A stretch of DNA of 64,000 nt from Elusimicrobiota bacterium (GTDB lineage Bacteria; CG03; SLGR01; PWQF01), in contig PWOI01000179.1 in NCBI GenBank assembly GCA_003557485.1, positions 13,789 through 77,788 of the forward strand, in the 5' to 3' direction. Under the pieces are notes generated by a model. It searched no databases. It had not been told where the DNA came from and saw only the letters and a list, made by a program, of their open reading frames with translations. Of the stretch, positions 1 through 64,000 are shown piece after piece; positions within the stretch are counted from its first letter, which is position 1, and each line of letters starts with the position of its first letter. Made by a program: the position numbers and the translations under genes.

Positions 1-3000
1 TTGTTAGGGTTGTTAGTTTTTGTCTGTTTTAATCTATATGCGGAAAGTCCGCCTGCTCCTTCAGAATTAAGTTTAAGAGTTGAGGGAACATCAGGGTCAG
101 GTATTCCGGAAAATTATGCAGGCATAGAGAATCCTTATCCGCAATTTAGTTGGGACTCCGCTAATCAGGAGGCTTTTCAGATTCAGCTTGGAATAGGGAA
201 TCCTGCAAATCCGTATAATGTTATATGGGATACGGAAAAAGTTATATCATCTAACAGTTACTGCTATTATGACGGTTCGGAACCCCTTCAATCCAGAGAA
301 CGATATCACTGGCGTGTGAGAATATGGGACAATAATGACCCCGAAGCGTCTCCTTCAGACTGGGCTCTGGACTCTCCTTCTTTTGAAATGAATACCTTTA
401 TATTTAACCGGGACTTTGAACCTATTGGTAATCAGAGTCCGGCGTTTGCTTTCGGGGATGTAACTGGCAACGGTCTGAGAGATATAGTTATCTCCGCTCA
501 TACCGGAACTACGGGGGAATTAATTGTATACGGGAATACTGGCAGCGGCGAATACGAAGCAGTATGGAGTACAGATTCGGTTGTTTCCGAATCAATAGCG
601 CTTGCAGACCTTAACTCCAATGGCTCTCTCGACTTGATAGTGCTTAACAGGCAATCGGCTATGGACAGTCTCTATATTTTCAAAAACAAGGGAGACGGTA
701 CTTTCGAAAAAATATTTCAGAGGACGGGTGACGGAAGCAGAGCTGTAGCTGTAGGGGATATTAATAGAAATGGTAGAATTGATATTGTTGAGGCATTTTA
801 CGGTGTAAACCGGGTTTGGTTAAACAGGAAAGAAAACTTTGATTTTACAGAGTATACTTTTGGAGGAAATAAAAATAATAATGATATTGCACTGGCAGAT
901 CTTAATGGAAATGGATATCTTGATCTTATAGTAGCTAACAGCGGGGCAAATGAAGTTTATCTTAATACGGGTCAATTAAATTCACCATTTGAAAACACAG
1001 CTGATTGGAACGACGAATCTCTTACTCCGGTTACAAGTAATTCGTTGGTGGTTATTGATATAAACGGAAATGGACTCTGGGATTTTGTCATAGGTGGCAG
1101 AATAGGCGACGATCCGGCTTTTTACAGGCTTTATATGAATGAAGGTGACGGTACTTTTAATGGCGATGGGACTACCGAACCATACGATGCCGATTCAAGG
1201 GCACTTACATCGGGTGACATAAATAATAACGGGTTACTGGACCTTGCAGACGGGAATCTGGATAGGGACCTTATTCTTATTAATGAAGGAGGTAGTTTCG
1301 ATCTGTTAAATGAAGGTTTTTATTCTAATGAACAGACTTACCGCGCAGTTCTTGCAGATTTTACGGGAAACGGGAAAGCAGACCTCCTTAGAGGGTTTAC
1401 AGATTCTAAAAGCAAACTGCTTATACAGGTTCCGGATGACTTGTATGTTCCCTATGAGCCTCCCGCTCCCCCGACAGATAATTTTGCAGGATATTACTCA
1501 ACTAGTACAGGAAAACTGCATTTAAGCTGGGGGCACGGGGAGAGCGGGTTTACTCCCCAGAGTCAGCTTTCCTACAATATACGCATAGGAACCTATCCGG
1601 GAGGAGGCAGTATTATCTCCGGCGCTCTGGGCTCAACTGATAATTCAGGGTCATTTTGGGGCAATATAGGACGTTCAACATATGTAAATCTGCAAGTTGA
1701 CCCACAAACTTTTTTCTGGAGTGTACAGGCTATTGATGGAGTTAAAAATGCCGGCCAATGGTCGGTTGAACATATAATTAATACTCCGCCGTCAATTGGT
1801 TGGGCCGAGGAGGGAGTTCTTCTTTCAACTTGCGCGCGCCAGTGGAGTTTTGACAAAATTACCGATAAAGAATATTTAACTTTCATATATCATGAAGATC
1901 GCAGAGGACTTATAGACATAGACTTTAGGGTAAGTGATATTGAGGGAAACAGGGTGAGGCTTACCGGGTTTTCGTATTCCACTGCCGGAGCCGACGGAAC
2001 ATGGTATGACGTTGCCGATGATAGCCCGAATCTGACTCTTTCAGGTAATCAGGAAACGTCCAACTGGCCGGATAAAAATGGAGAGTGGTTTAAGGCAACC
2101 GGAGATCTGGAAACGGAACATATGTTTACTTTTACTGCAGCTGATATGCTTAGGGATGAAGGCATTATAACAGGCAATAATTATAACTTTAAAACTTCCT
2201 CTTTTACTGTTAGGTTTACGGTTGTTGATGAACATGATGCCGAATCCGAGCCCGTGGTATCGGAATACTTTTCTGTTGATTTGAAGAGCCCCTCTGTTCC
2301 CGGATCCCTTATCACAACCGGAACTTACGATAAAGATTCTATTACTCTTGAGTTCAGCACACCTTCTGCCGATGATAACTTTAAAAAATATATGATTTTT
2401 TACGGTGAGACTCCGGGTGAAGCAGGTCATTATTACCCGGGTTACGGTACTATACATGCCGATGAAGCTCTTTTGAGTTATGATTTCGCAGGCGCCACGT
2501 CAACTGTCTTCGAGGGATTAAATCCAGACACCACCTATTATTTCAGAATATGGGCCTATGATAAATTCGGTAATTACAGCAGGCAGCCGGAAGAAGAGAT
2601 AACCGTTCGGAAAACAAACCATCCTCCAGATATTGAAATATATTCCGTATACCAGGCAACCGACGGAAGCGGGCTGGTCTATATTTCCTTCACCGGGTTT
2701 GATAACGATGTTGAATATTCAAGTTATTCCTGGAGCCAGTGCACCTTCAGCTTAGGGGGAAGTACATACGAAATGAAGCCTTCTACCGGTAATATTCTTT
2801 TTTCCGGAGAGCCGCTGCTCTTTACAAAAGATGTCTCTACTTCTGTTTTTGTATGGGATGCCGGACAGCAGCTTGCAGAGTTAACGGCCCTGTCGGATAA
2901 TATACAGGTGAATATTACTCTTACTGTTTTTGACGGAAGAGATACGGGATCAGCGGGATATTCTAATTTTAATGTAGACAATAAACCTCCATATTTTGAG

Positions 3001-5793
3001 GCTGGAGACCTGGAAATAGGGGAAGTTACTTCAGGGACTATAGAATGGCTTTGGCCAAGGGCCGTTGAGGAGAATTTTGTCAGGTACGAGCTTTGGTATT
3101 CTTCCGTAAGCGCTGAATCAGTCATTAACAGGTCAACACAAACGGCGCATTTTGAAACATTTGTAGATATCAATAAGACTGATGATATTACAGAAGAACT
3201 TCTTTCCCAAACACGGTACTGGGGGCAGGTTTGGGCTTATGACGGGCTGGGTTATGAAACCTATACATCAACGGTCTCACGAACTACCGGTTATCCTCCA
3301 AGTCTCTGGGTTTCGGCTCAGCCGGATCCAAAACGGGACGGCAGCGGCCACGTTGAATTTGAAGTTAAAATAAATGATCCTGATGGGTACGACAACTGGA
3401 TAAGTGTCAAGTTTTCTACAGATGGTGTTCTATTCCATAATGCCCACATAGGTCAAATAACAGATAAGGACGGAATACAGCGCACACCCTATAACATTGA
3501 GGAATACCAGATAAGCGGTATTCCTACAAAAGAAGGTGAGGACCTTATTACCAATACTCTGGTGATACGCTGGGATTCGAAAGACCAGCTTCCGGGTCAT
3601 ACATACGGATTGGATGGGCAGAATCACGAAAATGTCTATCTGCGTATAACTCCTTTTGATGGTTATTCAACAGGTGAAAGCACGCAGACCCAGGCCGTGC
3701 GAATAGATAATTCCAGGCCCGAACTTATAGTTTTTGATGATCCTGATCCTCTTATTAAAAGTTATAGTTGGTATAGTCACGATGATAGTGAATTAACGCT
3801 TTATTTTCATGGCGAATACGGCGAGCAAGGTGAATTTTTGTATGTGAGTACCGCATCTGTTGATTTTTCAAAAATTATGGTTTCAACAGGTACCGGACAG
3901 CCAGGGCAGTATATAGATCTTGAAGGTTCTGATGTTGAATTCTCGTTATGCGGAGATTATGTTCATATTACAATAACCGATACACACAGAAACTGGATTG
4001 CAAGACGTGATGGGGAGGGGAAGAGAGAAAATGTTTTTCTCAGGCTTTTATCCGGTGCTGTTGTTGACAGTTACGGTAATCCCAATATAGAGGAAGAACA
4101 GGTTAATTTTCACTGGATTGATAAAAGTGATCCAGTTTATCGATCTAATTACCTGACTTGGTATCCTGCCTGGTATTCGTATCCTTTTGATACTTTACCT
4201 CAGCTTACGACAGCTACCTATGAAATTATAGGAGGGGATATCAAGCTTAAACTGGAATTTGATGAGTATATGGATGTGCGCAGTTTTAGGGATACTGATT
4301 TAAGTTCAATAGTTATTTATGCGACATCACCATTTGACAGCAGGGATCTTTCTCATGATGAGAATATAACTGTTTTAACAGAGGAAAGTGATTCAAAGAT
4401 AATTGAATTTGACATACCTACGGGATTTCATCTGCTGATATGGGATTTTCAGGACGGAAATTTGTTTCTTTCCATTCCTGAAGAAAGCGACCTTAGGGAT
4501 TTATCAGGAAATCATTTGCTTGAGATTTCAACTGATGGTTCCCGCAGGATAGAAACACCATCGGAAGAAGATGCGCCGACTGTCAGTACGCAGACTGTTT
4601 CTCCGAAACCCGGAGAATATAATGTGTCAAAGACAACAAGTATTTATGTTGGATTCAGTACTTTTCTTGTTGATGACCCCCCGGAGAGAAAAAGTCCCAG
4701 GGAAAGTATAAATATCCGTCAGATTGAAGGGCCTACAGGCGAAAAATTAAGTAATGAAATATCGCCCGAAATAATAGTATACTGTAGAGAAGACAAACTT
4801 CTTGAATTTGTTCCTTCGAAACCCTTTCCGGGAAATTCCCTGATTGAAGTTACCATTGATGGGAATGAGATCTCTAATTTTTTTGGGGAACATATGGAGG
4901 AGGATTTTATATGGAGATTCAGGACGCAGTTGGATAGAGGGAAAGATAATCTTATAAGAAGCCCTTCGGGCATAGTTGAAATACTTGTTCCCGCTGGTCA
5001 GTTTGTATCAGACGGCGTAATAAATTTTACTGAAGGAATACCGTCCAAAGATCCCCATGATAAGGTATCAATAGATGCCTACAATGAGGCAGTAAGAAAA
5101 GAGAGATCTTGGGGTAACCCTTATAAATACCCTATAGAGGAGTTGAGCTTTGAGGTTCTTTTTTCAACTGATAGGAATAATCATTTTGACAGGGTTGCAT
5201 TCACGGAGAATGCGCAGATAACTATAAACTACTCAACGGTTATAATAAGCGGCTTAACGAAAACAGGAACCTGGGACTATATTCGTTCTGATTCAAAAGA
5301 TTACCGGCACAGTCCTCCTGTCGCTGAAAAGACTTTGCGAATCTATTACCTGGATGAGGACTCCCGGATGTGGCGCCCTCTTGCCTCGGAAGTAGATACG
5401 GACGAAAAAACCATTACGGCACCTATGAGGCATTTTAGTATTTATACTGTTATGGGAGGGAAGAATTACAGTGCCGAAGATGCCTATGCGTATCCGGTTC
5501 CCTATAAACCCTCGGAAATACCAGAAGATTTTAAAGGCGACCCGGCAAGATCCGGAATAAGGTTTACGCGCCTTCCCTCAGAGTGCGAAATAGAAATATA
5601 TACAATTTCAGGCCGGCTGGTAAATTCGTTTACCCATTCTGACGACAATCTGCTTCCGGGAGCGCAGGCAGGAAGCAGTTACTGGTACCCGGTGGAAAAC
5701 AGAAACGGACGGCCTTTAGAGAGCGGTGTTTATATATATGTGGTTGAAAGTTCCGGAAACAGGAAAAGCGGAAAGCTTATGATAATACGATGA
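1..5793 (+). CDS. Giant secreted cell-surface protein (at least 1930 aa): signal-peptide-like N-terminus, about 8 FG-GAP/VCBS beta-propeller repeats, multiple FN3/Ig-like domains, C-terminal type IX secretion (Por) sorting domain. True start is at or slightly upstream of the window edge.
   Basis: Uninterrupted ORF from position 1. Repeated D-x-N/T-G-N-G-x-x-D-hydrophobic motifs (DVTGNGLRDIVIS, DLNSNGSLDLIVLN, DINRNGRIDIV, DLNGNGYLDLIVAN, DINGNGLWDFVIG). C-terminal YPVPYKP...IEIYTISGRLV...SGVYIYVVES...GKLMIIR matches the T9SS C-terminal-domain pattern. A hydrophobic N-terminus precedes AESPP. Confidence 0.85.
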   Translation: MLGLLVFVCFNLYAESPPAPSELSLRVEGTSGSGIPENYAGIENPYPQFSWDSANQEAFQIQLGIGNPANPYNVIWDTEKVISSNSYCYYDGSEPLQSRERYHWRVRIWDNNDPEASPSDWALDSPSFEMNTFIFNRDFEPIGNQSPAFAFGDVTGNGLRDIVISAHTGTTGELIVYGNTGSGEYEAVWSTDSVVSESIALADLNSNGSLDLIVLNRQSAMDSLYIFKNKGDGTFEKIFQRTGDGSRAVAVGDINRNGRIDIVEAFYGVNRVWLNRKENFDFTEYTFGGNKNNNDIALADLNGNGYLDLIVANSGANEVYLNTGQLNSPFENTADWNDESLTPVTSNSLVVIDINGNGLWDFVIGGRIGDDPAFYRLYMNEGDGTFNGDGTTEPYDADSRALTSGDINNNGLLDLADGNLDRDLILINEGGSFDLLNEGFYSNEQTYRAVLADFTGNGKADLLRGFTDSKSKLLIQVPDDLYVPYEPPAPPTDNFAGYYSTSTGKLHLSWGHGESGFTPQSQLSYNIRIGTYPGGGSIISGALGSTDNSGSFWGNIGRSTYVNLQVDPQTFFWSVQAIDGVKNAGQWSVEHIINTPPSIGWAEEGVLLSTCARQWSFDKITDKEYLTFIYHEDRRGLIDIDFRVSDIEGNRVRLTGFSYSTAGADGTWYDVADDSPNLTLSGNQETSNWPDKNGEWFKATGDLETEHMFTFTAADMLRDEGIITGNNYNFKTSSFTVRFTVVDEHDAESEPVVSEYFSVDLKSPSVPGSLITTGTYDKDSITLEFSTPSADDNFKKYMIFYGETPGEAGHYYPGYGTIHADEALLSYDFAGATSTVFEGLNPDTTYYFRIWAYDKFGNYSRQPEEEITVRKTNHPPDIEIYSVYQATDGSGLVYISFTGFDNDVEYSSYSWSQCTFSLGGSTYEMKPSTGNILFSGEPLLFTKDVSTSVFVWDAGQQLAELTALSDNIQVNITLTVFDGRDTGSAGYSNFNVDNKPPYFEAGDLEIGEVTSGTIEWLWPRAVEENFVRYELWYSSVSAESVINRSTQTAHFETFVDINKTDDITEELLSQTRYWGQVWAYDGLGYETYTSTVSRTTGYPPSLWVSAQPDPKRDGSGHVEFEVKINDPDGYDNWISVKFSTDGVLFHNAHIGQITDKDGIQRTPYNIEEYQISGIPTKEGEDLITNTLVIRWDSKDQLPGHTYGLDGQNHENVYLRITPFDGYSTGESTQTQAVRIDNSRPELIVFDDPDPLIKSYSWYSHDDSELTLYFHGEYGEQGEFLYVSTASVDFSKIMVSTGTGQPGQYIDLEGSDVEFSLCGDYVHITITDTHRNWIARRDGEGKRENVFLRLLSGAVVDSYGNPNIEEEQVNFHWIDKSDPVYRSNYLTWYPAWYSYPFDTLPQLTTATYEIIGGDIKLKLEFDEYMDVRSFRDTDLSSIVIYATSPFDSRDLSHDENITVLTEESDSKIIEFDIPTGFHLLIWDFQDGNLFLSIPEESDLRDLSGNHLLEISTDGSRRIETPSEEDAPTVSTQTVSPKPGEYNVSKTTSIYVGFSTFLVDDPPERKSPRESINIRQIEGPTGEKLSNEISPEIIVYCREDKLLEFVPSKPFPGNSLIEVTIDGNEISNFFGEHMEEDFIWRFRTQLDRGKDNLIRSPSGIVEILVPAGQFVSDGVINFTEGIPSKDPHDKVSIDAYNEAVRKERSWGNPYKYPIEELSFEVLFSTDRNNHFDRVAFTENAQITINYSTVIISGLTKTGTWDYIRSDSKDYRHSPPVAEKTLRIYYLDEDSRMWRPLASEVDTDEKTITAPMRHFSIYTVMGGKNYSAEDAYAYPVPYKPSEIPEDFKGDPARSGIRFTRLPSECEIEIYTISGRLVNSFTHSDDNLLPGAQAGSSYWYPVENRNGRPLESGVYIYVVESSGNRKSGKLMIIR

Positions 5794-6857
5794 AAAGGAT
5801 TATTATAAAATCTATTTTTTCTTTTGCCGCAATTATAATAGTTGCAACTGCTCCCGTATTCTCTGTTTTCGGAGACGGGCCCGGAAGCACAGGATATGAT
5901 TTTCTCAATATACCCATAGGTGCGCGCCGCATAGGAATGGCCGCCGGGACAGCCGTAACCGGAGATAGTGACATATACTGGTGGAATCCTGCCGGGGTGG
6001 CATATGTGGAAAGGCCAGTTGTGAGCCTGATGCATAACCAGTTTATAGAAGGCATAAGCCAGCAGAGAGCAGGGTTCACGTTTCCGATGGAGGGCATGTC
6101 GGCGGGCGCTGTTAACCTTACAATGTTGTCGTATGGTGATATAGACGGGTATGACTGGGACGGCAGTCCGACCGGAGGGGTTTCTGCCGGAAGTTACAGT
6201 ATATCCTATACTCAGGCAAAAAGATTTACTTATGATACTGCTGCTGGCTTAAGTTTAAAAGTTATACATGAACAGCTTGATGATGAAAGCGCCTTTGCCG
6301 CAGCTCTTGACGGTGGAGCTTTGTTTGAACCATATGAAGGAGTTTCTGTGGGGCTGGGATGGAGGAACCTCGGCGTAAGCGGTAATTTTATTGATGAGGC
6401 GCCACAGCTTCCTTTATCCTTGTTTTTCGGAGCCGGGTTGAGACTTAATTATTTTACTCTTTTTGTAACAGATATTTCTTATCTGGACGGAGAACTTAAA
6501 TATGGTGCAGGGGTAGAGCTTAGTCTATGGGACTCTTTCTTTTTCCGTGGCGGTTGGGAAAGTTTTGCTGATGTTGATGAGACCTTCCGGCTTGGAGCGG
6601 GCTGGAGCTTCCGGGGAACCGGTATAAATTATGCGTTTGCTCCTTATGATAAGTTCGGCAGTACTCATAGGATGGATATAAGCTTTCAATTTGGTGAGCC
6701 GCCGCTTATAGAGAGAATATACCGCAGGGGGCAGAGTTTATATAGGCAGGAGAAATTTGAAGAAGCCTGGGTTGAATTCAATAAGGTAAAAGCTTTAAAC
6801 TCCAGGTATAAACGCATAAATTACTGGGTTGAAAGAGTGGAGGATGAAATAAAATAA
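5790..6857 (+). CDS. FadL/TodX/PorV-family outer-membrane beta-barrel protein (355 aa), start overlapping the stop of the T9SS cargo gene (ATGA)
   Basis: Signal peptide followed by the N-terminal motif IGARRIGMAAGTAVTGDSDIYWWNPAGVAY, characteristic of the FadL/OMPP1 hatch region (G-x-G-x-A-x-x-A-D-D-A...NPA). Alternating amphipathic beta-strand pattern with a terminal aromatic residue. Position immediately after a T9SS cargo suggests a PorV-like shuttle. Confidence 0.6.
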   Translation: MKRIIIKSIFSFAAIIIVATAPVFSVFGDGPGSTGYDFLNIPIGARRIGMAAGTAVTGDSDIYWWNPAGVAYVERPVVSLMHNQFIEGISQQRAGFTFPMEGMSAGAVNLTMLSYGDIDGYDWDGSPTGGVSAGSYSISYTQAKRFTYDTAAGLSLKVIHEQLDDESAFAAALDGGALFEPYEGVSVGLGWRNLGVSGNFIDEAPQLPLSLFFGAGLRLNYFTLFVTDISYLDGELKYGAGVELSLWDSFFFRGGWESFADVDETFRLGAGWSFRGTGINYAFAPYDKFGSTHRMDISFQFGEPPLIERIYRRGQSLYRQEKFEEAWVEFNKVKALNSRYKRINYWVERVEDEIK

Positions 6858-6875
6858 AGCGGACACTGTTTTGTC

Positions 6876-6904
6876 TTGACAAAATCGGATATGCGTGTTA
6901 TTAA
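6876..6904 (+). promoter_or_regulatory. sigma70-type promoter: TTGACA, 17-bp spacer, TATTAA(T)
   Basis: TTGACA at 6876-6881. Spacer aaatcggatatgcgtgt (17 nt). TATTAA at 6899-6904. Located in a 273-bp non-coding gap. Confidence 0.45.
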
Positions 6905-6944
6905 TTTAGTGGGAGAGAGAAGGCTCCCATATTAGGTGAAAATT

Positions 6945-7035
6945 TAATATAGCCTGCTGATAAGGGCAACCGTCGGGTAACCGGCGGCTCGCAAAGTCAC
7001 AGCTCCGGGTTAACCGGAGGGCTGGTCTGCCGGTG
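6945..7035 (+). ncRNA. Candidate c-di-GMP-I (GEMM) riboswitch aptamer
   Basis: AAGGGCAACC, then hairpin CCGTCGG-GTAA-CCGGCGG (GNRA-type loop), then CTCGCAAAGTCACAG, then hairpin CTCCGG-GTTAA-CCGGAG. The flanks AGCC and GGCT can form P1. This matches the two-hairpin GEMM-I architecture with GGCAAACC and GACGCAAAGC-like junction sequences. Confidence 0.45.
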
Positions 7036-7085
7036 GGACGTTTAATTTAAACTGCAATATCAAAATTGCAGTAAAAGGAAATTAA

Positions 7086-7123
7086 CGGCCGGTTTGCCTT
7101 TATCAGGTAATCCGGCTGTTTTT
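7086..7123 (+). terminator. Intrinsic terminator-like hairpin plus U5 (riboswitch expression platform), ending 7 nt before the ATG at 7131
   Basis: CGGCCGG (7086-7092) pairs with CCGGCTG (7112-7118), including one G-U wobble. A 19-nt loop is followed by TTTTT (7119-7123). Confidence 0.4.
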
Positions 7124-7130
7124 ATTATAT

Positions 7131-8726
7131 ATGAACAAACTGTTTAAAAATTTAACGGTTTTTTGCCTGGCCCTTATTTACGCGGCCGCGCTGGGGTGGC
7201 TTTGCGTTGGACTGGTTTTTGCCGGTAGCGGCGGAATGCCTGGCGCTTTTATGTCCTGGGGAGCAGGCGCAAGGTCCCTGGGAATGGGAAAGGCTTTTGT
7301 TTCAATTGCTGATGATGCTACGGCTGCGTACTGGAACCCGGCAGGGCTTGCCGGTATTTCCCGTCCCGAACTGACGGCCCTGCATACAATACTCTGGGGC
7401 GGCACGGTTTATGATTTTATAAGTTATGTTCAGCCTACAGAATTCGGGGGGACCTTCGGATTCAGCGGGACCAGGTTGTTTTTGGGCGGTATCGAGGGAA
7501 GGGACTCAGATAACAGAAAAACTTATGACTTTGAAGACATACAGAGCGCTTACGGCATATCATACGGCCAGCGCGTGCTTGATAATCTTTCTGTAGGAGG
7601 CGGATTTAAACGAATGACGCATACTCTCGATGACCATACAAGCGGAAATTATACTATGGATATTGGAGTTCTCTATTCTCCGATTGACAGTCTCAGCCTC
7701 GGTATGAACCTGCAGAATCTTTTTGCAGTTAAGTTTGGAGATTCCACCGATACCAGCCTTCCTATGAACCTGCGCCTGGGCGCAAGCTATAGACTTTTAA
7801 GGGACAGGCTTCTTCTTGCTACTGATTTAGCCGCTTCGGTTTATGGATGGGATATGGGGCTTCCGGTTTTTATGGGAGCCGAGTACAAGGCTATGGATTT
7901 TCTTGATATAAGGTTTGGTGTCGACAGGGAAGAGATAAATATAGGCTTTGGTCTTACATATCTTGATTACGGGTTGGATTATTCATATGCTGCTCACGAT
8001 TTAGGCGGTTCCCACAGGGTTTCCGCAACTGTAAAACTAGGAAGCTCTGTCGAAGAAGCAAAGCGCCGTACTGCCCGGGAACGTGAAGCTGCCGGCGATG
8101 CAGCCTACAGGGCGGGGTTATTCAGAGAGGCTGCCGGATACTATGAGCGCGCTTATGCAATGGATCCTTCTGACAGGGACCTTGCCCGAAAGCTGAATCT
8201 TCTTACAAGAATAGCGCAGGTCATACCTTCTCGTGATGACGACACTCGCGAGGGTGAGCTTTTAAGGAGAGGGCTTAGGGAATATATAGAAGAAAATAAT
8301 ACCGACCTGCTTCTCCTTACACTGAACCATATGCTGGCCCTTGATCCCGGTGACCGTCAGGCGGAAAACCTGCTGCGACTTATCTCTTCAATAGAGGGTA
8401 TCAGCCAGCCAAGGATAAGGGTTGCTTCCGGAATGAGCCTTTCCGAATACAAGCTGCACAGATCTCTGCAACGGTTTTATGAGGGGGAATATGCCAGGGC
8501 GATAGAACTGGCGCAGGATGTTCTTGTTATTGAACCGCGCAACGCTGAAGCCTACAAAAGAATAGGTTCGGCTTTTTATGCAATAGGCAATGAAGAGAGA
8601 GCAGTAGAAAACTGGGAAGAATCGCTTAGAATTAATCCTGCGGATACCCAGCTGGAAAGGTTTCTTGAGAGAGTTCGTGGAGAAGAGGAGAGTCCTCCGG
8701 TAGAAAATATGTTAGATGAGTTTTAA
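7131..8726 (+). CDS. Outer-membrane FadL/PorV-like beta-barrel fused to a C-terminal TPR-repeat domain (531 aa)
   Basis: Signal peptide. GARSLGMGKAFVSIADDATAAYWNPAGLAG hatch motif, paralogous to the 5790 gene. Beta-barrel-like region to about residue 310, then about 200 aa of TPR-like helices (AYRAGLFREAAGYYERAYAMDP..., AYKRIGSAFYAIGNEERAVENWEESLRINP). Confidence 0.7.
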   Translation: MNKLFKNLTVFCLALIYAAALGWLCVGLVFAGSGGMPGAFMSWGAGARSLGMGKAFVSIADDATAAYWNPAGLAGISRPELTALHTILWGGTVYDFISYVQPTEFGGTFGFSGTRLFLGGIEGRDSDNRKTYDFEDIQSAYGISYGQRVLDNLSVGGGFKRMTHTLDDHTSGNYTMDIGVLYSPIDSLSLGMNLQNLFAVKFGDSTDTSLPMNLRLGASYRLLRDRLLLATDLAASVYGWDMGLPVFMGAEYKAMDFLDIRFGVDREEINIGFGLTYLDYGLDYSYAAHDLGGSHRVSATVKLGSSVEEAKRRTAREREAAGDAAYRAGLFREAAGYYERAYAMDPSDRDLARKLNLLTRIAQVIPSRDDDTREGELLRRGLREYIEENNTDLLLLTLNHMLALDPGDRQAENLLRLISSIEGISQPRIRVASGMSLSEYKLHRSLQRFYEGEYARAIELAQDVLVIEPRNAEAYKRIGSAFYAIGNEERAVENWEESLRINPADTQLERFLERVRGEEESPPVENMLDEF

Positions 8727-8738
8727 AGGAATCAAAGC

Positions 8739-10646
8739 ATGAATAAAATGATAAAAGTTCTGGTACTTCTTATGGCGCCCCTTTTTCTGGGCGCCTCTGA
8801 TTTTATGGACTATACAACTTTAATGAATCAGAAAATGGAAACCGAGAGGCGCCTTGAAGACCATCTGCAGGGAATTGTTTCCAGAATAGTCGGGGAAGGA
8901 CGTTCCACAGTTTTAGTCAGCGTAAATCTTTCCGACCTGAGCCGCAGCCGTGAAACTGTAGAAGAATGGCTTGAGCGGGGTGAGGATGCCGAAAGGCGGC
9001 TTCCGATGCGGGAAGAATACCTTCCCGGTATACCCCGCAGGGAAGATATGGCAGAAAGAGAAACGGAAGTCGCCGAGCGGGCCGGTGGAAAACGCCTCCA
9101 GGACGTAATAACTCTGCCTTCGGAATTTATAGAGAGTATGCGCATAAGCCTTATACTTGATTCCACTATATCCGAGACTGTAATCGCAACGGTGGAAAAC
9201 GTTATAACCGAGGTTATGGACCTGGATGCAGCCCGGGGCGATCGTTTAACTATACAGACAGTGGATTTTGCGGGTAGAACGGTAGATTTTATGGGTTTCC
9301 TATTTAATCCATATTTTTATGTTATATCCCTGGTACTTATAATTATAACCATACTCGCGCTTTTTCTTTTCGGGCCGCTGAAAAAATTTCTTTTCGCTAC
9401 TTTACAGACGATGAAAGACTTAAAAGGAATGAAGAGCGAAACCGAATACTCAGGAGGCGGGGGCGGGGGCGGGGGCGGATTTGGCATAACGCCGGACGGC
9501 GAAATTGAAATGGAAGAAGAGATAGAAGAAGATGAAGAATTGAAAGAGGGGGAAGAAGCAGATATAGAAGGCGAAGAAGAAGACGAGGAGTTTAAAAAGA
9601 TGACATATATACCGCTTAAGTTTCTGGAAAACAAGGATTTGAAGAAACTGGCTTACCTTTTAAGTTTTGAAAAACCGGAAGTAGGGGCTCTTCTTCTTAA
9701 ATATCTTTCGCCTCCGCGCGCTGCAAAAGTCCTCAGCTCAATTCCGGGAGAAGAAAGAACTATAGGAATAACAAGGGAGATTGTAAAATTTCAGAGAACT
9801 TCTAAGGAGGTCATGCAGAAAATAGATGAGTTTCTTAGCAGAAAAATAGATTACATTGCCGGCGGCGCCGAAAGTCTTGTGGAAATGATTGAAATGATGG
9901 ATGAAGAAAAAAGAGAGCAGCTCCTAAACCAGATTTCTTCTGAGGATCCTGAATTTGCCGAAAAAATTAAAAAGCGTATTTTCAGTTTTGAAAATATTGT
10001 AAATATGGATGACCCGTCCATACAGACACTAATACAGGAAATGGAGACTGCCGACCTTGGCGCAGCCCTTAAAAATGTATCTGAAGAAGTAAGAAACAAA
10101 TTTGTTTCCAATATGAGCGAAGGTGCGGCTGCTCTTTTAAAAGAGGAAATAGAATTTGGAAAGAAAATGACCGAGGAGCAGATAAAACAGAAACAAATGG
10201 AAGTTGTCGCAAAAATAAAAGATCTGGAGACGTCCGGCTCAATAGCACCCGTGACCGGCGCATCCAAAGAGGAATTATGGGTGGAAGAGCTGGGTGAGGG
10301 AGAAAAAGAAGGAGTTCTTGAGGAAATTATAAAGGCGGCCCAGGAAGCTTACGATAAGAAACAGGAACTTGAAGCTGCTGAGGCTGCCGGCCGTCAGGAT
10401 GATGAAGCTGCATTTGAAAGCTACCGTAAAGGTTTGGAACTCTATAAACACCAGGATTACGATAATGCAATAAAAGAGTTTAATAAATCCATTGCCTCCA
10501 ATCCATCCCTGTGGCAGAGCTATCAATATATAGGTTCCTGCTATCTTGCGCTCGATAATCAGGATGGAGCTAAAAAAGCCTACCGAAAAGCCCTTGAGCT
10601 TAATCCGTCAAACGAGCAGCTCAGGCAATGGTTGGAAAGTCATTGA
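8739..10646 (+). CDS. Membrane-anchored FliG-like protein (635 aa): signal/TM N-terminus, internal TM helix, poly-Gly and acidic linker, FliG middle/C-terminal-like domain, C-terminal TPR repeats
   Basis: Residues about 290-500 align with the FliG M/C pattern (KIKKRIFSFENIVNMDDPSIQTLIQEMETADLGAALKNVSEEVRNKFVSNMSEGAAALLKEEIEFGKKMTEEQIKQKQMEVVAKIKDLETSGSI versus FliG F-x-F-E-D-I...DDRAIQ...L-A-L-K-G-A-S-E-E...NMS-x-R-A-A-E-L-L-R-E-D...EEAQ-x-x-I...EEGEI). Hydrophobic segment FYVISLVLIIITILALFLFGPL. GGGGGGGGGFG and an E-rich run. TPRs at the end. Confidence 0.7.
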   Translation: MNKMIKVLVLLMAPLFLGASDFMDYTTLMNQKMETERRLEDHLQGIVSRIVGEGRSTVLVSVNLSDLSRSRETVEEWLERGEDAERRLPMREEYLPGIPRREDMAERETEVAERAGGKRLQDVITLPSEFIESMRISLILDSTISETVIATVENVITEVMDLDAARGDRLTIQTVDFAGRTVDFMGFLFNPYFYVISLVLIIITILALFLFGPLKKFLFATLQTMKDLKGMKSETEYSGGGGGGGGGFGITPDGEIEMEEEIEEDEELKEGEEADIEGEEEDEEFKKMTYIPLKFLENKDLKKLAYLLSFEKPEVGALLLKYLSPPRAAKVLSSIPGEERTIGITREIVKFQRTSKEVMQKIDEFLSRKIDYIAGGAESLVEMIEMMDEEKREQLLNQISSEDPEFAEKIKKRIFSFENIVNMDDPSIQTLIQEMETADLGAALKNVSEEVRNKFVSNMSEGAAALLKEEIEFGKKMTEEQIKQKQMEVVAKIKDLETSGSIAPVTGASKEELWVEELGEGEKEGVLEEIIKAAQEAYDKKQELEAAEAAGRQDDEAAFESYRKGLELYKHQDYDNAIKEFNKSIASNPSLWQSYQYIGSCYLALDNQDGAKKAYRKALELNPSNEQLRQWLESH

Positions 10647-10709
10647 AAGCGAAAATAGAATGCAGAACTTGAAAAAAAATAAATACTGTATTAGTACTTT
10701 ACAATTCTT

Positions 10710-13700
10710 ATGAATCCTGAAAACAACCAAAATCATAATAAAGGGCAGGGACTTCCCGGACCGCCTCCGCCTCCCTTTTCGGGAGATGCCGGGAAGAATC
10801 CTTCGCCCGGAATACCGGATATGCCGCCAATTCCCGGCTCTGCGCCACCCCCTCAGTCTATTGATGATGTTTTTACTCCTCAGGACCCCGGCATGGCAAA
10901 AGAAAAAAAACGTCCTTCTGAGAGAGAGAAACAGATTGAAGAAGAAATTTCCAGGCTGGACAGCCGTATGGAAAAAGAACGGCTTCAGCTGATGGAAAGG
11001 CTTAAGGAAAAAGAAAACGAAAACCTACGCCTGCAGGAACAGTTTCTTGAAAAAGAAAAAGAGGATGCCCGCCGTAAAAAGGAAGAGTTTGATAGATTGA
11101 AAGAAAAGCTTCATGAACAGTTTGTCGAAAAGGAAAATAAACTTAAAGAGGAAAGAGAACAGTGGCGCAGAGAGCTTGACGAAATAAGAAAAGAAAACAG
11201 AAGCAGACTTGCCCTTGAGCAGACGCAGAACCAGATCCGCATAGAGGCCCAGCAGCAGGCTCGCGAAGAATTTCAGCAACAGATGAAAGAAATGAAAAAG
11301 GAGCTTGAAAATGCCCGCCGCCGCGCTTACGAAGAGGCAATTAAACACAAGGAAGAAGAGAAAAATTCCATTAAGGTAGAGCAGGCCCTTAAAGAGGTCC
11401 TCCAATCAACTTCAATGAGCCAGAAAGCCGAGCAGGTTGAAAAGGAAAAAGAAAAACTCCGCGAAGAACTTTATCATCTTGAAAAAGAACTGGCATCCCA
11501 GAAAATTAATATGACTCGCAAGCTGCAGGAGAGCGAGAATTTAAGAGACAATATCAGGCTTGACTATCATAATAGGATCCGTGAAAGCCGGAGTCAGTAT
11601 GAAAGTAAAATTGCAGAGTTGAGAGAGACTGCTTCCGAGCTTGGCAATAAACTCTGGCAGGCCCGGAACAGCTATGAGAACAAAAAGGAGCTGTGGGAAG
11701 AAAGGGTCCGGGAAAATATTCAGGAAAAGGAAAATCTTACACTGCAGTACCAGAAACAGATAAGCGAACTCAGACTTGAATATGAACAGAAAATTACCGA
11801 TGCGTTAAGCGCAAAAGAATCTGCAGAAAACAGGTATTGGGGAATTAAGGAAAAATTTGATGAGCAAACGGTTGAGCTTAATTCGCGTATTAAAGAACTT
11901 GAAAAAGAGAAAGACCTTATAGAAAAAGAATACGGAATGAAAGTCGCCTCTCTTGAAAGCGCCCTTAATGAAGAGAAAGCCGAACTTGCTGCCCAGAAAA
12001 AGATAAGCGAGGAAAGACTTAACCGAATTAACGATGAACTTCACGCAAAGGAGAACAGGTATAAGGAAAAAATAAGCGATATAGAAATAAATTATTCCGA
12101 AAAAATCCAGAATATAAAAGAAAAATATAAATCCGGCCTTTCTGAAAATGAAAGAGAAATAGAAAAGCTTAAGGCGCTTCTGAAGGAAAGCCGTGAGAAA
12201 TTATCACAGAATTCCGGAGGATCTCACCGGGATTTTGAAAACAGCAAAAAAGAGGTAGAAGAAGCCCGCCGTCTAATGGAGAAGGAAAAGAACAGGTTCA
12301 ATTTCCGGCTCAGAGAAATAGAGAATGATTATGAAAAGCGTCTCTCTGAACTTAAAGTTAAAAACAGCCGTCTTGAATCAAGGATATCAGCCCTTGAAGA
12401 AAAAAGAGAGACCTCTATAGATAAATATAACGACAAGATAGAAGAACTCAACGGAAAAATAAATGAACTTAAAATTGAAAACGCAGCTTTACAGGGAGAT
12501 TTACTGAAAACCGAGAGGCAGATTGAGAGTTCCGACAGAGCTTTAGAGGATATGGCCCGCAAAAATGCCGAAATTCACCACCGCCTTGTCAGCAGCCGAA
12601 AAGAAAATGATGAGGACATTTACCGGTTGAGAGAAGAAATAAATTCTCTGCGCAGGGAAAAAACCGAAGCTCTTCTAAGGATTGAGAACGAGCATTCCAG
12701 GGAATCGGAACTCTATGAGAACCAGCTTCTTCAGGCGCGCAGGGCAACAGAGGATCTCAGGCGCGAAAAAGACCGGCAGATAGATTCAATTAAACAGCAG
12801 TTTGATAATTACAGAAAGAACTTTCAGTGGCTTAAACAGGAGTGGCAGCAGCAAAAAGAAGAACTCCGGGAAAATTTCAGCGTGAAGGAAAAGGGATATG
12901 AAAATGAGATAAAACAGCTTGAATCGGCTCTGAGCGAAGTGCAGAAACTGAAAACACATTCTGAAAGTGAACTTAACGCTGAAATTGAAGCTGTCAGGAA
13001 GGAAAAACAATCCCTGCAGGAAAAATTTGAATCAAAAATTCAGCAGATGAGGGATGAATTTGCAGCTAAAAAGACGGATCTTTATGAAAAACTGAATGAA
13101 AAACAAAGGAATATAAGCGAATTGGAAGCCCGTCTGGATACAGAAAGAGTTGACTATACAGCCCGGATCCAGCAAGCGGAAAAAGAGAAAACTGCTGTTT
13201 TGCGGGAAAAAGAGATCCTTGATGTAGAAACTGAAAAACTGAAAAAAGAGACTCATAGCCTCCAGCTCAGGTACGAAAGAGAAGCAGAAGAAAACCGTAA
13301 ACTGAGAGAGGCTCTTCATCATGGTGAAAAGAAGTACAGAAACGAAATAGGAAAGCTTAAGGAATACTACGAGAAAAACCTTGAATCCCTTCGCAGAAGG
13401 CAGGATGGTATTGCAAATGTAGAGTATGACAGCCTTGATACTGAGAATAGAGAATTGAAGCATCAGCTTAAGTCTGCTGAATCTGAGATAAGCCGGCTTA
13501 AGTCACAGCTTGTAGAAAAAGAAGAGGCTCAGGAAAAAATACAGGCTGAAATAGATAAATATACAGCAGAAATTGATGACCTTACACAGGAATTGAAGCA
13601 AAGACAGTCTGTTATTGAACAACTTGAACGGAAAGTTTCTGATATTGATGATTCGCAGGCTGTGCAGGAGGATATAAGCCAGCTTAAAAAAGAAAACAGC

Positions 13701-14618
13701 GAATTAACCGGACATTTGGAAGAATCATTGCGGGAAAGGGATATTCTTAAAGAGAAAAATGCCAGCCTTTTGTCGGAAAATGAAGCTAAAAAGCAGCAAA
13801 TAGAACAGCTTTCCCTTAAACTTGAGGAAAAAGAAAGCCAAATAGGCCAGCTTCAAGGTAAAATTCCCGGAGAAGATATTATATCCGGTAAGAATGAGGA
13901 AATAGCAGAACTTGAAGATGAAATTAAAGAGCTAAGGTCCGCCCTTTCGGATTCTGAATCTAAAATAAAGCAGCTTTCAGAGGCTGCATCCCGTGCGGAT
14001 TCTCTTATGGACAGCAAAAAAGAGATAGAAGAACTTTCCGCTTCACTTGCGGAAAAACATTTGAAAGAAATTGAAGAGAAAGAAAGAATTATAGAAGAAT
14101 TAAGAAAAGAACTTGAGGAGTCCCTTGAAGAACTTGAAGAGAGGGAGCAGCAGCCTGTGACCGATGGGCTTAAATCTGAAAGGCTGCAGGTTCTTGCCGG
14201 GGAGAATGCTGAACTCAAGGAAAAAATAAGAGAATTGGAGTCTCAGCTTGAGATAGGAATGGAGCAGCTTCGCAGTGAGAAGATGGTTCCGGAATATGAT
14301 ACAGAAAAAACAGACGAAAAAATAAAGCAAATCAATGAAAAATGGAGGAAAAAATGGGCCGGCCGCGAACAGAAAGTAAAAGATTTCATATCACAGGCAA
14401 AAGCCAGGCACAGCCAGCTTAAAGACAAGCTTCAGGTTGCTCTTGAAGACCAGAAAATTCTTTCACAGCTTGCAGAAAAGGAAAAACAACAGAAACAGAA
14501 GCTTGCTTCAGAGCAGGCCGAACTTATAAAAGAGCTTCAGGAAAGCAACAGGTCTTTTGTCAGTAAAATACTTGCCAAACTGAAAAAAGGCGGGCCTAAA
14601 GGCGTACTCATCCTTTAA
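10710..14618 (+). CDS. Giant coiled-coil protein (1302 aa): Pro-rich N-terminus followed by about 1200 aa of E/K/R/Q-rich heptad-like sequence
   Basis: Continuous ORF with a strong purine-rich coding strand. N-terminal PGPPPPPFSGD...PPIPGSAPPP. The remainder is low-complexity, charged and predicted alpha-helical. No enzymatic motif recognised. Confidence 0.7.
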   Translation: MNPENNQNHNKGQGLPGPPPPPFSGDAGKNPSPGIPDMPPIPGSAPPPQSIDDVFTPQDPGMAKEKKRPSEREKQIEEEISRLDSRMEKERLQLMERLKEKENENLRLQEQFLEKEKEDARRKKEEFDRLKEKLHEQFVEKENKLKEEREQWRRELDEIRKENRSRLALEQTQNQIRIEAQQQAREEFQQQMKEMKKELENARRRAYEEAIKHKEEEKNSIKVEQALKEVLQSTSMSQKAEQVEKEKEKLREELYHLEKELASQKINMTRKLQESENLRDNIRLDYHNRIRESRSQYESKIAELRETASELGNKLWQARNSYENKKELWEERVRENIQEKENLTLQYQKQISELRLEYEQKITDALSAKESAENRYWGIKEKFDEQTVELNSRIKELEKEKDLIEKEYGMKVASLESALNEEKAELAAQKKISEERLNRINDELHAKENRYKEKISDIEINYSEKIQNIKEKYKSGLSENEREIEKLKALLKESREKLSQNSGGSHRDFENSKKEVEEARRLMEKEKNRFNFRLREIENDYEKRLSELKVKNSRLESRISALEEKRETSIDKYNDKIEELNGKINELKIENAALQGDLLKTERQIESSDRALEDMARKNAEIHHRLVSSRKENDEDIYRLREEINSLRREKTEALLRIENEHSRESELYENQLLQARRATEDLRREKDRQIDSIKQQFDNYRKNFQWLKQEWQQQKEELRENFSVKEKGYENEIKQLESALSEVQKLKTHSESELNAEIEAVRKEKQSLQEKFESKIQQMRDEFAAKKTDLYEKLNEKQRNISELEARLDTERVDYTARIQQAEKEKTAVLREKEILDVETEKLKKETHSLQLRYEREAEENRKLREALHHGEKKYRNEIGKLKEYYEKNLESLRRRQDGIANVEYDSLDTENRELKHQLKSAESEISRLKSQLVEKEEAQEKIQAEIDKYTAEIDDLTQELKQRQSVIEQLERKVSDIDDSQAVQEDISQLKKENSELTGHLEESLRERDILKEKNASLLSENEAKKQQIEQLSLKLEEKESQIGQLQGKIPGEDIISGKNEEIAELEDEIKELRSALSDSESKIKQLSEAASRADSLMDSKKEIEELSASLAEKHLKEIEEKERIIEELRKELEESLEELEEREQQPVTDGLKSERLQVLAGENAELKEKIRELESQLEIGMEQLRSEKMVPEYDTEKTDEKIKQINEKWRKKWAGREQKVKDFISQAKARHSQLKDKLQVALEDQKILSQLAEKEKQQKQKLASEQAELIKELQESNRSFVSKILAKLKKGGPKGVLIL

Positions 14619-14622
14619 AAAA

Positions 14623-14850
14623 ATGATAAATGTGACCAAATTAAACGGCGATGGTATAATCCTTAACGCCGAACTTATAGAAACGGTTGAATCGCGCCCC
14701 GACACTCTTATAACCCTTACTACTGGAAATAAAATTATGGTAAAGGAAAAAGTTGAGGATATAATAAAAAGGGTTGAGGATTATAAAAGGCAGGTAAATA
14801 TGCTTACCCGAGAGAAGCTTAGTGCGTTGCTCAGGGAAGAAGAGGAATAA
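14623..14850 (+). CDS. flbD: FlbD-family flagellar-type protein (75 aa)
   Basis: MINVTKLNGDGIILNAELIETVESRPDTLITLTTGNKIMVKEKVEDIIKRVEDYKRQV matches the FlbD pattern (I-x-L-T-R-L-N-G-x-x-F-x-L-N-A-D-L-I-E-T-I-E-x-T-P-D-T-V-I-T-L-x-N-G-K-K-Y-x-V-K-E). Conserved flbD-motA-motB order. Confidence 0.7.
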   Translation: MINVTKLNGDGIILNAELIETVESRPDTLITLTTGNKIMVKEKVEDIIKRVEDYKRQVNMLTREKLSALLREEEE

Positions 14851-14853
14851 ATT

Positions 14854-15711
14854 ATGGACCTGACGACAGTAATAGGGCTTTCCGGAGGCATTATAATAGT
14901 TTTTACAGCGGTTGCTCTCCGTGGTGGTATGGCAGGCCTGCAGGGGTTTCTGGATATGCCTTCCGCTATGATTACTTACGGGGGAACCTTTGCCGCTCTT
15001 ATGGTGAACTATCCGATAGATAAAGTTGTAAAAGCCTTTAAAGTCGTCAAAAAAGTATTTACCGAACAGCAGGACGACCCTAACGATTATATTGAAAAAT
15101 TCCGCCAGCTGATTATCAAAGCCTCAAAACAGGGAGTTCTTTCCCTTGAGGAAGATATAAAAAAAATGGACAACGAATTTTTAAGAAATGGAGTTAAAAT
15201 GGTCATGGACGGCCAGAGCCAGGAGCATATAGAAGAAGAAATGGAGACTGAACTGGCATTTACCAGGGAAAGGCATAAAATAGGCCAGGAAATTTTTGTG
15301 ACACTTGGCACTTACTCCCCTGCGTTCGGTATGATAGGGACTATTATGGGTCTTATCCTGATGCTAGCCGACCTTCAGGATACTGCCCAGATAGCTGCCG
15401 GTATGGCGGTAGCTCTATTGACAACCTTTTACGGCGCCCTTGGCGCTTATCTTATTTTTCTTCCCATCGCCGGCAAGCTGAAAAGGCGTTCGGAAGAGGA
15501 GCTTTTTCTTAAAAGTGTCATAACCAGAGGCGTCATGTCCCTTCATGCGGGAGAGGTTCCTTCAATAGCGGTAGCTAAACTGCGCGCGTATATACCGAGA
15601 TCCTCTTTTATGGAGCCTTCCGGCACAAAAAAAGGGAAGGCTGACGAAAAAGAAGAAGGAAACAAGAAGAAAAAAACAAAGGTAAAATACCGTAAAAAGA
15701 AGAAGAAATGA
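14854..15711 (+). CDS. motA: MotA/TolQ/ExbB-family proton-channel stator subunit (MotA-like, 285 aa) with Lys-rich C-terminal tail
   Basis: MDLTTVIGLSGGIIIVFTAVAL...ITYGGTFAALMV N-terminal TM pair. C-terminal TM pair with the LGTYSPAFGMIGTIMGLI...LLTTFYGALGAYLIFLPIAGKL signature. Tail KKGKADEKEEGNKKKKTKVKYRKKKKK. Confidence 0.85.
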   Translation: MDLTTVIGLSGGIIIVFTAVALRGGMAGLQGFLDMPSAMITYGGTFAALMVNYPIDKVVKAFKVVKKVFTEQQDDPNDYIEKFRQLIIKASKQGVLSLEEDIKKMDNEFLRNGVKMVMDGQSQEHIEEEMETELAFTRERHKIGQEIFVTLGTYSPAFGMIGTIMGLILMLADLQDTAQIAAGMAVALLTTFYGALGAYLIFLPIAGKLKRRSEEELFLKSVITRGVMSLHAGEVPSIAVAKLRAYIPRSSFMEPSGTKKGKADEKEEGNKKKKTKVKYRKKKKK

Positions 15712-16562
15712 GCAAAATTGCCGCATTTAAGAGGAGTCTTCCTAAAGACGAGGGGGATATTGAGGTCGGTAAAGGCTCCCCCCCGTGGATGACTACTTAT
15801 GGAGACCTTGTTACCCAGCTCCTGATTTTTTTTGTTATGATGTTTGCGCTTGCCGCCACGCTCAATGAGCTGCAGTTGATAAGCATAAAACGCAGAATTG
15901 AGAACTACGCATACCAGAACCAGCTTGGCCATCTTATAATGCTCGATATTAACCCCAAAGGATTGGTAATAACCCTTAGCGAAAAAATGATGTTTGATTC
16001 CGGCCAGGCCGAGATATATGAGGATGCAAAAGCCATTCTCTCCGCAATAGCAGGTGAAATAATAGATGTACCCAATCCTGTCAGAATTGAAGGTCATACG
16101 GATAGCGTACCCATCAGTACAGATAGGTTTCCTTCCAACTGGGAACTGTCAACAGCCCGGGCGACAAATGTAGCAAGATATCTTGTAGAGAACCTGGAAT
16201 TTCCGCCTGACCGGATAGCTGCCGGGGGGTACAGTAAATACCATCCTGCGGTAGGAACGGAAATTGAAGATGAAATATTCAACTACAAGTTAAAAGTAAG
16301 AGAGGTTCCACAGCATTATTCCCTTGAGCTCAGGCGCGCATCCACTCCGGAGGAGGAAGACCTGGTTATGTTGAGAATAAGAGAAGAACAGCTTGAGATA
16401 CAACGGGAAATGCAGGGAATAATTATGGAGCATATACGTATTGCAAACCTTGATGCGGACAGAAGAGCCCGGAACAGGAGGGTTGACATAATAGTGGAGA
16501 GGATAGGCACTACTGTTGAAAGAAGAACGGATATCGCGGCGCCTGTTGCCGTTTCTCATTAG
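15708..16562 (+). CDS. motB: MotB-like stator subunit with OmpA-type peptidoglycan-binding domain (284 aa)
   Basis: PPWMTTYGDLVTQLLIFFVMMFALAA plug/TM motif. IEGHTDSVPI...FPSNWELSTARATNVARYLV...NRRVDIIV OmpA-like domain. Start overlaps the motA stop (ATGA). Confidence 0.85.
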   Translation: MSKIAAFKRSLPKDEGDIEVGKGSPPWMTTYGDLVTQLLIFFVMMFALAATLNELQLISIKRRIENYAYQNQLGHLIMLDINPKGLVITLSEKMMFDSGQAEIYEDAKAILSAIAGEIIDVPNPVRIEGHTDSVPISTDRFPSNWELSTARATNVARYLVENLEFPPDRIAAGGYSKYHPAVGTEIEDEIFNYKLKVREVPQHYSLELRRASTPEEEDLVMLRIREEQLEIQREMQGIIMEHIRIANLDADRRARNRRVDIIVERIGTTVERRTDIAAPVAVSH

Positions 16563-16606
16563 AATTGTGATTTGCAAAAGTTGGAAAATTTTATTATAAG
16601 TGCTAT

Positions 16607-16660
16607 ATGACGGTTAGATATATAAGTATTACAGAAATGAACTGGTGGTGGCCCATGTAG
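16607..16660 (+). CDS. Candidate trp-operon leader peptide MTVRYISITEMNWWWPM (17 aa) with three consecutive Trp codons. An internal ATG at 16637 would give MNWWWPM.
   Basis: In-frame ATG...TGG TGG TGG CCC ATG TAG, located 95 nt upstream of trpE and directly followed by alternative hairpins and two terminators. Confidence 0.5.
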   Translation: MTVRYISITEMNWWWPM

Positions 16661-16692
16661 GGAGCGCTGCCGTGTCTTTATTTTTTAATCAG

Positions 16693-16720
16693 CGGCGCGC
16701 CCTCTGGCGGCCGTTTTTTT
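16693..16720 (+). terminator. Attenuator terminator 1: GC-rich 8-bp stem (one bulge), CTCT loop, U7
   Basis: cggc(g)cgcc-ctct-ggcggccg followed by ttttttt (16714-16720). Confidence 0.5.
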
Positions 16721-16726
16721 ATTTAG

Positions 16727-16754
16727 GGCCGCCTTTAAGGCGGCTCTTTTTTTT
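16727..16754 (+). terminator. Attenuator terminator 2: GGCCGCC-tttaa-GGCGGCT stem-loop plus U8, ending at the trpE ATG. The right arm contains the trpE SD-like AAGG.
   Basis: ggccgcc tttaa ggcggct followed by c tttttttt (16747-16754). ATG at 16755. Confidence 0.55.
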
Positions 16755-18209
16755 ATGCAAACAAAAATTATACCAGTAAGAGAAAAAATTGTAGCGGATT
16801 TTATAACCCCGGTTTCCGGGTATATAAGAATGGGAAGCGGAGATTATTCGTTTCTGCTGGAGTCTGCTGAAAAAGGAAAGGCCGGCAGGTTTTCTTTCGT
16901 AGGGTTCTGCCCCCGGCGGGTTTATGAACTCTACACTGACCGGGTAGATATTATGGAGAGGGCACAGGAGAATCCGAATGTTCTGACGCCTAAAAAGACC
17001 GTAAGAAGCAGTGACCCTCTCGCAGTAATTCAGGAAGTTCAGGACAGGTTTAAAGTTGAGGATAACGGCAGCCTTCCTCCTTTCTGCGGCGGGCTTGTGG
17101 GATACTCTTCATATGAGATGATTGAAACTTTTGAAAACCTTTGCCTTGAAAACCGGCCGGCTGCCGGGGAACCGCTCGGTGTTTTCATCTTTAGTGATGA
17201 AATAATCGCATTTGACCACCTTCACAATACCGCTGAGATAATAAAACTCGTAAGTGAAGAGGAGGGGGAGGATAAGGCCCGCCTACGCATACTGCAGATT
17301 AAGAACAGATTATTGAATACTCAGGTCCAAATAAAACCGATGGCGATGGCGGGCGAGGGCCGCCCTGAATATAAATCAAATTTTACAGAGAGTGAGTTTA
17401 AAAAGGGTGTTAACAAAATAAAAGAAGAAATTATGTCCGGGGAAATAATACAGGGGGTTTTCTCCCAGAGGCTCACAGCCGACGCGCCGGATGACGTTTT
17501 TGACTGCTACAGGGCTTTAAGGGTAGTAAACCCCTCTCCTTATATGTTTTACCTTAAACTTAAGGATACTGTCCTGTGCGGCTCTTCACCTGAAGTTATG
17601 GTAAAGTCTTCCGGCGGAAAAGCATGCCTGAAGCCGATAGCCGGCACGCGTAAAAGGAGCCTTTGCAGCAACGAGGAAAAAGAACTCAAGGAGGATCTAA
17701 AAAAAGACCCTAAAGAAATAGCGGAGCATATAATGCTGGTTGACCTTGGAAGAAATGATCTCGGGAAAGTCTGCAGTCCGGGCAGCGTTAAGGTTAAAAA
17801 TCTTATGGCGGTGGAAAAGTATTCGCACGTAATGCATATGGTAACAGAGATAGAGGGAAACCTGGCTGAAGGGATAGGGAATACGGATGTTTTTAAAGCA
17901 TGTTTTCCCGCCGGCACGGTGAGCGGCGCGCCCAAACTCAGGGCAATGCAGATAATAGACAGTCTGGAAAAAACACCGCGCGGGCCTTATGCGGGCGCAG
18001 TAGGTTATTTTTCTTTTACAGGTGATATGGATACCTGCATTGCAATAAGGACTATGGTGGTAAAGGGAAAGAAAGTTTTTATACAGGCCGGAGCGGGGAT
18101 TGTTGCGGATTCGGTCCCGGAGAAAGAATATATCGAAACTATGAATAAAGCCGGCGCTCTGCTACAGGCCCTTTATATGGCCGGCAGCGGGAAGGAAGAG
18201 AATTTATGA
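16755..18209 (+). CDS. trpE: Anthranilate synthase component I
   Basis: 484 aa. Chorismate-binding family motifs (FLLES...GRFSF, GTRKR, LVDLGRNDLGKV, GAVGYF). Confidence 0.9.
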   Translation: MQTKIIPVREKIVADFITPVSGYIRMGSGDYSFLLESAEKGKAGRFSFVGFCPRRVYELYTDRVDIMERAQENPNVLTPKKTVRSSDPLAVIQEVQDRFKVEDNGSLPPFCGGLVGYSSYEMIETFENLCLENRPAAGEPLGVFIFSDEIIAFDHLHNTAEIIKLVSEEEGEDKARLRILQIKNRLLNTQVQIKPMAMAGEGRPEYKSNFTESEFKKGVNKIKEEIMSGEIIQGVFSQRLTADAPDDVFDCYRALRVVNPSPYMFYLKLKDTVLCGSSPEVMVKSSGGKACLKPIAGTRKRSLCSNEEKELKEDLKKDPKEIAEHIMLVDLGRNDLGKVCSPGSVKVKNLMAVEKYSHVMHMVTEIEGNLAEGIGNTDVFKACFPAGTVSGAPKLRAMQIIDSLEKTPRGPYAGAVGYFSFTGDMDTCIAIRTMVVKGKKVFIQAGAGIVADSVPEKEYIETMNKAGALLQALYMAGSGKEENL

Positions 18210-18233
18210 TTCACTGCCGGCAAAGGAGTTGAA

Positions 18234-19244
18234 ATGATAGTTAAAAAGTGCATAGAAATCCTGATAGAGAAGAAAGACCTATCAGCAGAACAGATGAGAA
18301 AAGCTATGGAGGAGATAATGGACGGTAATGCCGATTCCGCCGTAATAGGGGCTTTTCTTTCCCTGTTAAGATGCAAAGGCGAGACAGTTGAAGAAATAAC
18401 CGCGGCCGCATCCGTTATGAGAGATAAGTCCGAAAAAATCAGTATAGAGGGAGACCTTCTGGATACCTGTTCAACCGGGGGGACAGGAATAAATCATTTT
18501 AATATATCTACGGCAGCTTCTTTTGTGGCTGCCGGGTGCGGCCTAAAGGTGGCAAAACACGGGAACCGGGCTGTTTCGGGCCGGTGCGGCAGCGCGGATG
18601 TACTTGAAAAACTGGGTGTCTGTATCCAGCTGCCTCCGCATCAGGTAAAAAAATGCATTGAAAAAGCCGGAATAGGTTTTCTTTTTGCTCCAATTTTTCA
18701 CCGGGCAATGAAAAATGTTGCGGTACCCCGCAGGGAACTCGGAATACGGACGGTTTTTAATATACTAGGCCCCCTGACCAACCCGGCAGGGGCCTCTTTT
18801 CAGCTTCTCGGAGTATTTGATGCGGAGTTAGCCGAACCGCTTGCGCGTGTGCTGGGTAATCTGGGCGTAAAAAAAGCTATGGTTGTTCACGGCGCCGGCG
18901 GAATGGATGAAGTATCTCTTGCCGGTCCGAGTTTAGTCTGCGAGCTTAAAGAAGGCGATGTCCGCCGGTATGAAATCGGTCCGGATGATTTCGGACTTAA
19001 AAGAAGCGGCATAGATGAAATTGCCGGCGGCAACGCCGAAATTAATGCATTAGCAATTAAAAAAATTCTCAAGGGAGAGAAGGGGGCCTTCCGGGATATA
19101 GTCCTTGCTAACACTTCCGCTGCTCTTGTGACCGCAGGGCGAGCGGAAAACTTTAAGGATGGAGTAGAAATTGCACGCTGCTCTCTTGATTCCGGTAGCG
19201 CACTGAAAAAACTTAAAGAACTTATATCAATTTCAGGAGAATAA
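18234..19244 (+). CDS. trpD: Anthranilate phosphoribosyltransferase
   Basis: 336 aa. CSTGGTG, KHGNRAVSG, GPLTNP motifs. Confidence 0.9.
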   Translation: MIVKKCIEILIEKKDLSAEQMRKAMEEIMDGNADSAVIGAFLSLLRCKGETVEEITAAASVMRDKSEKISIEGDLLDTCSTGGTGINHFNISTAASFVAAGCGLKVAKHGNRAVSGRCGSADVLEKLGVCIQLPPHQVKKCIEKAGIGFLFAPIFHRAMKNVAVPRRELGIRTVFNILGPLTNPAGASFQLLGVFDAELAEPLARVLGNLGVKKAMVVHGAGGMDEVSLAGPSLVCELKEGDVRRYEIGPDDFGLKRSGIDEIAGGNAEINALAIKKILKGEKGAFRDIVLANTSAALVTAGRAENFKDGVEIARCSLDSGSALKKLKELISISGE

Positions 19245-19825
19245 TGAATATTACAGTAATAGATAATTATGATTCGTTTGTTTACAACCTGGTTGATTAT
19301 ATGGGCAGGAGCCGCGGAGTGAAGGTAAGGATTTACAGGAACGACAGCGTATCTGCCACAGCTGTTATTGAGGAAAAACCTGATGCCGTGGTAATATCAC
19401 CCGGGCCCGGACGCCCGGAAAATGCGGGTATATGTATCGAGCTTATCAGGAAAATGCCGGACGGAATACCTTTACTGGGAGTCTGCCTGGGCCATCAGGC
19501 CATCGGAGCTGCTTTAGGAGCGGAGATAATAAGGGCGGCAAATATTTTTCACGGAAAGACTTCATCTGTCAGCCACAACGGCAAAGGGCTCTTCAATTCT
19601 ATAGAAAATCCGATGACGGCTACACGCTATCATTCACTTGTAATAGACAGAAAGACCCTCCCCGGCGAGCTTGAAGTTACCGCTGTTTCCGAAGACGGCG
19701 AAATTATGGGAGTAAAACACAAAACACGTAAAATATACGGCGTTCAGTTTCATCCGGAATCCATTCTTACGGAAGACGGACTAAAGTTAATGCGGAATTT
19801 TATGGATATAGCCCGGGAAAAATGA
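19244..19825 (+). CDS. trpG: Anthranilate synthase component II (glutamine amidotransferase)
   Basis: 193 aa. IDNYDSFVYNL, GVCLGHQAIG catalytic Cys, HPES. Confidence 0.9.
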   Translation: MNITVIDNYDSFVYNLVDYMGRSRGVKVRIYRNDSVSATAVIEEKPDAVVISPGPGRPENAGICIELIRKMPDGIPLLGVCLGHQAIGAALGAEIIRAANIFHGKTSSVSHNGKGLFNSIENPMTATRYHSLVIDRKTLPGELEVTAVSEDGEIMGVKHKTRKIYGVQFHPESILTEDGLKLMRNFMDIAREK

Positions 19826-20583
19826 CAGTTTTAGATAAGATAATTAAAAGAAAGAAAGAAATGCTTGCCGGGGGCAGGTTTCCTGGGGCGCCGCCCGCGA
19901 CTTGCGCAGAATATGAGAATTCCTTTAAAAAAAGGCTTACCGGAAAAGGCCTTTCAGTAATAGCTGAAATAAAAAGATGCTCTCCTTCTGCCGGGGAGAT
20001 TACAGAAAAAAGCGTTGAAGAACTCGCCGAAATTTACGCAGACAGTACCGCAGCCTGCATATCCGTTCTGACAGAAGATCTATATTTCGGAGGAAGCCCT
20101 GAAGATATTACAAAAGTTAAAAAAATAACCTCAAAGCCGGTTCTTATGAAGGATTTCATAATTTTTAAAGAACAGATCTACCTTGCCCGCCTGTGCGGTG
20201 CAGACGCAGTTCTTCTGATATCTTCCATATTAAGTGAAGAAGAGATAAAAATATTAAACGAGACAGCTAAGCAGTGCGGCTTGTCGGTATTGAATGAAGT
20301 ACATAGTCTGTCTGACATCAAAAAGCTGCAGGGTAACAAAAAGATTGAAATAACAGGTGTAAACAGCAGAGATCTTGTAAGCCTTAAGGTTGATGAATCT
20401 GTTCACGAAAAACTTATTCCCTTTCTTGACAGAAGAACGTTGAAAATTGCCGAGAGCGGAGTAAGCCGGCCCGACCGCGCGCGGCAGCTTGAGAATATGG
20501 GATATGATGCAGTTCTGGCAGGAGAGTCCGTTATAGTTTCTTCTGATCCGGCCGGAAAAATAAAGGAGCTTGGAGGAAAGTGA
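19822..20583 (+). CDS. trpC: Indole-3-glycerol-phosphate synthase
   Basis: 253 aa. IAEIKRCSPS...KDFII...NSRDL pattern. Overlapping start and stop with neighbours. Confidence 0.85.
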   Translation: MTVLDKIIKRKKEMLAGGRFPGAPPATCAEYENSFKKRLTGKGLSVIAEIKRCSPSAGEITEKSVEELAEIYADSTAACISVLTEDLYFGGSPEDITKVKKITSKPVLMKDFIIFKEQIYLARLCGADAVLLISSILSEEEIKILNETAKQCGLSVLNEVHSLSDIKKLQGNKKIEITGVNSRDLVSLKVDESVHEKLIPFLDRRTLKIAESGVSRPDRARQLENMGYDAVLAGESVIVSSDPAGKIKELGGK

Positions 20584-21203
20584 CTCTTCTTAAAATATGC
20601 GGAATAACAAGCTTCGAGGACCTGAAAATGTGCTTTGAAGAAGGTGCGGATATCGCCGGCTTCAACCTGTATCCCGGGTCGGTGAGATATATTTCGGAGA
20701 ATATGCTCAGGGATCTTGTGGCGGCCGCTACAGGTAAATCAGCTGTTGTGACAGTTGATATGGAACCGGAAAAACTGATAAATACAGTTAAAGACTGCAG
20801 ACCGGAATATATACAGCTCCACGGATCCGAAGATTACGGCTACTGCATGAAGATTAAGGACAGGTTCCCGGATATTAAATTAATCAGGAAAGTTACAATT
20901 GATATGAAAAATCAATTTGACGAAGTCCTTAAATCGGCGGATTTTATTCTATGTGACGTTAAAACATTTCTGCACGGTGGCACAGGGCTGAAGTTTGACT
21001 GGAAAATACTGCGCCAAGTTCCGGATGGGATAAAAAAGAAAATGTTTATTGCAGGGGGAGTTACACCGGAAAACGTATCGCAGCTTGCCGGGTTAGGACT
21101 GGCCGGTATAGATGTCGCTTCCGGCAGTGAAGTGTCAGCCGGTATAAAAGACCGCATAAAAATAAGAAAACTGACAGGAATAATAAAAAAGAGAGAAATA
21201 TAA
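20580..21203 (+). CDS. trpF: Phosphoribosylanthranilate isomerase
   Basis: 207 aa. KICGITS...QLHG...GGTGLKFDW...AGG. Confidence 0.85.
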   Translation: MTLLKICGITSFEDLKMCFEEGADIAGFNLYPGSVRYISENMLRDLVAAATGKSAVVTVDMEPEKLINTVKDCRPEYIQLHGSEDYGYCMKIKDRFPDIKLIRKVTIDMKNQFDEVLKSADFILCDVKTFLHGGTGLKFDWKILRQVPDGIKKKMFIAGGVTPENVSQLAGLGLAGIDVASGSEVSAGIKDRIKIRKLTGIIKKREI

Positions 21204-22321
21204 TGAAAAACGGATATTACGGAAATTACGGCGGGAGTTTTGTTCCGGAAACTCTTATAGAGCCTCTCAATGAGCTTATTGCAAATTACAAAAACCTTAA
21301 AAAATCACCACGGTTCAAAGCAGAACTGAAAAAGCTGCTTACAGATTTTGCGGGAAGGCCTACTCCGCTTTTTAAATCAGAAAAACTGTCCGCGCGCGCC
21401 GGCTGCGAAGTTTACCTTAAAAGGGAAGACCTTGCCCATACAGGATCCCATAAAATAAATAATGCTGTCGGGCAGGCCCTGGTAGCCAGGTTTTCCGGAA
21501 AGAAGAAAATAATAGCAGAAACAGGGGCAGGCCAGCACGGGGTTGCCGCCGCCTCCGCCGCAGTTGTAACCGGCCTTAAATGCAGGGTTTTTATGGGGGA
21601 AGTCGATATATCCCGGCAGCAGGAAAACGTAAGAAGAATGAAACTTTTAGGGGCCGAAGTAGTTCCTGTAAAAGAAGGAACCCGCACTCTCCGGGAAGCG
21701 GTAAGCGCAGCTATACGGAGCTGGGTTTCGGATCCCCGTGATTCTTATTATCTTCTGGGTTCCTGCGTAGGCCCGCATCCCTATCCAATGATGGTGCGGG
21801 ATTTTCAGTCTGTAATAGGAAAGGAAGTTAAAAAACAGCTCTCATACCCGCCGACACACTTGGTGGCCTGTGTGGGTGGAGGGTCCAATTCAATAGGGCT
21901 TTTTCATCCTTTTTTCGAAGATAGGAATGTGAAACTTATAGGAGTGGAAGCCGGCGGGGCAGCATCTATTAATAACGGCAGGATAGGGGTTCTTCACGGG
22001 ACCCGTAGCTACCTTCTTTACGGACGCAGCGGCCAGATAAAAGATACGCATTCCGTGGCTCCCGGACTTGATTATTGTGGAGTAGGGCCTGAACATTCCT
22101 ATTATAACGATATCCGCCGGGCTGATTATTTTACTGTAAGCGATGGCGGAGCGCTTAAAGCCTTCAGGTGGCTTTCGAAAAATGAGGGGGTAATACCTGC
22201 GCTGGAATCTTCCCATGCGATATGGTGGATGATGAATAATAAATTCAGCAAGGGTGACCGGGTTGTGGTTTGTCTTTCGGGAAGAGGAGATAAGGATCTG
22301 TCAGCCGCCGGTCAGGGTTAA
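21203..22321 (+). CDS. trpB: Tryptophan synthase beta chain
   Basis: 372 aa. PLP-enzyme motifs (HTGSHKINN, GAGQHGVA, GGGSNSIG). Confidence 0.9.
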   Translation: MKNGYYGNYGGSFVPETLIEPLNELIANYKNLKKSPRFKAELKKLLTDFAGRPTPLFKSEKLSARAGCEVYLKREDLAHTGSHKINNAVGQALVARFSGKKKIIAETGAGQHGVAAASAAVVTGLKCRVFMGEVDISRQQENVRRMKLLGAEVVPVKEGTRTLREAVSAAIRSWVSDPRDSYYLLGSCVGPHPYPMMVRDFQSVIGKEVKKQLSYPPTHLVACVGGGSNSIGLFHPFFEDRNVKLIGVEAGGAASINNGRIGVLHGTRSYLLYGRSGQIKDTHSVAPGLDYCGVGPEHSYYNDIRRADYFTVSDGGALKAFRWLSKNEGVIPALESSHAIWWMMNNKFSKGDRVVVCLSGRGDKDLSAAGQG

Positions 22322-22339
22322 AGAAAGTTGTGACATGAA

Positions 22340-23131
22340 ATGAATGAACTTGAAAGAAAAATTAACTGGTTGAAAGAGGAAAAACTGACAGGCATAAGTT
22401 TTTTTATGACTGCCGGGTATCCGGATATGAAAACCTTCAGTGATACAGTCAGGGAACTTGACCGCCGCAGCCTTGCAGATTTTATTGAGGTAGGCGTGCC
22501 ATTTTCGGATCCCCTTGCGGACGGCCCGGTTATTCAGAATTCTTCCAGGGAGGCAATAAAGCAGGGGGCAAGCCTTGGTAATATTTTTGAAGCAGTCAGG
22601 AAGATTAAAAAGGATACGGCTCTGCCCATGGTGATGATGAGTTATCTTAACCCTCTTACTTCCGGGGCCGGACTGGAAAAAAATCTTAAATGCGCCGCTG
22701 ATTCGGGATTTTCAGCAGTAATAATACCGGATCTCCCGGCCGGTGAATCTGCGGAAATTGAAAAAACAGTAAAAAAGCCGGGTCTTGGACACGTATTTCT
22801 TGCTGCTCCTTCAACCCCGGATGAAAGGATAAGAGAAATATCCCTAAAGAGCTCACCTTTTCTTTATTATGTAAGTTCATACGGCGTAACAGGGGCGCGC
22901 CGCAGCCTGGACAGTAAGCTTGCCTCCAGACTTGAAAGAGTAAGAAAATTGTCCCGTGTTCCTGTTTACTGCGGTTTTGGTATCTCAACCCCCGCGCAGG
23001 CCGCTTTATTGAAAAAAAGTCTTGACGGTATTATTATAGGTTCGGCGTTCATTGATAAATTAAAAACAAGACACTTTAAAGCCCCGTTAAAATTTGCTAT
23101 AAGTATAAATAAATCTCTGGGAAGGATGTAG
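22340..23131 (+). CDS. trpA: Tryptophan synthase alpha chain
   Basis: 263 aa. GVPFSDPLADGP, YVSSYGVTG, CGFGIS. Confidence 0.85.
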   Translation: MNELERKINWLKEEKLTGISFFMTAGYPDMKTFSDTVRELDRRSLADFIEVGVPFSDPLADGPVIQNSSREAIKQGASLGNIFEAVRKIKKDTALPMVMMSYLNPLTSGAGLEKNLKCAADSGFSAVIIPDLPAGESAEIEKTVKKPGLGHVFLAAPSTPDERIREISLKSSPFLYYVSSYGVTGARRSLDSKLASRLERVRKLSRVPVYCGFGISTPAQAALLKKSLDGIIIGSAFIDKLKTRHFKAPLKFAISINKSLGRM

Positions 23132-23176
23132 GTGCGCTGCCCGGGCGGCGGAAGGAAAACAGGGTAAAAGTATCAA

Positions 23177-23779
23177 ATGCCTGCTGTAGATATATGCGGA
23201 ATAACTAGTACAGAAGATGCCAAATGGGCCGCTATTCACGGAGTAGAGTATGTTACGGTTTACAGGGATCCTGAATCGGCTAGAACCATTTCTGTTTCCC
23301 GTGCGGAAGAAATAAGGCATCTCCTGCCGGATTACAGCGAGGTATCTCTTGACTTCGGGTCTGCTGAAAATATAAATTTAAAAGAACTGGATAAGATTGC
23401 GCCATCAATAGTTAAGTTTTATATGCCGGAAGATCATTCTGAATTTGAAAATATTAAAGAACTGCTGGAGGGAAAAAATTACAAGCTGGTTATTAAAATT
23501 CGTCCCGGAAGCATTTCTTCATATATGGAAGGGTTCAGCGGAATGATTCAGCTCGAATTGGATGAAAATGTGCAGGATGAGGAAATAAGCGTGCCGGAAT
23601 ACATAAACAATGAAAAATTTATGATTCTGGGTGATTTGCCGCTTGAGAGAATTAAAAAACTCTGCGGGATTACACAACCCCATGCATGGTGCCTGGAAAA
23701 TATTATTTCCAGCGCGTCCTCAAGAAGGATAGATTACAGTAAAATGAAAAAATTTATCAGGGAGATAACTCTTTTATAG
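23177..23779 (+). CDS. Divergent PRAI (TrpF)-like paralog, 200 aa
   Basis: N-terminal MPAVDICGITSTEDAKWAAIHGVEY parallels the TrpF KICGITSFEDLKMCFEEGADI. C-terminal ...SSASSRRIDYSKMKKFIREI parallels the TrpF GIDVASGSE...KIRKL. Otherwise highly diverged. Confidence 0.5.
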   Translation: MPAVDICGITSTEDAKWAAIHGVEYVTVYRDPESARTISVSRAEEIRHLLPDYSEVSLDFGSAENINLKELDKIAPSIVKFYMPEDHSEFENIKELLEGKNYKLVIKIRPGSISSYMEGFSGMIQLELDENVQDEEISVPEYINNEKFMILGDLPLERIKKLCGITQPHAWCLENIISSASSRRIDYSKMKKFIREITLL

Positions 23780-23781
23780 CA

Positions 23782-24603
23782 ATGAATTCCAAAAAAAATA
23801 ATGTTCCGCACGGACTCTTTAAAAGGTGCCCTAAATGCGATTACTCTATTTACAGCAAAGAACTTCAGCTGTCGCTGTGGGTCTGCCCTAAATGCGATTA
23901 TCACTTCCGGCTACCGGCGCGGCGCCGCATAAAAATGCTTATAGATGAAGGGACTTTCAAGGAGTACGATTCTGATATATCAACTTCGGATCCGTTAGGT
24001 TTCAAAGATATAAAAACGTATCCGGAAAAAGTTTCCGAATATGTAAAAAAATCAGGATTAAACGAAGCAGCAGTTTCCGGAACGGCAAAAATCGGGGGAT
24101 ATGATGTATCCCTCTGCGTTCTTGATTTTTATTTTATGGGCGGCAGTATGGGCTCGGCTGTCGGAGAAAAGGTTTGCCGCGCCGGTGAACGCGCTCTGCG
24201 TAAAAAAATACCTTTCATTGCAGTATCTGCTTCCGGGGGAGCCAGGATGCAGGAGGGAATTCTATCTCTTATGCAGATGGCAAAAACTTCAGCGGTTATA
24301 GCCAAGCTGGATAAGGAAAAGATACCTTATTTCTCGGTTATGTGCGATCCGACAACCGGAGGAGTCTCCGCATCTTTCGCCATGCTTGGTGATGTTAATA
24401 TAGCCGAATCGAGAGCTTTAATAGCTTTCGCCGGACCGAGAGTTATAAAACAGACTATTAAACAGGATCTTCCGCCTGATTTCCAGAGCGCAGAATTTGT
24501 CCGGGACCACGGTATGATAGATATAGTCGTTGACAGGGAAGACCTGCGCGGTGAACTCATAAGACTACTCAGGCTTTTCTCGGGAAAGCCAGCCAATAAA
24601 TAA
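23782..24603 (+). CDS. accD: Acetyl-CoA carboxylase carboxyltransferase beta subunit
   Basis: C4 zinc ribbon (CPKCDYSIY...CPKCDYHFRL) followed by the carboxyltransferase domain (GGSMGSAVGEK, GGARMQEG). Confidence 0.9.
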   Translation: MNSKKNNVPHGLFKRCPKCDYSIYSKELQLSLWVCPKCDYHFRLPARRRIKMLIDEGTFKEYDSDISTSDPLGFKDIKTYPEKVSEYVKKSGLNEAAVSGTAKIGGYDVSLCVLDFYFMGGSMGSAVGEKVCRAGERALRKKIPFIAVSASGGARMQEGILSLMQMAKTSAVIAKLDKEKIPYFSVMCDPTTGGVSASFAMLGDVNIAESRALIAFAGPRVIKQTIKQDLPPDFQSAEFVRDHGMIDIVVDREDLRGELIRLLRLFSGKPANK

Positions 24604-25848
24604 TTGCGGAAAATAAGGCTTGACCTGGAGCCATTAAAAAAAGTTCTTACTGATATGGGTTCCCCTCATCTTGAGATTCCCGTTATATCTGTAGCCGGAA
24701 CAAATGGAAAGGGCTCGGTTTGCGCTTTTTTGGACAGCATTATGGATAAAAAAGGGCTAAAGACGGGACTCTATACTTCACCGCATTTTAGAAACCTTCT
24801 GGAAAGGATAAAATGCGGCCGTCGAAGCATCTCTTCCGGAATATATTCCCAACTAGAAGATAGAATACATGCGGCAGAAGAAAAATCCGGCGAAAAATTA
24901 ACGGAATTTGAGTTTTCAACTGCGGCTGCGATACTCTACTTTAATATGGAAAAATGCGATTTAAATATAATGGAAACAGGAATGGGCGGCCGGCTTGATG
25001 CAACAAATGTATGCCTTAACAAGAAAGCTGCCGTGATAACTTCAATTGATATAGACCATAGCGAATTTCTGGGAGAGACAAAAGAAGAGATAGCAAAAGA
25101 GAAAGCCGGAATTATAACAAACTCTGCACCGGTTATAGATGCCTCGGGTACGGATGCGGTTGAGCGGGAAGCTGTCAGGAAGGGCGCGCCGGTAAAAAAA
25201 TACGGCAGGGATTTTGATGCTCTAAATATCAAAAAAGCAGGAGATAATGGATTGTTTTCTTTTGATTATATAAGCGGTAAAGTTGAAATTAAAGAGCTTA
25301 TTCCTTCACTCAGAGGAATTCATCAATGTTGTAACGCCGCAGCTGCAGTGGCAGCGGCATTTGAATCAGGCTTTAGTGTTTCAGAGGATGATATAAGAAA
25401 CGGGTTGAAAGACGTCTGTCTTCAGGGAAGACTGCAGTTTATCGGACTGCCGGATGGAAAAACAGCTATACTTGATACGGCGCATAATCCTGCTGCCTGC
25501 CGGTCAGTAGCAGAATTTGTCAGGCAGCACCTGCCTCCCGAAAGGCGGCTTTTTACTGTTGCAGGTATGTTAAAGGATAAAAAATACCGGGAAATGATGG
25601 CTATTCTGGAACAAGTTTCATATAAAATATTTACATTTACCCCTCCTTCTGAAAGAGGTCTTGAAGGAAAGAAACTTGCCGGTTTTGGCAGTGGTGCCCG
25701 CGGCTTTGAAACCTTCAAGGAAGCCTACGGAGCAGTTCTTGAAATAATGCAGCCGGGTGAAGCTATGCTTGTATGCGGTTCCTTCGCTTCGGTGTCCGCC
25801 GCGCTTGATGCTTTAAGAGCAGGAAGAAATAAACGAAATGTTTGTTAA
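24604..25848 (+). CDS. folC: Folylpolyglutamate synthase / dihydrofolate synthase (Mur ligase family)
   Basis: P-loop VAGTNGKGS. Mur-ligase middle and C-terminal domains. The accD-folC adjacency is conserved in many bacteria. Start codon uncertain (TTG at 24604 or the downstream ATG). Confidence 0.8.
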   Translation: MRKIRLDLEPLKKVLTDMGSPHLEIPVISVAGTNGKGSVCAFLDSIMDKKGLKTGLYTSPHFRNLLERIKCGRRSISSGIYSQLEDRIHAAEEKSGEKLTEFEFSTAAAILYFNMEKCDLNIMETGMGGRLDATNVCLNKKAAVITSIDIDHSEFLGETKEEIAKEKAGIITNSAPVIDASGTDAVEREAVRKGAPVKKYGRDFDALNIKKAGDNGLFSFDYISGKVEIKELIPSLRGIHQCCNAAAAVAAAFESGFSVSEDDIRNGLKDVCLQGRLQFIGLPDGKTAILDTAHNPAACRSVAEFVRQHLPPERRLFTVAGMLKDKKYREMMAILEQVSYKIFTFTPPSERGLEGKKLAGFGSGARGFETFKEAYGAVLEIMQPGEAMLVCGSFASVSAALDALRAGRNKRNVC

Positions 25849-27838
25849 AAAAATAATTATAATGCTGCTTGTTTTTCTGCTTCCTCTGGCCCGTCCCTTT
25901 TTTGGTGAAGCTTCTTCAGAAGAGAAAATCGAAACGTTTGAAGAATGGGATGTTCAGATTACAGCCGATGAAATAGAATACGCCCGTGAAGATGAGATTA
26001 TAAATGCCCGGGGTAGCGTCACAATTACCTACAGGGATATGGTTATGACGGCTGACAGAATGTCTTATTCAAGAGATAAGGCCCTGATCGAGGCGTATGG
26101 CAACATTTTTTTTGAAAGAGATTTTTTCTGCGTATGGAGTTCAAGTATGGTTTATAATATAGAAACTTCAACCGGCCATGTCTTTGCAGCCAGAGTTGTA
26201 TCAAAGGAGATTCTCGGAGAAGAAAATGAACTGTCTACTCCTCCGCTTATAATTGAAGCCGAAAGCCTTGAACTCCGCGGCGACGATGAATTTTTTATTC
26301 CCCGGGGCAGGATAACAACCTGTGATGATGACACTCCTCACTACTATTTTAAAGGCAGCAGTATATATGTGAAGCTTGAAGACAGGTTCAGCCTCAGAAA
26401 TGCTCTTTTTGTGGTAAGGGGAGTTCCGGTTTTTTATTATCCCTATTACTGGAGAAATCTTGGCGAGCAGAAGTTGATATGGTATCTGGATATAGGGTCA
26501 AGCAATATAAAGGGTACTTTTGTCAGAGCGGGCGCATCCTATCCGTTTACCGAAAATTCACGTACCGGGCTGGGACTGGAAATTATGCAGAAGGGAGGGC
26601 CCGGAATTTACGCTTCCCACAGGTATTCAACTGCCGGCGGCCGTGCGGATTTTGACGTTTATTATCTTGCGGAAGAAGAGAGCCGTCAGGGACGGGTTCA
26701 GGCATCGGGCCGCCAGAACATTGATGAAAGACTGACCCTGCGCTATCGCGGGAGATACTCGAGTATGCGTATGATAGAGCAGGACTATTTCAGGGCGGAA
26801 AAGTACGGGGTCGACAGTCTTTACTGGCTCGGGGGAGTTGATTATGCCGGGGACGGGTATGCCCTGTCTGCATATTTTGACAGGGAAGACAGATGGCGGA
26901 CGGATCGGGATTCATACAGTCTTTACCGGCAGACGCTTCCGGGTCTGAGCGCCCGCAAGTATCCTTTTAATGTAGGAAGAAGAATTATCGCAGAAGGATC
27001 TGCAGACTACAGGAGAAGATATGATGCAGCAGATGATACCCATTATTCTTATGTTAACTGGGATTCTAATTTGAGAAGAAATTTCAGGATTAATGTCGCA
27101 CGAAGGACATACACGTCTTTTTCACCCGGAGCCGGTTATGACGGCAGTTATGCAAGGGAAGAAACTAAACATTATGGTTCCGTTTTTACGGAAAATAGGT
27201 TTGTTTACAGGGGGTATCTTACACTTGACAGTAATTACAGGTATAGAAGCGAACTGGGATATTATGACAGTCCGGCAACTAATTTGCTTGATTGGAGACT
27301 TACTTTCCGGCCCCGCAGGACCTTCAGAATGACCACCCGGAGCCGGTATGATTTTACTGCCGATAAAAGGCCGGTTGGGGATTTTATAAGCGAAGCCGAA
27401 TATTTATTAGGATCAATTAACTTTTATTTGAGAAACAGGTATGATTATTATGACCGGTACGCAAAGCAGTGGCTGGGAGAACTTTCAGCCGGAAGTTTTT
27501 CAAGGACAATTGTGCGTTATGAAAGGCCGGATCCGGGTTTTGACCCAAAAGTTCTGGATATAGAACAGCAGGTAAGGTTCCAGGCGGGACCCTTAGACCT
27601 GATTCCGGCTGTCAGGTTTGAGACAAAGGACTATTATGATTTCAATGAGTTTACCGAACAGCGGCTTGATGTTTTATGGGATATGCACTGCTGGGAATCC
27701 CGTATCCGGTTCAGACAGCGGGGAGATGAAAGTGAAGTATGGCTTCTTTTTAATATAAAAGTATTTGATGAAAACAGAATAGGGCTTTACGGAAATTTTT
27801 CTCCCGACATAATGGATTTCAGGTACCATAACGAATAA
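25838..27838 (+). CDS. lptD: LPS-assembly protein LptD/OstA-like outer-membrane protein (666 aa)
   Basis: Signal peptide. N-terminal OstA-like beta-jellyroll (ITADEIEY...ARGSVTITYRDMVMTADRMSY...AYGNIFF). Large Tyr/Arg-rich beta-barrel region. Confidence 0.65.
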   Translation: MFVKKIIIMLLVFLLPLARPFFGEASSEEKIETFEEWDVQITADEIEYAREDEIINARGSVTITYRDMVMTADRMSYSRDKALIEAYGNIFFERDFFCVWSSSMVYNIETSTGHVFAARVVSKEILGEENELSTPPLIIEAESLELRGDDEFFIPRGRITTCDDDTPHYYFKGSSIYVKLEDRFSLRNALFVVRGVPVFYYPYYWRNLGEQKLIWYLDIGSSNIKGTFVRAGASYPFTENSRTGLGLEIMQKGGPGIYASHRYSTAGGRADFDVYYLAEEESRQGRVQASGRQNIDERLTLRYRGRYSSMRMIEQDYFRAEKYGVDSLYWLGGVDYAGDGYALSAYFDREDRWRTDRDSYSLYRQTLPGLSARKYPFNVGRRIIAEGSADYRRRYDAADDTHYSYVNWDSNLRRNFRINVARRTYTSFSPGAGYDGSYAREETKHYGSVFTENRFVYRGYLTLDSNYRYRSELGYYDSPATNLLDWRLTFRPRRTFRMTTRSRYDFTADKRPVGDFISEAEYLLGSINFYLRNRYDYYDRYAKQWLGELSAGSFSRTIVRYERPDPGFDPKVLDIEQQVRFQAGPLDLIPAVRFETKDYYDFNEFTEQRLDVLWDMHCWESRIRFRQRGDESEVWLLFNIKVFDENRIGLYGNFSPDIMDFRYHNE

Positions 27839-27878
27839 TTATCTTTGACATTGACGCATTTACAGGTAAAATAATCCT

Positions 27879-28571
27879 ATGAGTATTATAGAAATTTTAG
27901 AAAAAATACCTCTTTTTTCTGAGATGGATAAAGCAGACCTGAATAAAATAAAAGAGGTGCTTAAAGAAAAAAGATATTCAAGGGACGAATCTATTTTCTT
28001 TGAAACCGACCTGGGAGATATATTTTACATAGTATATGAGGGAAGAGTTAAAATTTACAATATATCTCTTCAGGGGCAGGTGAAAATACTTGATTTTCTT
28101 GGAAAAGGAGATTTTTTCGGTGAGATGGCTCTCATAGATGAGATGCCCCGCTCTGCAAACGCGCTGGCTGTTGAAGATACTGTTCTTTTAACCATAAGCC
28201 ACAGTGAGTTTCAGCAGTTTCTCCAGAAGCAGCCGGATATTCTTTTTAAAATAACTAAAACTTTGTGCCGTAGGCTGAGAAAAGCTGATCTGGAGATAGA
28301 ACTTATGGCTTTCGGAGATGTAAAAAGCCGCCTTGTATCATGCCTTCTTAATATAATTAAAAAGTATGGGATACAGAAAGGCGGCTCTGATATAATACCC
28401 CCCATATTTACACATAAAGATTTAAGTGAAATAGTAGGGACTTCAAGAGAAGTTATTTCAAGGATACTTAAACAACTGAAAGAAGATAAACTTATTAAAA
28501 TCGGAAAGAAAAGGGAAATATTAATACCTTCATCCGCCGCCCTTGAAAAACTTCTTAAAGAGTCCCATTAA
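27879..28571 (+). CDS. Crp/Fnr-family transcriptional regulator (cNMP-binding domain plus HTH)
   Basis: FGEMALID...RSANAL cNMP-binding motif. C-terminal HTH (DLSEIVGTSREVISRILKQL). Confidence 0.85.
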   Translation: MSIIEILEKIPLFSEMDKADLNKIKEVLKEKRYSRDESIFFETDLGDIFYIVYEGRVKIYNISLQGQVKILDFLGKGDFFGEMALIDEMPRSANALAVEDTVLLTISHSEFQQFLQKQPDILFKITKTLCRRLRKADLEIELMAFGDVKSRLVSCLLNIIKKYGIQKGGSDIIPPIFTHKDLSEIVGTSREVISRILKQLKEDKLIKIGKKREILIPSSAALEKLLKESH

Positions 28572-28572
28572 A

Positions 28573-28902
28573 ATGTATCCGGTGCGGGACCTAAAAGCTG
28601 AAAAACTTTACGCTGCTGTAAAAAGAATTCCTCCGGGAAGAATCTCTACGTATATTGAAGCTTCCCGCGCCGCCGGAATTAAAAGCCCCCGTCATACGGG
28701 AAGGCTTCTTTCTAAAAATCCTTGTATTGGAAAAATACCCTGCCACAGGATAGTCAGAAGTGACGGCAGCGTCGGGGGATATTCCGGAGAGGGAGGAAAA
28801 GACGGAAAAATAAATATTTTGCGTTCGGAAGGGATAGAGTTTGAAGGAGACGTAATTAAGAATTTTTCGGACAGGTTTGTTCCGTTATCAAAAACACCGT
28901 GA
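28573..28902 (+). CDS. Stand-alone MGMT/Ogt-type DNA-alkyltransferase DNA-binding domain protein (PCHRIV active-site motif)
   Basis: YAAVKRIPPGRISTYIEASRAAG...PCHRIVRSDGSVGGY. ATG at 28573 chosen over the track start at 28543. Confidence 0.7.
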   Translation: MYPVRDLKAEKLYAAVKRIPPGRISTYIEASRAAGIKSPRHTGRLLSKNPCIGKIPCHRIVRSDGSVGGYSGEGGKDGKINILRSEGIEFEGDVIKNFSDRFVPLSKTP

Positions 28903-29180
28903 AAGAAGAAAGAAAAGTAATACATGACAGAGAGGGTGAGAGGTTTTATATCGACACTTCCTATGGGGAAGCAACTATTAATTATACCTTGAAGAACGGA
29001 ATCATGGAAGTTTATCATACTTTTGTGCCCGGTGAATTGAGGGGCCGGGGTTTTGCCGGCCTTCTGGGCGAGGAAGCTGCCCGCACTGCCTGCAGGGAAG
29101 GACTTAGAATTAAACCCTCATGCGGATTTATGGCGGCTTTTCTTAAAAAAAACAGAAAGTACTCTCATCTTAAAAAATGA
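28899..29180 (+). CDS. Small GNAT-like (YjdJ-type) acetyltransferase-fold protein
   Basis: 93 aa. HTFVPGELRGRGFAGLL pattern typical of short GCN5-related proteins. Confidence 0.5.
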   Translation: MKEERKVIHDREGERFYIDTSYGEATINYTLKNGIMEVYHTFVPGELRGRGFAGLLGEEAARTACREGLRIKPSCGFMAAFLKKNRKYSHLKK

Positions 29181-30079
29181 TTCTGAACTTTACAAAGGGA
29201 GTTCTTATCGGTATCGCAAACATAATTCCGGGTGTAAGCGGCGGGACATTTGCCCTGGTTCTGGGAATATACACACGCCTCATTGATTCATTAAGCTGTT
29301 TGAGTTTCAATATTCTTCTTCCCTCGAAATTTCGTGAGGAATTTAAACGGATAGACGGAGCTTTCTTATTTCAGGTGCTGCTCGGCGGGGTTGCCGGCAT
29401 AGCTCTTTTGGCGGGACTGATGGATTACCTGTTAAAGTTTTACCCGGAATATACTCTTTCTTTTTTTGCCGGTCTTATACTGGTCTCCATATCAATTCCC
29501 TATAGGATGATCGAAAGTAAAGAAATTAAAAATATTATATATATGCTGCCGGGCCTTCTTCTTGTTGCTGCAGTCTACAGGTTCTGGCATATAGGGCATA
29601 ATTCACAGATATCGCTTGTGTTGGTTTTTATAAGTGCGGCATTAGGCATATCTGCTATGGTTCTTCCCGGGCTCAGCGGGTCATTTGTTTTACTGATTAT
29701 GGGGGTATATGAACCGGTGGTGGGACACATTAAAGATTTTTTCAGCCTCCCTCCTTCGTTAAACTCCTTCAAGTTCCTTGTGGTATTCGGGCTGGGGTGC
29801 GTCGCCGGCCTGGTTTTATTTGTAAGAATAATGAAGTATCTGCTTCACAGAAAAAGGAACCAGACCCTTTCTTTCCTGACAGGCCTCGTGGCCGGATCCT
29901 TTATTGTTCTGTGGCCTTTTAAAGATTATCCCCGCGCTATTGATGGGGCAATAGATATCAGCATAATAACGGCAGAAAACATAATTCCCTCCGACATGCG
30001 GCTAATAATTTTTTGTCTGATGCTTTTTACCGCCGGTGCGGCTGCCGGCGCAGGTCTTAAAATGCTTGAAAAAACCTGA
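29177..30079 (+). CDS. DUF368-family polytopic membrane protein (putative undecaprenyl-phosphate translocase family)
   Basis: Two internal repeats with PGVSGGTFALVLG and PGLSGSFVLLIMG motifs. About 8 TM helices. Confidence 0.6.
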   Translation: MILNFTKGVLIGIANIIPGVSGGTFALVLGIYTRLIDSLSCLSFNILLPSKFREEFKRIDGAFLFQVLLGGVAGIALLAGLMDYLLKFYPEYTLSFFAGLILVSISIPYRMIESKEIKNIIYMLPGLLLVAAVYRFWHIGHNSQISLVLVFISAALGISAMVLPGLSGSFVLLIMGVYEPVVGHIKDFFSLPPSLNSFKFLVVFGLGCVAGLVLFVRIMKYLLHRKRNQTLSFLTGLVAGSFIVLWPFKDYPRAIDGAIDISIITAENIIPSDMRLIIFCLMLFTAGAAAGAGLKMLEKT

Positions 30080-30145
30080 TATAATTGATATAGTCCGAAT
30101 TGAATAGCAGGAAATTACAGTTGAATACAGAGAAAGGAAAAAACT

Positions 30146-30373
30146 ATGATAGATGAAAAGAAAATATGTCAGGTACTGGAAGAAGTCAGGCCGTCGCTCC
30201 AGGCTGACGGCGGGGACATAGAGTTTGTTGAATTAAGCCAGGACGGAATAGTCAAAGTTCGACTGAAGGGTGCCTGTTCGGGATGTCCGATGTCGCAGAT
30301 GACGCTTAAAAACGGTGTGGAAAGTATTTTAAAGGAAAGAATACCGGAAGTTAAATCCGTAGAGGCGGTGTAA
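30146..30373 (+). CDS. NifU/Nfu-type Fe-S cluster scaffold-domain protein
   Basis: 75 aa. ...ADGGDIEFVEL...GACSGCPMS CxxC motif. Confidence 0.75.
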   Translation: MIDEKKICQVLEEVRPSLQADGGDIEFVELSQDGIVKVRLKGACSGCPMSQMTLKNGVESILKERIPEVKSVEAV

Positions 30374-30374
30374 A

Positions 30375-30578
30375 ATGCTGGGAGTAAAAGAGCTAGTAAT
30401 AATATTTCTTATTATTTTCCTTTTATTTGGCGCGAAACAGTTGCCGAAAATAGCAAGAGCTCTCGGGAAGGCAAAGAAAGAGTTTGAAAACCCTTCCGGG
30501 GATGAAGAAAACGAAGACAAACCGGCATGTGAAAGTGATGCCGGGGAAGAAGAAAAAACCGGCGGCGACATACTGTAA
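30375..30578 (+). CDS. tatA: Twin-arginine translocase subunit TatA/E
   Basis: LVIIFLIIFLLFGAKQLPKIARALGKAKKEF, followed by an acidic tail. Confidence 0.85.
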   Translation: MLGVKELVIIFLIIFLLFGAKQLPKIARALGKAKKEFENPSGDEENEDKPACESDAGEEEKTGGDIL

Positions 30579-30581
30579 GGT

Positions 30582-31298
30582 TTGGATATAAGCCTCCCGT
30601 TTACCGAGCACCTGGAGGAACTGCGTCTCAGGGTACTTTATTCCGCAGCCGGAATAATTGCCGCTTCGGCGGTGTCGTTCTTTTTCCACGGAAAACTTCT
30701 GTCTCTGATTAGAGCTCCAATGGCAGGCAGCCTGATATTTATTTCTCCACATGAGGCTTTTATTGTTTCCCTGCGTGTTTCTGTTCTTTCAGGTATAGTT
30801 CTTTCGTTCCCTTTTGTTGCTTACCAGTTGTGGAAGTTTATTGAATCCGGGCTGAAGCCGGCAGAAAAAAAGTTTGTTTACTACTATCTGCCTTCTGCAA
30901 TATTGCTCTTTGCGGCAGGTGTTGCTTTTTCTTTTATGGTTGTAATGCCCGCTGCGCTTAACTTTCTGCTTGGTTTCGGGGGAACCGGAATAAGTCCCTA
31001 TATATCACTGGAAAGATATGTCTCTTTTGCATTCGGTTTTATAGTAGCTTTCGGAATTGTTTTCCAACTGCCTCTTGTAATGCGTATGCTTACATCACTG
31101 GGTATTGTTGAAAGGGAAACTTTCAGGTCCGGCAGAAAATATGCTGTTGTATTGATTTTTATATCAGCAGCATTGCTGACGCCTCCTGATATTTTCAGCC
31201 AGATTGCGCTGGCTCTCCCGTCACTGTTGCTGTATGAATTGGGACTGCTGGTTTGTGGCAGAGCAAGGAAGAAGTATGCCGTTGAGGAGGCGGCTTGA
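30582..31298 (+). CDS. tatC: Twin-arginine translocase subunit TatC
   Basis: HLEELRLRVL N-terminal motif. Six TM segments. Confidence 0.85.
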   Translation: MDISLPFTEHLEELRLRVLYSAAGIIAASAVSFFFHGKLLSLIRAPMAGSLIFISPHEAFIVSLRVSVLSGIVLSFPFVAYQLWKFIESGLKPAEKKFVYYYLPSAILLFAAGVAFSFMVVMPAALNFLLGFGGTGISPYISLERYVSFAFGFIVAFGIVFQLPLVMRMLTSLGIVERETFRSGRKYAVVLIFISAALLTPPDIFSQIALALPSLLLYELGLLVCGRARKKYAVEEAA

Positions 31299-31330
31299 CA
31301 ATAATTAATTTTTTAATAGAATAACTCAAA

Positions 31331-32032
31331 ATGACTGTAAAAATAAGACTAAAAAAAGCGGGAAGAAAAAAAGATCCCCACTATAAGGTTGTAGCTGTTG
31401 ATTCGAGAAAGAAACGAGACGGCCGCGTACTGGACTATCTTGGACATTATCATCCGCAGGATAGATTTCCAAATCTTGTTGTTGATATGGAAAGATATGA
31501 ACATTTCATAAAAACCGGCGCCCAGGTGACGGATACGGTTAGAACCCTGATAAATAAGCTCAAACGTAATTATGTTGAGCCTGAAGAGGGAAAACCGAAA
31601 AAACCGGCACCGGATAAAGTTAAGGATACCTCAGATGCGGAAACTCCGGTTGCTACTGCTGAACCCTCGGAAAAAACTGAAGAGCAGGCACAGGAACCTG
31701 CCGTAGAGCCTTCGGCTGATGAAAAACCGGCACCGGATGAAGTTAAGGATACTGCAGATGCGGAAGCTCCGGCTGCTACTGCTGAATCTTCGGAGAAAAC
31801 TAAAGAACAGGCACAGGAACCTGCCGTAGAGCCTTCGGCTGATGAAAAAACTGATACCGGTGAAGAGTCCGGGGAACCATCTGATCTTAAAAAAGACATA
31901 GAAAAACCGGAAACTGAAAATAAAAAGGAAGAATCTGAAAGCAAAGAAAAAGAAGAAATAAAAGAAAATTCTCCGGAAGAAAAAGCCGTTTCCGAAAAAG
32001 ATAACGAAACCGGAGAAAAGGAAGAAAAATAA
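31331..32032 (+). CDS. rpsP: 30S ribosomal protein S16 with about 150-aa acidic, repeat-containing C-terminal extension
   Basis: MTVKIRLKKAGRKKDPHYKVVAVDSRKKRDGR...LGHYHP. Tail rich in E, K, P and A with two 41-aa repeats. Confidence 0.85.
   Translation: MTVKIRLKKAGRKKDPHYKVVAVDSRKKRDGRVLDYLGHYHPQDRFPNLVVDMERYEHFIKTGAQVTDTVRTLINKLKRNYVEPEEGKPKKPAPDKVKDTSDAETPVATAEPSEKTEEQAQEPAVEPSADEKPAPDEVKDTADAEAPAATAESSEKTKEQAQEPAVEPSADEKTDTGEESGEPSDLKKDIEKPETENKKEESESKEKEEIKENSPEEKAVSEKDNETGEKEEK
31604..31849 (+). repeat. Direct tandem repeat, 2 x 123 bp (about 90% identical), in-frame inside the rpsP tail
   Basis: ccggcaccggatRaagttaaggatacYKcagatgcggaaRctccggYtgctactgctgaa...gaacctgccgtagagccttcggctgatgaaaaa occurs at 31604 and again at 31727. 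Confidence 0.8.
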
Positions 32033-32071
32033 GTTCGCAGGAAACATCCGATACGGCGAAAAGGAGGAGAA

Positions 32072-32314
32072 ATGAAAGACGTAGTAATCGAAATTGTAAA
32101 AAGGCTGGTTGACAATCCGGATGACGTTGATGCCAAAGAGGTGGAAGGCGAACAGACTACAATAATTGAAATCACCACAAATCCCGAAGATATAGGTAAA
32201 GTTATCGGGAAAAAGGGAAGGACAATAAAAGCTCTCAGGACAATAGTAAACGCCGCAGCGGTAAAAGACGATAAAAGAGTCACTGTTGAAATAGTAGAAC
32301 CTGACAGACGTTAA
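32072..32314 (+). CDS. khpA: KH-domain RNA-binding protein (KhpA/YlqC family)
   Basis: 80 aa. IGKVIGKKGRTIKALR GxxG KH motif. Conserved position after rpsP. Confidence 0.8.
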   Translation: MKDVVIEIVKRLVDNPDDVDAKEVEGEQTTIIEITTNPEDIGKVIGKKGRTIKALRTIVNAAAVKDDKRVTVEIVEPDRR

Positions 32315-32334
32315 GGTTCCAAACAAAAAGAAAA

Positions 32335-32395
32335 ACCCCTTTCTCTTCGGGCAGCGCTTCTGGCGTAAGAGTGAGGGGTTTTTTTGTTTAGACCC
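32335..32395 (+). terminator. Long imperfect hairpin plus U7 between khpA and trmD (terminator or attenuator)
   Basis: CCCCTttCTCTT...AAGAGtgAGGGG followed by TTTTTTT. A downstream CCCCT could pair alternatively with AGGGG. Confidence 0.5.
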
Positions 32396-32400
32396 CTGTT

Positions 32401-33045
32401 TTGAAAAAAGAAATAAGTGTAAATATTCTGACTATATTTCCTGAGGCAATCAGAGAATATACAAGGGTCGGCATACTTGAACAGGCCCGGAAGAAGGGCC
32501 TTGCCGGTTTCAGAATAATTGATTTAAGAGATTTTTCATCAGACAAGCATAAGAAAGTCGACGATTCTCCTTATGGAGGCGGTCCCGGTATGGTTATGTC
32601 GGTTGAACCGATTGTAAAAGCCCTGGAAAGTATAGAAAATCCGGGGGTGAAAATACTTCTTTCACCTACGGGAGAATTGTTTAACAGAAAATTTGCCGCC
32701 AAACTTGCAGGAAAAAATTTAACTCTTATATGCGGCAGATATGCGGGCATTGACGAACGGGTAAAGAAGTATGTTGACAGAGTCATTTCTATAGGTGACT
32801 TTGTTTTATCGGGAGGCGAGCTGCCTGCCCTGGTTGTGGTTGAAGCGGCTCTGCGCCTTATTCCGGGTGTTTTAGGAAATGAGCAGTCTTACCGGGAAGA
32901 CCTGGGTTATCCGAGTTATACTCGCCCGCAGGTTTTCAGGGGTGAGAAGGTTCCGGAAGTTCTTCTTTCGGGGGACCACCGGGAAATAGAAAAATTCAGA
33001 AAACAGGAGGCAAGATATGGTAAAGATGATAAAAGATCAGGTTAG
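32401..33045 (+). CDS. trmD: tRNA (guanine37-N1)-methyltransferase
   Basis: ILTIFPE...SPYGGGPGMVM...LICGRYAGIDERV...GDFVLSGGELPA. Confidence 0.9.
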   Translation: MKKEISVNILTIFPEAIREYTRVGILEQARKKGLAGFRIIDLRDFSSDKHKKVDDSPYGGGPGMVMSVEPIVKALESIENPGVKILLSPTGELFNRKFAAKLAGKNLTLICGRYAGIDERVKKYVDRVISIGDFVLSGGELPALVVVEAALRLIPGVLGNEQSYREDLGYPSYTRPQVFRGEKVPEVLLSGDHREIEKFRKQEARYGKDDKRSG

Positions 33046-33352
33046 GAATAATATTCCGGAATTCAGGCCCGGAGATGAAGTTAGGGTTGATTGGAAAGTA
33101 GGTCAGGATAGAAAAAGGATCCAAAGCTACGAAGGGCTTGTAATAGCAGTTAAAGGAAAAGGGATTAATAAAACTTTCACGGTCAGGAAACAGGCTTTCG
33201 GTATCGGGGTAGAAAAAATATTTCCGCTCCATTCTCCTCTCATAAGCAGTATAGAAGTTCTCAGAAGGGGGAAAGTACGAAGATCTAAGCTTTACTTTAT
33301 GAGAGAGCGCTATGGCAAAGCCGCGAAGTTGAAAGAAAAAAGAGAATTCTGA
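33017..33352 (+). CDS. rplS: 50S ribosomal protein L19
   Basis: FRPGDEVRV...EGLVIAVKG...FTVRK...GIGVEKIFPLHSP. Confidence 0.9.
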   Translation: MVKMIKDQVRNNIPEFRPGDEVRVDWKVGQDRKRIQSYEGLVIAVKGKGINKTFTVRKQAFGIGVEKIFPLHSPLISSIEVLRRGKVRRSKLYFMRERYGKAAKLKEKREF

Positions 33353-33696
33353 AAAACAATTTTTCAAAAGGAAGAGAGGCCGAAGAGAAAGCGGCCTGTT
33401 TTCTTTCTTCGAAAAACTATTCAATAATTGAAAGAAACTGGCGTTGTCCTTCGGGCGAAATAGATATAGTGGCCCGTGATGGTGAATATATCTGCTTTAT
33501 TGAAGTCAAATACAGAAGTTCCGATTCCCACGGCAGTCCCGCCGAAGCAGTAAGTGATCTGAAAATAGAAAAGCTGCAGGAACTTGCCAGATTCTACATT
33601 AGTTCTAAAAATTTAAATAATACGGATATAAGATTTGATGTTGTTTCTGTAATGAGAGACCGCATAAGTCTTATAAAAAACGCCTTTGGGATATAA
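33346..33696 (+). CDS. yraN: YraN-family (UPF0102) endonuclease-like protein. Start codon uncertain: no canonical start upstream of the conserved N-terminal region.
   Basis: In-frame translation ...KGREAEEKAACFLSSKNYSIIERNWRCPSGEIDIVARDGEYICFIEVKYRSS matches the YraN pattern (GE-x-x-A-x-x-Y-L...RN-x-RC...GEIDI-I-A...VFVEVK-x-R). The only in-frame canonical start is the GTG at 33469, downstream of the conserved segment. Confidence 0.6.
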   Translation: MLKNNFSKGREAEEKAACFLSSKNYSIIERNWRCPSGEIDIVARDGEYICFIEVKYRSSDSHGSPAEAVSDLKIEKLQELARFYISSKNLNNTDIRFDVVSVMRDRISLIKNAFGI

Positions 33697-33714
33697 TAAA
33701 GAGAATATAAATAA

Positions 33715-35253
33715 ATGACAATAAGCATAGGAAGGAGTTTCTCTCTTGCCGGAATAGATGCCCACCCTGTCACTGTCGAAGTTGACATAAGAAGGGGCCT
33801 TCCTTCGTACACTACCGTCGGGCTTGCCGATAAGGCGGTGAAAGAAAGCAAAAACAGGATAAATGCCGCCGTTAAAAACTCGGGTTATGAATTTCCAGTT
33901 AAAAGGATAACGGTAAATCTTGCGCCGGCCTCGGTAAAAAAAGAGGGTTCCTCTTTTGATTTTCCCATAGCGCTCGGAATACTCCAGTCTTCGGGTACAA
34001 TAAAACCCGGCCGGTTGGACGGCATAGCTTCTGTGGGAGAACTCTCTCTGGACGGAAACCTGAGGAGAGTGCGTGGTGTTCTTCCGATGGCTCGTTGCCT
34101 TAAAGAATCAGGCCTTAAAAAAATACTTCTGCCTGAAGAAAACGGTAAAGAGGCTGCTGTTGTGGAGGGAATAGACGTAATTCCCGTTGATAACCTGAAA
34201 ACTGCCGTAGATTATTTAAACGGTGATAAAAGCATTGAACCTTTTAAGCTTGACCTTCAGCAGGAGTTTCGCCACTCCTGCAGCTACAGGGAGGATTTTT
34301 CAGACATTAAAGGGCAGTACATGGCCAAAAGAGCTATGGAAATAGCTGCTGCAGGGGGGCATAATATTCTTATGACCGGTCCTCCCGGCGCCGGCAAAAC
34401 TATGCTTGCCCGCCGCCTTCTTACAATTCTTCCTTCTTTAAGCATTAGGGAGGCAATACAGGTAACGATTATTCAGTCTGTTGCGGGAAAAGTCTCGCCG
34501 GGAAGTTCTCTTGTCTCCAGGAGGCCATTCAGGTCTCCCCACCATACTGTATCCGATATCGCGCTTGTAGGAGGAGGAAGCAATCCAAGGCCGGGTGAGA
34601 TATCCCTTGCTCACAGAGGAGTTCTTTTTCTTGATGAATTTCCTGAATTCAAGCGTCAGGCAATAGAAGTTATACGGCAGCCTATGGAGGATGGGACAAT
34701 AACAGTTTCCCGCGCTGCGGATTCTGCAACCTATCCGGCATCTTTTATGCTGGTTGCGGCAATGAATCCCTGTCCGTGCGGTTATTTCGCTGTAAGCGGA
34801 AGGGAGTGTACCTGTACAGCGGTTGAAATAAAAAAGTACCGCTCTAAAATTTCAGGGCCGGTTATGGATAGAATAGATATGCATATTTATGTTCCTGCCC
34901 TGGGCAAGAAGGATATCGACTCTCTGGACAGGGGGGAAACTTCGAATATAATAAGAAAAAGAGTAATTGAAGCCAGAAATATACAGAGAGAGCGTTACTT
35001 TCGTGAAGAAAATATTTTTGCCAATGCGGAAGTTGACGGAAAAGTAATAGATAAATACTGCCGGCCTTCAAAAACGGCGTCCGGGCTGCTTATTGATTCA
35101 ATGGAAAAGTACGGGCTTTCGGTGAGGGCTTACAATAAAACGCTTAAAATAGCAAGGACAATTGCCGATATTGAGAACAGTGAGGAAATAACAGAACAGC
35201 ATGCCGCCGAGGCCCTGCAGTACAGAATAGGGGACAGGCAATGGGACCTATAG
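33715..35253 (+). CDS. comM: YifB/ComM-family Mg-chelatase-like AAA+ ATPase
   Basis: Lon-like N-terminal domain. Walker A GPPGAGKT. ChlI-type ATPase. C-terminal domain. The yraN-comM adjacency is conserved. Confidence 0.85.
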   Translation: MTISIGRSFSLAGIDAHPVTVEVDIRRGLPSYTTVGLADKAVKESKNRINAAVKNSGYEFPVKRITVNLAPASVKKEGSSFDFPIALGILQSSGTIKPGRLDGIASVGELSLDGNLRRVRGVLPMARCLKESGLKKILLPEENGKEAAVVEGIDVIPVDNLKTAVDYLNGDKSIEPFKLDLQQEFRHSCSYREDFSDIKGQYMAKRAMEIAAAGGHNILMTGPPGAGKTMLARRLLTILPSLSIREAIQVTIIQSVAGKVSPGSSLVSRRPFRSPHHTVSDIALVGGGSNPRPGEISLAHRGVLFLDEFPEFKRQAIEVIRQPMEDGTITVSRAADSATYPASFMLVAAMNPCPCGYFAVSGRECTCTAVEIKKYRSKISGPVMDRIDMHIYVPALGKKDIDSLDRGETSNIIRKRVIEARNIQRERYFREENIFANAEVDGKVIDKYCRPSKTASGLLIDSMEKYGLSVRAYNKTLKIARTIADIENSEEITEQHAAEALQYRIGDRQWDL

Positions 35254-37181
35254 GATCTGGTTTTTTTAAAGATAAGTGGAGGATCATCATGTCAGCCGTA
35301 TGGTTAATAGCGGTTCTCGCATTCTATTGCTGCTTGAATCCTGCTCCTCTTGGAAATTTTTTTCCGCCTCTTGCAGGGATGTTTTTTATCGGGCTTGCCG
35401 CCATCGGAAGCGGATTAAAAGTGCTTAATAAGTTAAATCTCCGGACCGATACTTTTCTTGAAAATATTACTTTTTCAGGAGGTTTCGGATTGGGAATCCT
35501 TTATATTGCAAGTCTTGCTTTAGGCCTTGCCGGGCTTTACAGGAGCGTATATGCATCGGGTGTTGTTTTTCTTCTTTTGCTTATTTCATTTCCGGAATTA
35601 AAAGACTGGATTAATAAATCGGTTTATAAACTAAAACAGCATTCTGGAAACAGGTTTTCACTTATAGGCGCCCTGTTTTTAATTGTTCTTGTTTCATTCC
35701 TGGGGATAGCCCTTCTTTCAGCAATAACCCCTCCAGTCAGCGAATATGCGTTGTCAGGATCCCTTGCAACATCCGGAAGCTATGTGATTCAGGGCGGCAT
35801 CACCGCTTTCCCGTACAGCTATCAGATTCACCTTCCCCCCGGTATGAGTTCTCTTCAGGCTTTGGGGCTGCTCATAGCCGGTGAAACAGGTGCGGGCCCG
35901 GTGTCTTTTTTCTTTCTTTTTTTTCTTTTAACAGGCGTTTATTCAATGACCAGAAAGTTTTTTCACCGTAAAATAGCTCTTTTTGCATGTGCGATAATGC
36001 TGTCTACTCCTGCTCTGATTAATTTTTACGTTTCCGGACATCCTTTTATGGGAAGTGTGTTTTTCGGATTTCTTGCAGTATACTGTTATATATGCTGGAC
36101 TTCACGTTCGGGGGAAATCACAGGGATGTCTGATAAGTGGATTGTAGCTTGCGGAATATTCGCCGGACTTTCAATATCATTCGGGTTCTACAGTATATTC
36201 GTGCCTATGGCACTTGTTATAATGATAATATATTCCATAGCAGCAATAAAAAAAGATATAAGTTTTCAGGATGCAGTAAATCACGCTGCCTGGTTTCTAA
36301 TTCCTTTTATTGCCGTGCTGCTCCCTCACGTTATTAAAAATCTTATCACAGCAGGGAACCCTTTATTTCCGTTTTTTTCCCGCGCTTTTATCCCTTTAGG
36401 TATAGAAGGAGCAAGGGAAAGTCTCTGGGGCTACCTTATGCCTCTGTGGAATATACCTTTTGCAGAAAACATTAGATGGAGCAATTTTTTCCTGATGGGG
36501 CCGCTTTACTTTCTCTTTATTCCGGCTGTAATTGCAGTAAGAGAGATAGGAAAAACCGTTAAGCTGCTTCTCCGCTTCACTGTATTATATCTGATTATTT
36601 ATATTGTTGCGGGAAGAGATATGGCCTTTATTTATTTCCTTATGCCGGTTTTGAGCATTATTACGGCATATATAATAGTTAACCTTTACGGGCAGAAAAA
36701 GTATTTTTATCATTTTGTAATGGCAGTATTTTTCATAGGTCTTTTCATAAATTTTAATCTAATAATGGGAAGTACAAAAAGTTACGGGAATATATACTTT
36801 ACATTAGGATTGGAAAGCAGAGAAGAGCATCTTAAGAATAATCTCCCGGGGTATAGTGTGTTTCGGTATATAAACGAAAACACTCCTGCAGAAAGCGTCA
36901 TACTTATTGCCGGAGAAACGAGAACATTTTATATTGAGCGCCCTGTTGTCGGCGGCGACGTTTTTATAGACAATCCGATTCTGGATATGATTCGCCGGCA
37001 CGGCACACCGGAAGGATTTCTTGAAGAAATTCAAGAGATGAATATTACGCATATTCTTATCGGAGAGGGGTTCGGCAGATACTGGCCGGAGAGGGATAGG
37101 TTTATTTTTGATAACATTATCAAAAATAATACTATCTTGCTTTTAGATAAAAAAGGCTACCGTCTTTATAGGTTTCTTTAA
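35241..37181 (+). CDS. Polytopic integral membrane protein (at least 12 TM) with a C-terminal soluble domain. Possibly a GT-C-like glycosyltransferase.
   Basis: Long hydrophobic segments throughout. C-terminal about 130-aa soluble region. No motif recognised with confidence. Confidence 0.5.
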   Translation: MGPIGSGFFKDKWRIIMSAVWLIAVLAFYCCLNPAPLGNFFPPLAGMFFIGLAAIGSGLKVLNKLNLRTDTFLENITFSGGFGLGILYIASLALGLAGLYRSVYASGVVFLLLLISFPELKDWINKSVYKLKQHSGNRFSLIGALFLIVLVSFLGIALLSAITPPVSEYALSGSLATSGSYVIQGGITAFPYSYQIHLPPGMSSLQALGLLIAGETGAGPVSFFFLFFLLTGVYSMTRKFFHRKIALFACAIMLSTPALINFYVSGHPFMGSVFFGFLAVYCYICWTSRSGEITGMSDKWIVACGIFAGLSISFGFYSIFVPMALVIMIIYSIAAIKKDISFQDAVNHAAWFLIPFIAVLLPHVIKNLITAGNPLFPFFSRAFIPLGIEGARESLWGYLMPLWNIPFAENIRWSNFFLMGPLYFLFIPAVIAVREIGKTVKLLLRFTVLYLIIYIVAGRDMAFIYFLMPVLSIITAYIIVNLYGQKKYFYHFVMAVFFIGLFINFNLIMGSTKSYGNIYFTLGLESREEHLKNNLPGYSVFRYINENTPAESVILIAGETRTFYIERPVVGGDVFIDNPILDMIRRHGTPEGFLEEIQEMNITHILIGEGFGRYWPERDRFIFDNIIKNNTILLLDKKGYRLYRFL

Positions 37182-37328
37182 GTCCGGAAAAACGGCATAA
37201 AAAAGCGCCGGTATCGGGGGGAGACACCGGCGCAGTAGAATAATAACACAAAGTTCGTGAACCTGTCAAATATTTGAGCCAGGTATTCTTATAACACTAA
37301 ATACCGGAAAATATAAAAGGTCAAATTC

Positions 37329-37357
37329 TTGAAAATGGACCCGGTATTAGATATAAT
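37329..37357 (+). promoter_or_regulatory. Near-consensus sigma70 promoter TTGAAA-17-TATAAT upstream of the GT4 gene
   Basis: TTGAAA at 37329-37334. 17-nt spacer. TATAAT at 37352-37357. SD-like AAAGGAAAG at 37388. Confidence 0.55.
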
Positions 37358-37400
37358 TTAGTGTAACTTGAGCCAATTCAGTCAATAAAGGAAAGCATTT

Positions 37401-38948
37401 ATGAGTGAACAAAAACAAAAGCTGACTATCTGCCTTTTAAACCCGCAGGGTCATGTGAGATGGAAAGAACCCCAGATTGCCGAACATCCCGATACCGGCG
37501 GCCAGATTGTATATATACTGGAGCTTGCCAAGGAATTTGAAAAAGCCGGATGCCGGGTTGATATTTTCACCAGGTATTTTAAAGATCCCGATTGGCCCGG
37601 TTACGACAGGGAAATAGAAGATTACAATGAGAATCTAAGAATAGCAAGAATAAAATGCGGTAAGGAAGACAGGTTTATACGCAAAGAGAAGCTCTGGCCT
37701 TTAATAAAAGATTTTTCCGCCGGTGTGAAAAAGTTTTACAGGGATCAGGGATACCAGCCCGATATTATTACATCTCACTATGCTGATGCGGGCCTTGCCG
37801 CCGGTATACTTAAAAAAGATCTCAAAAAACCCTATGTACATACCGGTCATTCACTCGGAGGAAAAAAAATGGACAATCTCAACCTTTCCCGTTCTAATTT
37901 TGAAATGATAAACAAAAACTTCAGTTTTCATCTAAGAATTTCTGCTGAGAGAATATCTTTCAAGAACGCTAACAGGGTAATTGTTTCAACACAGGAGGAA
38001 ATAGATCAGCAATACGGACACAGAGTTTATAAGTCGATAGTAAGCAGAAATAAGGAAAAATTCTGCATAATACCTCCGGGAATTGACCCGGAAAACTTTT
38101 TTTCATATCACCGGCAGGAAAAAGATACGGAAAAATATAAAAAAGCAGTAGGGTTGTTGAAGAAGCAGTTAAAAAGATCCATATCAAAAGAAAGAAAAGA
38201 TTTGCCCTGTGTCTTTTCTGCTGCCCGCTTTGATGCAAAGAAAAACCCTACGGGACTCTTAAGGGCTTATGCCAGCAGCCGGCAACTTCAGGAGAATATG
38301 AACCTGCTTATTGTGGCAGGAAACGTAGAGAACCCTCTTACCCCTAAAAACAGGAATAAGTTTAAAGAGCATGAGAAATATATTATTGAGGATATAGCCA
38401 GCATAATAGAAGGCTGGAAGCTTAAGGGAAAAGTCTGTCTCAGTCCGGGGTTTGATTATATGGATGAAATGCCGTACATATACAGATATGCCGGTAGGAA
38501 TAAGTGGATTTTTGTTAATCCGGCTCTTCACGAGCCGTTCGGGCTGACTATAATTGAGGCAATGGCCTCGGGGCTTCCCGTTGTGGCTACAAAACACGGG
38601 GGTCCTGCTGAGATCCTTAATGGCGGAGAGTTCGGAATCCTTACCGAATCAATAGATCCTCTTTTGCTGGCCTCTTCCCTGGAAGAGCTTCTTATAGCGG
38701 GAAAATGGAGAAATTTCTCTAAAAAAGGAATGGAGAGAGTTAAGAAAAAATTTACCTGGAAGGCAGCGACGGCCAGTTATATGAAAGTTTTTAAGAAAGT
38801 AAAAAAAGAGGGAGTACAGAATAAAGGTGATTTTCCCATTCCCGATTATTTTCTTAAACGGACAAAAAAAAATGAAAGTCATCTTATGAAGGAATTGAGA
38901 AGTTTAATGTTCAGTCAGAAGAGAGGAGGAAAGAATGCTGGGAGATAA
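37401..38948 (+). CDS. GT4-family glycosyltransferase resembling sucrose-phosphate synthase (glucosyltransferase domain)
   Basis: N-terminal HPDTGGQIVYILELAKEF and the HTGHSLGG motif typical of SPS/sucrose-synthase GT-B enzymes. C-terminal EX7E-like region (FVNPALHEPFGLTIIEAMASGLPVVAT). Confidence 0.65.
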   Translation: MSEQKQKLTICLLNPQGHVRWKEPQIAEHPDTGGQIVYILELAKEFEKAGCRVDIFTRYFKDPDWPGYDREIEDYNENLRIARIKCGKEDRFIRKEKLWPLIKDFSAGVKKFYRDQGYQPDIITSHYADAGLAAGILKKDLKKPYVHTGHSLGGKKMDNLNLSRSNFEMINKNFSFHLRISAERISFKNANRVIVSTQEEIDQQYGHRVYKSIVSRNKEKFCIIPPGIDPENFFSYHRQEKDTEKYKKAVGLLKKQLKRSISKERKDLPCVFSAARFDAKKNPTGLLRAYASSRQLQENMNLLIVAGNVENPLTPKNRNKFKEHEKYIIEDIASIIEGWKLKGKVCLSPGFDYMDEMPYIYRYAGRNKWIFVNPALHEPFGLTIIEAMASGLPVVATKHGGPAEILNGGEFGILTESIDPLLLASSLEELLIAGKWRNFSKKGMERVKKKFTWKAATASYMKVFKKVKKEGVQNKGDFPIPDYFLKRTKKNESHLMKELRSLMFSQKRGGKNAGR

Positions 38949-39597
38949 AATAGTTGTCAGGGATCACCACACCCGCGCCGCTGAAGGAGTCTATGGACTT
39001 GTAAGGGAAAGAGTCCTTAATTCACCGGGAAGAATTGCCATAACAGTAGCCGGAGAGTCAGGAAGCGGTAAAAGTGAAATAGCAACCGAAGTGGGTAGGT
39101 TATTCAGGGAAAAGGATAATTTCAAATCCATTTTATTTCATCAGGACGATTACTTTATCAGGCCTCCTAAAACAAATACTGAATACAGAAAGAAAGGTTT
39201 AAAGCATGTGGGAATTCATGAAGTAAAAATGGACCTTCTTGACAGCCACCTGAAAGAGGCTAAGAGTCCGGAATTTTCTGAAAGCGGACAGATAAAAAAA
39301 CCCCTTATAGATTACGATAAAGACTGTATACTTGAAGAAAAGGTAGATGTTGAAAACATAAAACTTTTAATTGCCGAAGGAACTTATACCACAAGCCTTG
39401 AAAATGCTGATATAAAAGTTTTTATAGATTTAGATTATAAAGAAACAAAAAAGCACCGAGAAGACCGTGGCCGTGATAAACTGGATAGTTATACAGAAAA
39501 AATATTAAAAAAAGAGCACAAAACAATTTCTTCGCATAAAAAGCATGCGGATATTATTATTGACAGCCGTTACACGGCTTTGAAATCCGGCGTTTGA
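38935..39597 (+). CDS. P-loop kinase of the uridine-kinase/phosphoribulokinase family
   Basis: Walker A GESGSGKS. PRK/UDK-like fold pattern (HQDDYF...). Confidence 0.55.
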   Translation: MLGDKIVVRDHHTRAAEGVYGLVRERVLNSPGRIAITVAGESGSGKSEIATEVGRLFREKDNFKSILFHQDDYFIRPPKTNTEYRKKGLKHVGIHEVKMDLLDSHLKEAKSPEFSESGQIKKPLIDYDKDCILEEKVDVENIKLLIAEGTYTTSLENADIKVFIDLDYKETKKHREDRGRDKLDSYTEKILKKEHKTISSHKKHADIIIDSRYTALKSGV

Positions 39598-39660
39598 CAA
39601 AAAAAATAAGTAATATTATCATTACAATTAGATATTCAGAAGTCTAAATAAGGAGTTAAA

Positions 39661-40365
39661 ATGAATATTGAAACAAAAAATTGCCTTTTTGCAGTGCTTC
39701 TGGCAGCGGCCTTAATTGTCCCAGAAATAATTTATTCTGCCTCGCCTCCCCGGGTAACAATTCAGGCTGATGACATAGATGTGCCGGACGGGATGGAACT
39801 CGTACTGGATGTCTATACCGTAAAGAAAACAGATTCTCTTGCAGAAATTGCCCGTAGAAAGTTTGGAGACTGGAAGAAATGGCGAATTATTTATGAATAT
39901 AATGATTATGTAAGGGACCCCCACTGGATTTTCCCTGGTGATACACTTATCGTTCCAGAACTTGTTAAAAAATTGCCGCAGGTGCCTGAGGCCGAGGTAG
40001 GAGAACCGGAAGAAGTTGAAATTGAAAAACCACGGCAGTATAGTGATTTTATTGCCCCGGAAACTTTTACTTTCGATGGGTCAATTGTTGACTTCAGAGA
40101 CAGGAAGCAGATGTATGCTCACCATGATTACTGTTTCATAGACCTGGGACGGCTTGACGGAGTAAGGGAAGGTTATAAATTTAATATATACCGCACTGAC
40201 CGGCGTGTTCCTCACCCCCAGACCGGGCGGCTTCTCGGAACTCTTATGAAAAAAGTGGGAGAACTCAGAGTCACCTCGGATGTGGAAGACCGTTCTTCTA
40301 CGGCTTTGATAACGATGTCGCATACCCTTATAGAGAAAGGGGACCTTCTACTTCTCGCTGAATAA
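39661..40365 (+). CDS. Secreted LysM-domain protein
   Basis: Signal peptide. LysM-like YTVKKTDSLAEIARRKFGDWKKWRIIYEYNDYVRDPHWIFPGDTLIVP. Confidence 0.6.
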   Translation: MNIETKNCLFAVLLAAALIVPEIIYSASPPRVTIQADDIDVPDGMELVLDVYTVKKTDSLAEIARRKFGDWKKWRIIYEYNDYVRDPHWIFPGDTLIVPELVKKLPQVPEAEVGEPEEVEIEKPRQYSDFIAPETFTFDGSIVDFRDRKQMYAHHDYCFIDLGRLDGVREGYKFNIYRTDRRVPHPQTGRLLGTLMKKVGELRVTSDVEDRSSTALITMSHTLIEKGDLLLLAE

Positions 40366-40373
40366 GACAGACT

Positions 40374-40757
40374 GTGCTGAAAAAGGTCTTTTTGGTGGCT
40401 GTGCTGATCGGGGCGGCGGCATATTTATTCTATGATTTTGTTGATACCGGCCTGGCCCGTGATTTCATAATTGAAAATAGTGAAGAGTCCTGGGCGCCTC
40501 CGGCTCTATATTATCTCGGGCATCTGTTCGCAATTATTCAGAACAATGACCGGGCAGAAGAGATATACGGAGACTATATCGAAAATTTCGGCGGGGAAAA
40601 ACACTACCGCAGAGCACTTTACAGGTATTATTATATAGCTGCGCGGCAGAGGAGAGGTAAGGAAGCTTTTGAACGCGGGCAGCGTTATATTGAAGAATTT
40701 CCCGATAGCGAGCGGGTAAATATTATAGAAAGGCGCCTGCAGATGCTGAGAAAATAG
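40374..40757 (+). CDS. Small membrane-anchored hypothetical protein (TPR-like helices)
   Basis: N-terminal TM helix. 127 aa. Confidence 0.4.
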   Translation: MLKKVFLVAVLIGAAAYLFYDFVDTGLARDFIIENSEESWAPPALYYLGHLFAIIQNNDRAEEIYGDYIENFGGEKHYRRALYRYYYIAARQRRGKEAFERGQRYIEEFPDSERVNIIERRLQMLRK

Positions 40758-40809
40758 AAGTCACTATAGAGAAATTAAATATATATAGTGTGCAGGAGTT
40801 AAATAAAAA

Positions 40810-41199
40810 ATGAATTATTCTGGTTTTTCCCGTATAATAAAACAGGGCATAAAGAAAGAAGGAATAAGTTTGAGGGAACTGGCCCGTCGAAGTTCTCTTG
40901 ACGTATCTTTTTTGTCAAAAATACTTTCCGGAAATAGAAACCCTCCCTCAAGCGAAGAAGATATAAAAAAAATAGCCAAAGGAATTAATGTTATGCCTGA
41001 AAAACTTATAATATCCAGCGGCCGCATACCTTCAAGTATGATGAAAATATTTGAAAATGAAGATTTTATTGACAATCTTATGAGGGGAGGAGCAAAAAAT
41101 TCGGATATTCCGGATAGAACTGCGGAAATGGAAGAAGCGCCTCTCGCATCTATCGGTGATTTCACCGGACAGGGCCATATAGAGGACGAACTTCTTTAG
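40810..41199 (+). CDS. XRE-family helix-turn-helix transcriptional regulator
   Basis: GISLRELARRSSLDVSFLSKILSGNRNP HTH. Confidence 0.7.
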   Translation: MNYSGFSRIIKQGIKKEGISLRELARRSSLDVSFLSKILSGNRNPPSSEEDIKKIAKGINVMPEKLIISSGRIPSSMMKIFENEDFIDNLMRGGAKNSDIPDRTAEMEEAPLASIGDFTGQGHIEDELL

Positions 41200-41298
41200 G
41201 GCTGTTGTATAATTTCCGTTTCCTTAAAGATGCAACTGCCGGCCTGAGGATTTATTTCAAGGATATCCTGTATTCACTTTGTTAAGTCTTAAAATAAA

Positions 41299-42594
41299 AT
41301 GAGAAAATACATTTCGCCAAAAGCATTAATAATATTTATCTTTTTTTTCATCTCCTGTATACCCTTAAAGGTAGAGTCTGGCGGTCCTTTTGAACTTGAA
41401 GGCCCGGCTGACCTGGATCCTCTTATAAAACATATTGCGCCGGCGAAAATGGTTCTTCTCGGTGAAGCTTCACACGGTACTTTGGAGTTTTACAGGTGGA
41501 GGAAAGAGATAACGAAAACACTTATAAATGATTACGGTTTTGACTTTGTTGTTGTTGAAGGAGACTGGCCTGCTCATATCCGGCTGAACAGATACGTTAA
41601 AGGGAAAAAAGAGATTTCCGGTATGGAAGAACTGTTTGATATTTTTGACCGGTGGCCGCCCTGGATGTGGAAAAACAAAACAGTAGTTGACTTGATAAAG
41701 TGGCTCTCCGGATACAATGCAGGAACTGATTCAAAAGCCGGATTTTACGGGATGGATGTTTACGGTGTTGAACTTGCCTATCATGATTTAATTGAAAAAT
41801 TCCGGAATGAAGGCACGGAGTTTGCCTCCGGTATAATCTCGCTTATTAAGTGTATGGAGCAGTATGCGGGTGATATGCATGCCTATGCCAGGGCGTACTC
41901 GATGTCTCTGGCAGACTGCAGCACTCAGTTAAGGGAGGCCCGCCGCATGGTCAAAGAAAACATGCCTGAAAATTTCGAAAAAGATGAAGCACTTAACCTT
42001 GAACGCAATATAGCCGTACTATTTTATGGTGAGAAACATTTTCGCGCTATGGTAGATCCTTCTATGGACAACTGGAATGTAAGGGTAGAATTTATGAAAG
42101 AAACCGTCGAAAGACTTCGTGAGTACTACGGCCCGTCAAGCCGGGGAATAGTATGGGCGCACAATACTCACATAGGAGATGCCCGGGCCACAACAATGGC
42201 GCAGCAGGGGAGGATCAATATAGGGCAGCTTATGAGAGAGAATCTTGGTTATGAGAATGTGCGGCTTGTTGGTTTCGGTACAGGAAGCGGAACTGTAAAA
42301 GCCGGAAGTTCATGGGGGGCCCGGGGTGAAGTAATGACCATTCCCGATCCGGTAGAGAACAGTTATGAATATCTTTTTAATCAGAAAGGGTACGATATAC
42401 TGCTGTACCTTTTTGATGAAACAAACCGGGAGGGAGAACTTATGAACCCGCGGGGCCACAGGGCCATAGGTGTTGTATATAACCCCGATACCGAGCACCT
42501 TGGAAACTTTGTTCCCACAATACTGCCTCTCAGGTATGATGCCTTTATATATTTTCGCACTACCGAAGCTCTTCACGAATGGAAAAATGAGTAA
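41299..42594 (+). CDS. Erythromycin-esterase (Ere) family protein, secreted or lipoprotein-like
   Basis: Signal peptide. VLLGEASHGTLEFYRWRKEIT matches the Ere-family IGEATHGTHEF motif. HNTHIGDARAT. Confidence 0.65.
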   Translation: MRKYISPKALIIFIFFFISCIPLKVESGGPFELEGPADLDPLIKHIAPAKMVLLGEASHGTLEFYRWRKEITKTLINDYGFDFVVVEGDWPAHIRLNRYVKGKKEISGMEELFDIFDRWPPWMWKNKTVVDLIKWLSGYNAGTDSKAGFYGMDVYGVELAYHDLIEKFRNEGTEFASGIISLIKCMEQYAGDMHAYARAYSMSLADCSTQLREARRMVKENMPENFEKDEALNLERNIAVLFYGEKHFRAMVDPSMDNWNVRVEFMKETVERLREYYGPSSRGIVWAHNTHIGDARATTMAQQGRINIGQLMRENLGYENVRLVGFGTGSGTVKAGSSWGARGEVMTIPDPVENSYEYLFNQKGYDILLYLFDETNREGELMNPRGHRAIGVVYNPDTEHLGNFVPTILPLRYDAFIYFRTTEALHEWKNE

Positions 42595-43711
42595 GTTCCG
42601 GAATAAAAATCCGGCATTATGCATAAGACTTGCCTCCGCTGAGGGTATAGGGCCCGTTACTGTTAAAAAACTATTAGACGCTTTCGGAGAAAATACAGAG
42701 AATATTTTCAGTTGTTCTGAGAAAGAAATCTCCGAAACAGCAGGGGTGACAGTTAATACTGCCTCACTGATTAAGAGAGCTCTTTCGGATATGTCCGGAG
42801 CCCGGCGGGAACTTGAAAAAGTAAAAAAGAATGGTTACAGGGTTTACTGTTACGGTGATAGTGATTATCCCTTTCTGCTTAAACAGATACATGATCCGCC
42901 GGCCGTACTTTATTCTAGCAGCCGGCTGCAGGAGTCTGACTATAATTCCATAGCGGTTGTAGGTACGAGAAGGGCATCGGATTACGGAAAAACGGTGGCT
43001 TCGCTTATTTCTCAAGGGCTGGCTTCGTACAATATATGCGTTGTGTCGGGAGCTGCTGCCGGAATAGATACGGAGGCGCACAGGTCGGCTCTTAAAGCAG
43101 GGGGAAGAACTATAGCTGTTATGGGAGGAGGACTGAACAGGCCCTACCCTAGCAGTAATAGAAGGCTACTTGAAAAAATAGGTTTATCCGGTACAGTTCT
43201 CAGTGAATATTCTCCCGACGAGATTCCGAGTCCTGTCAACTTTCCCCGGCGCAACAGAATAATAAGCGGATTGTCACACGGAGTTGTTGTGGTAGAAGCA
43301 GCCCGGCGCAGCGGAGCTCTTATAACCGCATCCTTTGCGGCCGAACAGGGTAGGCAGGTCTATGCCGTTCCGGGAAGTGTTTTTGCAGGAGGCAGCCGCG
43401 GCTGCCTTGATCTTATAAGGGACGGGGCTGTACCCGTATCCGGGGCTGAAGAAATAATAGATGATATAAGAGGACAGCTTGACAGCGGTAAGCTGGAGAA
43501 ATCGCGTGCTGAATTTGAAACTAAATACTTCTCCGGATATGCCTCTGAAATCTTAAATTTTTTAAGTTCCAGGCCGGCGCATGTTGACATAATAAAAAAC
43601 AAACTTAAAATGGATATAAGTTTTCTTGCTTCTCAGCTGACCAGCCTGGAGTTAAAGGGACTGATTAAAAAAATAGACGGAGATAAGTATATTAAATTAA
43701 CAGATGAATAA
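42587..43711 (+). CDS. dprA: DNA-processing protein DprA (Smf)
   Basis: SAM-like N-terminus. Rossmann-like DprA domain (AVVGTRRASDYG, GAAAGIDTEAHR). C-terminal winged helix. ATG at 42587 chosen over the track start at 42470. Confidence 0.85.
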   Translation: MSKFRNKNPALCIRLASAEGIGPVTVKKLLDAFGENTENIFSCSEKEISETAGVTVNTASLIKRALSDMSGARRELEKVKKNGYRVYCYGDSDYPFLLKQIHDPPAVLYSSSRLQESDYNSIAVVGTRRASDYGKTVASLISQGLASYNICVVSGAAAGIDTEAHRSALKAGGRTIAVMGGGLNRPYPSSNRRLLEKIGLSGTVLSEYSPDEIPSPVNFPRRNRIISGLSHGVVVVEAARRSGALITASFAAEQGRQVYAVPGSVFAGGSRGCLDLIRDGAVPVSGAEEIIDDIRGQLDSGKLEKSRAEFETKYFSGYASEILNFLSSRPAHVDIIKNKLKMDISFLASQLTSLELKGLIKKIDGDKYIKLTDE

Positions 43712-45842
43712 ACCACTCATAATAGTTGAATCACCTACAAAAGCCAAAGTAATTGATAAATTTCTTGGAGGCAGCCATAAAGTAATTTCCAGTATGGGGC
43801 ATGTTATGGACCTTCCGAAAAAGAAACTGGGTGTGGATATAGAAAAAAACTTTGAACCTCAGTATGAGGTTATAAGGGGCAAGGGTAAAATAATAAAAGA
43901 AATTTCCGGCTTAATGAAAAAAGCAGACAGGGTTTATCTTGGAATGGATGAAGACCGTGAAGGTGAAGCTATAGGATGGCATATTCTGCAGGCCGGCGGA
44001 CTGGCCGGTACGGAAGAAAAAGCTGACAGGATAGTTTTCCATGAAATAACCAAGAGGGCTATAGAAAATGCCCTTCAGTCACCACGGAGTATAGATGTAA
44101 ACCTGGTAGACGCCCAGAAAGCAAGAAGAATTCTTGATAGAATAGTCGGATACAAGGTTTCTTCTTTACTTTCAAAAAAAATAAGGAGAGGGCTTTCAGC
44201 CGGCCGGGTTCAGTCTGTTGCCCTGCGTCTTATTGTAAACAGGGAGCAGGAAAGAGAAGCGTTTACCCCCCGGGACTATTACACGGTCGAGGGAAAGATC
44301 GGCAAAGAAAATATATCTCTTGAAACTTCCCTGTGGGGCCGGCAGGGAAAGAAAATAAAGAAATTTGAACTGGATAAAGAAGCCTCGGACAGGATAGTAA
44401 GTGAATGTCTCAAGTCTGAGGCTGTTGTTGAAAAAATAACAAAAAAAAGCCGGAAAAACCATCCCTACGCTCCTTTTATAACATCTACTCTACAGCAGGA
44501 GGCTTACAGCAGACTGAAGATGACACCATATGCGACAATGAGAGAAGCTCAGAAACTTTACGAGGGAGTAGAACTTCCGGATGGTAGTTCAGGGGGATTG
44601 ATCACTTATATGAGAACCGATTCTGTGAAAATTGCCAGAGAGGCAGTTGAAAATTCCAGAAAGTTCATAGCTAATAATATAGGGCCGGAATATGTTCCGG
44701 AAAAACCTAATTTTTATAAGTCAAAGAAGTCGGCCCAGGAAGCCCATGAATGTATAAGGCCCACAGATGTCACACTAAGGCCGGAGTCTCTTAAGGACAC
44801 ACTGGATAAAAACCAGTACCGGCTCTATGATCTTATCTGGCGAAGATTTGTCGCCTGCCAAATGAAGCCGGCTTTACTGGAGATGGTAAAAGTTGATATA
44901 AAATGTTCGGGATACGATTTCAGGTCAAACGGCCAGAAAATTGTTTTTGACGGTTACAACAGGGTTTGGAAGGCAGAAATAAAAGAACAGAGCGTTGCCG
45001 GTGTTGAAGAAGGAAATGTACTTAACTGGCAAGAACTAGGGGCAATTGCACACCAGACCCAGCCTCCTCCGCGCTACACTATGGCAACACTTGTTAAAGA
45101 ACTTGAAAACAATGGTGTAGGCCGACCTTCAACGTATGCATCCATACTGAATACTCTTTTTAAAAGGAAATATATTTTTTCTGAGAAGGGACGGCTTGTT
45201 CCGGATGAAATATCTTTTGAAGTTATAAAAGGGCTTCAGGATCATTTTCAGACAATTGTTGACTTGGAATTCACTGCGAAAATGGAAGAAAACCTAGATC
45301 TTGTTGCTGAAGGTAAAATGCAATGGAAAGAAATGCTTGAAGTATTTTACGAAAGTTTCAGGGATCAATTGGAAAAAGCAACTGAAAATATGGAAAAAAC
45401 AAAAGATGAAGAAACAGATAAAATATGTCCGGACTGCAAGGAGCCTATGGTTATAAGAAGAGGAAGGAACGGTAAATTTTTGGCCTGCACAGGATTTCCT
45501 GCCTGTAAAAAAACATATAATATTGATGAAGAGGGCAATATTGTTGAAGAAAAAAAATCAGATATAAAATGTCCGAAGTGTTCTTCTGCCATGATTGAAA
45601 AAAACGGAAGATACGGTAAGTTTTTAGCCTGCAGCAAATTTCCGGGTTGCAAAACTACTCTGGCCATAGATAAGGAAGGAGAACTGATAAAAATACCTCT
45701 GGGCTTTGAAAGATGTCCCGAATGCGGAAAGAATACTACTATAAAAAGAGGAAGAAAGGGTATGTTTCTTGCCTGCAGCGGATACCCTAAATGCAGGTTT
45801 TCCATGAATTATGAAAAGGCTCTGGAAAAATCCCGAAAGTAA
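43704..45842 (+). CDS. topA: DNA topoisomerase I with four C-terminal C4 zinc ribbons
   Basis: Toprim domain (IIVESPTKAK, DEDREGEAI). Catalytic region. 4 x CPxC...CxxC ribbons. Confidence 0.9.
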   Translation: MNKPLIIVESPTKAKVIDKFLGGSHKVISSMGHVMDLPKKKLGVDIEKNFEPQYEVIRGKGKIIKEISGLMKKADRVYLGMDEDREGEAIGWHILQAGGLAGTEEKADRIVFHEITKRAIENALQSPRSIDVNLVDAQKARRILDRIVGYKVSSLLSKKIRRGLSAGRVQSVALRLIVNREQEREAFTPRDYYTVEGKIGKENISLETSLWGRQGKKIKKFELDKEASDRIVSECLKSEAVVEKITKKSRKNHPYAPFITSTLQQEAYSRLKMTPYATMREAQKLYEGVELPDGSSGGLITYMRTDSVKIAREAVENSRKFIANNIGPEYVPEKPNFYKSKKSAQEAHECIRPTDVTLRPESLKDTLDKNQYRLYDLIWRRFVACQMKPALLEMVKVDIKCSGYDFRSNGQKIVFDGYNRVWKAEIKEQSVAGVEEGNVLNWQELGAIAHQTQPPPRYTMATLVKELENNGVGRPSTYASILNTLFKRKYIFSEKGRLVPDEISFEVIKGLQDHFQTIVDLEFTAKMEENLDLVAEGKMQWKEMLEVFYESFRDQLEKATENMEKTKDEETDKICPDCKEPMVIRRGRNGKFLACTGFPACKKTYNIDEEGNIVEEKKSDIKCPKCSSAMIEKNGRYGKFLACSKFPGCKTTLAIDKEGELIKIPLGFERCPECGKNTTIKRGRKGMFLACSGYPKCRFSMNYEKALEKSRK

Positions 45843-45851
45843 CTTTAAAGG

Positions 45852-46802
45852 GTGTATGTATCACGCCGCAAGGACATATGCCTTATGAATAAAGAACGAG
45901 AAAAAACTGGAAAATGCCTGGAAGACTGCCGAAAGAAATTTATTGAATATATACGCTACGAAAAAGAATATTCTCCCGCAACTAGAAACGCATACGGGAA
46001 AGATATTAAGCACTTCATAGAATTTTTAATAAGAAAGGGATTGACAGATTTTTCCCTGGTTAAACATACTGATATACGAGAGTACCTTGGGGAACTTCAG
46101 GGTAGATTATCCAGGTCTTCGATAAACCGGAAACTTTCTTCTATCAGGAGTCTTTTTTCATATATGCTTAAAGCAGGAATGATAGAGTCGGACCCTACCG
46201 GCAAAGTTTATTCTCCGGCCGCGCCGTCCCGGTCTCCGGAAGTTCTTACTGTTAAAGAGGTCGCGGCAATGATAAACGCCGCTGTTGAAAACAAAAAACT
46301 TAAAATACGGAACAGGGCGATTATGGAATTTATGTATTCTACCGGATGCCGCGTTGAAGAAGCCGCCGCCCTTAATGTAAAAGACCTGGATTTACTGGGC
46401 GGCACGGTCCTTTTAAAGGGAAAAGGCAGGAAGGAAAGAATTGCGCCTATGGGACGCCCTGCAGTAGAATCTGTTCACAGATACCTGGTTTTCAGGGAAC
46501 ATAGCGGATGGGGAGAGGGATTTCCTGCGGTTTTTATAACCTATCGCGGCAACCGCCTGACTCAAAGAAGCATCCGAAGAATAGTTAAGAAGCAGGCGGC
46601 ACTTGCGGGGATAACTAAGAATACAGGACCGCATACTTTAAGGCACAGTTTTGCAACGCATATGCTTGAAAACGGTTGCAATTTAAGGACTGTTCAGGAG
46701 TTGCTGGGCCATGTGCGCCTGCAGACAACCCAGAGATATACGCATCTTTCCAGAAAAAAATTAAAGGAGGTATACCTGCAATCGCATCCAAGAAACCTGT
46801 AA
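45852..46802 (+). CDS. xerC: Tyrosine site-specific recombinase XerC/XerD type
   Basis: SAM-like N-terminal domain. Catalytic R...HxxR...Y (RHSFATHMLENGCNLRTVQELLGHVRLQTTQRYTH). Conserved dprA-topA-xerC neighbourhood. Confidence 0.8.
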   Translation: MYVSRRKDICLMNKEREKTGKCLEDCRKKFIEYIRYEKEYSPATRNAYGKDIKHFIEFLIRKGLTDFSLVKHTDIREYLGELQGRLSRSSINRKLSSIRSLFSYMLKAGMIESDPTGKVYSPAAPSRSPEVLTVKEVAAMINAAVENKKLKIRNRAIMEFMYSTGCRVEEAAALNVKDLDLLGGTVLLKGKGRKERIAPMGRPAVESVHRYLVFREHSGWGEGFPAVFITYRGNRLTQRSIRRIVKKQAALAGITKNTGPHTLRHSFATHMLENGCNLRTVQELLGHVRLQTTQRYTHLSRKKLKEVYLQSHPRNL

Positions 46803-47806
46803 GTAAGGCCGATATAGAAGTTCTAACTGAAGAAACAGGGTGTAGTCCTGATGAAGCAAAGGAATATTATCGCAACGTGGATGGAAATATCTCGCTGGCT
46901 CTACAGAATATTTCAAGAGACATACATCCCATCGGTATTCTTAAATGCCGCTTCAGTTCGGTTAAGGCCGGCATATACGGACTTTTTCTTTTTATATTTA
47001 ATGTAAGATATGAAAAAATAGTGAGAATAGCTTCGGTCGCCGGATGCAATCCGGAAATATGCGAAACCAATATTAATGACAATTGGTTTTCTTTCGAAAA
47101 GGAGTTATATTCCAAACGCCTTAAAGAAGGGAGTCTCCGTGATGTAACCCAGAATATGGAACAGACTCTCCTGAAAAAACTTGATGATAAAAAACCCGGG
47201 GGCTTTTTTGATATGTACAGAGCCGGCGACAGTGAAGGAATAAGTGCGCTTATGGAACAGGGCATTAGGGAAGTAGTTAAATATGACACCGGTGAAGATT
47301 GTCTTGTGGATTTAATGGTCAGGGCCCAGCGTCTAAATCTTAGACAGTTCAGGTACCTTACGGATTCAGAATCAGTTGCTGAGGAATTCAAGCTGCAACA
47401 TGGCGACGAGCCTGCATATAGCACTCTTGTTGCACTGGATACAGAAATTGTTAAGGTTTCCGGCACTCCTGTCGTAAGAGTCGAGAAAATAGAAGCAGGA
47501 GATATGGTTTTTACCAAGATCAAGGATATGAGGGATATAGGAATATATCTTTCACATCTTCTGGGAGCAAGAAAAGATGATGATTTTCTTCCTATTCCGT
47601 CAACAGTTGCCGATGTGAAGGAAACAAAAGAAGGGATAGAGTTGGTTGTTCGTTTCGGGCCCGGTATCGTTGGAAGGTCCCTTGAAGACCCAAGAAAAAA
47701 AATAAGTATATGGAGGCCGACAGAGGCAAAACCCCCCTGGAGGCTATACGTAGGGACAGTTGCGCTTGCTCTAATAGTTTTGTATTATCTATTATTCCTT
47801 AGATAA
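46676..47806 (+). CDS. Hypothetical protein with N-terminal UBA/EF-Ts-N-like helical domain and C-terminal TM anchor. Start uncertain: TTG at 46676 overlaps xerC by 127 nt.
   Basis: DIEVLTEETGCSPDEAKEYYRNVDGNISLALQNI resembles UBA-like domains. C-terminal PWRLYVGTVALALIVLYYLLFL is hydrophobic. Strong SD AAAGGAGG at 46763 lies inside the xerC 3' end. Confidence 0.5.
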   Translation: MQFKDCSGVAGPCAPADNPEIYASFQKKIKGGIPAIASKKPVSKADIEVLTEETGCSPDEAKEYYRNVDGNISLALQNISRDIHPIGILKCRFSSVKAGIYGLFLFIFNVRYEKIVRIASVAGCNPEICETNINDNWFSFEKELYSKRLKEGSLRDVTQNMEQTLLKKLDDKKPGGFFDMYRAGDSEGISALMEQGIREVVKYDTGEDCLVDLMVRAQRLNLRQFRYLTDSESVAEEFKLQHGDEPAYSTLVALDTEIVKVSGTPVVRVEKIEAGDMVFTKIKDMRDIGIYLSHLLGARKDDDFLPIPSTVADVKETKEGIELVVRFGPGIVGRSLEDPRKKISIWRPTEAKPPWRLYVGTVALALIVLYYLLFLR

Positions 47807-47847
47807 GATTGTAACTGCCGGAATTTTACTTTCATTAAAATTTTATT

Positions 47848-48969
47848 ATGAAAAAAACCTTTAATATTAATTTAGAAAAAATAAAGAAAACTGCTTCAAA
47901 ATCAGCACTGATCACTTTTGCAGCTGTCATTGTCGCCGGAGTAATCGGTACATGGTCAGTCAATATACTCATAAAACAGATAATACATGACCGCAGTGAA
48001 GTTTTAGTGCCCGATATAGAAGGTATGCCGCTGGAAGAGGCACTTGAACTTTTAAGCGAAAGAAATCTTTCTCTATCCCTGATTGCAAGGAAATATGATC
48101 CGGATATTCCCTCGGGAAGTGTAATATCGCAGACCCCGCCTCCGGGCCTCATGGTAAGGGAAGGAGGGGTTATTGAAACTGTTATTTCTTCCGGTGGACA
48201 GGTTGTTTTTGTCCCCAGGGTTGAGGGAAGGGTTCTCAGAGAGGCCGAAATGCTTATACGCCAGGCAGGCCTGCAGATGGGTGAACAGACCCGGACTTAT
48301 TCCCGTACGGTGGAAGAAGGTTACGTGGTTTCCCAGTCCCCGCCTCCAGACGAAGTCGTTCAGGGTGATTCGTATGTTGATATTGTGGTAAGTCTCGGAT
48401 CTGCGGATTATGATAAAGTGGCCTATATGCCGGACCTGGAAGGAATGAGGATAAGAAATGCAGAGAGGGTCCTTAATGAGATGGGGCTCAGAATAGCGGC
48501 AGTAAAAGCGGAAATATATGAAGAATTGCCGGAGGGGACGGTTGTTAAACAGTCACCTGAGGCTGGTGTTGAAATAGAGACAGGTAAAAGCGTTGACCTT
48601 ATTATTTCAAGAAAAAAACAGGAAACCCTTCAGGTTAGAGAAGAAATCATCAGATACAATATAACATCTGAAGATATCGGAAGTGATATAAAAATAATAT
48701 TGTCCGACGATATTAGGGACGAATATGTTCTATACGAAGAAACTGCTGAAGATGTGGAGAAAATTGAAATTCCGGTAAGGGTACTCGGCAAAGCAAAAGT
48801 CCAGGTTTTTTCAGGGAAAAATATTATTTCCGAAAAGATATATGAAGAAAAAAAAGAAACAGAAGAATACGAGGAGCTTTTAGATACGGAAGATCCCGGT
48901 GAAGATTTGTTTTTTGAAGATATTTTTCCTGAAGATTACGGGGAAATCGAAGAGTTTTTTATTGAATAA
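47848..48969 (+). CDS. Kinase-less PASTA-repeat protein (N-terminal TM, 3 PASTA domains, acidic C-terminal tail)
   Basis: Repeats VPDIEGMPLEEALELL..., VPRVEGRVLREAEMLIRQAG..., MPDLEGMRIRNAERVLNEMG... Tail EEYEELLDTEDPGEDLFFEDIFPEDYGEIEEFF. Confidence 0.7.
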   Translation: MKKTFNINLEKIKKTASKSALITFAAVIVAGVIGTWSVNILIKQIIHDRSEVLVPDIEGMPLEEALELLSERNLSLSLIARKYDPDIPSGSVISQTPPPGLMVREGGVIETVISSGGQVVFVPRVEGRVLREAEMLIRQAGLQMGEQTRTYSRTVEEGYVVSQSPPPDEVVQGDSYVDIVVSLGSADYDKVAYMPDLEGMRIRNAERVLNEMGLRIAAVKAEIYEELPEGTVVKQSPEAGVEIETGKSVDLIISRKKQETLQVREEIIRYNITSEDIGSDIKIILSDDIRDEYVLYEETAEDVEKIEIPVRVLGKAKVQVFSGKNIISEKIYEEKKETEEYEELLDTEDPGEDLFFEDIFPEDYGEIEEFFIE

Positions 48970-49625
48970 TGAATAAGAAATTTGAAATATCAGCATCTGT
49001 TCTCAATATGGATTTTTCCATGATGAGAGAGAGTATTGCTAAGATCGAAGAAACCGGTATAGATTCTTTCCACCTTGATATCATGGATGGAAATTTTGTC
49101 AATAATATTTCTTTCGGGCCGGATATATCAAAAACAATTATTTCTCTTGCGACAGTCCCGGTACATTCACACCTTATGGTAAAAAATCCTGAGAAATATG
49201 CAGACAGGTTTTTTGATGCCGGGACAGAAAGTGTAACAGTGCATGCAGAGGTTTTAAATAAAGAAAACCGGGGTTTGCTTGACAGGCCCCGTATGGGCCT
49301 GTCTCTTAATCCTGATATCCCTCTGGAAATTCTGGATCCGTACCTTGAAAAAGCTGAAAGGATTCTAGTAATGAGCGTTATGGCAGGGTTCGGCGGCCAG
49401 AAGTTTATGGATGGCAGCCTTAAAAGAATTGAATCCCTCAGAAATAAAAGAGAAAAAAAGGGTTATTCTTTTCTTATTGAGGTGGACGGTGGAATAAATG
49501 GTGCAAATGCTCCTCTCTGCATAAAAGCCGGTGCGGATGTTGTTATAGTAGGTTCCTGGATAACTCTTTCGGATGATCCGTCCGGTAGGGTAAAAATTCT
49601 TAAAAGTATTCCCGGCCGGAAATAA
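48969..49625 (+). CDS. rpe: Ribulose-phosphate 3-epimerase
   Basis: ISASVLNMDF...FHLDIMDGNFV...VHAEV...VDGGIN. Confidence 0.85.
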   Translation: MNKKFEISASVLNMDFSMMRESIAKIEETGIDSFHLDIMDGNFVNNISFGPDISKTIISLATVPVHSHLMVKNPEKYADRFFDAGTESVTVHAEVLNKENRGLLDRPRMGLSLNPDIPLEILDPYLEKAERILVMSVMAGFGGQKFMDGSLKRIESLRNKREKKGYSFLIEVDGGINGANAPLCIKAGADVVIVGSWITLSDDPSGRVKILKSIPGRK

Positions 49626-49654
49626 CCGGAACCGGTTGTGTAAAACTTTTCATA

Positions 49655-50104
49655 ATGGTAAAAACAGCAGCAAGAAATAAGTCCGCGTATTACAATTTTA
49701 ATATTATTAAAAAATTTGAGGCCGGAATATGCCTTAAAGGGTGCGAAGTCAAATCTTTAAGAGGCGGGCAGGCAGATATAAAGCAGAGCTTTGCAAAAAT
49801 AATTGAAGAGGAGATATTTCTTCTGAATGCTCATATAGCACCTTATGACAAGGCGTCCGGAAACGAACAGTACGACCCTCTCCGGCCAAGGAAACTGCTT
49901 CTTAATAAAAAAGAAATACGGCAGATTGATAAGAAACTGCAGACAAAAGGATTTACCCTTGTCCCTGTTGAAATATATTTTAAGAGAGGCCGGGCGAAAG
50001 TAACCATAGGGCTGGCTGAGGGAAAGACAAAAACCGATAAAAGGCAGGCCATAAAAAAGCGGATAATGGAAAGGGAAATGGACAGGGAAAAGAAAAATTA
50101 TTGA
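49655..50104 (+). CDS. smpB: SsrA-binding protein SmpB
   Basis: NKSAYYNFNI...GCEVKSLR...LLNAHIAPY...RKLLLNKKEI. Confidence 0.9.
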   Translation: MVKTAARNKSAYYNFNIIKKFEAGICLKGCEVKSLRGGQADIKQSFAKIIEEEIFLLNAHIAPYDKASGNEQYDPLRPRKLLLNKKEIRQIDKKLQTKGFTLVPVEIYFKRGRAKVTIGLAEGKTKTDKRQAIKKRIMEREMDREKKNY

Positions 50105-50129
50105 CAAATAGTTGTTTTATATGTATAAA
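50101..50129 (+). promoter_or_regulatory. sigma70-like promoter TTGACA-17-TATAAA at the head of a 247-bp AT-rich gap before polA
   Basis: TTGACA at 50101-50106 (overlaps the smpB stop). 17-nt spacer. TATAAA at 50124-50129. Confidence 0.4.
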
Positions 50130-50351
50130 TAAAATGACATTCCGGTTTTAAAGCAACCCGATTTTATTAAAACTTTATCCGCGTCCGGATTTCGAATCTT
50201 TTTTACATTTAATCTTCTGTATGAAAATATCTGATAGTATTCTTAAGGTGCTTGTTATAACTGACATTCATAAAAAGCATAAATAAACTTTCCGCCGGGG
50301 GAAAACCTTAATTGATGAATCAAAAAAAGGTCGCCTGTTGCGGGCTTATTA

Positions 50352-52988
50352 ATGAAGAAAAATAAAATAATTATAATTGACGGCAATTCCTGTATCCACA
50401 GGGCGTATCACGCTTTACCTCCCCTTACTGATGCCGGGGGCAGGATTGTTAATGCTGTATTCGGTTTTTTGAAAATGCTGAAAAAAATAGTCAATAGCGA
50501 GAAACCAACGCATATTCTTGTGGCTTTTGACCACGAAAAGCCTACTTTCAGGCATAAAGATTTTAGTGAATATAAATCGCACAGGGCCCGTACTGATACA
50601 GAATTGACAGAGCAGTTTCCGGTTATGTATGAAATGCTTGATCTTCTCAATATAAAGAGGCTTTCCTGTGAGGGGTTTGAGGCCGATGATATAATTGCTA
50701 CTTTCGCTGTTAACGCCCGAAAAAAAAACTTGCCCGCTTCAATAGTAACTTCCGATAAGGATATTTTACAGATTGTTGAGGAAGGAGTAACGGTTATAGA
50801 CGGGATGAAAGAGAAGGTCTATGACGAAGAGGGAGTAAAGGAAAAACTTGGGATTGCTCCTCGTTATGTTAGAGATTATATTGCCCTTGTAGGCGACAAG
50901 TCCGATAATCTTCCCGGTGTAAGAGGAATAGGCCCGGTTACTGCCGTAAAACTAATTAACGAGTACGGAGACCTGGACAAAATATACGATTCAATTGAAG
51001 ATATAGACGGAAGGGTGAGAAAGAAACTGGTTGCGGAGAGGGATAACGCCTATATGACACGCCGGCTGGCAACGCTTATAAAAGACCTTGACCTGAATAT
51101 AAATATAGATGACTGCGTCTGGAAAGGCCCCGATACGGAAAAGCTCAGAAAAAAGCTCAGGGAGCTTAATTTTAATTCTCTTATATCGGATTGGGTTGAA
51201 AAAGATGAGCTGATGGGCGAGCTGAATGTGAAAGTACTGCGCCACGGGGATGATGTTGCCCGGTTTGTACGGAAAAACAGTTCCTGTGCCGAAGCTGTTT
51301 CAGAAGTTCTGTGTGAGTCAGATGAATTGATAGGAATAGGTATAAGTTTCGACTCCCGCAATTGTTTTTACATTCCGGTTGGGCATAAATATCTCGGTGC
51401 GGGAAAACAGGCCGGAGCGGCGGAAACAATTAAAATTCTTAGTGAAAGCATTTTTAAACAGTCTTGCGGAATCTGCGCTTATGATTTTAAGAGTCTTTAT
51501 AAGCAGTTGCGGAAAGAAGGAGTTGATAATATAACTCCCTCCTTTGACTGCATAACAGCCGACTATGTTTTAAGTGGCCGTGCCGGTGTCCGGACTCTTA
51601 AGGAAATAGCGGCTGGATGTCTTGAATGGGTGCCCCCCGATTTGCCGGAGCAGCCTTCTGAGTCAGAAATAGAAAAGACAGCTTATGCTGTGTCAACAAG
51701 AATTAATGCGGTTTTTAATATAAGGAAAAAACTCGAAAAGAGAATAAGAGAAGCTTCAATCAGTGACCTTTATGAAAACGTGGAACTTCCTGTTTTAAAG
51801 ATACTTGGAGAAATGGAACTGACCGGCATAAAAGTAAACATTGAAATGCTGGGGGAAGTAGAAAAAGAACTTAAGCAGGAACTGAAGGAGGTTGAAGAAG
51901 ACGTGTTTGAAGCGGCCGGAGAAACATTCAATATAAATTCTCCATCCCAGCTTTCAAGGATATTGTTTCATAAGCTTAAACTGGAATCAGTCAGAAAAAC
52001 AAAGACCGGATACTCAACGGCAGATGATGTCCTTGAGGAATTGAAAGATAAGCATCCTCTGCCAGCAAAAATTCAGAAATACAGGCAGATACAGAAGCTT
52101 TTATCAACTTATATACAGCCTTTACCGGAAGCTGTAGACGGTGAAACCGGCAGAATTCATACAAATTTCAATATAACCGGAACTTCGACCGGGCGGCTCT
52201 CATCAACCGAGCCGAACCTGCAGAATATTCCCGTTAGGACAAAAAAAGGAACAAGGGTCAGGGAAAGCTTTACGGCCGGTGAGGGTAGTGTTTTTCTGAG
52301 CGCAGACTATTCACAGATTGATTTAAGGGTTCTGGCTCATATTTCCGGTGATGAACAGCTTATTGAGAGCTTTCTTAAGGAGGAAGACATACATAGACGG
52401 ACGGCTGCTCTGGTATTTGAAGTTTCCGGAGAACAGGTGACAGATGAGATGCGGAACCGAGCCAAAGCCATAAACTTCGGCATTGTATACGGTATGAGCG
52501 CCTGGGGCCTTGAAAAAAGAGTTGAGGGTATGAATAAGGGCGAATCCGAGGAATTTATCAGAAAATATTTCTTAAAATATCCGGCAATTGAAGAATATAT
52601 GAAAAATACAATTCAGCAGGTCAGGAAAAATAAATATGTTTCGACTATCCTCAACAGGCGCAGATATCTGCCGGAAATAAATTCGTCAAGCTACATGAGG
52701 AGAAAATCGTCAGAGAGGATGGCCATAAATACTCCGATACAGGGAAGCTCTGCAGATATTATTAAAAAAGCTATGGTAGATTTGGATGCGGTATTCAGTT
52801 TCAATCATAAACCGGTGAAACTGCTTCTTCAGATACATGACGAACTGCTTTTTGAGATGCCGGCCGGAGATGAGAAGAAGGCGCGGGAAATTATCAGAGA
52901 TAAAATGGAAAAAGCAGTAAAACTGAAAGTTCCTCTAAAAGTTGATTTTAAGAAAGGAATAAACTGGGGTTCCCTGGAAAGATGCTGA
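50352..52988 (+). CDS. polA: DNA polymerase I
   Basis: 5'-3' exonuclease N-terminus. Family-A polymerase motifs (DYSQIDLRVLAH, RRAKAINFGIVYG, QIHDELLFE). Confidence 0.9.
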   Translation: MKKNKIIIIDGNSCIHRAYHALPPLTDAGGRIVNAVFGFLKMLKKIVNSEKPTHILVAFDHEKPTFRHKDFSEYKSHRARTDTELTEQFPVMYEMLDLLNIKRLSCEGFEADDIIATFAVNARKKNLPASIVTSDKDILQIVEEGVTVIDGMKEKVYDEEGVKEKLGIAPRYVRDYIALVGDKSDNLPGVRGIGPVTAVKLINEYGDLDKIYDSIEDIDGRVRKKLVAERDNAYMTRRLATLIKDLDLNINIDDCVWKGPDTEKLRKKLRELNFNSLISDWVEKDELMGELNVKVLRHGDDVARFVRKNSSCAEAVSEVLCESDELIGIGISFDSRNCFYIPVGHKYLGAGKQAGAAETIKILSESIFKQSCGICAYDFKSLYKQLRKEGVDNITPSFDCITADYVLSGRAGVRTLKEIAAGCLEWVPPDLPEQPSESEIEKTAYAVSTRINAVFNIRKKLEKRIREASISDLYENVELPVLKILGEMELTGIKVNIEMLGEVEKELKQELKEVEEDVFEAAGETFNINSPSQLSRILFHKLKLESVRKTKTGYSTADDVLEELKDKHPLPAKIQKYRQIQKLLSTYIQPLPEAVDGETGRIHTNFNITGTSTGRLSSTEPNLQNIPVRTKKGTRVRESFTAGEGSVFLSADYSQIDLRVLAHISGDEQLIESFLKEEDIHRRTAALVFEVSGEQVTDEMRNRAKAINFGIVYGMSAWGLEKRVEGMNKGESEEFIRKYFLKYPAIEEYMKNTIQQVRKNKYVSTILNRRRYLPEINSSSYMRRKSSERMAINTPIQGSSADIIKKAMVDLDAVFSFNHKPVKLLLQIHDELLFEMPAGDEKKAREIIRDKMEKAVKLKVPLKVDFKKGINWGSLERC

Positions 52989-53584
52989 AAATAGGAATAA
53001 CCGGACTTATAGGAACAGGGAAAAGCAGAGTTCTTAAAATGTTTGCTGAAAACGGCATACCGGGAATCTCGGCCGATGAACTGATAAGGAGCTTCCAGAG
53101 CCCCGGAAATATACTCTGGCAGCATATTCGTAAAAGATGGGGAAAAGTTTTTTTTAAAGAGGACGGAGAACTCAACAGGGAAAAAATATCCGATGGACTT
53201 ATCAGGGATCCTGTTTTCAAAAAGGAACTGGAAGATCTGGCACATCCTCTTGTGAGAACAGAGATGCTGAAAATTTTTAACATATGGGAAAATGAAGGCA
53301 AAGAGTGCGCCGCAGCGGAAGTTCCCCTTCTTTTTCAGGCAGGATGGGAAAATATGTTTGATATTACAATACTTACGAAAACACGACCTGACATTCAGGC
53401 CGAAAGAATTATGAATAAAAGAAAAATATCCCGGAGTAAAGCCGAGAAATGGATATATATGCAATCCGGTGCAGGTATAAATGGTGAAAAAGCGGATATC
53501 GTTCTGGATACTTCGGTTCCGCCCGTGGAAACGGAAAAAAAGGTAAGGGAAATAATAAGAAAAATAAAGGAGGAGAAACAGTGA
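52982..53584 (+). CDS. coaE: Dephospho-CoA kinase
   Basis: [13 protein letters not shown]-loop. The polA-coaE adjacency is conserved. Confidence 0.85.
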
Positions 53585-54843
53585 CATTAACTGAACTGCA
53601 GAAAAAGAAGGTTTCGGAGCTGAAAAATATGGCAAAGAAACTTAAGGTTGAAAATTATAACGGTCTTAATAAAAAAGCATTAGCCGTAAGTGTTCTCAAG
53701 GCAGAAAATGAGAAAGATAAAGAAAATATCTACAAAGAAGGAGTCCTTGAAATACTTCCTGACGGTTTCGGATTTTTACGGTCGGCAGCCAATAACTATA
53801 TAAGCTGCAACGACGATATATATATCTCTCCCTCGCAGATTAAAAAGTTTCTGCTTAGAAAAGGAGATACGGTTTACGGTACCGTGAGGCCTCCAAAAAA
53901 CAGTGAGAGTTATTATGCGCTGCTTAAGGTTCTTTCGGTCAATGGCGAGGATCCGTCTATTATAAGAAGCCGGGAAAAATTTGAAAATCTTATGCCCCTG
54001 TATGCCCAGGAACGCATTGAACTGGAAACTGAACAGCATGAAGTGGAAATGAGGATAATGAATCTTCTTACGCCTATAGGAAAAGGTCAGAGAGGGCTTA
54101 TAGTTTCTCCTCCCCGTGCGGGGAAGACCATTATACTTCAAAAACTGGCAAACGCTATGACTAACAATCATCCGGAGATAAAACTTATAGTACTTCTGGT
54201 AGGGGAGCGTCCGGAGGAAGTCACCGATATGATGCGCTCGGTTAAGGGAGACGTTATAAGCTCTACCTTTGACGAGGCTGCCAAACGTCATATACAGGTA
54301 AGTGAAATGGCTATTGAAAAGGCTAAAAGATTGGTGGAGCACGGACATGATGTGGTTATACTGCTGGACTCTATTACACGTCTTGCTCGTGCATATAACA
54401 CGATAGCGCCTTCATCGGGAAGAGTTCTTACCGGGGGCGTGGATTCCCAGGCACTTCAGAAACCTAAGAAGTTTTTCGGTACTGCGAGAAATATCGAGGG
54501 CGGCGGAAGCCTTACAATTTTGGCAACAGCCTTGATCGAGACCGGTAGCCGCATGGATGACGTGATATTTGAGGAATTCAAAGGAACTGGAAATATGGAA
54601 GTCAACCTTGACAGAAGACTTGTCGATAAACGCGTATTTCCGGCTATTGATATTTTCCGTTCAGGTACCAGAAAAGAAGAACTTCTTCTTACTGAAGATG
54701 AGATAAACAAGGTCTGGATACTCCGTAAAATTCTTAACCCCCTTGGTATGGTTGAGGCAATGGAACTTGTAGTTGAAAAGATGAGAAATACAAAATCCAA
54801 CAAGGAATTCCTTAAGTCAATGGAGGTTGAAGGGGTAGGTTGA
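53581..54843 (+). CDS. rho: Transcription termination factor Rho
   Basis: N-terminal domain, CSD-like RNA-binding domain ([14 protein letters not shown]), RecA-like ATPase with Walker A (PPRAGKT). Confidence 0.9.
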
Positions 54844-54878
54844 CACTAAGCTGAAGTTTTAGATAAAATAAATATACC

Positions 54879-56420
54879 ATGGAATACTTAAAAAGACTGT
54901 CGGCCCTTATTGTCCTTGTTCTTTTAAGTGCAGGGATATATTTTATATATTGGTCCTCCAGTGTACACAGAATTGAAATAGTATTTACCACAGACGGCCA
55001 CGGCCATATACTGCCTTCAAGAGTTCACAGTGAAGAAGGAAGCCCTTTAATGGGCGGGCTTTCCGCTTTGGGCGGCTTTCTTAAAACAGTTCAGGAGCCG
55101 TACCTTCTTACCGATTCCGGAGACATTTATCAGGGAACTCCGGAAGGTTTCAGAACCAGGGGGACTATAGTGGTTGAGCTTATGAACATGCTTGGTTATG
55201 ATGCGCTTGCCGTTGGAAACCATGAATTCGATCACGGTCTTGATAACCTAAGAAATCTTTCATCAATGGCGGACTTCCCTTTTCTGGGAGCAAATATAAT
55301 TGACCTGGAAACGGGCACCAGTCCGGATTTCATATCTCCGGGTTTTCTTACAAAGATAAAAGATGTTAATGCCGGCATCGCAGGAGTCATAACCGAAGAT
55401 ATGGAGAATCTTGTTTTTCCCGGACATATAAAAGGGCTTGAGTTTATATCCGCCCGACAGGCCCTGCAAACTGAGATAGAGCGTCTCAAGGAAGAAGGAG
55501 CGCAGATAATAGTAGTATTGAGCCATATGGGACTTGATGACGATATAGAGCTTGCCCGTGGTTTAGATTCAATAGATGTAATTCTGGGGGGTCACACGCA
55601 TCTTATTCTTGAAAAACCGCATCTGGCAGGAAGGACTATTATAACGCAGGCCGGAAGCAATTTTACGCATGCAGGCCGTCTTACTCTTTATTACAGCGCT
55701 ACAGCCGGAAGAATACTCTCTTTTTCTCATGCAATTGTGCCGCTTTATGCTGATAAGTACGGTGGGTACGAGTCGGTGGAAAGAATAATTGAAGCGCGCC
55801 TGGACGATGTTGTATCGGAGATGTCGCGCGTTATCGGAAAATCAAATGTTAGGATGTCCCGCAGCCTTACAGGTGAAGTAGCGAAACACGGAGAGCTTTC
55901 AATAGGTAATTTTCAGACCGATATTATGCGCGCACTTACCGGGGCGGATTTTGCATTCCAGAACACAGGGGGAATCCGCGGAGAAATTCCGGAAGGTGAT
56001 ATTACTGTCAGGGATATATGGAACCTTTCTCCTTTCGGCAACAGTATAGTAACAATGCATCTCAACGGAAAACAGTTAAAAGAACTGCTTGAATTGAGCG
56101 TTTCTCACAGATATTCAAAACTTCAGATGTCCGGACTAAGAATTATTTACAACAGTTCGCTTCCCCCGGGTAGGAGGGTTCTTAATGTTTTCGTTATAAC
56201 CGATGAGGGAGAGGAGCCGTTGGACCTGAAGGAAAAGTATAAAGTTGCAACCAATTCTTTTCTTGCACAGGGAGGCGATGGTTACAGGACTTTCAGGGAA
56301 GGAGAGGATGTGAGGGATACATCTATTCTTTTAAGGGAAGCTCAGATAGAATATATTGAAGAAAAATCACCTGTAACGGCCCGCCGAACCGGAAGAATGG
56401 TAAATGTTAGTATTGAATAA
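54879..56420 (+). CDS. Membrane-anchored 5'-nucleotidase / UshA-family metallophosphoesterase
   Basis: N-terminal TM. Calcineurin-like motifs (DGHGH, GNHEFD, GGHTH). C-terminal 5'-nucleotidase domain. Confidence 0.75.
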   Translation: MEYLKRLSALIVLVLLSAGIYFIYWSSSVHRIEIVFTTDGHGHILPSRVHSEEGSPLMGGLSALGGFLKTVQEPYLLTDSGDIYQGTPEGFRTRGTIVVELMNMLGYDALAVGNHEFDHGLDNLRNLSSMADFPFLGANIIDLETGTSPDFISPGFLTKIKDVNAGIAGVITEDMENLVFPGHIKGLEFISARQALQTEIERLKEEGAQIIVVLSHMGLDDDIELARGLDSIDVILGGHTHLILEKPHLAGRTIITQAGSNFTHAGRLTLYYSATAGRILSFSHAIVPLYADKYGGYESVERIIEARLDDVVSEMSRVIGKSNVRMSRSLTGEVAKHGELSIGNFQTDIMRALTGADFAFQNTGGIRGEIPEGDITVRDIWNLSPFGNSIVTMHLNGKQLKELLELSVSHRYSKLQMSGLRIIYNSSLPPGRRVLNVFVITDEGEEPLDLKEKYKVATNSFLAQGGDGYRTFREGEDVRDTSILLREAQIEYIEEKSPVTARRTGRMVNVSIE

Positions 56421-56460
56421 AAGGACGTTTTAATATAACTGATTTTGTAGGAGGAAATTT

Positions 56461-57558
56461 TTGTCATACTTAAGTAAATGCCTGATTGCATCCGCAGCGG
56501 TACTTCTAATATTCGCATATATATATGTATATATTAAAAAACAGAAAAGAACAGCAGAAAAGTGTAAAACCGCGGTCAACGATTTAAAACTGGTGCAGGA
56601 GCTTGGAAAGGAAATATCTTCAAAGCTTCAAATGTCGGAACTTCTCCCTGCCATAATGGATGCTTTTGTAAAAGCGGGTGATGTAAGTAAGGGTTCGCTT
56701 ATGCTTTATGACAGGGAAAGAGATATTCTGGAAATACATTCTTCCGTTGGATTGAGCGACAGGGCCCGTAAATATATTAAACTTAAGATAGGGGAAGGTA
56801 TTGCCGGCCGTGTAGCAGAAACGGGTAAGCCCATACTTGTGAATGATACAACCGGCGCCCGTATGTACAAGGATTTCTTTTCTGAAGACTCCAGAGGACG
56901 GCCTCAGGAAACCATTCTCAGTATGCCTCTTATATTCAAGGGCGAAGTGCTGGGAGTCATTACTCTTGATGCTAAAAAAAGCGGAGGACAGTTTATAAGA
57001 AATGATGAGAGACTTCTTTCCATACTTGCCTTACAGGCCGCTGTTTCCATTAATAATGCCAGAATGTACGAGATGGCTATTACCGACGATTTGACAAAAC
57101 TTTACAGTAAGAGGCATTTTATTATCCGGCTTCAGGAAGAAGTTGAAAAGGCCAGAAGGTACGACAGACCTCTTTCTCTTCTTTTTGTGGATATAGATCA
57201 TTTTAAAGAATTTAATGATACCTATGGCCACCAGCTGGGTGACAGAGCGCTTCAGCATCTGGGCGGAGTTATAAAAAAAACAACAAGAGCCGCAGATATA
57301 TCCGGAAGATACGGCGGTGAAGAGTTTGTGATAATTCTTCCTGAAACCGCCAGAGAAAGTGCATTGATTCTTGCCGAGCGCCTCCGTAAAAACATTGAAA
57401 AACAGTCATTTGTATCAAGAGGCAATGAATACAGGATAACCGTAAGCATAGGAATAGGAGAATACAAGGCAAAGATGACTTCCCCGTCCCAACTCATAAG
57501 CGAGGCCGACAAAAATCTCTATAAAGCAAAACAGAAGGGACGAAACAGGGTAGTTTAA
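56461..57558 (+). CDS. Membrane-anchored GAF-GGDEF diguanylate cyclase
   Basis: N-terminal TM. GAF-like region. GGDEF domain with an intact GGEEF motif (RYGGEEFVIILPE). TTG start. Confidence 0.8.
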   Translation: MSYLSKCLIASAAVLLIFAYIYVYIKKQKRTAEKCKTAVNDLKLVQELGKEISSKLQMSELLPAIMDAFVKAGDVSKGSLMLYDRERDILEIHSSVGLSDRARKYIKLKIGEGIAGRVAETGKPILVNDTTGARMYKDFFSEDSRGRPQETILSMPLIFKGEVLGVITLDAKKSGGQFIRNDERLLSILALQAAVSINNARMYEMAITDDLTKLYSKRHFIIRLQEEVEKARRYDRPLSLLFVDIDHFKEFNDTYGHQLGDRALQHLGGVIKKTTRAADISGRYGGEEFVIILPETARESALILAERLRKNIEKQSFVSRGNEYRITVSIGIGEYKAKMTSPSQLISEADKNLYKAKQKGRNRVV

Positions 57559-57598
57559 CGAAAGACCTTTTCGCTCTTCTTCATACCGCCTGCCAACC

Positions 57599-57627
57599 TT
57601 GACTGTAAGTTAAAATATTACTATATT
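57599..57627 (+). promoter_or_regulatory. sigma70-like promoter TTGACT-17-TATATT upstream of the tpiA/BMC operon
   Basis: TTGACT at 57599-57604. 17-nt spacer. TATATT at 57622-57627. SD AAAGGAGAGG before the ATG at 57719. Confidence 0.45.
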
Positions 57628-57718
57628 AAACTTGAATTGAGGCCGTTTTGTTGACAGTATGACATCACCCGGTCTCTTTAAGCTGCTATAAAGGAGAATT
57701 GAAGAAAGGAGAGGTTAT

Positions 57719-58468
57719 ATGCGCAGACCTTTTATTGCCGGGAATTGGAAGATGTACAAAACAAACAGCGAGGCTGAGGAAACCATTCGGTACCTTAAAG
57801 ATAAACTCAAAGAAATAGAAAATGTAGATATAATGATTGCCCCCCCCTATACGGCTTTAACTATTGCTGCCGGAATAACAGCCGGAAGCAATATCTATCT
57901 TGGAGCACAGAATGTTCACTATGAAAATGAAGGCGCCTATACCGGAGAAATTTCTCCGCCGATGCTTGTTTCAGCCGGATGTCGATATGTAATTATAGGT
58001 CACTCCGAAAGAAGGCAGTATTTCGGATGTACCGACAAGGATGTGAACTTAAGGCTTAAATCAGCGGTCAGGTCAGGGCTTAAAACTGTGGTTTGTATAG
58101 GTGAGAAACTTGAGGAAAGGGAATCCGGAAAGACATTTGATATTCTTTCATCCCAGCTTTCCGAAAGTTTGAAAAACCTAAGTGAAGAAGAAAAAAATAT
58201 GCTTATTGTTGCCTATGAGCCTGTATGGGCAATAGGGACGGGTAAGACAGCAACTCCGGATATAGCGGAAGAAGCTCATAAATACATAAGGGGAAAAATT
58301 GCTGATATGTACGGTAGGGATTTTGCTTCCGGAGTCAGGATTCTATATGGAGGAAGTGTAAAACCTGATAACATAAGAGACCTTATGGCTCAGGACAATA
58401 TAGATGGGGCCCTGGTCGGCGGTGCCAGCCTTGATGCGGAATCTTTTTCAAAAATAGTGAATTTCTGA
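57719..58468 (+). CDS. tpiA: Triosephosphate isomerase
   Basis: IAGNWKMYKT. Catalytic H (IIGHSERR) and E (AYEPVWAIGTG). YGGSV. Confidence 0.9.
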   Translation: MRRPFIAGNWKMYKTNSEAEETIRYLKDKLKEIENVDIMIAPPYTALTIAAGITAGSNIYLGAQNVHYENEGAYTGEISPPMLVSAGCRYVIIGHSERRQYFGCTDKDVNLRLKSAVRSGLKTVVCIGEKLEERESGKTFDILSSQLSESLKNLSEEEKNMLIVAYEPVWAIGTGKTATPDIAEEAHKYIRGKIADMYGRDFASGVRILYGGSVKPDNIRDLMAQDNIDGALVGGASLDAESFSKIVNF

Positions 58469-58474
58469 GAAAAT

Positions 58475-59092
58475 ATGGATGAAGCAGTTATAACAGGGGA
58501 AGTTTTACTACGGCTGCAGCGATCGGAGAGGAGTATTGTCTGCAATGTTTCAAACCGCCACGCACATCTTACACAGGAACACATTGAAAAACTTTTTGGT
58601 CCGGGATACAGATTATCCAGGCTGAGAGACCTTGTACAGCCGGGGGAATACGCGGCTGAAGAAACATTGACTCTGAAAGGACCTAAAGGAAAAATTGAAA
58701 AGGTACGCATACTTGGGCCTCCGAGAGAATTCTCACAGCTGGAAATTTCCAGAACCGATACGTATACAAGCGGGATAAAAGCTCCGCTGAGGATTTCCGG
58801 AGATATCCAGGGGTCATCCGGAGGCTGGCTTATAGGCCCTCACGGGTCAGTTCAACTCACACAGGGTATAATAGTAGCCAGGCGTCATATACATATGACC
58901 CCCCGGGATGCCGATTTTTTTAAAGTAAAAGACAGACAGTATGTGCGGGTGAGGACCAGTCCCCCCAGATCGGTTGTTTTTGAGGATGTTCTTGTACGGG
59001 TCAGCCCTGACTACAGGCTTGAGTTCCACGTAGATACGGATGAAGCAAATGCCTGCGATTTGAAAAGCCCGGCAGAAGTATTTTTATCCTGA
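58475..59092 (+). CDS. pduL: PduL-type phosphotransacylase (phosphate acetyl/propanoyl-transferase)
   Basis: Two PduL-repeat signatures: NVSNRHAHLTQEH and ARRHIHMTPRDA. Confidence 0.75.
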   Translation: MDEAVITGEVLLRLQRSERSIVCNVSNRHAHLTQEHIEKLFGPGYRLSRLRDLVQPGEYAAEETLTLKGPKGKIEKVRILGPPREFSQLEISRTDTYTSGIKAPLRISGDIQGSSGGWLIGPHGSVQLTQGIIVARRHIHMTPRDADFFKVKDRQYVRVRTSPPRSVVFEDVLVRVSPDYRLEFHVDTDEANACDLKSPAEVFLS

Positions 59093-59113
59093 AAAAGGAA
59101 GGAGTAACTTATT

Positions 59114-59416
59114 ATGCAGAATCAGGCTCTTGGAATGATAGAGACAAGGGGTCTTGTCGGCATGATAGAAGCTGCGGATGCTATGGTAAAAGCGGCTGAT
59201 GTCAGGATGGCCGGCTACGAGAAGATAGGACACGGATACGTTACGGTTATGGTAAGGGGTGAAGTAGCCGCCTGCCGTGCAGCCTGTGAGGCAGGTAGCG
59301 CAGCTGCGCAGCGGGTAGGCGAACTTGTGTCTGTACATGTAATCCCCAATCCGCATAAGGACCTTGAGGGCAAACTTCCGATATCTCAGGAATTTTTCAA
59401 AAAAGCCCCCAAATAA
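59114..59416 (+). CDS. BMC-H hexameric microcompartment shell protein (PduA/EutM/CcmK-like)
   Basis: [26 protein letters not shown]...[17 protein letters not shown]...VHVIPNPH. Confidence 0.9.
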
Positions 59417-59477
59417 AAACCGGTCAGGAATGCCGGCTGAGATATAATGCCTGCAGGCATAAAGGGAGAGAAATAAA

Positions 59478-59777
59478 ATGAAGTTTGGAATAATAACCGG
59501 AAATGTCGTATGCACCAGGAAAGACGAGAAGATAGAAGGCAGAAAACTTCTGTTAGTCCAGCCTGTTGATGATAATATGAAGGAAGACGGAACAACTCTG
59601 GTTGGAATTGACACGGTCGGTGCAGGAGAAGGAGAACTTATCCTTTTTGTTACCGGCTCCTCTTCGAGACTCACAGAGATAACACAGGACCGTCCTGTTG
59701 ACTGTACGATAATGGGAATAGTCGATTATATAGAAAAAGGCGGGAAAGTAATATTTGACAAAAGTAAATCTGAATAA
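59478..59777 (+). CDS. BMC-P pentameric vertex protein (EutN/PduN/CcmL family)
   Basis: MKFGIITGNVVCTRKDEK...LLLVQPV...LVGIDTVGAG...TGSSSR. Confidence 0.85.
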   Translation: MKFGIITGNVVCTRKDEKIEGRKLLLVQPVDDNMKEDGTTLVGIDTVGAGEGELILFVTGSSSRLTEITQDRPVDCTIMGIVDYIEKGGKVIFDKSKSE

Positions 59778-59817
59778 ATTGTCCCCCTTTTTTTGAATCT
59801 TTGAGGAGGCAGACCCT

Positions 59818-61248
59818 ATGGATATCAACAGAGATGAAATAGCCTCGGTGGTCAGGGAAGTAATTGCTCGTCTTGAAAAAGAAAAAATTTCTTCTTCAGG
59901 TCCGGAAGAAGTTTCTTCGGGGGGGGGTGTCCTCTATGATTCTATGGAAGATGCTGTAAGTGCTGCTAAAAGGGCACAGAAAAAATTTTTATCAATAAGT
60001 CTGGCTTCAAGACAGAATATAATAGAATCAATACGGAAAGCCGCAAGGTCTGAAGCCGGAAACCTGGCGCGCAATGCCGAAAAAGAAACCGGTATGGGAA
60101 GGTGGGAGGATAAGGTAAAAAAGAATCTGCTCGCCGCTGACAAAACACCGGGAATAGAAGACCTTCAGCCCGTTGCCTATACGGGTGACCGAGGGCTTAC
60201 CCTTATTGAAAATGCGCCTTTCGGAGTTATAGGTTCGGTAACTCCCTCAACAAATCCGACTTCAACTATTATCAACAATGCCATCAGTATAATTGCGGCC
60301 GGCAATGCCGCCGTCTTTGCTCCGCATCCCGCTGCAATGAAATGCTCACAGCAATGTATGCAAATTCTTTCAGATGCAGCAGTTGCAGCAGGTGCTCCGG
60401 AAGGGCTTATAACCGCAATGCGTAAACCCTCGCTGGAGGGAGCAGAAGTCCTTTTTACACATCCTGACATACGGCTTCTTATTGTAACCGGCGGGCCGGC
60501 TGTTGTTGAAAAAGCAATGAAAACTGATAAAAAAGTTATAGCGGCCGGACCGGGAAATCCTCCGGTTGTAGTTGACGAAACTGCGGATCCCGTAAAAACT
60601 GTTGACTCTATAATAAACGGTGCCGGTTTTGATAACGGAATATTATGTACGGCGGAAAAAGAGGTTCTTTTAGCCGGCGGTTGTCATGATTCAATTCTTA
60701 AGCAGATGCGTTCCGACGTCAGGGCTTTTGAACTGACGGAATCCCAGATGGAAAAACTTGCCTCCATCGCAATAGAAAAAAGCGGCCGTGGGGGGGGGCA
60801 TCCTATTGTCAATAGGGATTTTATCGGAAAAGACGCTTCTGTCATTGGAAAAGCGCTTGGCCTTGATGTAGGAAGTCAGGTCCGGCTTCTATGGGCGCTT
60901 GTGGATGAGAATAATGATTTCATGTGGACTGAACAGCTTATGCCGGTGCTCCCATTTGCTATATCCGGAGATATAAAAAGAACTATTGATCTGGCGGTGG
61001 AGATGGAAGGTGGGAATGGGCATACCGCTATAATGCACTCTCTTAATGTAGAATCTCTTACGGAAATGGCAAGAAAGTCGGCCTGTTCTATATTTGTTAA
61101 AAACGGGCCTTCTTATATGGGTCTTGGTATGGGGGAAGGTTATGCGACTCTCTCAATTGCCACTCCTACCGGGGACGGGCTTGTAAAAGCCCGGAATTTT
61201 ACACGGCCGCTAAGGTGTTCCCTGGTTGATTACTTCAGGATTACTTAA
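59818..61248 (+). CDS. CoA-acylating aldehyde dehydrogenase (PduP/EutE-like) with N-terminal encapsulation-peptide-like helix
   Basis: ALDH superfamily. Catalytic Cys in NGILCTAEKEV. N-terminal amphipathic helix EIASVVREVIARLEKE followed by a Ser/Gly linker. Confidence 0.8.
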   Translation: MDINRDEIASVVREVIARLEKEKISSSGPEEVSSGGGVLYDSMEDAVSAAKRAQKKFLSISLASRQNIIESIRKAARSEAGNLARNAEKETGMGRWEDKVKKNLLAADKTPGIEDLQPVAYTGDRGLTLIENAPFGVIGSVTPSTNPTSTIINNAISIIAAGNAAVFAPHPAAMKCSQQCMQILSDAAVAAGAPEGLITAMRKPSLEGAEVLFTHPDIRLLIVTGGPAVVEKAMKTDKKVIAAGPGNPPVVVDETADPVKTVDSIINGAGFDNGILCTAEKEVLLAGGCHDSILKQMRSDVRAFELTESQMEKLASIAIEKSGRGGGHPIVNRDFIGKDASVIGKALGLDVGSQVRLLWALVDENNDFMWTEQLMPVLPFAISGDIKRTIDLAVEMEGGNGHTAIMHSLNVESLTEMARKSACSIFVKNGPSYMGLGMGEGYATLSIATPTGDGLVKARNFTRPLRCSLVDYFRIT

Positions 61249-61253
61249 AACGC

Positions 61254-62579
61254 ATGCAGAAAAGTAAAATCATAGAGAAAGTCCGTAATGCCGGGATAGT
61301 CGGCGCAGGCGGCGGCGGATTTCCGACTCATGTAAAGATAGATGCAGAAGTTGAAACCCTGATAGCTAACGGAGCCGAATGTGAACCGCTTCTCTCCACA
61401 GACAGGTATCTTATGGAAAATTATGCCGGGGATATAATAGATGGTCTGAGGTATGTAAAACAGGCGCTTGGTGCCCGGGATATTTATATAGGACTAAAAA
61501 GAAAATATGAAAAAGCTGTAAAAGTATTTAAGACAATCCTGGGTGAAACTTCTGATATAAAGCTGGCCCTGATGGATAACTATTACCCTGCAGGAGATGA
61601 GTTCGACCTTGTATATAATATTACCGGACGGATAATACCGGAGGGAGGGCTTCCTCTTGATGAAGGATGCGTGGTTATCAATGTAAATACTCTTTTGAAT
61701 ATAAAGCGGGCGGTTGACGGATCCGCCCCGGTAACCGATAGGTGGGTGACCGTGACCGGGGAAGTGGAATCGCCATACATCGCTCCTGTTCCGGTAGGCA
61801 TATCAGCTGCAGAGCTGATTAAAAAAGCAGGGGTTAAAATAAAAGATTACCGCCTGCTTGCAGGAGGCCCTATGATGGGAGTTCCGGTTGAGGACAATTA
61901 CCGGATAAAAAAAACCTGCAGCGGGATAATAGTATTGCCTGAAAAACACGGGGCTTTTGTAAAACAGGACATGACTCTGCAGGCACATAAAAAAAGAGGA
62001 AAATCAATATGTGATCAATGTTTTGACTGCACGATATTGTGCCCTCGTAATCTGCTGGGTCATTCGCTTGAACCTCACAGGATAATGCGAAATCTTTTCA
62101 TATCTGCGGAAAATTTTTCAGAGTATACACCGTCTTTTCTTTGTTCGCAATGCGGTTTATGTAATATGTTTGCCTGCCCTCTGGACCTGTCTCCCAGGAG
62201 TCTTCTCAAGGAAACCAGCGATACACTTTCACGCAGAGGCGTTGAAAATCCGCATAAAGAGCGGAATCTTAAGCCCCACCCGGAAAGAGAATACAGAAAA
62301 GTGAACTCTTCCCGTCTTGCAGCCAGAATAGGGGTTGATAAATATGAGAAGGAAGAGTTACCTGTTAAAGAGATCAAAACAGCAAAGGTGCACATAAGCA
62401 TGAGTCAGCATGCGGGTACGCCTGCTGTTGCGGTTGTCAAAAAAGGGGATACGGTGAAACGCGGCCAGTTAATAGGAGAGATACCCCGCGGAAAGCTAGG
62501 GTCCAGGGTTCATTCAAGCATTTCCGGAACAGTTAAAGAAATAACTTCCGGCTATATAGCAATAGAAAAAGGGGAGTAA
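61254..62579 (+). CDS. PduS/RnfC-like flavoprotein with two 4Fe-4S cluster motifs
   Basis: GAGGGGFPTHVK nucleotide-binding motif. CDQCFDCTILCP and CSQCGLCNMFACP ferredoxin motifs. C-terminal barrel-sandwich-like domain. Confidence 0.65.
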   Translation: MQKSKIIEKVRNAGIVGAGGGGFPTHVKIDAEVETLIANGAECEPLLSTDRYLMENYAGDIIDGLRYVKQALGARDIYIGLKRKYEKAVKVFKTILGETSDIKLALMDNYYPAGDEFDLVYNITGRIIPEGGLPLDEGCVVINVNTLLNIKRAVDGSAPVTDRWVTVTGEVESPYIAPVPVGISAAELIKKAGVKIKDYRLLAGGPMMGVPVEDNYRIKKTCSGIIVLPEKHGAFVKQDMTLQAHKKRGKSICDQCFDCTILCPRNLLGHSLEPHRIMRNLFISAENFSEYTPSFLCSQCGLCNMFACPLDLSPRSLLKETSDTLSRRGVENPHKERNLKPHPEREYRKVNSSRLAARIGVDKYEKEELPVKEIKTAKVHISMSQHAGTPAVAVVKKGDTVKRGQLIGEIPRGKLGSRVHSSISGTVKEITSGYIAIEKGE

Positions 62580-62583
62580 GAAA

Positions 62584-63132
62584 ATGCAGCATGCAATAGG
62601 ACTGATAGAGTTAAACAGCATAGCGAAAGGATTTGAGGTAACGGATATTCTTTTAAAGACTGCTTCAAGCCAGCTCGTAGAGGCCCATTCCGTATGTCCG
62701 GGTAAGTTTATAGTGCTGATAACAGGTACAACAGCAGATATTGAATCTTCAATGAAAAGCGGTATTGAACTGGCGGCGGAGTCACTGGTGGATAAAGTGG
62801 TTATTAACAATATAGACCCGCAGCTTGTACCTGCTATAAGAGGCGCCTCGGATGTTGAACGGCTTGATGCTCTGGGTATAATAGAAACTTTTTCTGCCGC
62901 TTCAAGCATTATTGCCGCTGACGCAGCGGTAAAAGCAGCCGATGTTAAACTTATTGACGTAAGGCTTGCCAATGCTCTGGGCGGAAAGGCATACCTTACC
63001 CTGACGGGCCAGATAGGGGCAGTAAGGTCGTCGGTAGCTGCCGGCTGCAATGCCTTAAAGGGGGAAGGAATACTTATCCGTCGGGTTGTTATACCGCAGC
63101 CGCATAAGGATTTACGCAGGAGCGTTTTATAA
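62584..63132 (+). CDS. BMC-T tandem-domain shell protein (PduT-like) with pore-proximal Cys
   Basis: Two BMC domains (AIGLIELNSIAKGFEVTD... and ALGIIETFSAASSIIAADAAVKAADVKL...). Cys in HSVCPGKF. Confidence 0.8.
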   Translation: MQHAIGLIELNSIAKGFEVTDILLKTASSQLVEAHSVCPGKFIVLITGTTADIESSMKSGIELAAESLVDKVVINNIDPQLVPAIRGASDVERLDALGIIETFSAASSIIAADAAVKAADVKLIDVRLANALGGKAYLTLTGQIGAVRSSVAAGCNALKGEGILIRRVVIPQPHKDLRRSVL

Positions 63133-63584
63133 TGGACGATATAGTTATAGGTTCTGATCATGGTGGTTTTGAGCTGAAGGAAAAAATTAAAAAATTTCTG
63201 CAGGAAGCCGATTATAATGTGATGGATTTCGGAACTTATTCTGAAGATTCCTGTGATTATCCCGATTATGCCTTAATTGTGGCAGAAGCAGTCGCTTCAG
63301 GGGAGTATAAAAGGGGGATCCTTATTGACGGGACGGGCGGAGGCATGTGCCTTGCTTGCAATAAAATAAAAGGGATAAGGGCTGTAACCGCATACAATGC
63401 GCTTACAGGCGCTTATGCTGCAGAACATGATAATGCAAATATACTCTGTCTTGGAGGTAAGATGACAGGGGAGCTTGCCGCATCGGATATAGTTAAAAAA
63501 TGGCTCGAGACTCCTTTCGGAGGCGGCCGCCACGAAAGGCGTCTGAATAAAATAGAAAGTATTGAGGAAAAATATTTCAAATGA
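63132..63584 (+). CDS. rpiB: Ribose-5-phosphate isomerase B (RpiB/LacAB family)
   Basis: IVIGSDHGGFELKEKI...GILIDGTGGGMCLACNK...ILCLGG. Confidence 0.85.
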   Translation: MDDIVIGSDHGGFELKEKIKKFLQEADYNVMDFGTYSEDSCDYPDYALIVAEAVASGEYKRGILIDGTGGGMCLACNKIKGIRAVTAYNALTGAYAAEHDNANILCLGGKMTGELAASDIVKKWLETPFGGGRHERRLNKIESIEEKYFK

Positions 63585-64000
63585 AAATTATACTGGCTTC
63601 TGATCACCGGGGTTTTGAACTTAAAGAAGAAATAAAAAAGTTCCTGAAAGAGAAAGGACATGACATTGTTGACGTAGGAACAGAGAGTTCTGAAAGAACA
63701 GATTATCCTTTTTATGCAAGAAAAGGAGCGGATATTATCAGAAAAACTGAAGGAAGTAAAGGTGTTTTTATATGTGGAAGCGGCCTGGGCATATGTATTG
63801 CAGCCAATAAAGTCCCGGGAGTAAGAGCTATTACCGCCCGCTGTCCCGAAGATTCCCGTATGGGTGTGATGCATAATAATGCTAATGTAATTTGCCTCGG
63901 CGCGGACAGGACCGGATTTAAAAAGGCAAAGAAAATAATAGCAGAGTTTCTCAACGGAAGTTTTGAGGGGGGGCGCCATCAGGACAGGTTGACTATGATA
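63580..64000 (+). CDS. Second RpiB/LacAB-family sugar-phosphate isomerase paralog, 3'-truncated by the window edge. Not in the supplied ORF track.
   Basis: ATG at 63580 overlaps the previous stop (ATGA). Translation MKIILASDHRGFELKEEIKKFL...GVFICGSGLGICIAANKVPGVRAI...VICLGADRTG. Confidence 0.75.

What the first reader, a model, noticed from the sequence alone, without database searches (positions are those of the whole stretch)
57599..64000. Bacterial microcompartment locus with TIM, PduL, aldehyde dehydrogenase, PduS-like flavoprotein and two RpiB paralogs (SPU-like metabolosome, function unknown)
Seen in sequence: promoter, tpiA, PduL-like phosphotransacylase, BMC-H, BMC-P, acylating ALDH, RnfC/PduS-like Fe-S flavoprotein, BMC-T, RpiB and a second RpiB. 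All are closely spaced on one strand and continue past the window end.

Established knowledge: BMC loci containing RpiB, commonly with DeoC, define the sugar-phosphate-utilising (SPU) class, which has no experimentally defined substrate. The ALDH-PduL pair is the canonical aldehyde to acyl-CoA to acyl-phosphate core.

Inference: the encapsulated aldehyde probably arises from aldol cleavage of a (deoxy)pentose phosphate. The cleavage would yield acetaldehyde plus glyceraldehyde-3-P, and TIM would process the latter. The missing DeoC and alcohol dehydrogenase are probably just downstream of the window. An upstream membrane 5'-nucleotidase (54879) might feed nucleoside-derived sugars.
Basis: partly seen in the sequence, partly recalled or inferred. 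Interest (0 to 1): 0.75.

Follow-up and report, generated by a model that had tools for sequence, protein, structure and literature searches.

The report
SPU1 sugar-phosphate microcompartment operon, Elusimicrobia
This is the first two thirds of an already catalogued kind of bacterial protein organelle (the SPU1 microcompartment of Elusimicrobia), thought to break down the sugar of DNA; it is an ordinary new member, and its one small peculiarity is an extra, normal-looking ribose-phosphate isomerase gene.

Summary
Nine intact, tightly packed + strand genes at 57719-64000 encode TIM, PduL, BMC-H, BMC-P, an EutE-like acylating aldehyde dehydrogenase, a PduS-like Fe-S flavoprotein, a PduT-like BMC-T and two RpiB paralogs. 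A promoter-like site precedes them and is conserved in relatives.

The locus belongs to a published class, SPU1 (Sutter 2021: 62 loci, only in Elusimicrobia). The nearest relative is an Elusimicrobia MAG (81% nucleotide identity, fully syntenic). There the operon continues BMC-P, BMC-P, deoxyribose-phosphate aldolase (DERA), BMC-H, a small unknown gene and an FTCD_C-like gene.

The predicted alcohol dehydrogenase and DeoR regulator are absent in all of them. NAD+ recycling is instead explained by the PduS/PduT pair, published in 2024 as the MNdh/BMC-T(SE) electron-export module; the pore cysteine is present here. "No experimentally defined substrate" is partly outdated, because an SPU6 DERA cleaves deoxyribose-5-P in vitro (Dwyer 2024).

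Local variations:
- RpiB1 has the SPU-typical Cys-to-Asp change.
- RpiB2 is a canonical RpiB recruited only in this sub-clade.
- TIM has no encapsulation extension.
- There is a single BMC-T.

Verdict: new member of a known kind, low to moderate interest.

The parts
57599..57627 (+). Promoter-like site, TTGACT-17 nt-TATATT, in the 160-base gap before tpiA
   Evidence: Consensus scan, 10 of 12 positions. Both hexamers are conserved in L001 and L003 while the flanks diverge. Function is not shown.
57649..57668 (+). Second conserved leader block, TGTTGACAnnATGnCAnCA; candidate operator or second -35 element
   Evidence: Invariant columns in the three-genome alignment. No Rfam family reaches its gathering score in this leader. 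Role unknown.
57719..58468 (+). Triosephosphate isomerase, 249 aa, without an N-terminal extension
   Evidence: PF00121 at 319 bits and TIGR00419 above its cut-off. An in-frame stop at 57689-57691 excludes an extension. TIM of L002, L003 and L163 carries 47-50 extra N-terminal residues.
58475..59092 (+). PduL-type phosphotransacylase (PTAC), 205 aa, with about 20 N-terminal residues before the domain; possible encapsulation peptide
   Evidence: PF06130 at 247 bits; NF011652 at 255 bits against a cut-off of 209. The N-terminus is conserved in L002 and L162.
59114..59416 (+). BMC-H shell hexamer, 100 aa, with KAAD / PNPH interface motifs
   Evidence: PF00936; EutM equivalog at 135.7 bits against 133. 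Motifs were read from the translation. It corresponds to the second SPU1 BMC-H type, KAA(N/D)/PQPH, in the catalogue.
59478..59777 (+). BMC-P shell pentamer, 99 aa; first of an expected triplet
   Evidence: PF03319 at 97 bits. The other two BMC-P genes follow RpiB2 in L161, L002 and L003.
59818..61248 (+). CoA-acylating aldehyde dehydrogenase (EutE-like), 476 aa. It has an N-terminal amphipathic helix (residues 6-19) and a Ser/Gly/Pro linker, which together form an encapsulation peptide.
   Evidence: NF011927 at 581 bits against a cut-off of 403. Its helical hydrophobic moment (1.99) is comparable to the largest found among the six N-termini scored. The helix is conserved in L002, L162 and L163. 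The catalogue says all SPU1 AldDh carry encapsulation peptides.
61254..62579 (+). PduS-like NADH:FMN Fe-S flavoprotein (MNdh), 441 aa, with two Cys motifs (CxxCxxCxxxCP and CxxCxxCxxxxCP)
   Evidence: Complex1_51K, SLBB, Fer4_17 and a C-terminal RnfC_N domain. The rnfC subfamily model scores 261 bits against 246. Cys motifs were read from the translation. Function is taken from PMC11626177.
62584..63132 (+). PduT-like tandem BMC-T with a pore cysteine (BMC-T(SE)), 182 aa, starting 4 bases after MNdh
   Evidence: Two BMC domains. SVCPGKF aligns with TICPGKF of PduT (3PAC; 3N79 also matches). That this is the [4Fe-4S]-ligating pore Cys of PduT rests on my own knowledge and the catalogue's 'pore cysteine' wording.
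63132..63584 (+). RpiB1: SPU-type RpiB-family protein, 150 aa, with Cys66 changed to Asp and Asn100 changed to Asp (E. coli numbering); no N-terminal extension
   Evidence: ILIDGTG aligns with IVICGTG of RpiB 3HE8. Residue table. It clusters with the Asp-type RPIs of other SPU loci.
63581..64000 (+). RpiB2: canonical RpiB (Cys66, Ser68, His99, Asn100, Arg133, His134 and Arg137 all present). Its start overlaps the RpiB1 stop (ATGA). It is cut by the window end after 140 codons.
   Evidence: TIGR01120 rpiB at 151.7 bits against 138.65. It forms one group with L161, L002, L003 and P0002 inside the ordinary RpiBs.

Best explanation
The region is the promoter-proximal two thirds of an SPU1-type metabolosome operon of an Elusimicrobia bacterium.

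**Shown**
- The gene content, its order and its intactness.
- The subtype-defining combination of enzymes and shell proteins.
- The pore cysteine of the BMC-T.
- The Asp and Cys states of the two RpiB paralogs.
- The presence of a bona fide DERA two genes beyond the window end in the closest relatives.

**Inferred, from the published SPU and MNdh models**
1. 2-deoxyribose-5-phosphate enters the shell.
2. DERA splits it into acetaldehyde and glyceraldehyde-3-P.
3. The EutE-like dehydrogenase, targeted by its N-terminal helix, traps acetaldehyde as acetyl-CoA and makes NADH.
4. PduL converts acetyl-CoA to acetyl-phosphate and recycles CoA inside the shell. Acetyl-P leaves and can yield ATP.
5. 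No alcohol dehydrogenase is used. Instead the PduS-like flavoprotein (MNdh) re-oxidises NADH and passes the electrons through its two [4Fe-4S] clusters to the cluster in the PduT-like trimer, and so out of the shell.
6. TIM equilibrates GAP with DHAP for glycolysis. Here it has no targeting extension, so this probably happens in the cytosol.
7. RpiB1 (the Asp variant) most likely acts as the catalytically weak or inactive DERA partner described for SPU6.
8. RpiB2 is an ordinary ribose-5-P isomerase co-transcribed with the operon, plausibly channelling ribose-5-P from the same nucleoside pool into the pentose-phosphate pathway.
For: - **Family assignments:**
- **Taxonomy and synteny:** the nearest loci are Elusimicrobia MAGs. 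L001 is syntenic from the 5'-nucleotidase to RpiB1 at 77-97% amino-acid identity and about 81% nucleotide identity.
- **Complete locus in the nearest relative:** the last 935 bases of L001 are 100% identical to the start of L161. Together they give one locus...BMC-T, RpiB1, RpiB2, BMC-P, BMC-P, DeoC (472 aa), BMC-H, a 94-aa gene and FTCD_C.
- **Same order elsewhere:** L002 and L003, at 55-75% identity.
- **The aldolase is a true DERA:** TIGR00126 deoC at 289 bits against a cut-off of 117. E = 1e-81 to solved DERA 5DBU, with the EIDMV, KVILE and FVKTSTGF motifs aligned.
- **Catalogue description:** SPU1 is found only in Elusimicrobia and has AldDh, PTAC, pfam00121, pfam01791, pfam02502, a PduS/PduT pair with a pore Cys and a BMC-P triplet.
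- **Biochemistry:** the SPU reaction scheme and in vitro DERA activity on deoxyribose-5-P. MNdh/BMC-T(SE) electron export, proposed for BMCs that lack an alcohol dehydrogenase.
- **Pore Cys:** aligned to PduT.
- **RpiB residue states and tree:**
Against: - DERA itself is outside the window, and the source genome could not be found. Its presence here rests on synteny.
- No SPU1 organelle, substrate or induction has ever been tested in vivo. The only biochemistry is from an SPU6 DERA and RPI, and the MNdh work used a GRM1 pair.
- The locus departs from the catalogue's SPU1 description. No second, Cys-less BMC-T was seen here or in the relatives L002, L003 and L001 joined to L161 that were read across the whole locus. 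The PduS/PduT pair sits between AldDh and RPI, rather than at the head as in L046 and L056.
- The role of any RPI in deoxyribose-5-P cleavage is unexplained.
- TIM and RpiB2 lack targeting peptides and are absent from the related locus L162. They may not belong to the organelle at all.
Confidence: 0.65

Rival explanations
1. The same organelle runs in the reductive, condensing direction (the Atribacteria model attributed to Nobu 2016). Acetyl-P or acetyl-CoA is reduced to acetaldehyde as an NADH sink. DERA then condenses acetaldehyde with GAP to deoxyribose-5-P, and RPI and TIM handle the sugar phosphates for storage.
For: This model is in the literature for DERA/RPI microcompartments. AldDH, PduL, DERA and TIM are all reversible enzymes (established biochemistry). 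An RnfC-like flavoprotein could in principle feed electrons inward.
Against: MNdh was shown to oxidise NADH and push electrons outward to the BMC-T cluster. [quoted passage not shown] The cell has no evident use for deoxyribose-5-P made this way. No direction has been tested experimentally.
Confidence: 0.08
2. The translationally coupled Asp-type RpiB1 and Cys-type RpiB2 form a LacA/LacB-like hetero-oligomer. This would restore isomerase activity inside the organelle, so that it processes ribose-5-P or another aldose phosphate, and not only deoxyribose-5-P.
For: The stop and start codons overlap as ATGA here, in L161 and in L002. Like RpiB1, LacA carries Asp at the base position, and LacB supplies the Cys. 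RpiB1 keeps Thr68, His99, Arg133, His134 and Arg137.
Against: - Both proteins score as rpiB and stay below the LacA and LacB cut-offs.
- RpiB2 is not a duplicate of RpiB1. It nests among ordinary RpiBs and shares their commonest catalytic signature.
- RpiB1-type proteins with the identical D-T-H-D signature occur without any RpiB2 in L162. Asp-type RPIs occur alone in L046, L056 and L163.
- RpiB2 has no encapsulation peptide.
- No downstream enzyme, such as a transketolase or kinase, links ribulose-5-P to the aldolase.
Confidence: 0.1
3. TIM and RpiB2 are simply the cell's housekeeping glycolytic and pentose-phosphate enzymes that happen to be co-transcribed with the operon. They play no organelle-specific role. 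This would be a rival only for those two parts.
For: Both are canonical by residues and curated models. Neither has an N-terminal extension. Both are missing from the related locus L162. Across relatives, RpiB2 is less conserved than most of the other operon proteins: 51-54% against 55-76% for the others.
Against: TIM is a recurrent component of SPU1 and SPU4 loci and carries targeting extensions in L002, L003 and L163. Its product link to DERA, via GAP, is direct. Whether the genome has other tpiA or rpi genes could not be checked.
Confidence: 0.3

Closest known systems
SPU1 bacterial microcompartment loci (Sutter et al. 2021, Nat Commun, Supplementary Data 2; 62 loci, only in Elusimicrobia)
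   Same: - Phylum, judged from the nearest relatives.
- AldDh with an N-terminal encapsulation peptide, PTAC, pfam00121 TIM and pfam02502 RPI.
- pfam01791 DERA next to two BMC-P genes (seen in relatives).
- PduS homolog next to a PduT-type BMC-T with a pore Cys.
[quoted passage not shown]

   Different: - Only one BMC-T; the Cys-less second one was not seen.
- The PduS/PduT pair lies inside the operon, between AldDh and RPI, rather than at its head as in L046 and L056.
- There is an additional canonical RpiB (RpiB2).
- TIM has no extension.

SPU6 DERA/RPI pair of Chloroflexi bacterium GWB2_54_36 (Dwyer, Sutter and Kerfeld 2024, Commun Biol)
   Same: The DERA catalytic motifs are conserved in the relatives' enzyme. 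The RPI carries the Cys66-to-Asp substitution that the paper reports for all SPU RPIs. The two genes lie close together.
   Different: - SPU6 lacks PTAC and PduS, has a BMC-T(dp), and its AldDh carries a C-terminal encapsulation peptide.
- Its RPI has an N-terminal encapsulation peptide with a linker of about 75 residues. RpiB1 here has none.
- The relatives' DERA has a roughly 250-residue N-terminal region (helix, flavoprotein-like domain and a 4-Cys motif), against about 70 residues in SPU6.
- RpiB2, which keeps the Cys, is an exception to the paper's 'all SPU RPIs' statement.

MNdh / BMC-T(SE) NAD+-recycling module (PduS/PduT homologs; Sutter et al. 2024, PNAS)
   Same: The genes are adjacent. 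The domain set is Complex1_51K, SLBB and two 4Fe-4S motifs. The BMC-T pore Cys is present. An AldDh is present and no alcohol dehydrogenase is.
   Different: The characterised pair came from a GRM1 locus of Clostridium botulinum. Nothing is known about the external electron acceptor here.
EUT and PDU metabolosome core (EutE/PduP aldehyde dehydrogenase, PduL, EutM/PduA, EutN/PduN)
   Same: The aldehyde to acyl-CoA to acyl-phosphate logic is the same. The same curated families are matched.
   Different: The signature enzyme is a class I aldolase acting on a sugar phosphate, not a B12-dependent lyase or dehydratase. There is no alcohol dehydrogenase.
LacA/LacB galactose-6-phosphate isomerase
   Same: Two adjacent RpiB-family genes, one with Asp and one with Cys at the catalytic-base position.
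   Different: Both proteins fall below the LacA and LacB model cut-offs and above the rpiB cut-off. RpiB2 is an ordinary RpiB by phylogeny.

Membership tests
SPU-class metabolosome (Axen 2014; Sutter 2021; Dwyer 2024) | A deoxyribose-phosphate aldolase (pfam01791) encoded in the shell-gene locus; this is the signature enzyme | tested here: inconclusive
   It is not inside the window, which ends in RpiB2. It is present two genes further on in the nearest relative, L001 joined to L161, and also in L002, L003 and L162. There it is a true deoC (TIGR00126 at 289 bits).
SPU-class metabolosome | An RpiB-family protein (pfam02502) in the locus, with Asp in place of the catalytic Cys | tested here: met
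   RpiB1, 63132-63584: PF02502 at 183 bits; Asp at position 66.
SPU-class metabolosome | A CoA-acylating aldehyde dehydrogenase with an encapsulation peptide | tested here: met
   NF011927 at 581 bits. N-terminal amphipathic helix followed by a linker, conserved in relatives.
SPU-class metabolosome | A triplet of distinct BMC-P proteins, two of them adjacent | tested here: inconclusive
   One BMC-P is in the window. The adjacent pair follows RpiB2 in L161, L002 and L003. The colour-clade HMMs were not available.
SPU1 subtype | Occurs in Elusimicrobia | tested here: met
   The best genome matches are Elusimicrobia MAGs at 73-90% BMC-T identity. Identity to L001 is about 81% at the nucleotide level over 10.6 kb that includes housekeeping genes.
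SPU1 subtype | PTAC plus pfam00121 TIM in the main locus, and no BMC-T(dp) | tested here: met
   No further BMC-T was found in the relatives' complete loci.
SPU1 subtype | Two BMC-T(s): one PduT-type with a pore Cys next to PduS, and one without the Cys | tested here: not met
   Only the Cys-bearing BMC-T is present here and in L002, L003 and L001 joined to L161. L046 and L056 do have two. The catalogue notes that PduS/T are satellites in some genomes. I treat this as sub-clade variation.
SPU1 subtype | Assignment by the Sutter/Axen locus-type HMMs and clustering | not testable with these tools
   The type-specific HMM set is not among the libraries offered.
MNdh / BMC-T(SE) module | A PduS homolog (NADH/FMN domain plus two 4Fe-4S motifs) encoded next to a PduT homolog with a pore Cys | tested here: met
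   The two genes are 4 bases apart. The Cys motifs were read from the translation.
MNdh / BMC-T(SE) module | NADH oxidation with electron transfer to the BMC-T cluster | not testable with these tools
   This needs biochemistry. It has been shown only for a GRM1 pair.
LacA/LacB galactose-6-P isomerase | Scores above the curated LacA or LacB model cut-offs | tested here: not met
   Neither RpiB1 nor RpiB2 reaches the cut-off of any LacA or LacB model. For example, against the PRK08621 LacA model (cut-off 164) RpiB1 scores 110 and RpiB2 scores 100; against the TIGR01119 lacB model (cut-off 313) RpiB1 scores 91 and RpiB2 scores 88. Both exceed the rpiB cut-off.

The most novel reading that the evidence does not exclude
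In this Elusimicrobia sub-clade the SPU organelle would have regained a working sugar-phosphate isomerase. A canonical, Cys-bearing RpiB2 was recruited directly behind, and is translationally coupled to, the 'dead' Asp-type RpiB1. The two would form a LacAB-like hetero-oligomer bound to DERA. The compartment would then take ribose-5-P or another aldose phosphate as well as deoxyribose-5-P. That would finally give the enigmatic SPU RPI a catalytic role.
Probability: 0.1. Interest if true: 0.55.

Novelty: new member of a known kind. Interest (0 to 1): 0.25.

Why it matters
SPU loci are among the most widespread microcompartment types, yet no SPU organelle has been studied in a living cell. A well-delimited SPU1 operon with its promoter region gives a template for heterologous expression.

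It also offers a natural comparison for the open question of what the RPI does, because it contains an Asp-type RPI with a canonical RpiB beside it.

Beyond that, the locus adds nothing conceptually new. Its subtype, its reaction scheme and its NAD+-recycling module are all already published.

Tried and rejected
- **Finding the source genome to read past 64000.** Exact-protein look-ups of RpiB1 and BMC-T found nothing. A metagenome scan with RpiB2 returned only generic RpiBs at 52% identity or less. The downstream content therefore had to be inferred from relatives.
- **Searching with only the N-terminal 245 residues of the relatives' DERA.** This returned no hit, not even the protein itself. 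I take that as a limitation of the word index, because the full-length query then found more than 100 long-form relatives.
- **Looking up P0122** (86% identical DERA). It was not on record.
- **LacA/LacB membership for the RpiB pair.** Rejected on the curated cut-offs.
- **RpiB2 as a recent duplicate of RpiB1.** Rejected by the neighbour-joining tree and by 44% pairwise identity.
- **RpiB1 depending on RpiB2.** Made unlikely by L162, which has the same RpiB1 signature and no RpiB2.
- **A riboswitch in the operon leader.** No Rfam family reaches its gathering score there. Only the gathering threshold was run.
- **An N-terminal extension on TIM.** Excluded by an in-frame stop codon at 57689-57691.
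- **Intrinsic terminators inside the operon.** The matches are no more frequent than in shuffled sequence: 10 found against 10.4 expected.

Full report

Yes. The + strand between 57719 and the window end carries nine intact ORFs. They are separated by gaps ranging from a 4-base overlap to 61 bases.

Pfam and NCBIfam assign them as follows:
- Triosephosphate isomerase, 57719-58468.
- PduL-type phosphotransacylase, 58475-59092.
- BMC-H, 59114-59416.
- BMC-P, 59478-59777.
- EutE-like CoA-acylating aldehyde dehydrogenase, 59818-61248 (581 bits against a cut-off of 403).
- PduS/RnfC-like flavoprotein, 61254-62579, with Complex1_51K, SLBB, Fer4 and a C-terminal RnfC_N domain.
- Tandem-domain BMC-T, 62584-63132.
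- RpiB1, 63132-63584.
- RpiB2, from 63581; it is cut by the window end after 140 codons.

Consensus matches are frequent in this sequence (25 found against 15.8 expected). However, this one sits in the only real intergenic gap. Both hexamers, and a second block TGTTGACA... at 57649-57668, are conserved in two relatives whose flanking bases have diverged. No Rfam family reaches its gathering score in the leader.

**2. Where does it come from, and what lies beyond the window?**

The source genome is not in the exact-match collection. A metagenome scan gave only generic RpiBs.

A scan of one genome per species found that the nearest relatives are Elusimicrobia MAGs. L001 (isolate CSSed10_282R1) is syntenic with the window from the 5'-nucleotidase through RpiB1. 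Identity is 77-97% at the protein level and about 81% at the nucleotide level, but that contig ends in RpiB1.

The closest homolog of RpiB2 in the large protein collection (80% identity) lies on contig L161. The first 935 bases of L161 are 100% identical to the end of L001. The two contigs therefore reconstruct one complete locus in the nearest relative. After RpiB2 come two BMC-P genes, a 472-aa DeoC, a BMC-H with KAAK/PRPH motifs, a 94-aa protein with no family, a 193-aa FTCD_C-like protein, and then an unrelated DnaA-like ATPase.

The more distant L002 and L003 (55-75% identity) show the same order.

The aldolase is a genuine DERA. It scores 289 bits on the deoC equivalog model against a cut-off of 117. 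It matches a solved DERA at E = 1e-81, with the catalytic Asp and Lys motifs aligned.

No relative has an alcohol dehydrogenase or a DeoR-type regulator in or next to the locus.

**3. What is it?**

It is a published locus type. The 2021 microcompartment catalogue describes SPU1 as follows:
- 62 loci, found exclusively in Elusimicrobia.
- pfam01791 and pfam02502 enzymes next to two BMC-P genes.
- An AldDh with an encapsulation peptide, a PTAC and a pfam00121 isomerase.
[quoted passage not shown] All of these features are either in the window or at the expected position in its nearest relatives.

- **Pore cysteine.** The window's BMC-T aligns over its full length with PduT structures, and SVCPGKF lies over TICPGKF.
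- **Encapsulation peptides.** The dehydrogenase starts with an amphipathic helix (DEIASVVREVIARL) followed by a Ser/Gly/Pro linker, and this is conserved in relatives. PduL has about 20 residues ahead of its domain.

**4. How it most likely works**

The SPU model is that deoxyribose-5-P is cleaved by DERA to acetaldehyde and glyceraldehyde-3-P. The volatile aldehyde is then oxidised to acetyl-CoA inside the shell. PduL then gives acetyl-P and recycles CoA.

Instead the locus has the PduS/PduT pair. In 2024 this pair was re-interpreted and partly characterised as MNdh/BMC-T(SE). It is an NADH dehydrogenase that passes electrons through its two clusters to the cluster in the shell trimer and out of the compartment. 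It was proposed precisely for the many microcompartments that have an AldDh but no alcohol dehydrogenase.

These steps are inferred by homology. Only an SPU6 DERA has been assayed (active on deoxyribose-5-P), and only an SPU6 RPI (essentially inactive on ribose-5-P, and forming a complex with DERA). The reverse, aldehyde-condensing direction proposed for Atribacteria cannot be excluded. It fits the outward electron flow of MNdh less well.

**5. What is particular to this locus**

- **(a) The two RpiB paralogs are not equivalent.**
  - RpiB1 has Asp at the catalytic-base position (E. coli Cys66) and Asp at Asn100. It keeps Asp9, His10, Thr68, His99, Arg133, His134 and Arg137.
  - RpiB2 has the full canonical set, with Ser at position 68. 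That is the commonest state among 63 ordinary homologs examined.
  - In a neighbour-joining tree RpiB1 groups with the Asp-type RPIs of other SPU loci. RpiB2, with its orthologs in L161, L002, L003 and P0002, forms one group among ordinary RpiBs. So RpiB2 was recruited, not duplicated.
  - RpiB2 occurs only in this sub-clade. It is missing from the related locus L162 and from the canonical-order SPU1 loci L046 and L056. Their single RPI is Asp-type, and in L162 it has the same signature as RpiB1.
  - The RpiB1 stop and the RpiB2 start overlap (ATGA).
  - Dwyer et al. state that all SPU RPIs carry the Asp, so RpiB2 is an exception to that statement.
  - The simplest reading is a co-transcribed ordinary isomerase. 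A LacAB-like heteromer is a minority possibility. Neither protein meets the LacA or LacB cut-offs.
- **(b) TIM has no N-terminal extension here or in L001.** An in-frame stop at 57689-57691 rules one out. TIM in L002 and L003 carries a conserved extension of about 47 residues, and in L163 a classical amphipathic helix. TIM is also absent from L162. It is probably cytosolic here.
- **(c) Only one BMC-T is present,** and the MNdh/BMC-T pair sits in the middle of the operon.

**6. A side observation from the relatives**

The DERA of this clade is a fusion protein of 467-475 aa. It has four parts:
- An N-terminal amphipathic helix.
- A confidently modelled domain of about 160 residues (pLDDT above 90). 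Its best structural matches are the FMN-binding UbiX, phosphopantothenoylcysteine decarboxylase, EpiD and DmrB family (Foldseek E about 1e-7). This agrees with weak PF02441 hits.
- A nearly invariant C-x6-C-x2-C-x2-C motif.
- The aldolase barrel.

At least the 120 best-scoring 90%-identity clusters are almost all of this long form, including those from other SPU-like loci (L162, L163). PF02441 proteins are known microcompartment accessories (PvmL). However, I did not find the fusion to DERA, or the Cys motif, described in the papers read. The catalogue only notes 'N-terminal extensions that do not resemble EPs'. Whether the window's own DERA has this form is unknown.

**7. The upstream context**

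The window is otherwise housekeeping DNA on one strand: the trp genes, topoisomerase I, a XerC-like recombinase, ribulose-phosphate 3-epimerase, DNA polymerase I, CoaE and Rho.

The membrane-anchored 5'-nucleotidase (54879-56420) and a GAF-GGDEF protein (56461-57558) precede the operon. The GGDEF gene is also adjacent in L001 and L003. The nucleotidase is adjacent only in L001.

**8. Verdict**

It is wrong or outdated in its details: there is no alcohol dehydrogenase and no DeoR regulator, a substrate has been tested in vitro, and the subtype is already catalogued.

This is a new member of a known kind, with a minor sub-clade variation, and interest is low to moderate.

Noticed in passing
window 6955-7034 (+), with ORFs 7131-16562: A c-di-GMP-I riboswitch (Rfam RF01051, 43.8 bits against a gathering score of 35) lies just upstream of a + strand gene row. 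The row encodes a TPR protein, a protein with FliG middle and C-terminal domains plus TPR, a 1302-aa protein with no Pfam match, and MotA and MotB/OmpA homologs. This looks like a c-di-GMP-controlled stator/FliG-like system.
   Followed up: no
window 56461-57558 (+): A membrane-anchored GAF-GGDEF diguanylate cyclase gene sits directly upstream of the microcompartment operon. This adjacency is conserved in L001 and L003, the latter being much more divergent. A regulatory link to the operon is possible but untested.
   Followed up: partly
L161 2362-3780; L002 7778-9181; L003 12320-13723; L162 10001-11425; L163 9001-10404: The DERA of these SPU loci is a fusion of about 470 aa. It comprises an amphipathic helix, a UbiX/HFCD-type flavoprotein-fold domain (Foldseek E 1.6e-7 to 7KM3; weak PF02441), a nearly invariant C-x6-C-x2-C-x2-C motif and the aldolase. 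At least the 120 best-scoring protein clusters are almost all of this long form. I did not find the fusion or the Cys motif described in the papers read.
   Followed up: partly
L002 51-941; L003 4920-5816; L161 4196-4480: TIM of L002 and L003 has a conserved N-terminal extension of about 47 residues containing ..ITPLARE.A...GIEI... The conserved 94-95 aa protein of unknown family at the end of the locus carries a similar IITPMAKLLIDEKRL stretch. No Pfam match was found. This may be a shared targeting or interaction module.
   Followed up: no
L161 4474-5055; L002 9896-10489; L003 14535-15134: An FTCD_C (formiminotransferase-cyclodeaminase C-terminal) like protein of 193-199 aa is conserved as the last gene of the locus in all three relatives. 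Its role in a sugar-phosphate microcompartment is unexplained.
   Followed up: no
L162 3347-3733 and whole locus: A related locus from a Logan assembly (SRR32456884) lacks both TIM and RpiB2. It has an FMN_bind protein upstream of PduL instead. This shows that TIM and RpiB2 are accessory in this clade.
   Followed up: partly
window 48969-49625 (+): Ribulose-phosphate 3-epimerase lies 8 kb upstream, after a PASTA-domain protein. It is a pentose-phosphate gene near the operon, but it is probably an ordinary housekeeping arrangement.
   Followed up: no
window 1-64000: Every ORF that looks like a real gene is on the + strand, and GC skew is positive throughout. The cumulative skew rises steadily to 4.63. 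The window therefore lies within a single, strongly co-oriented replichore segment.
   Followed up: no
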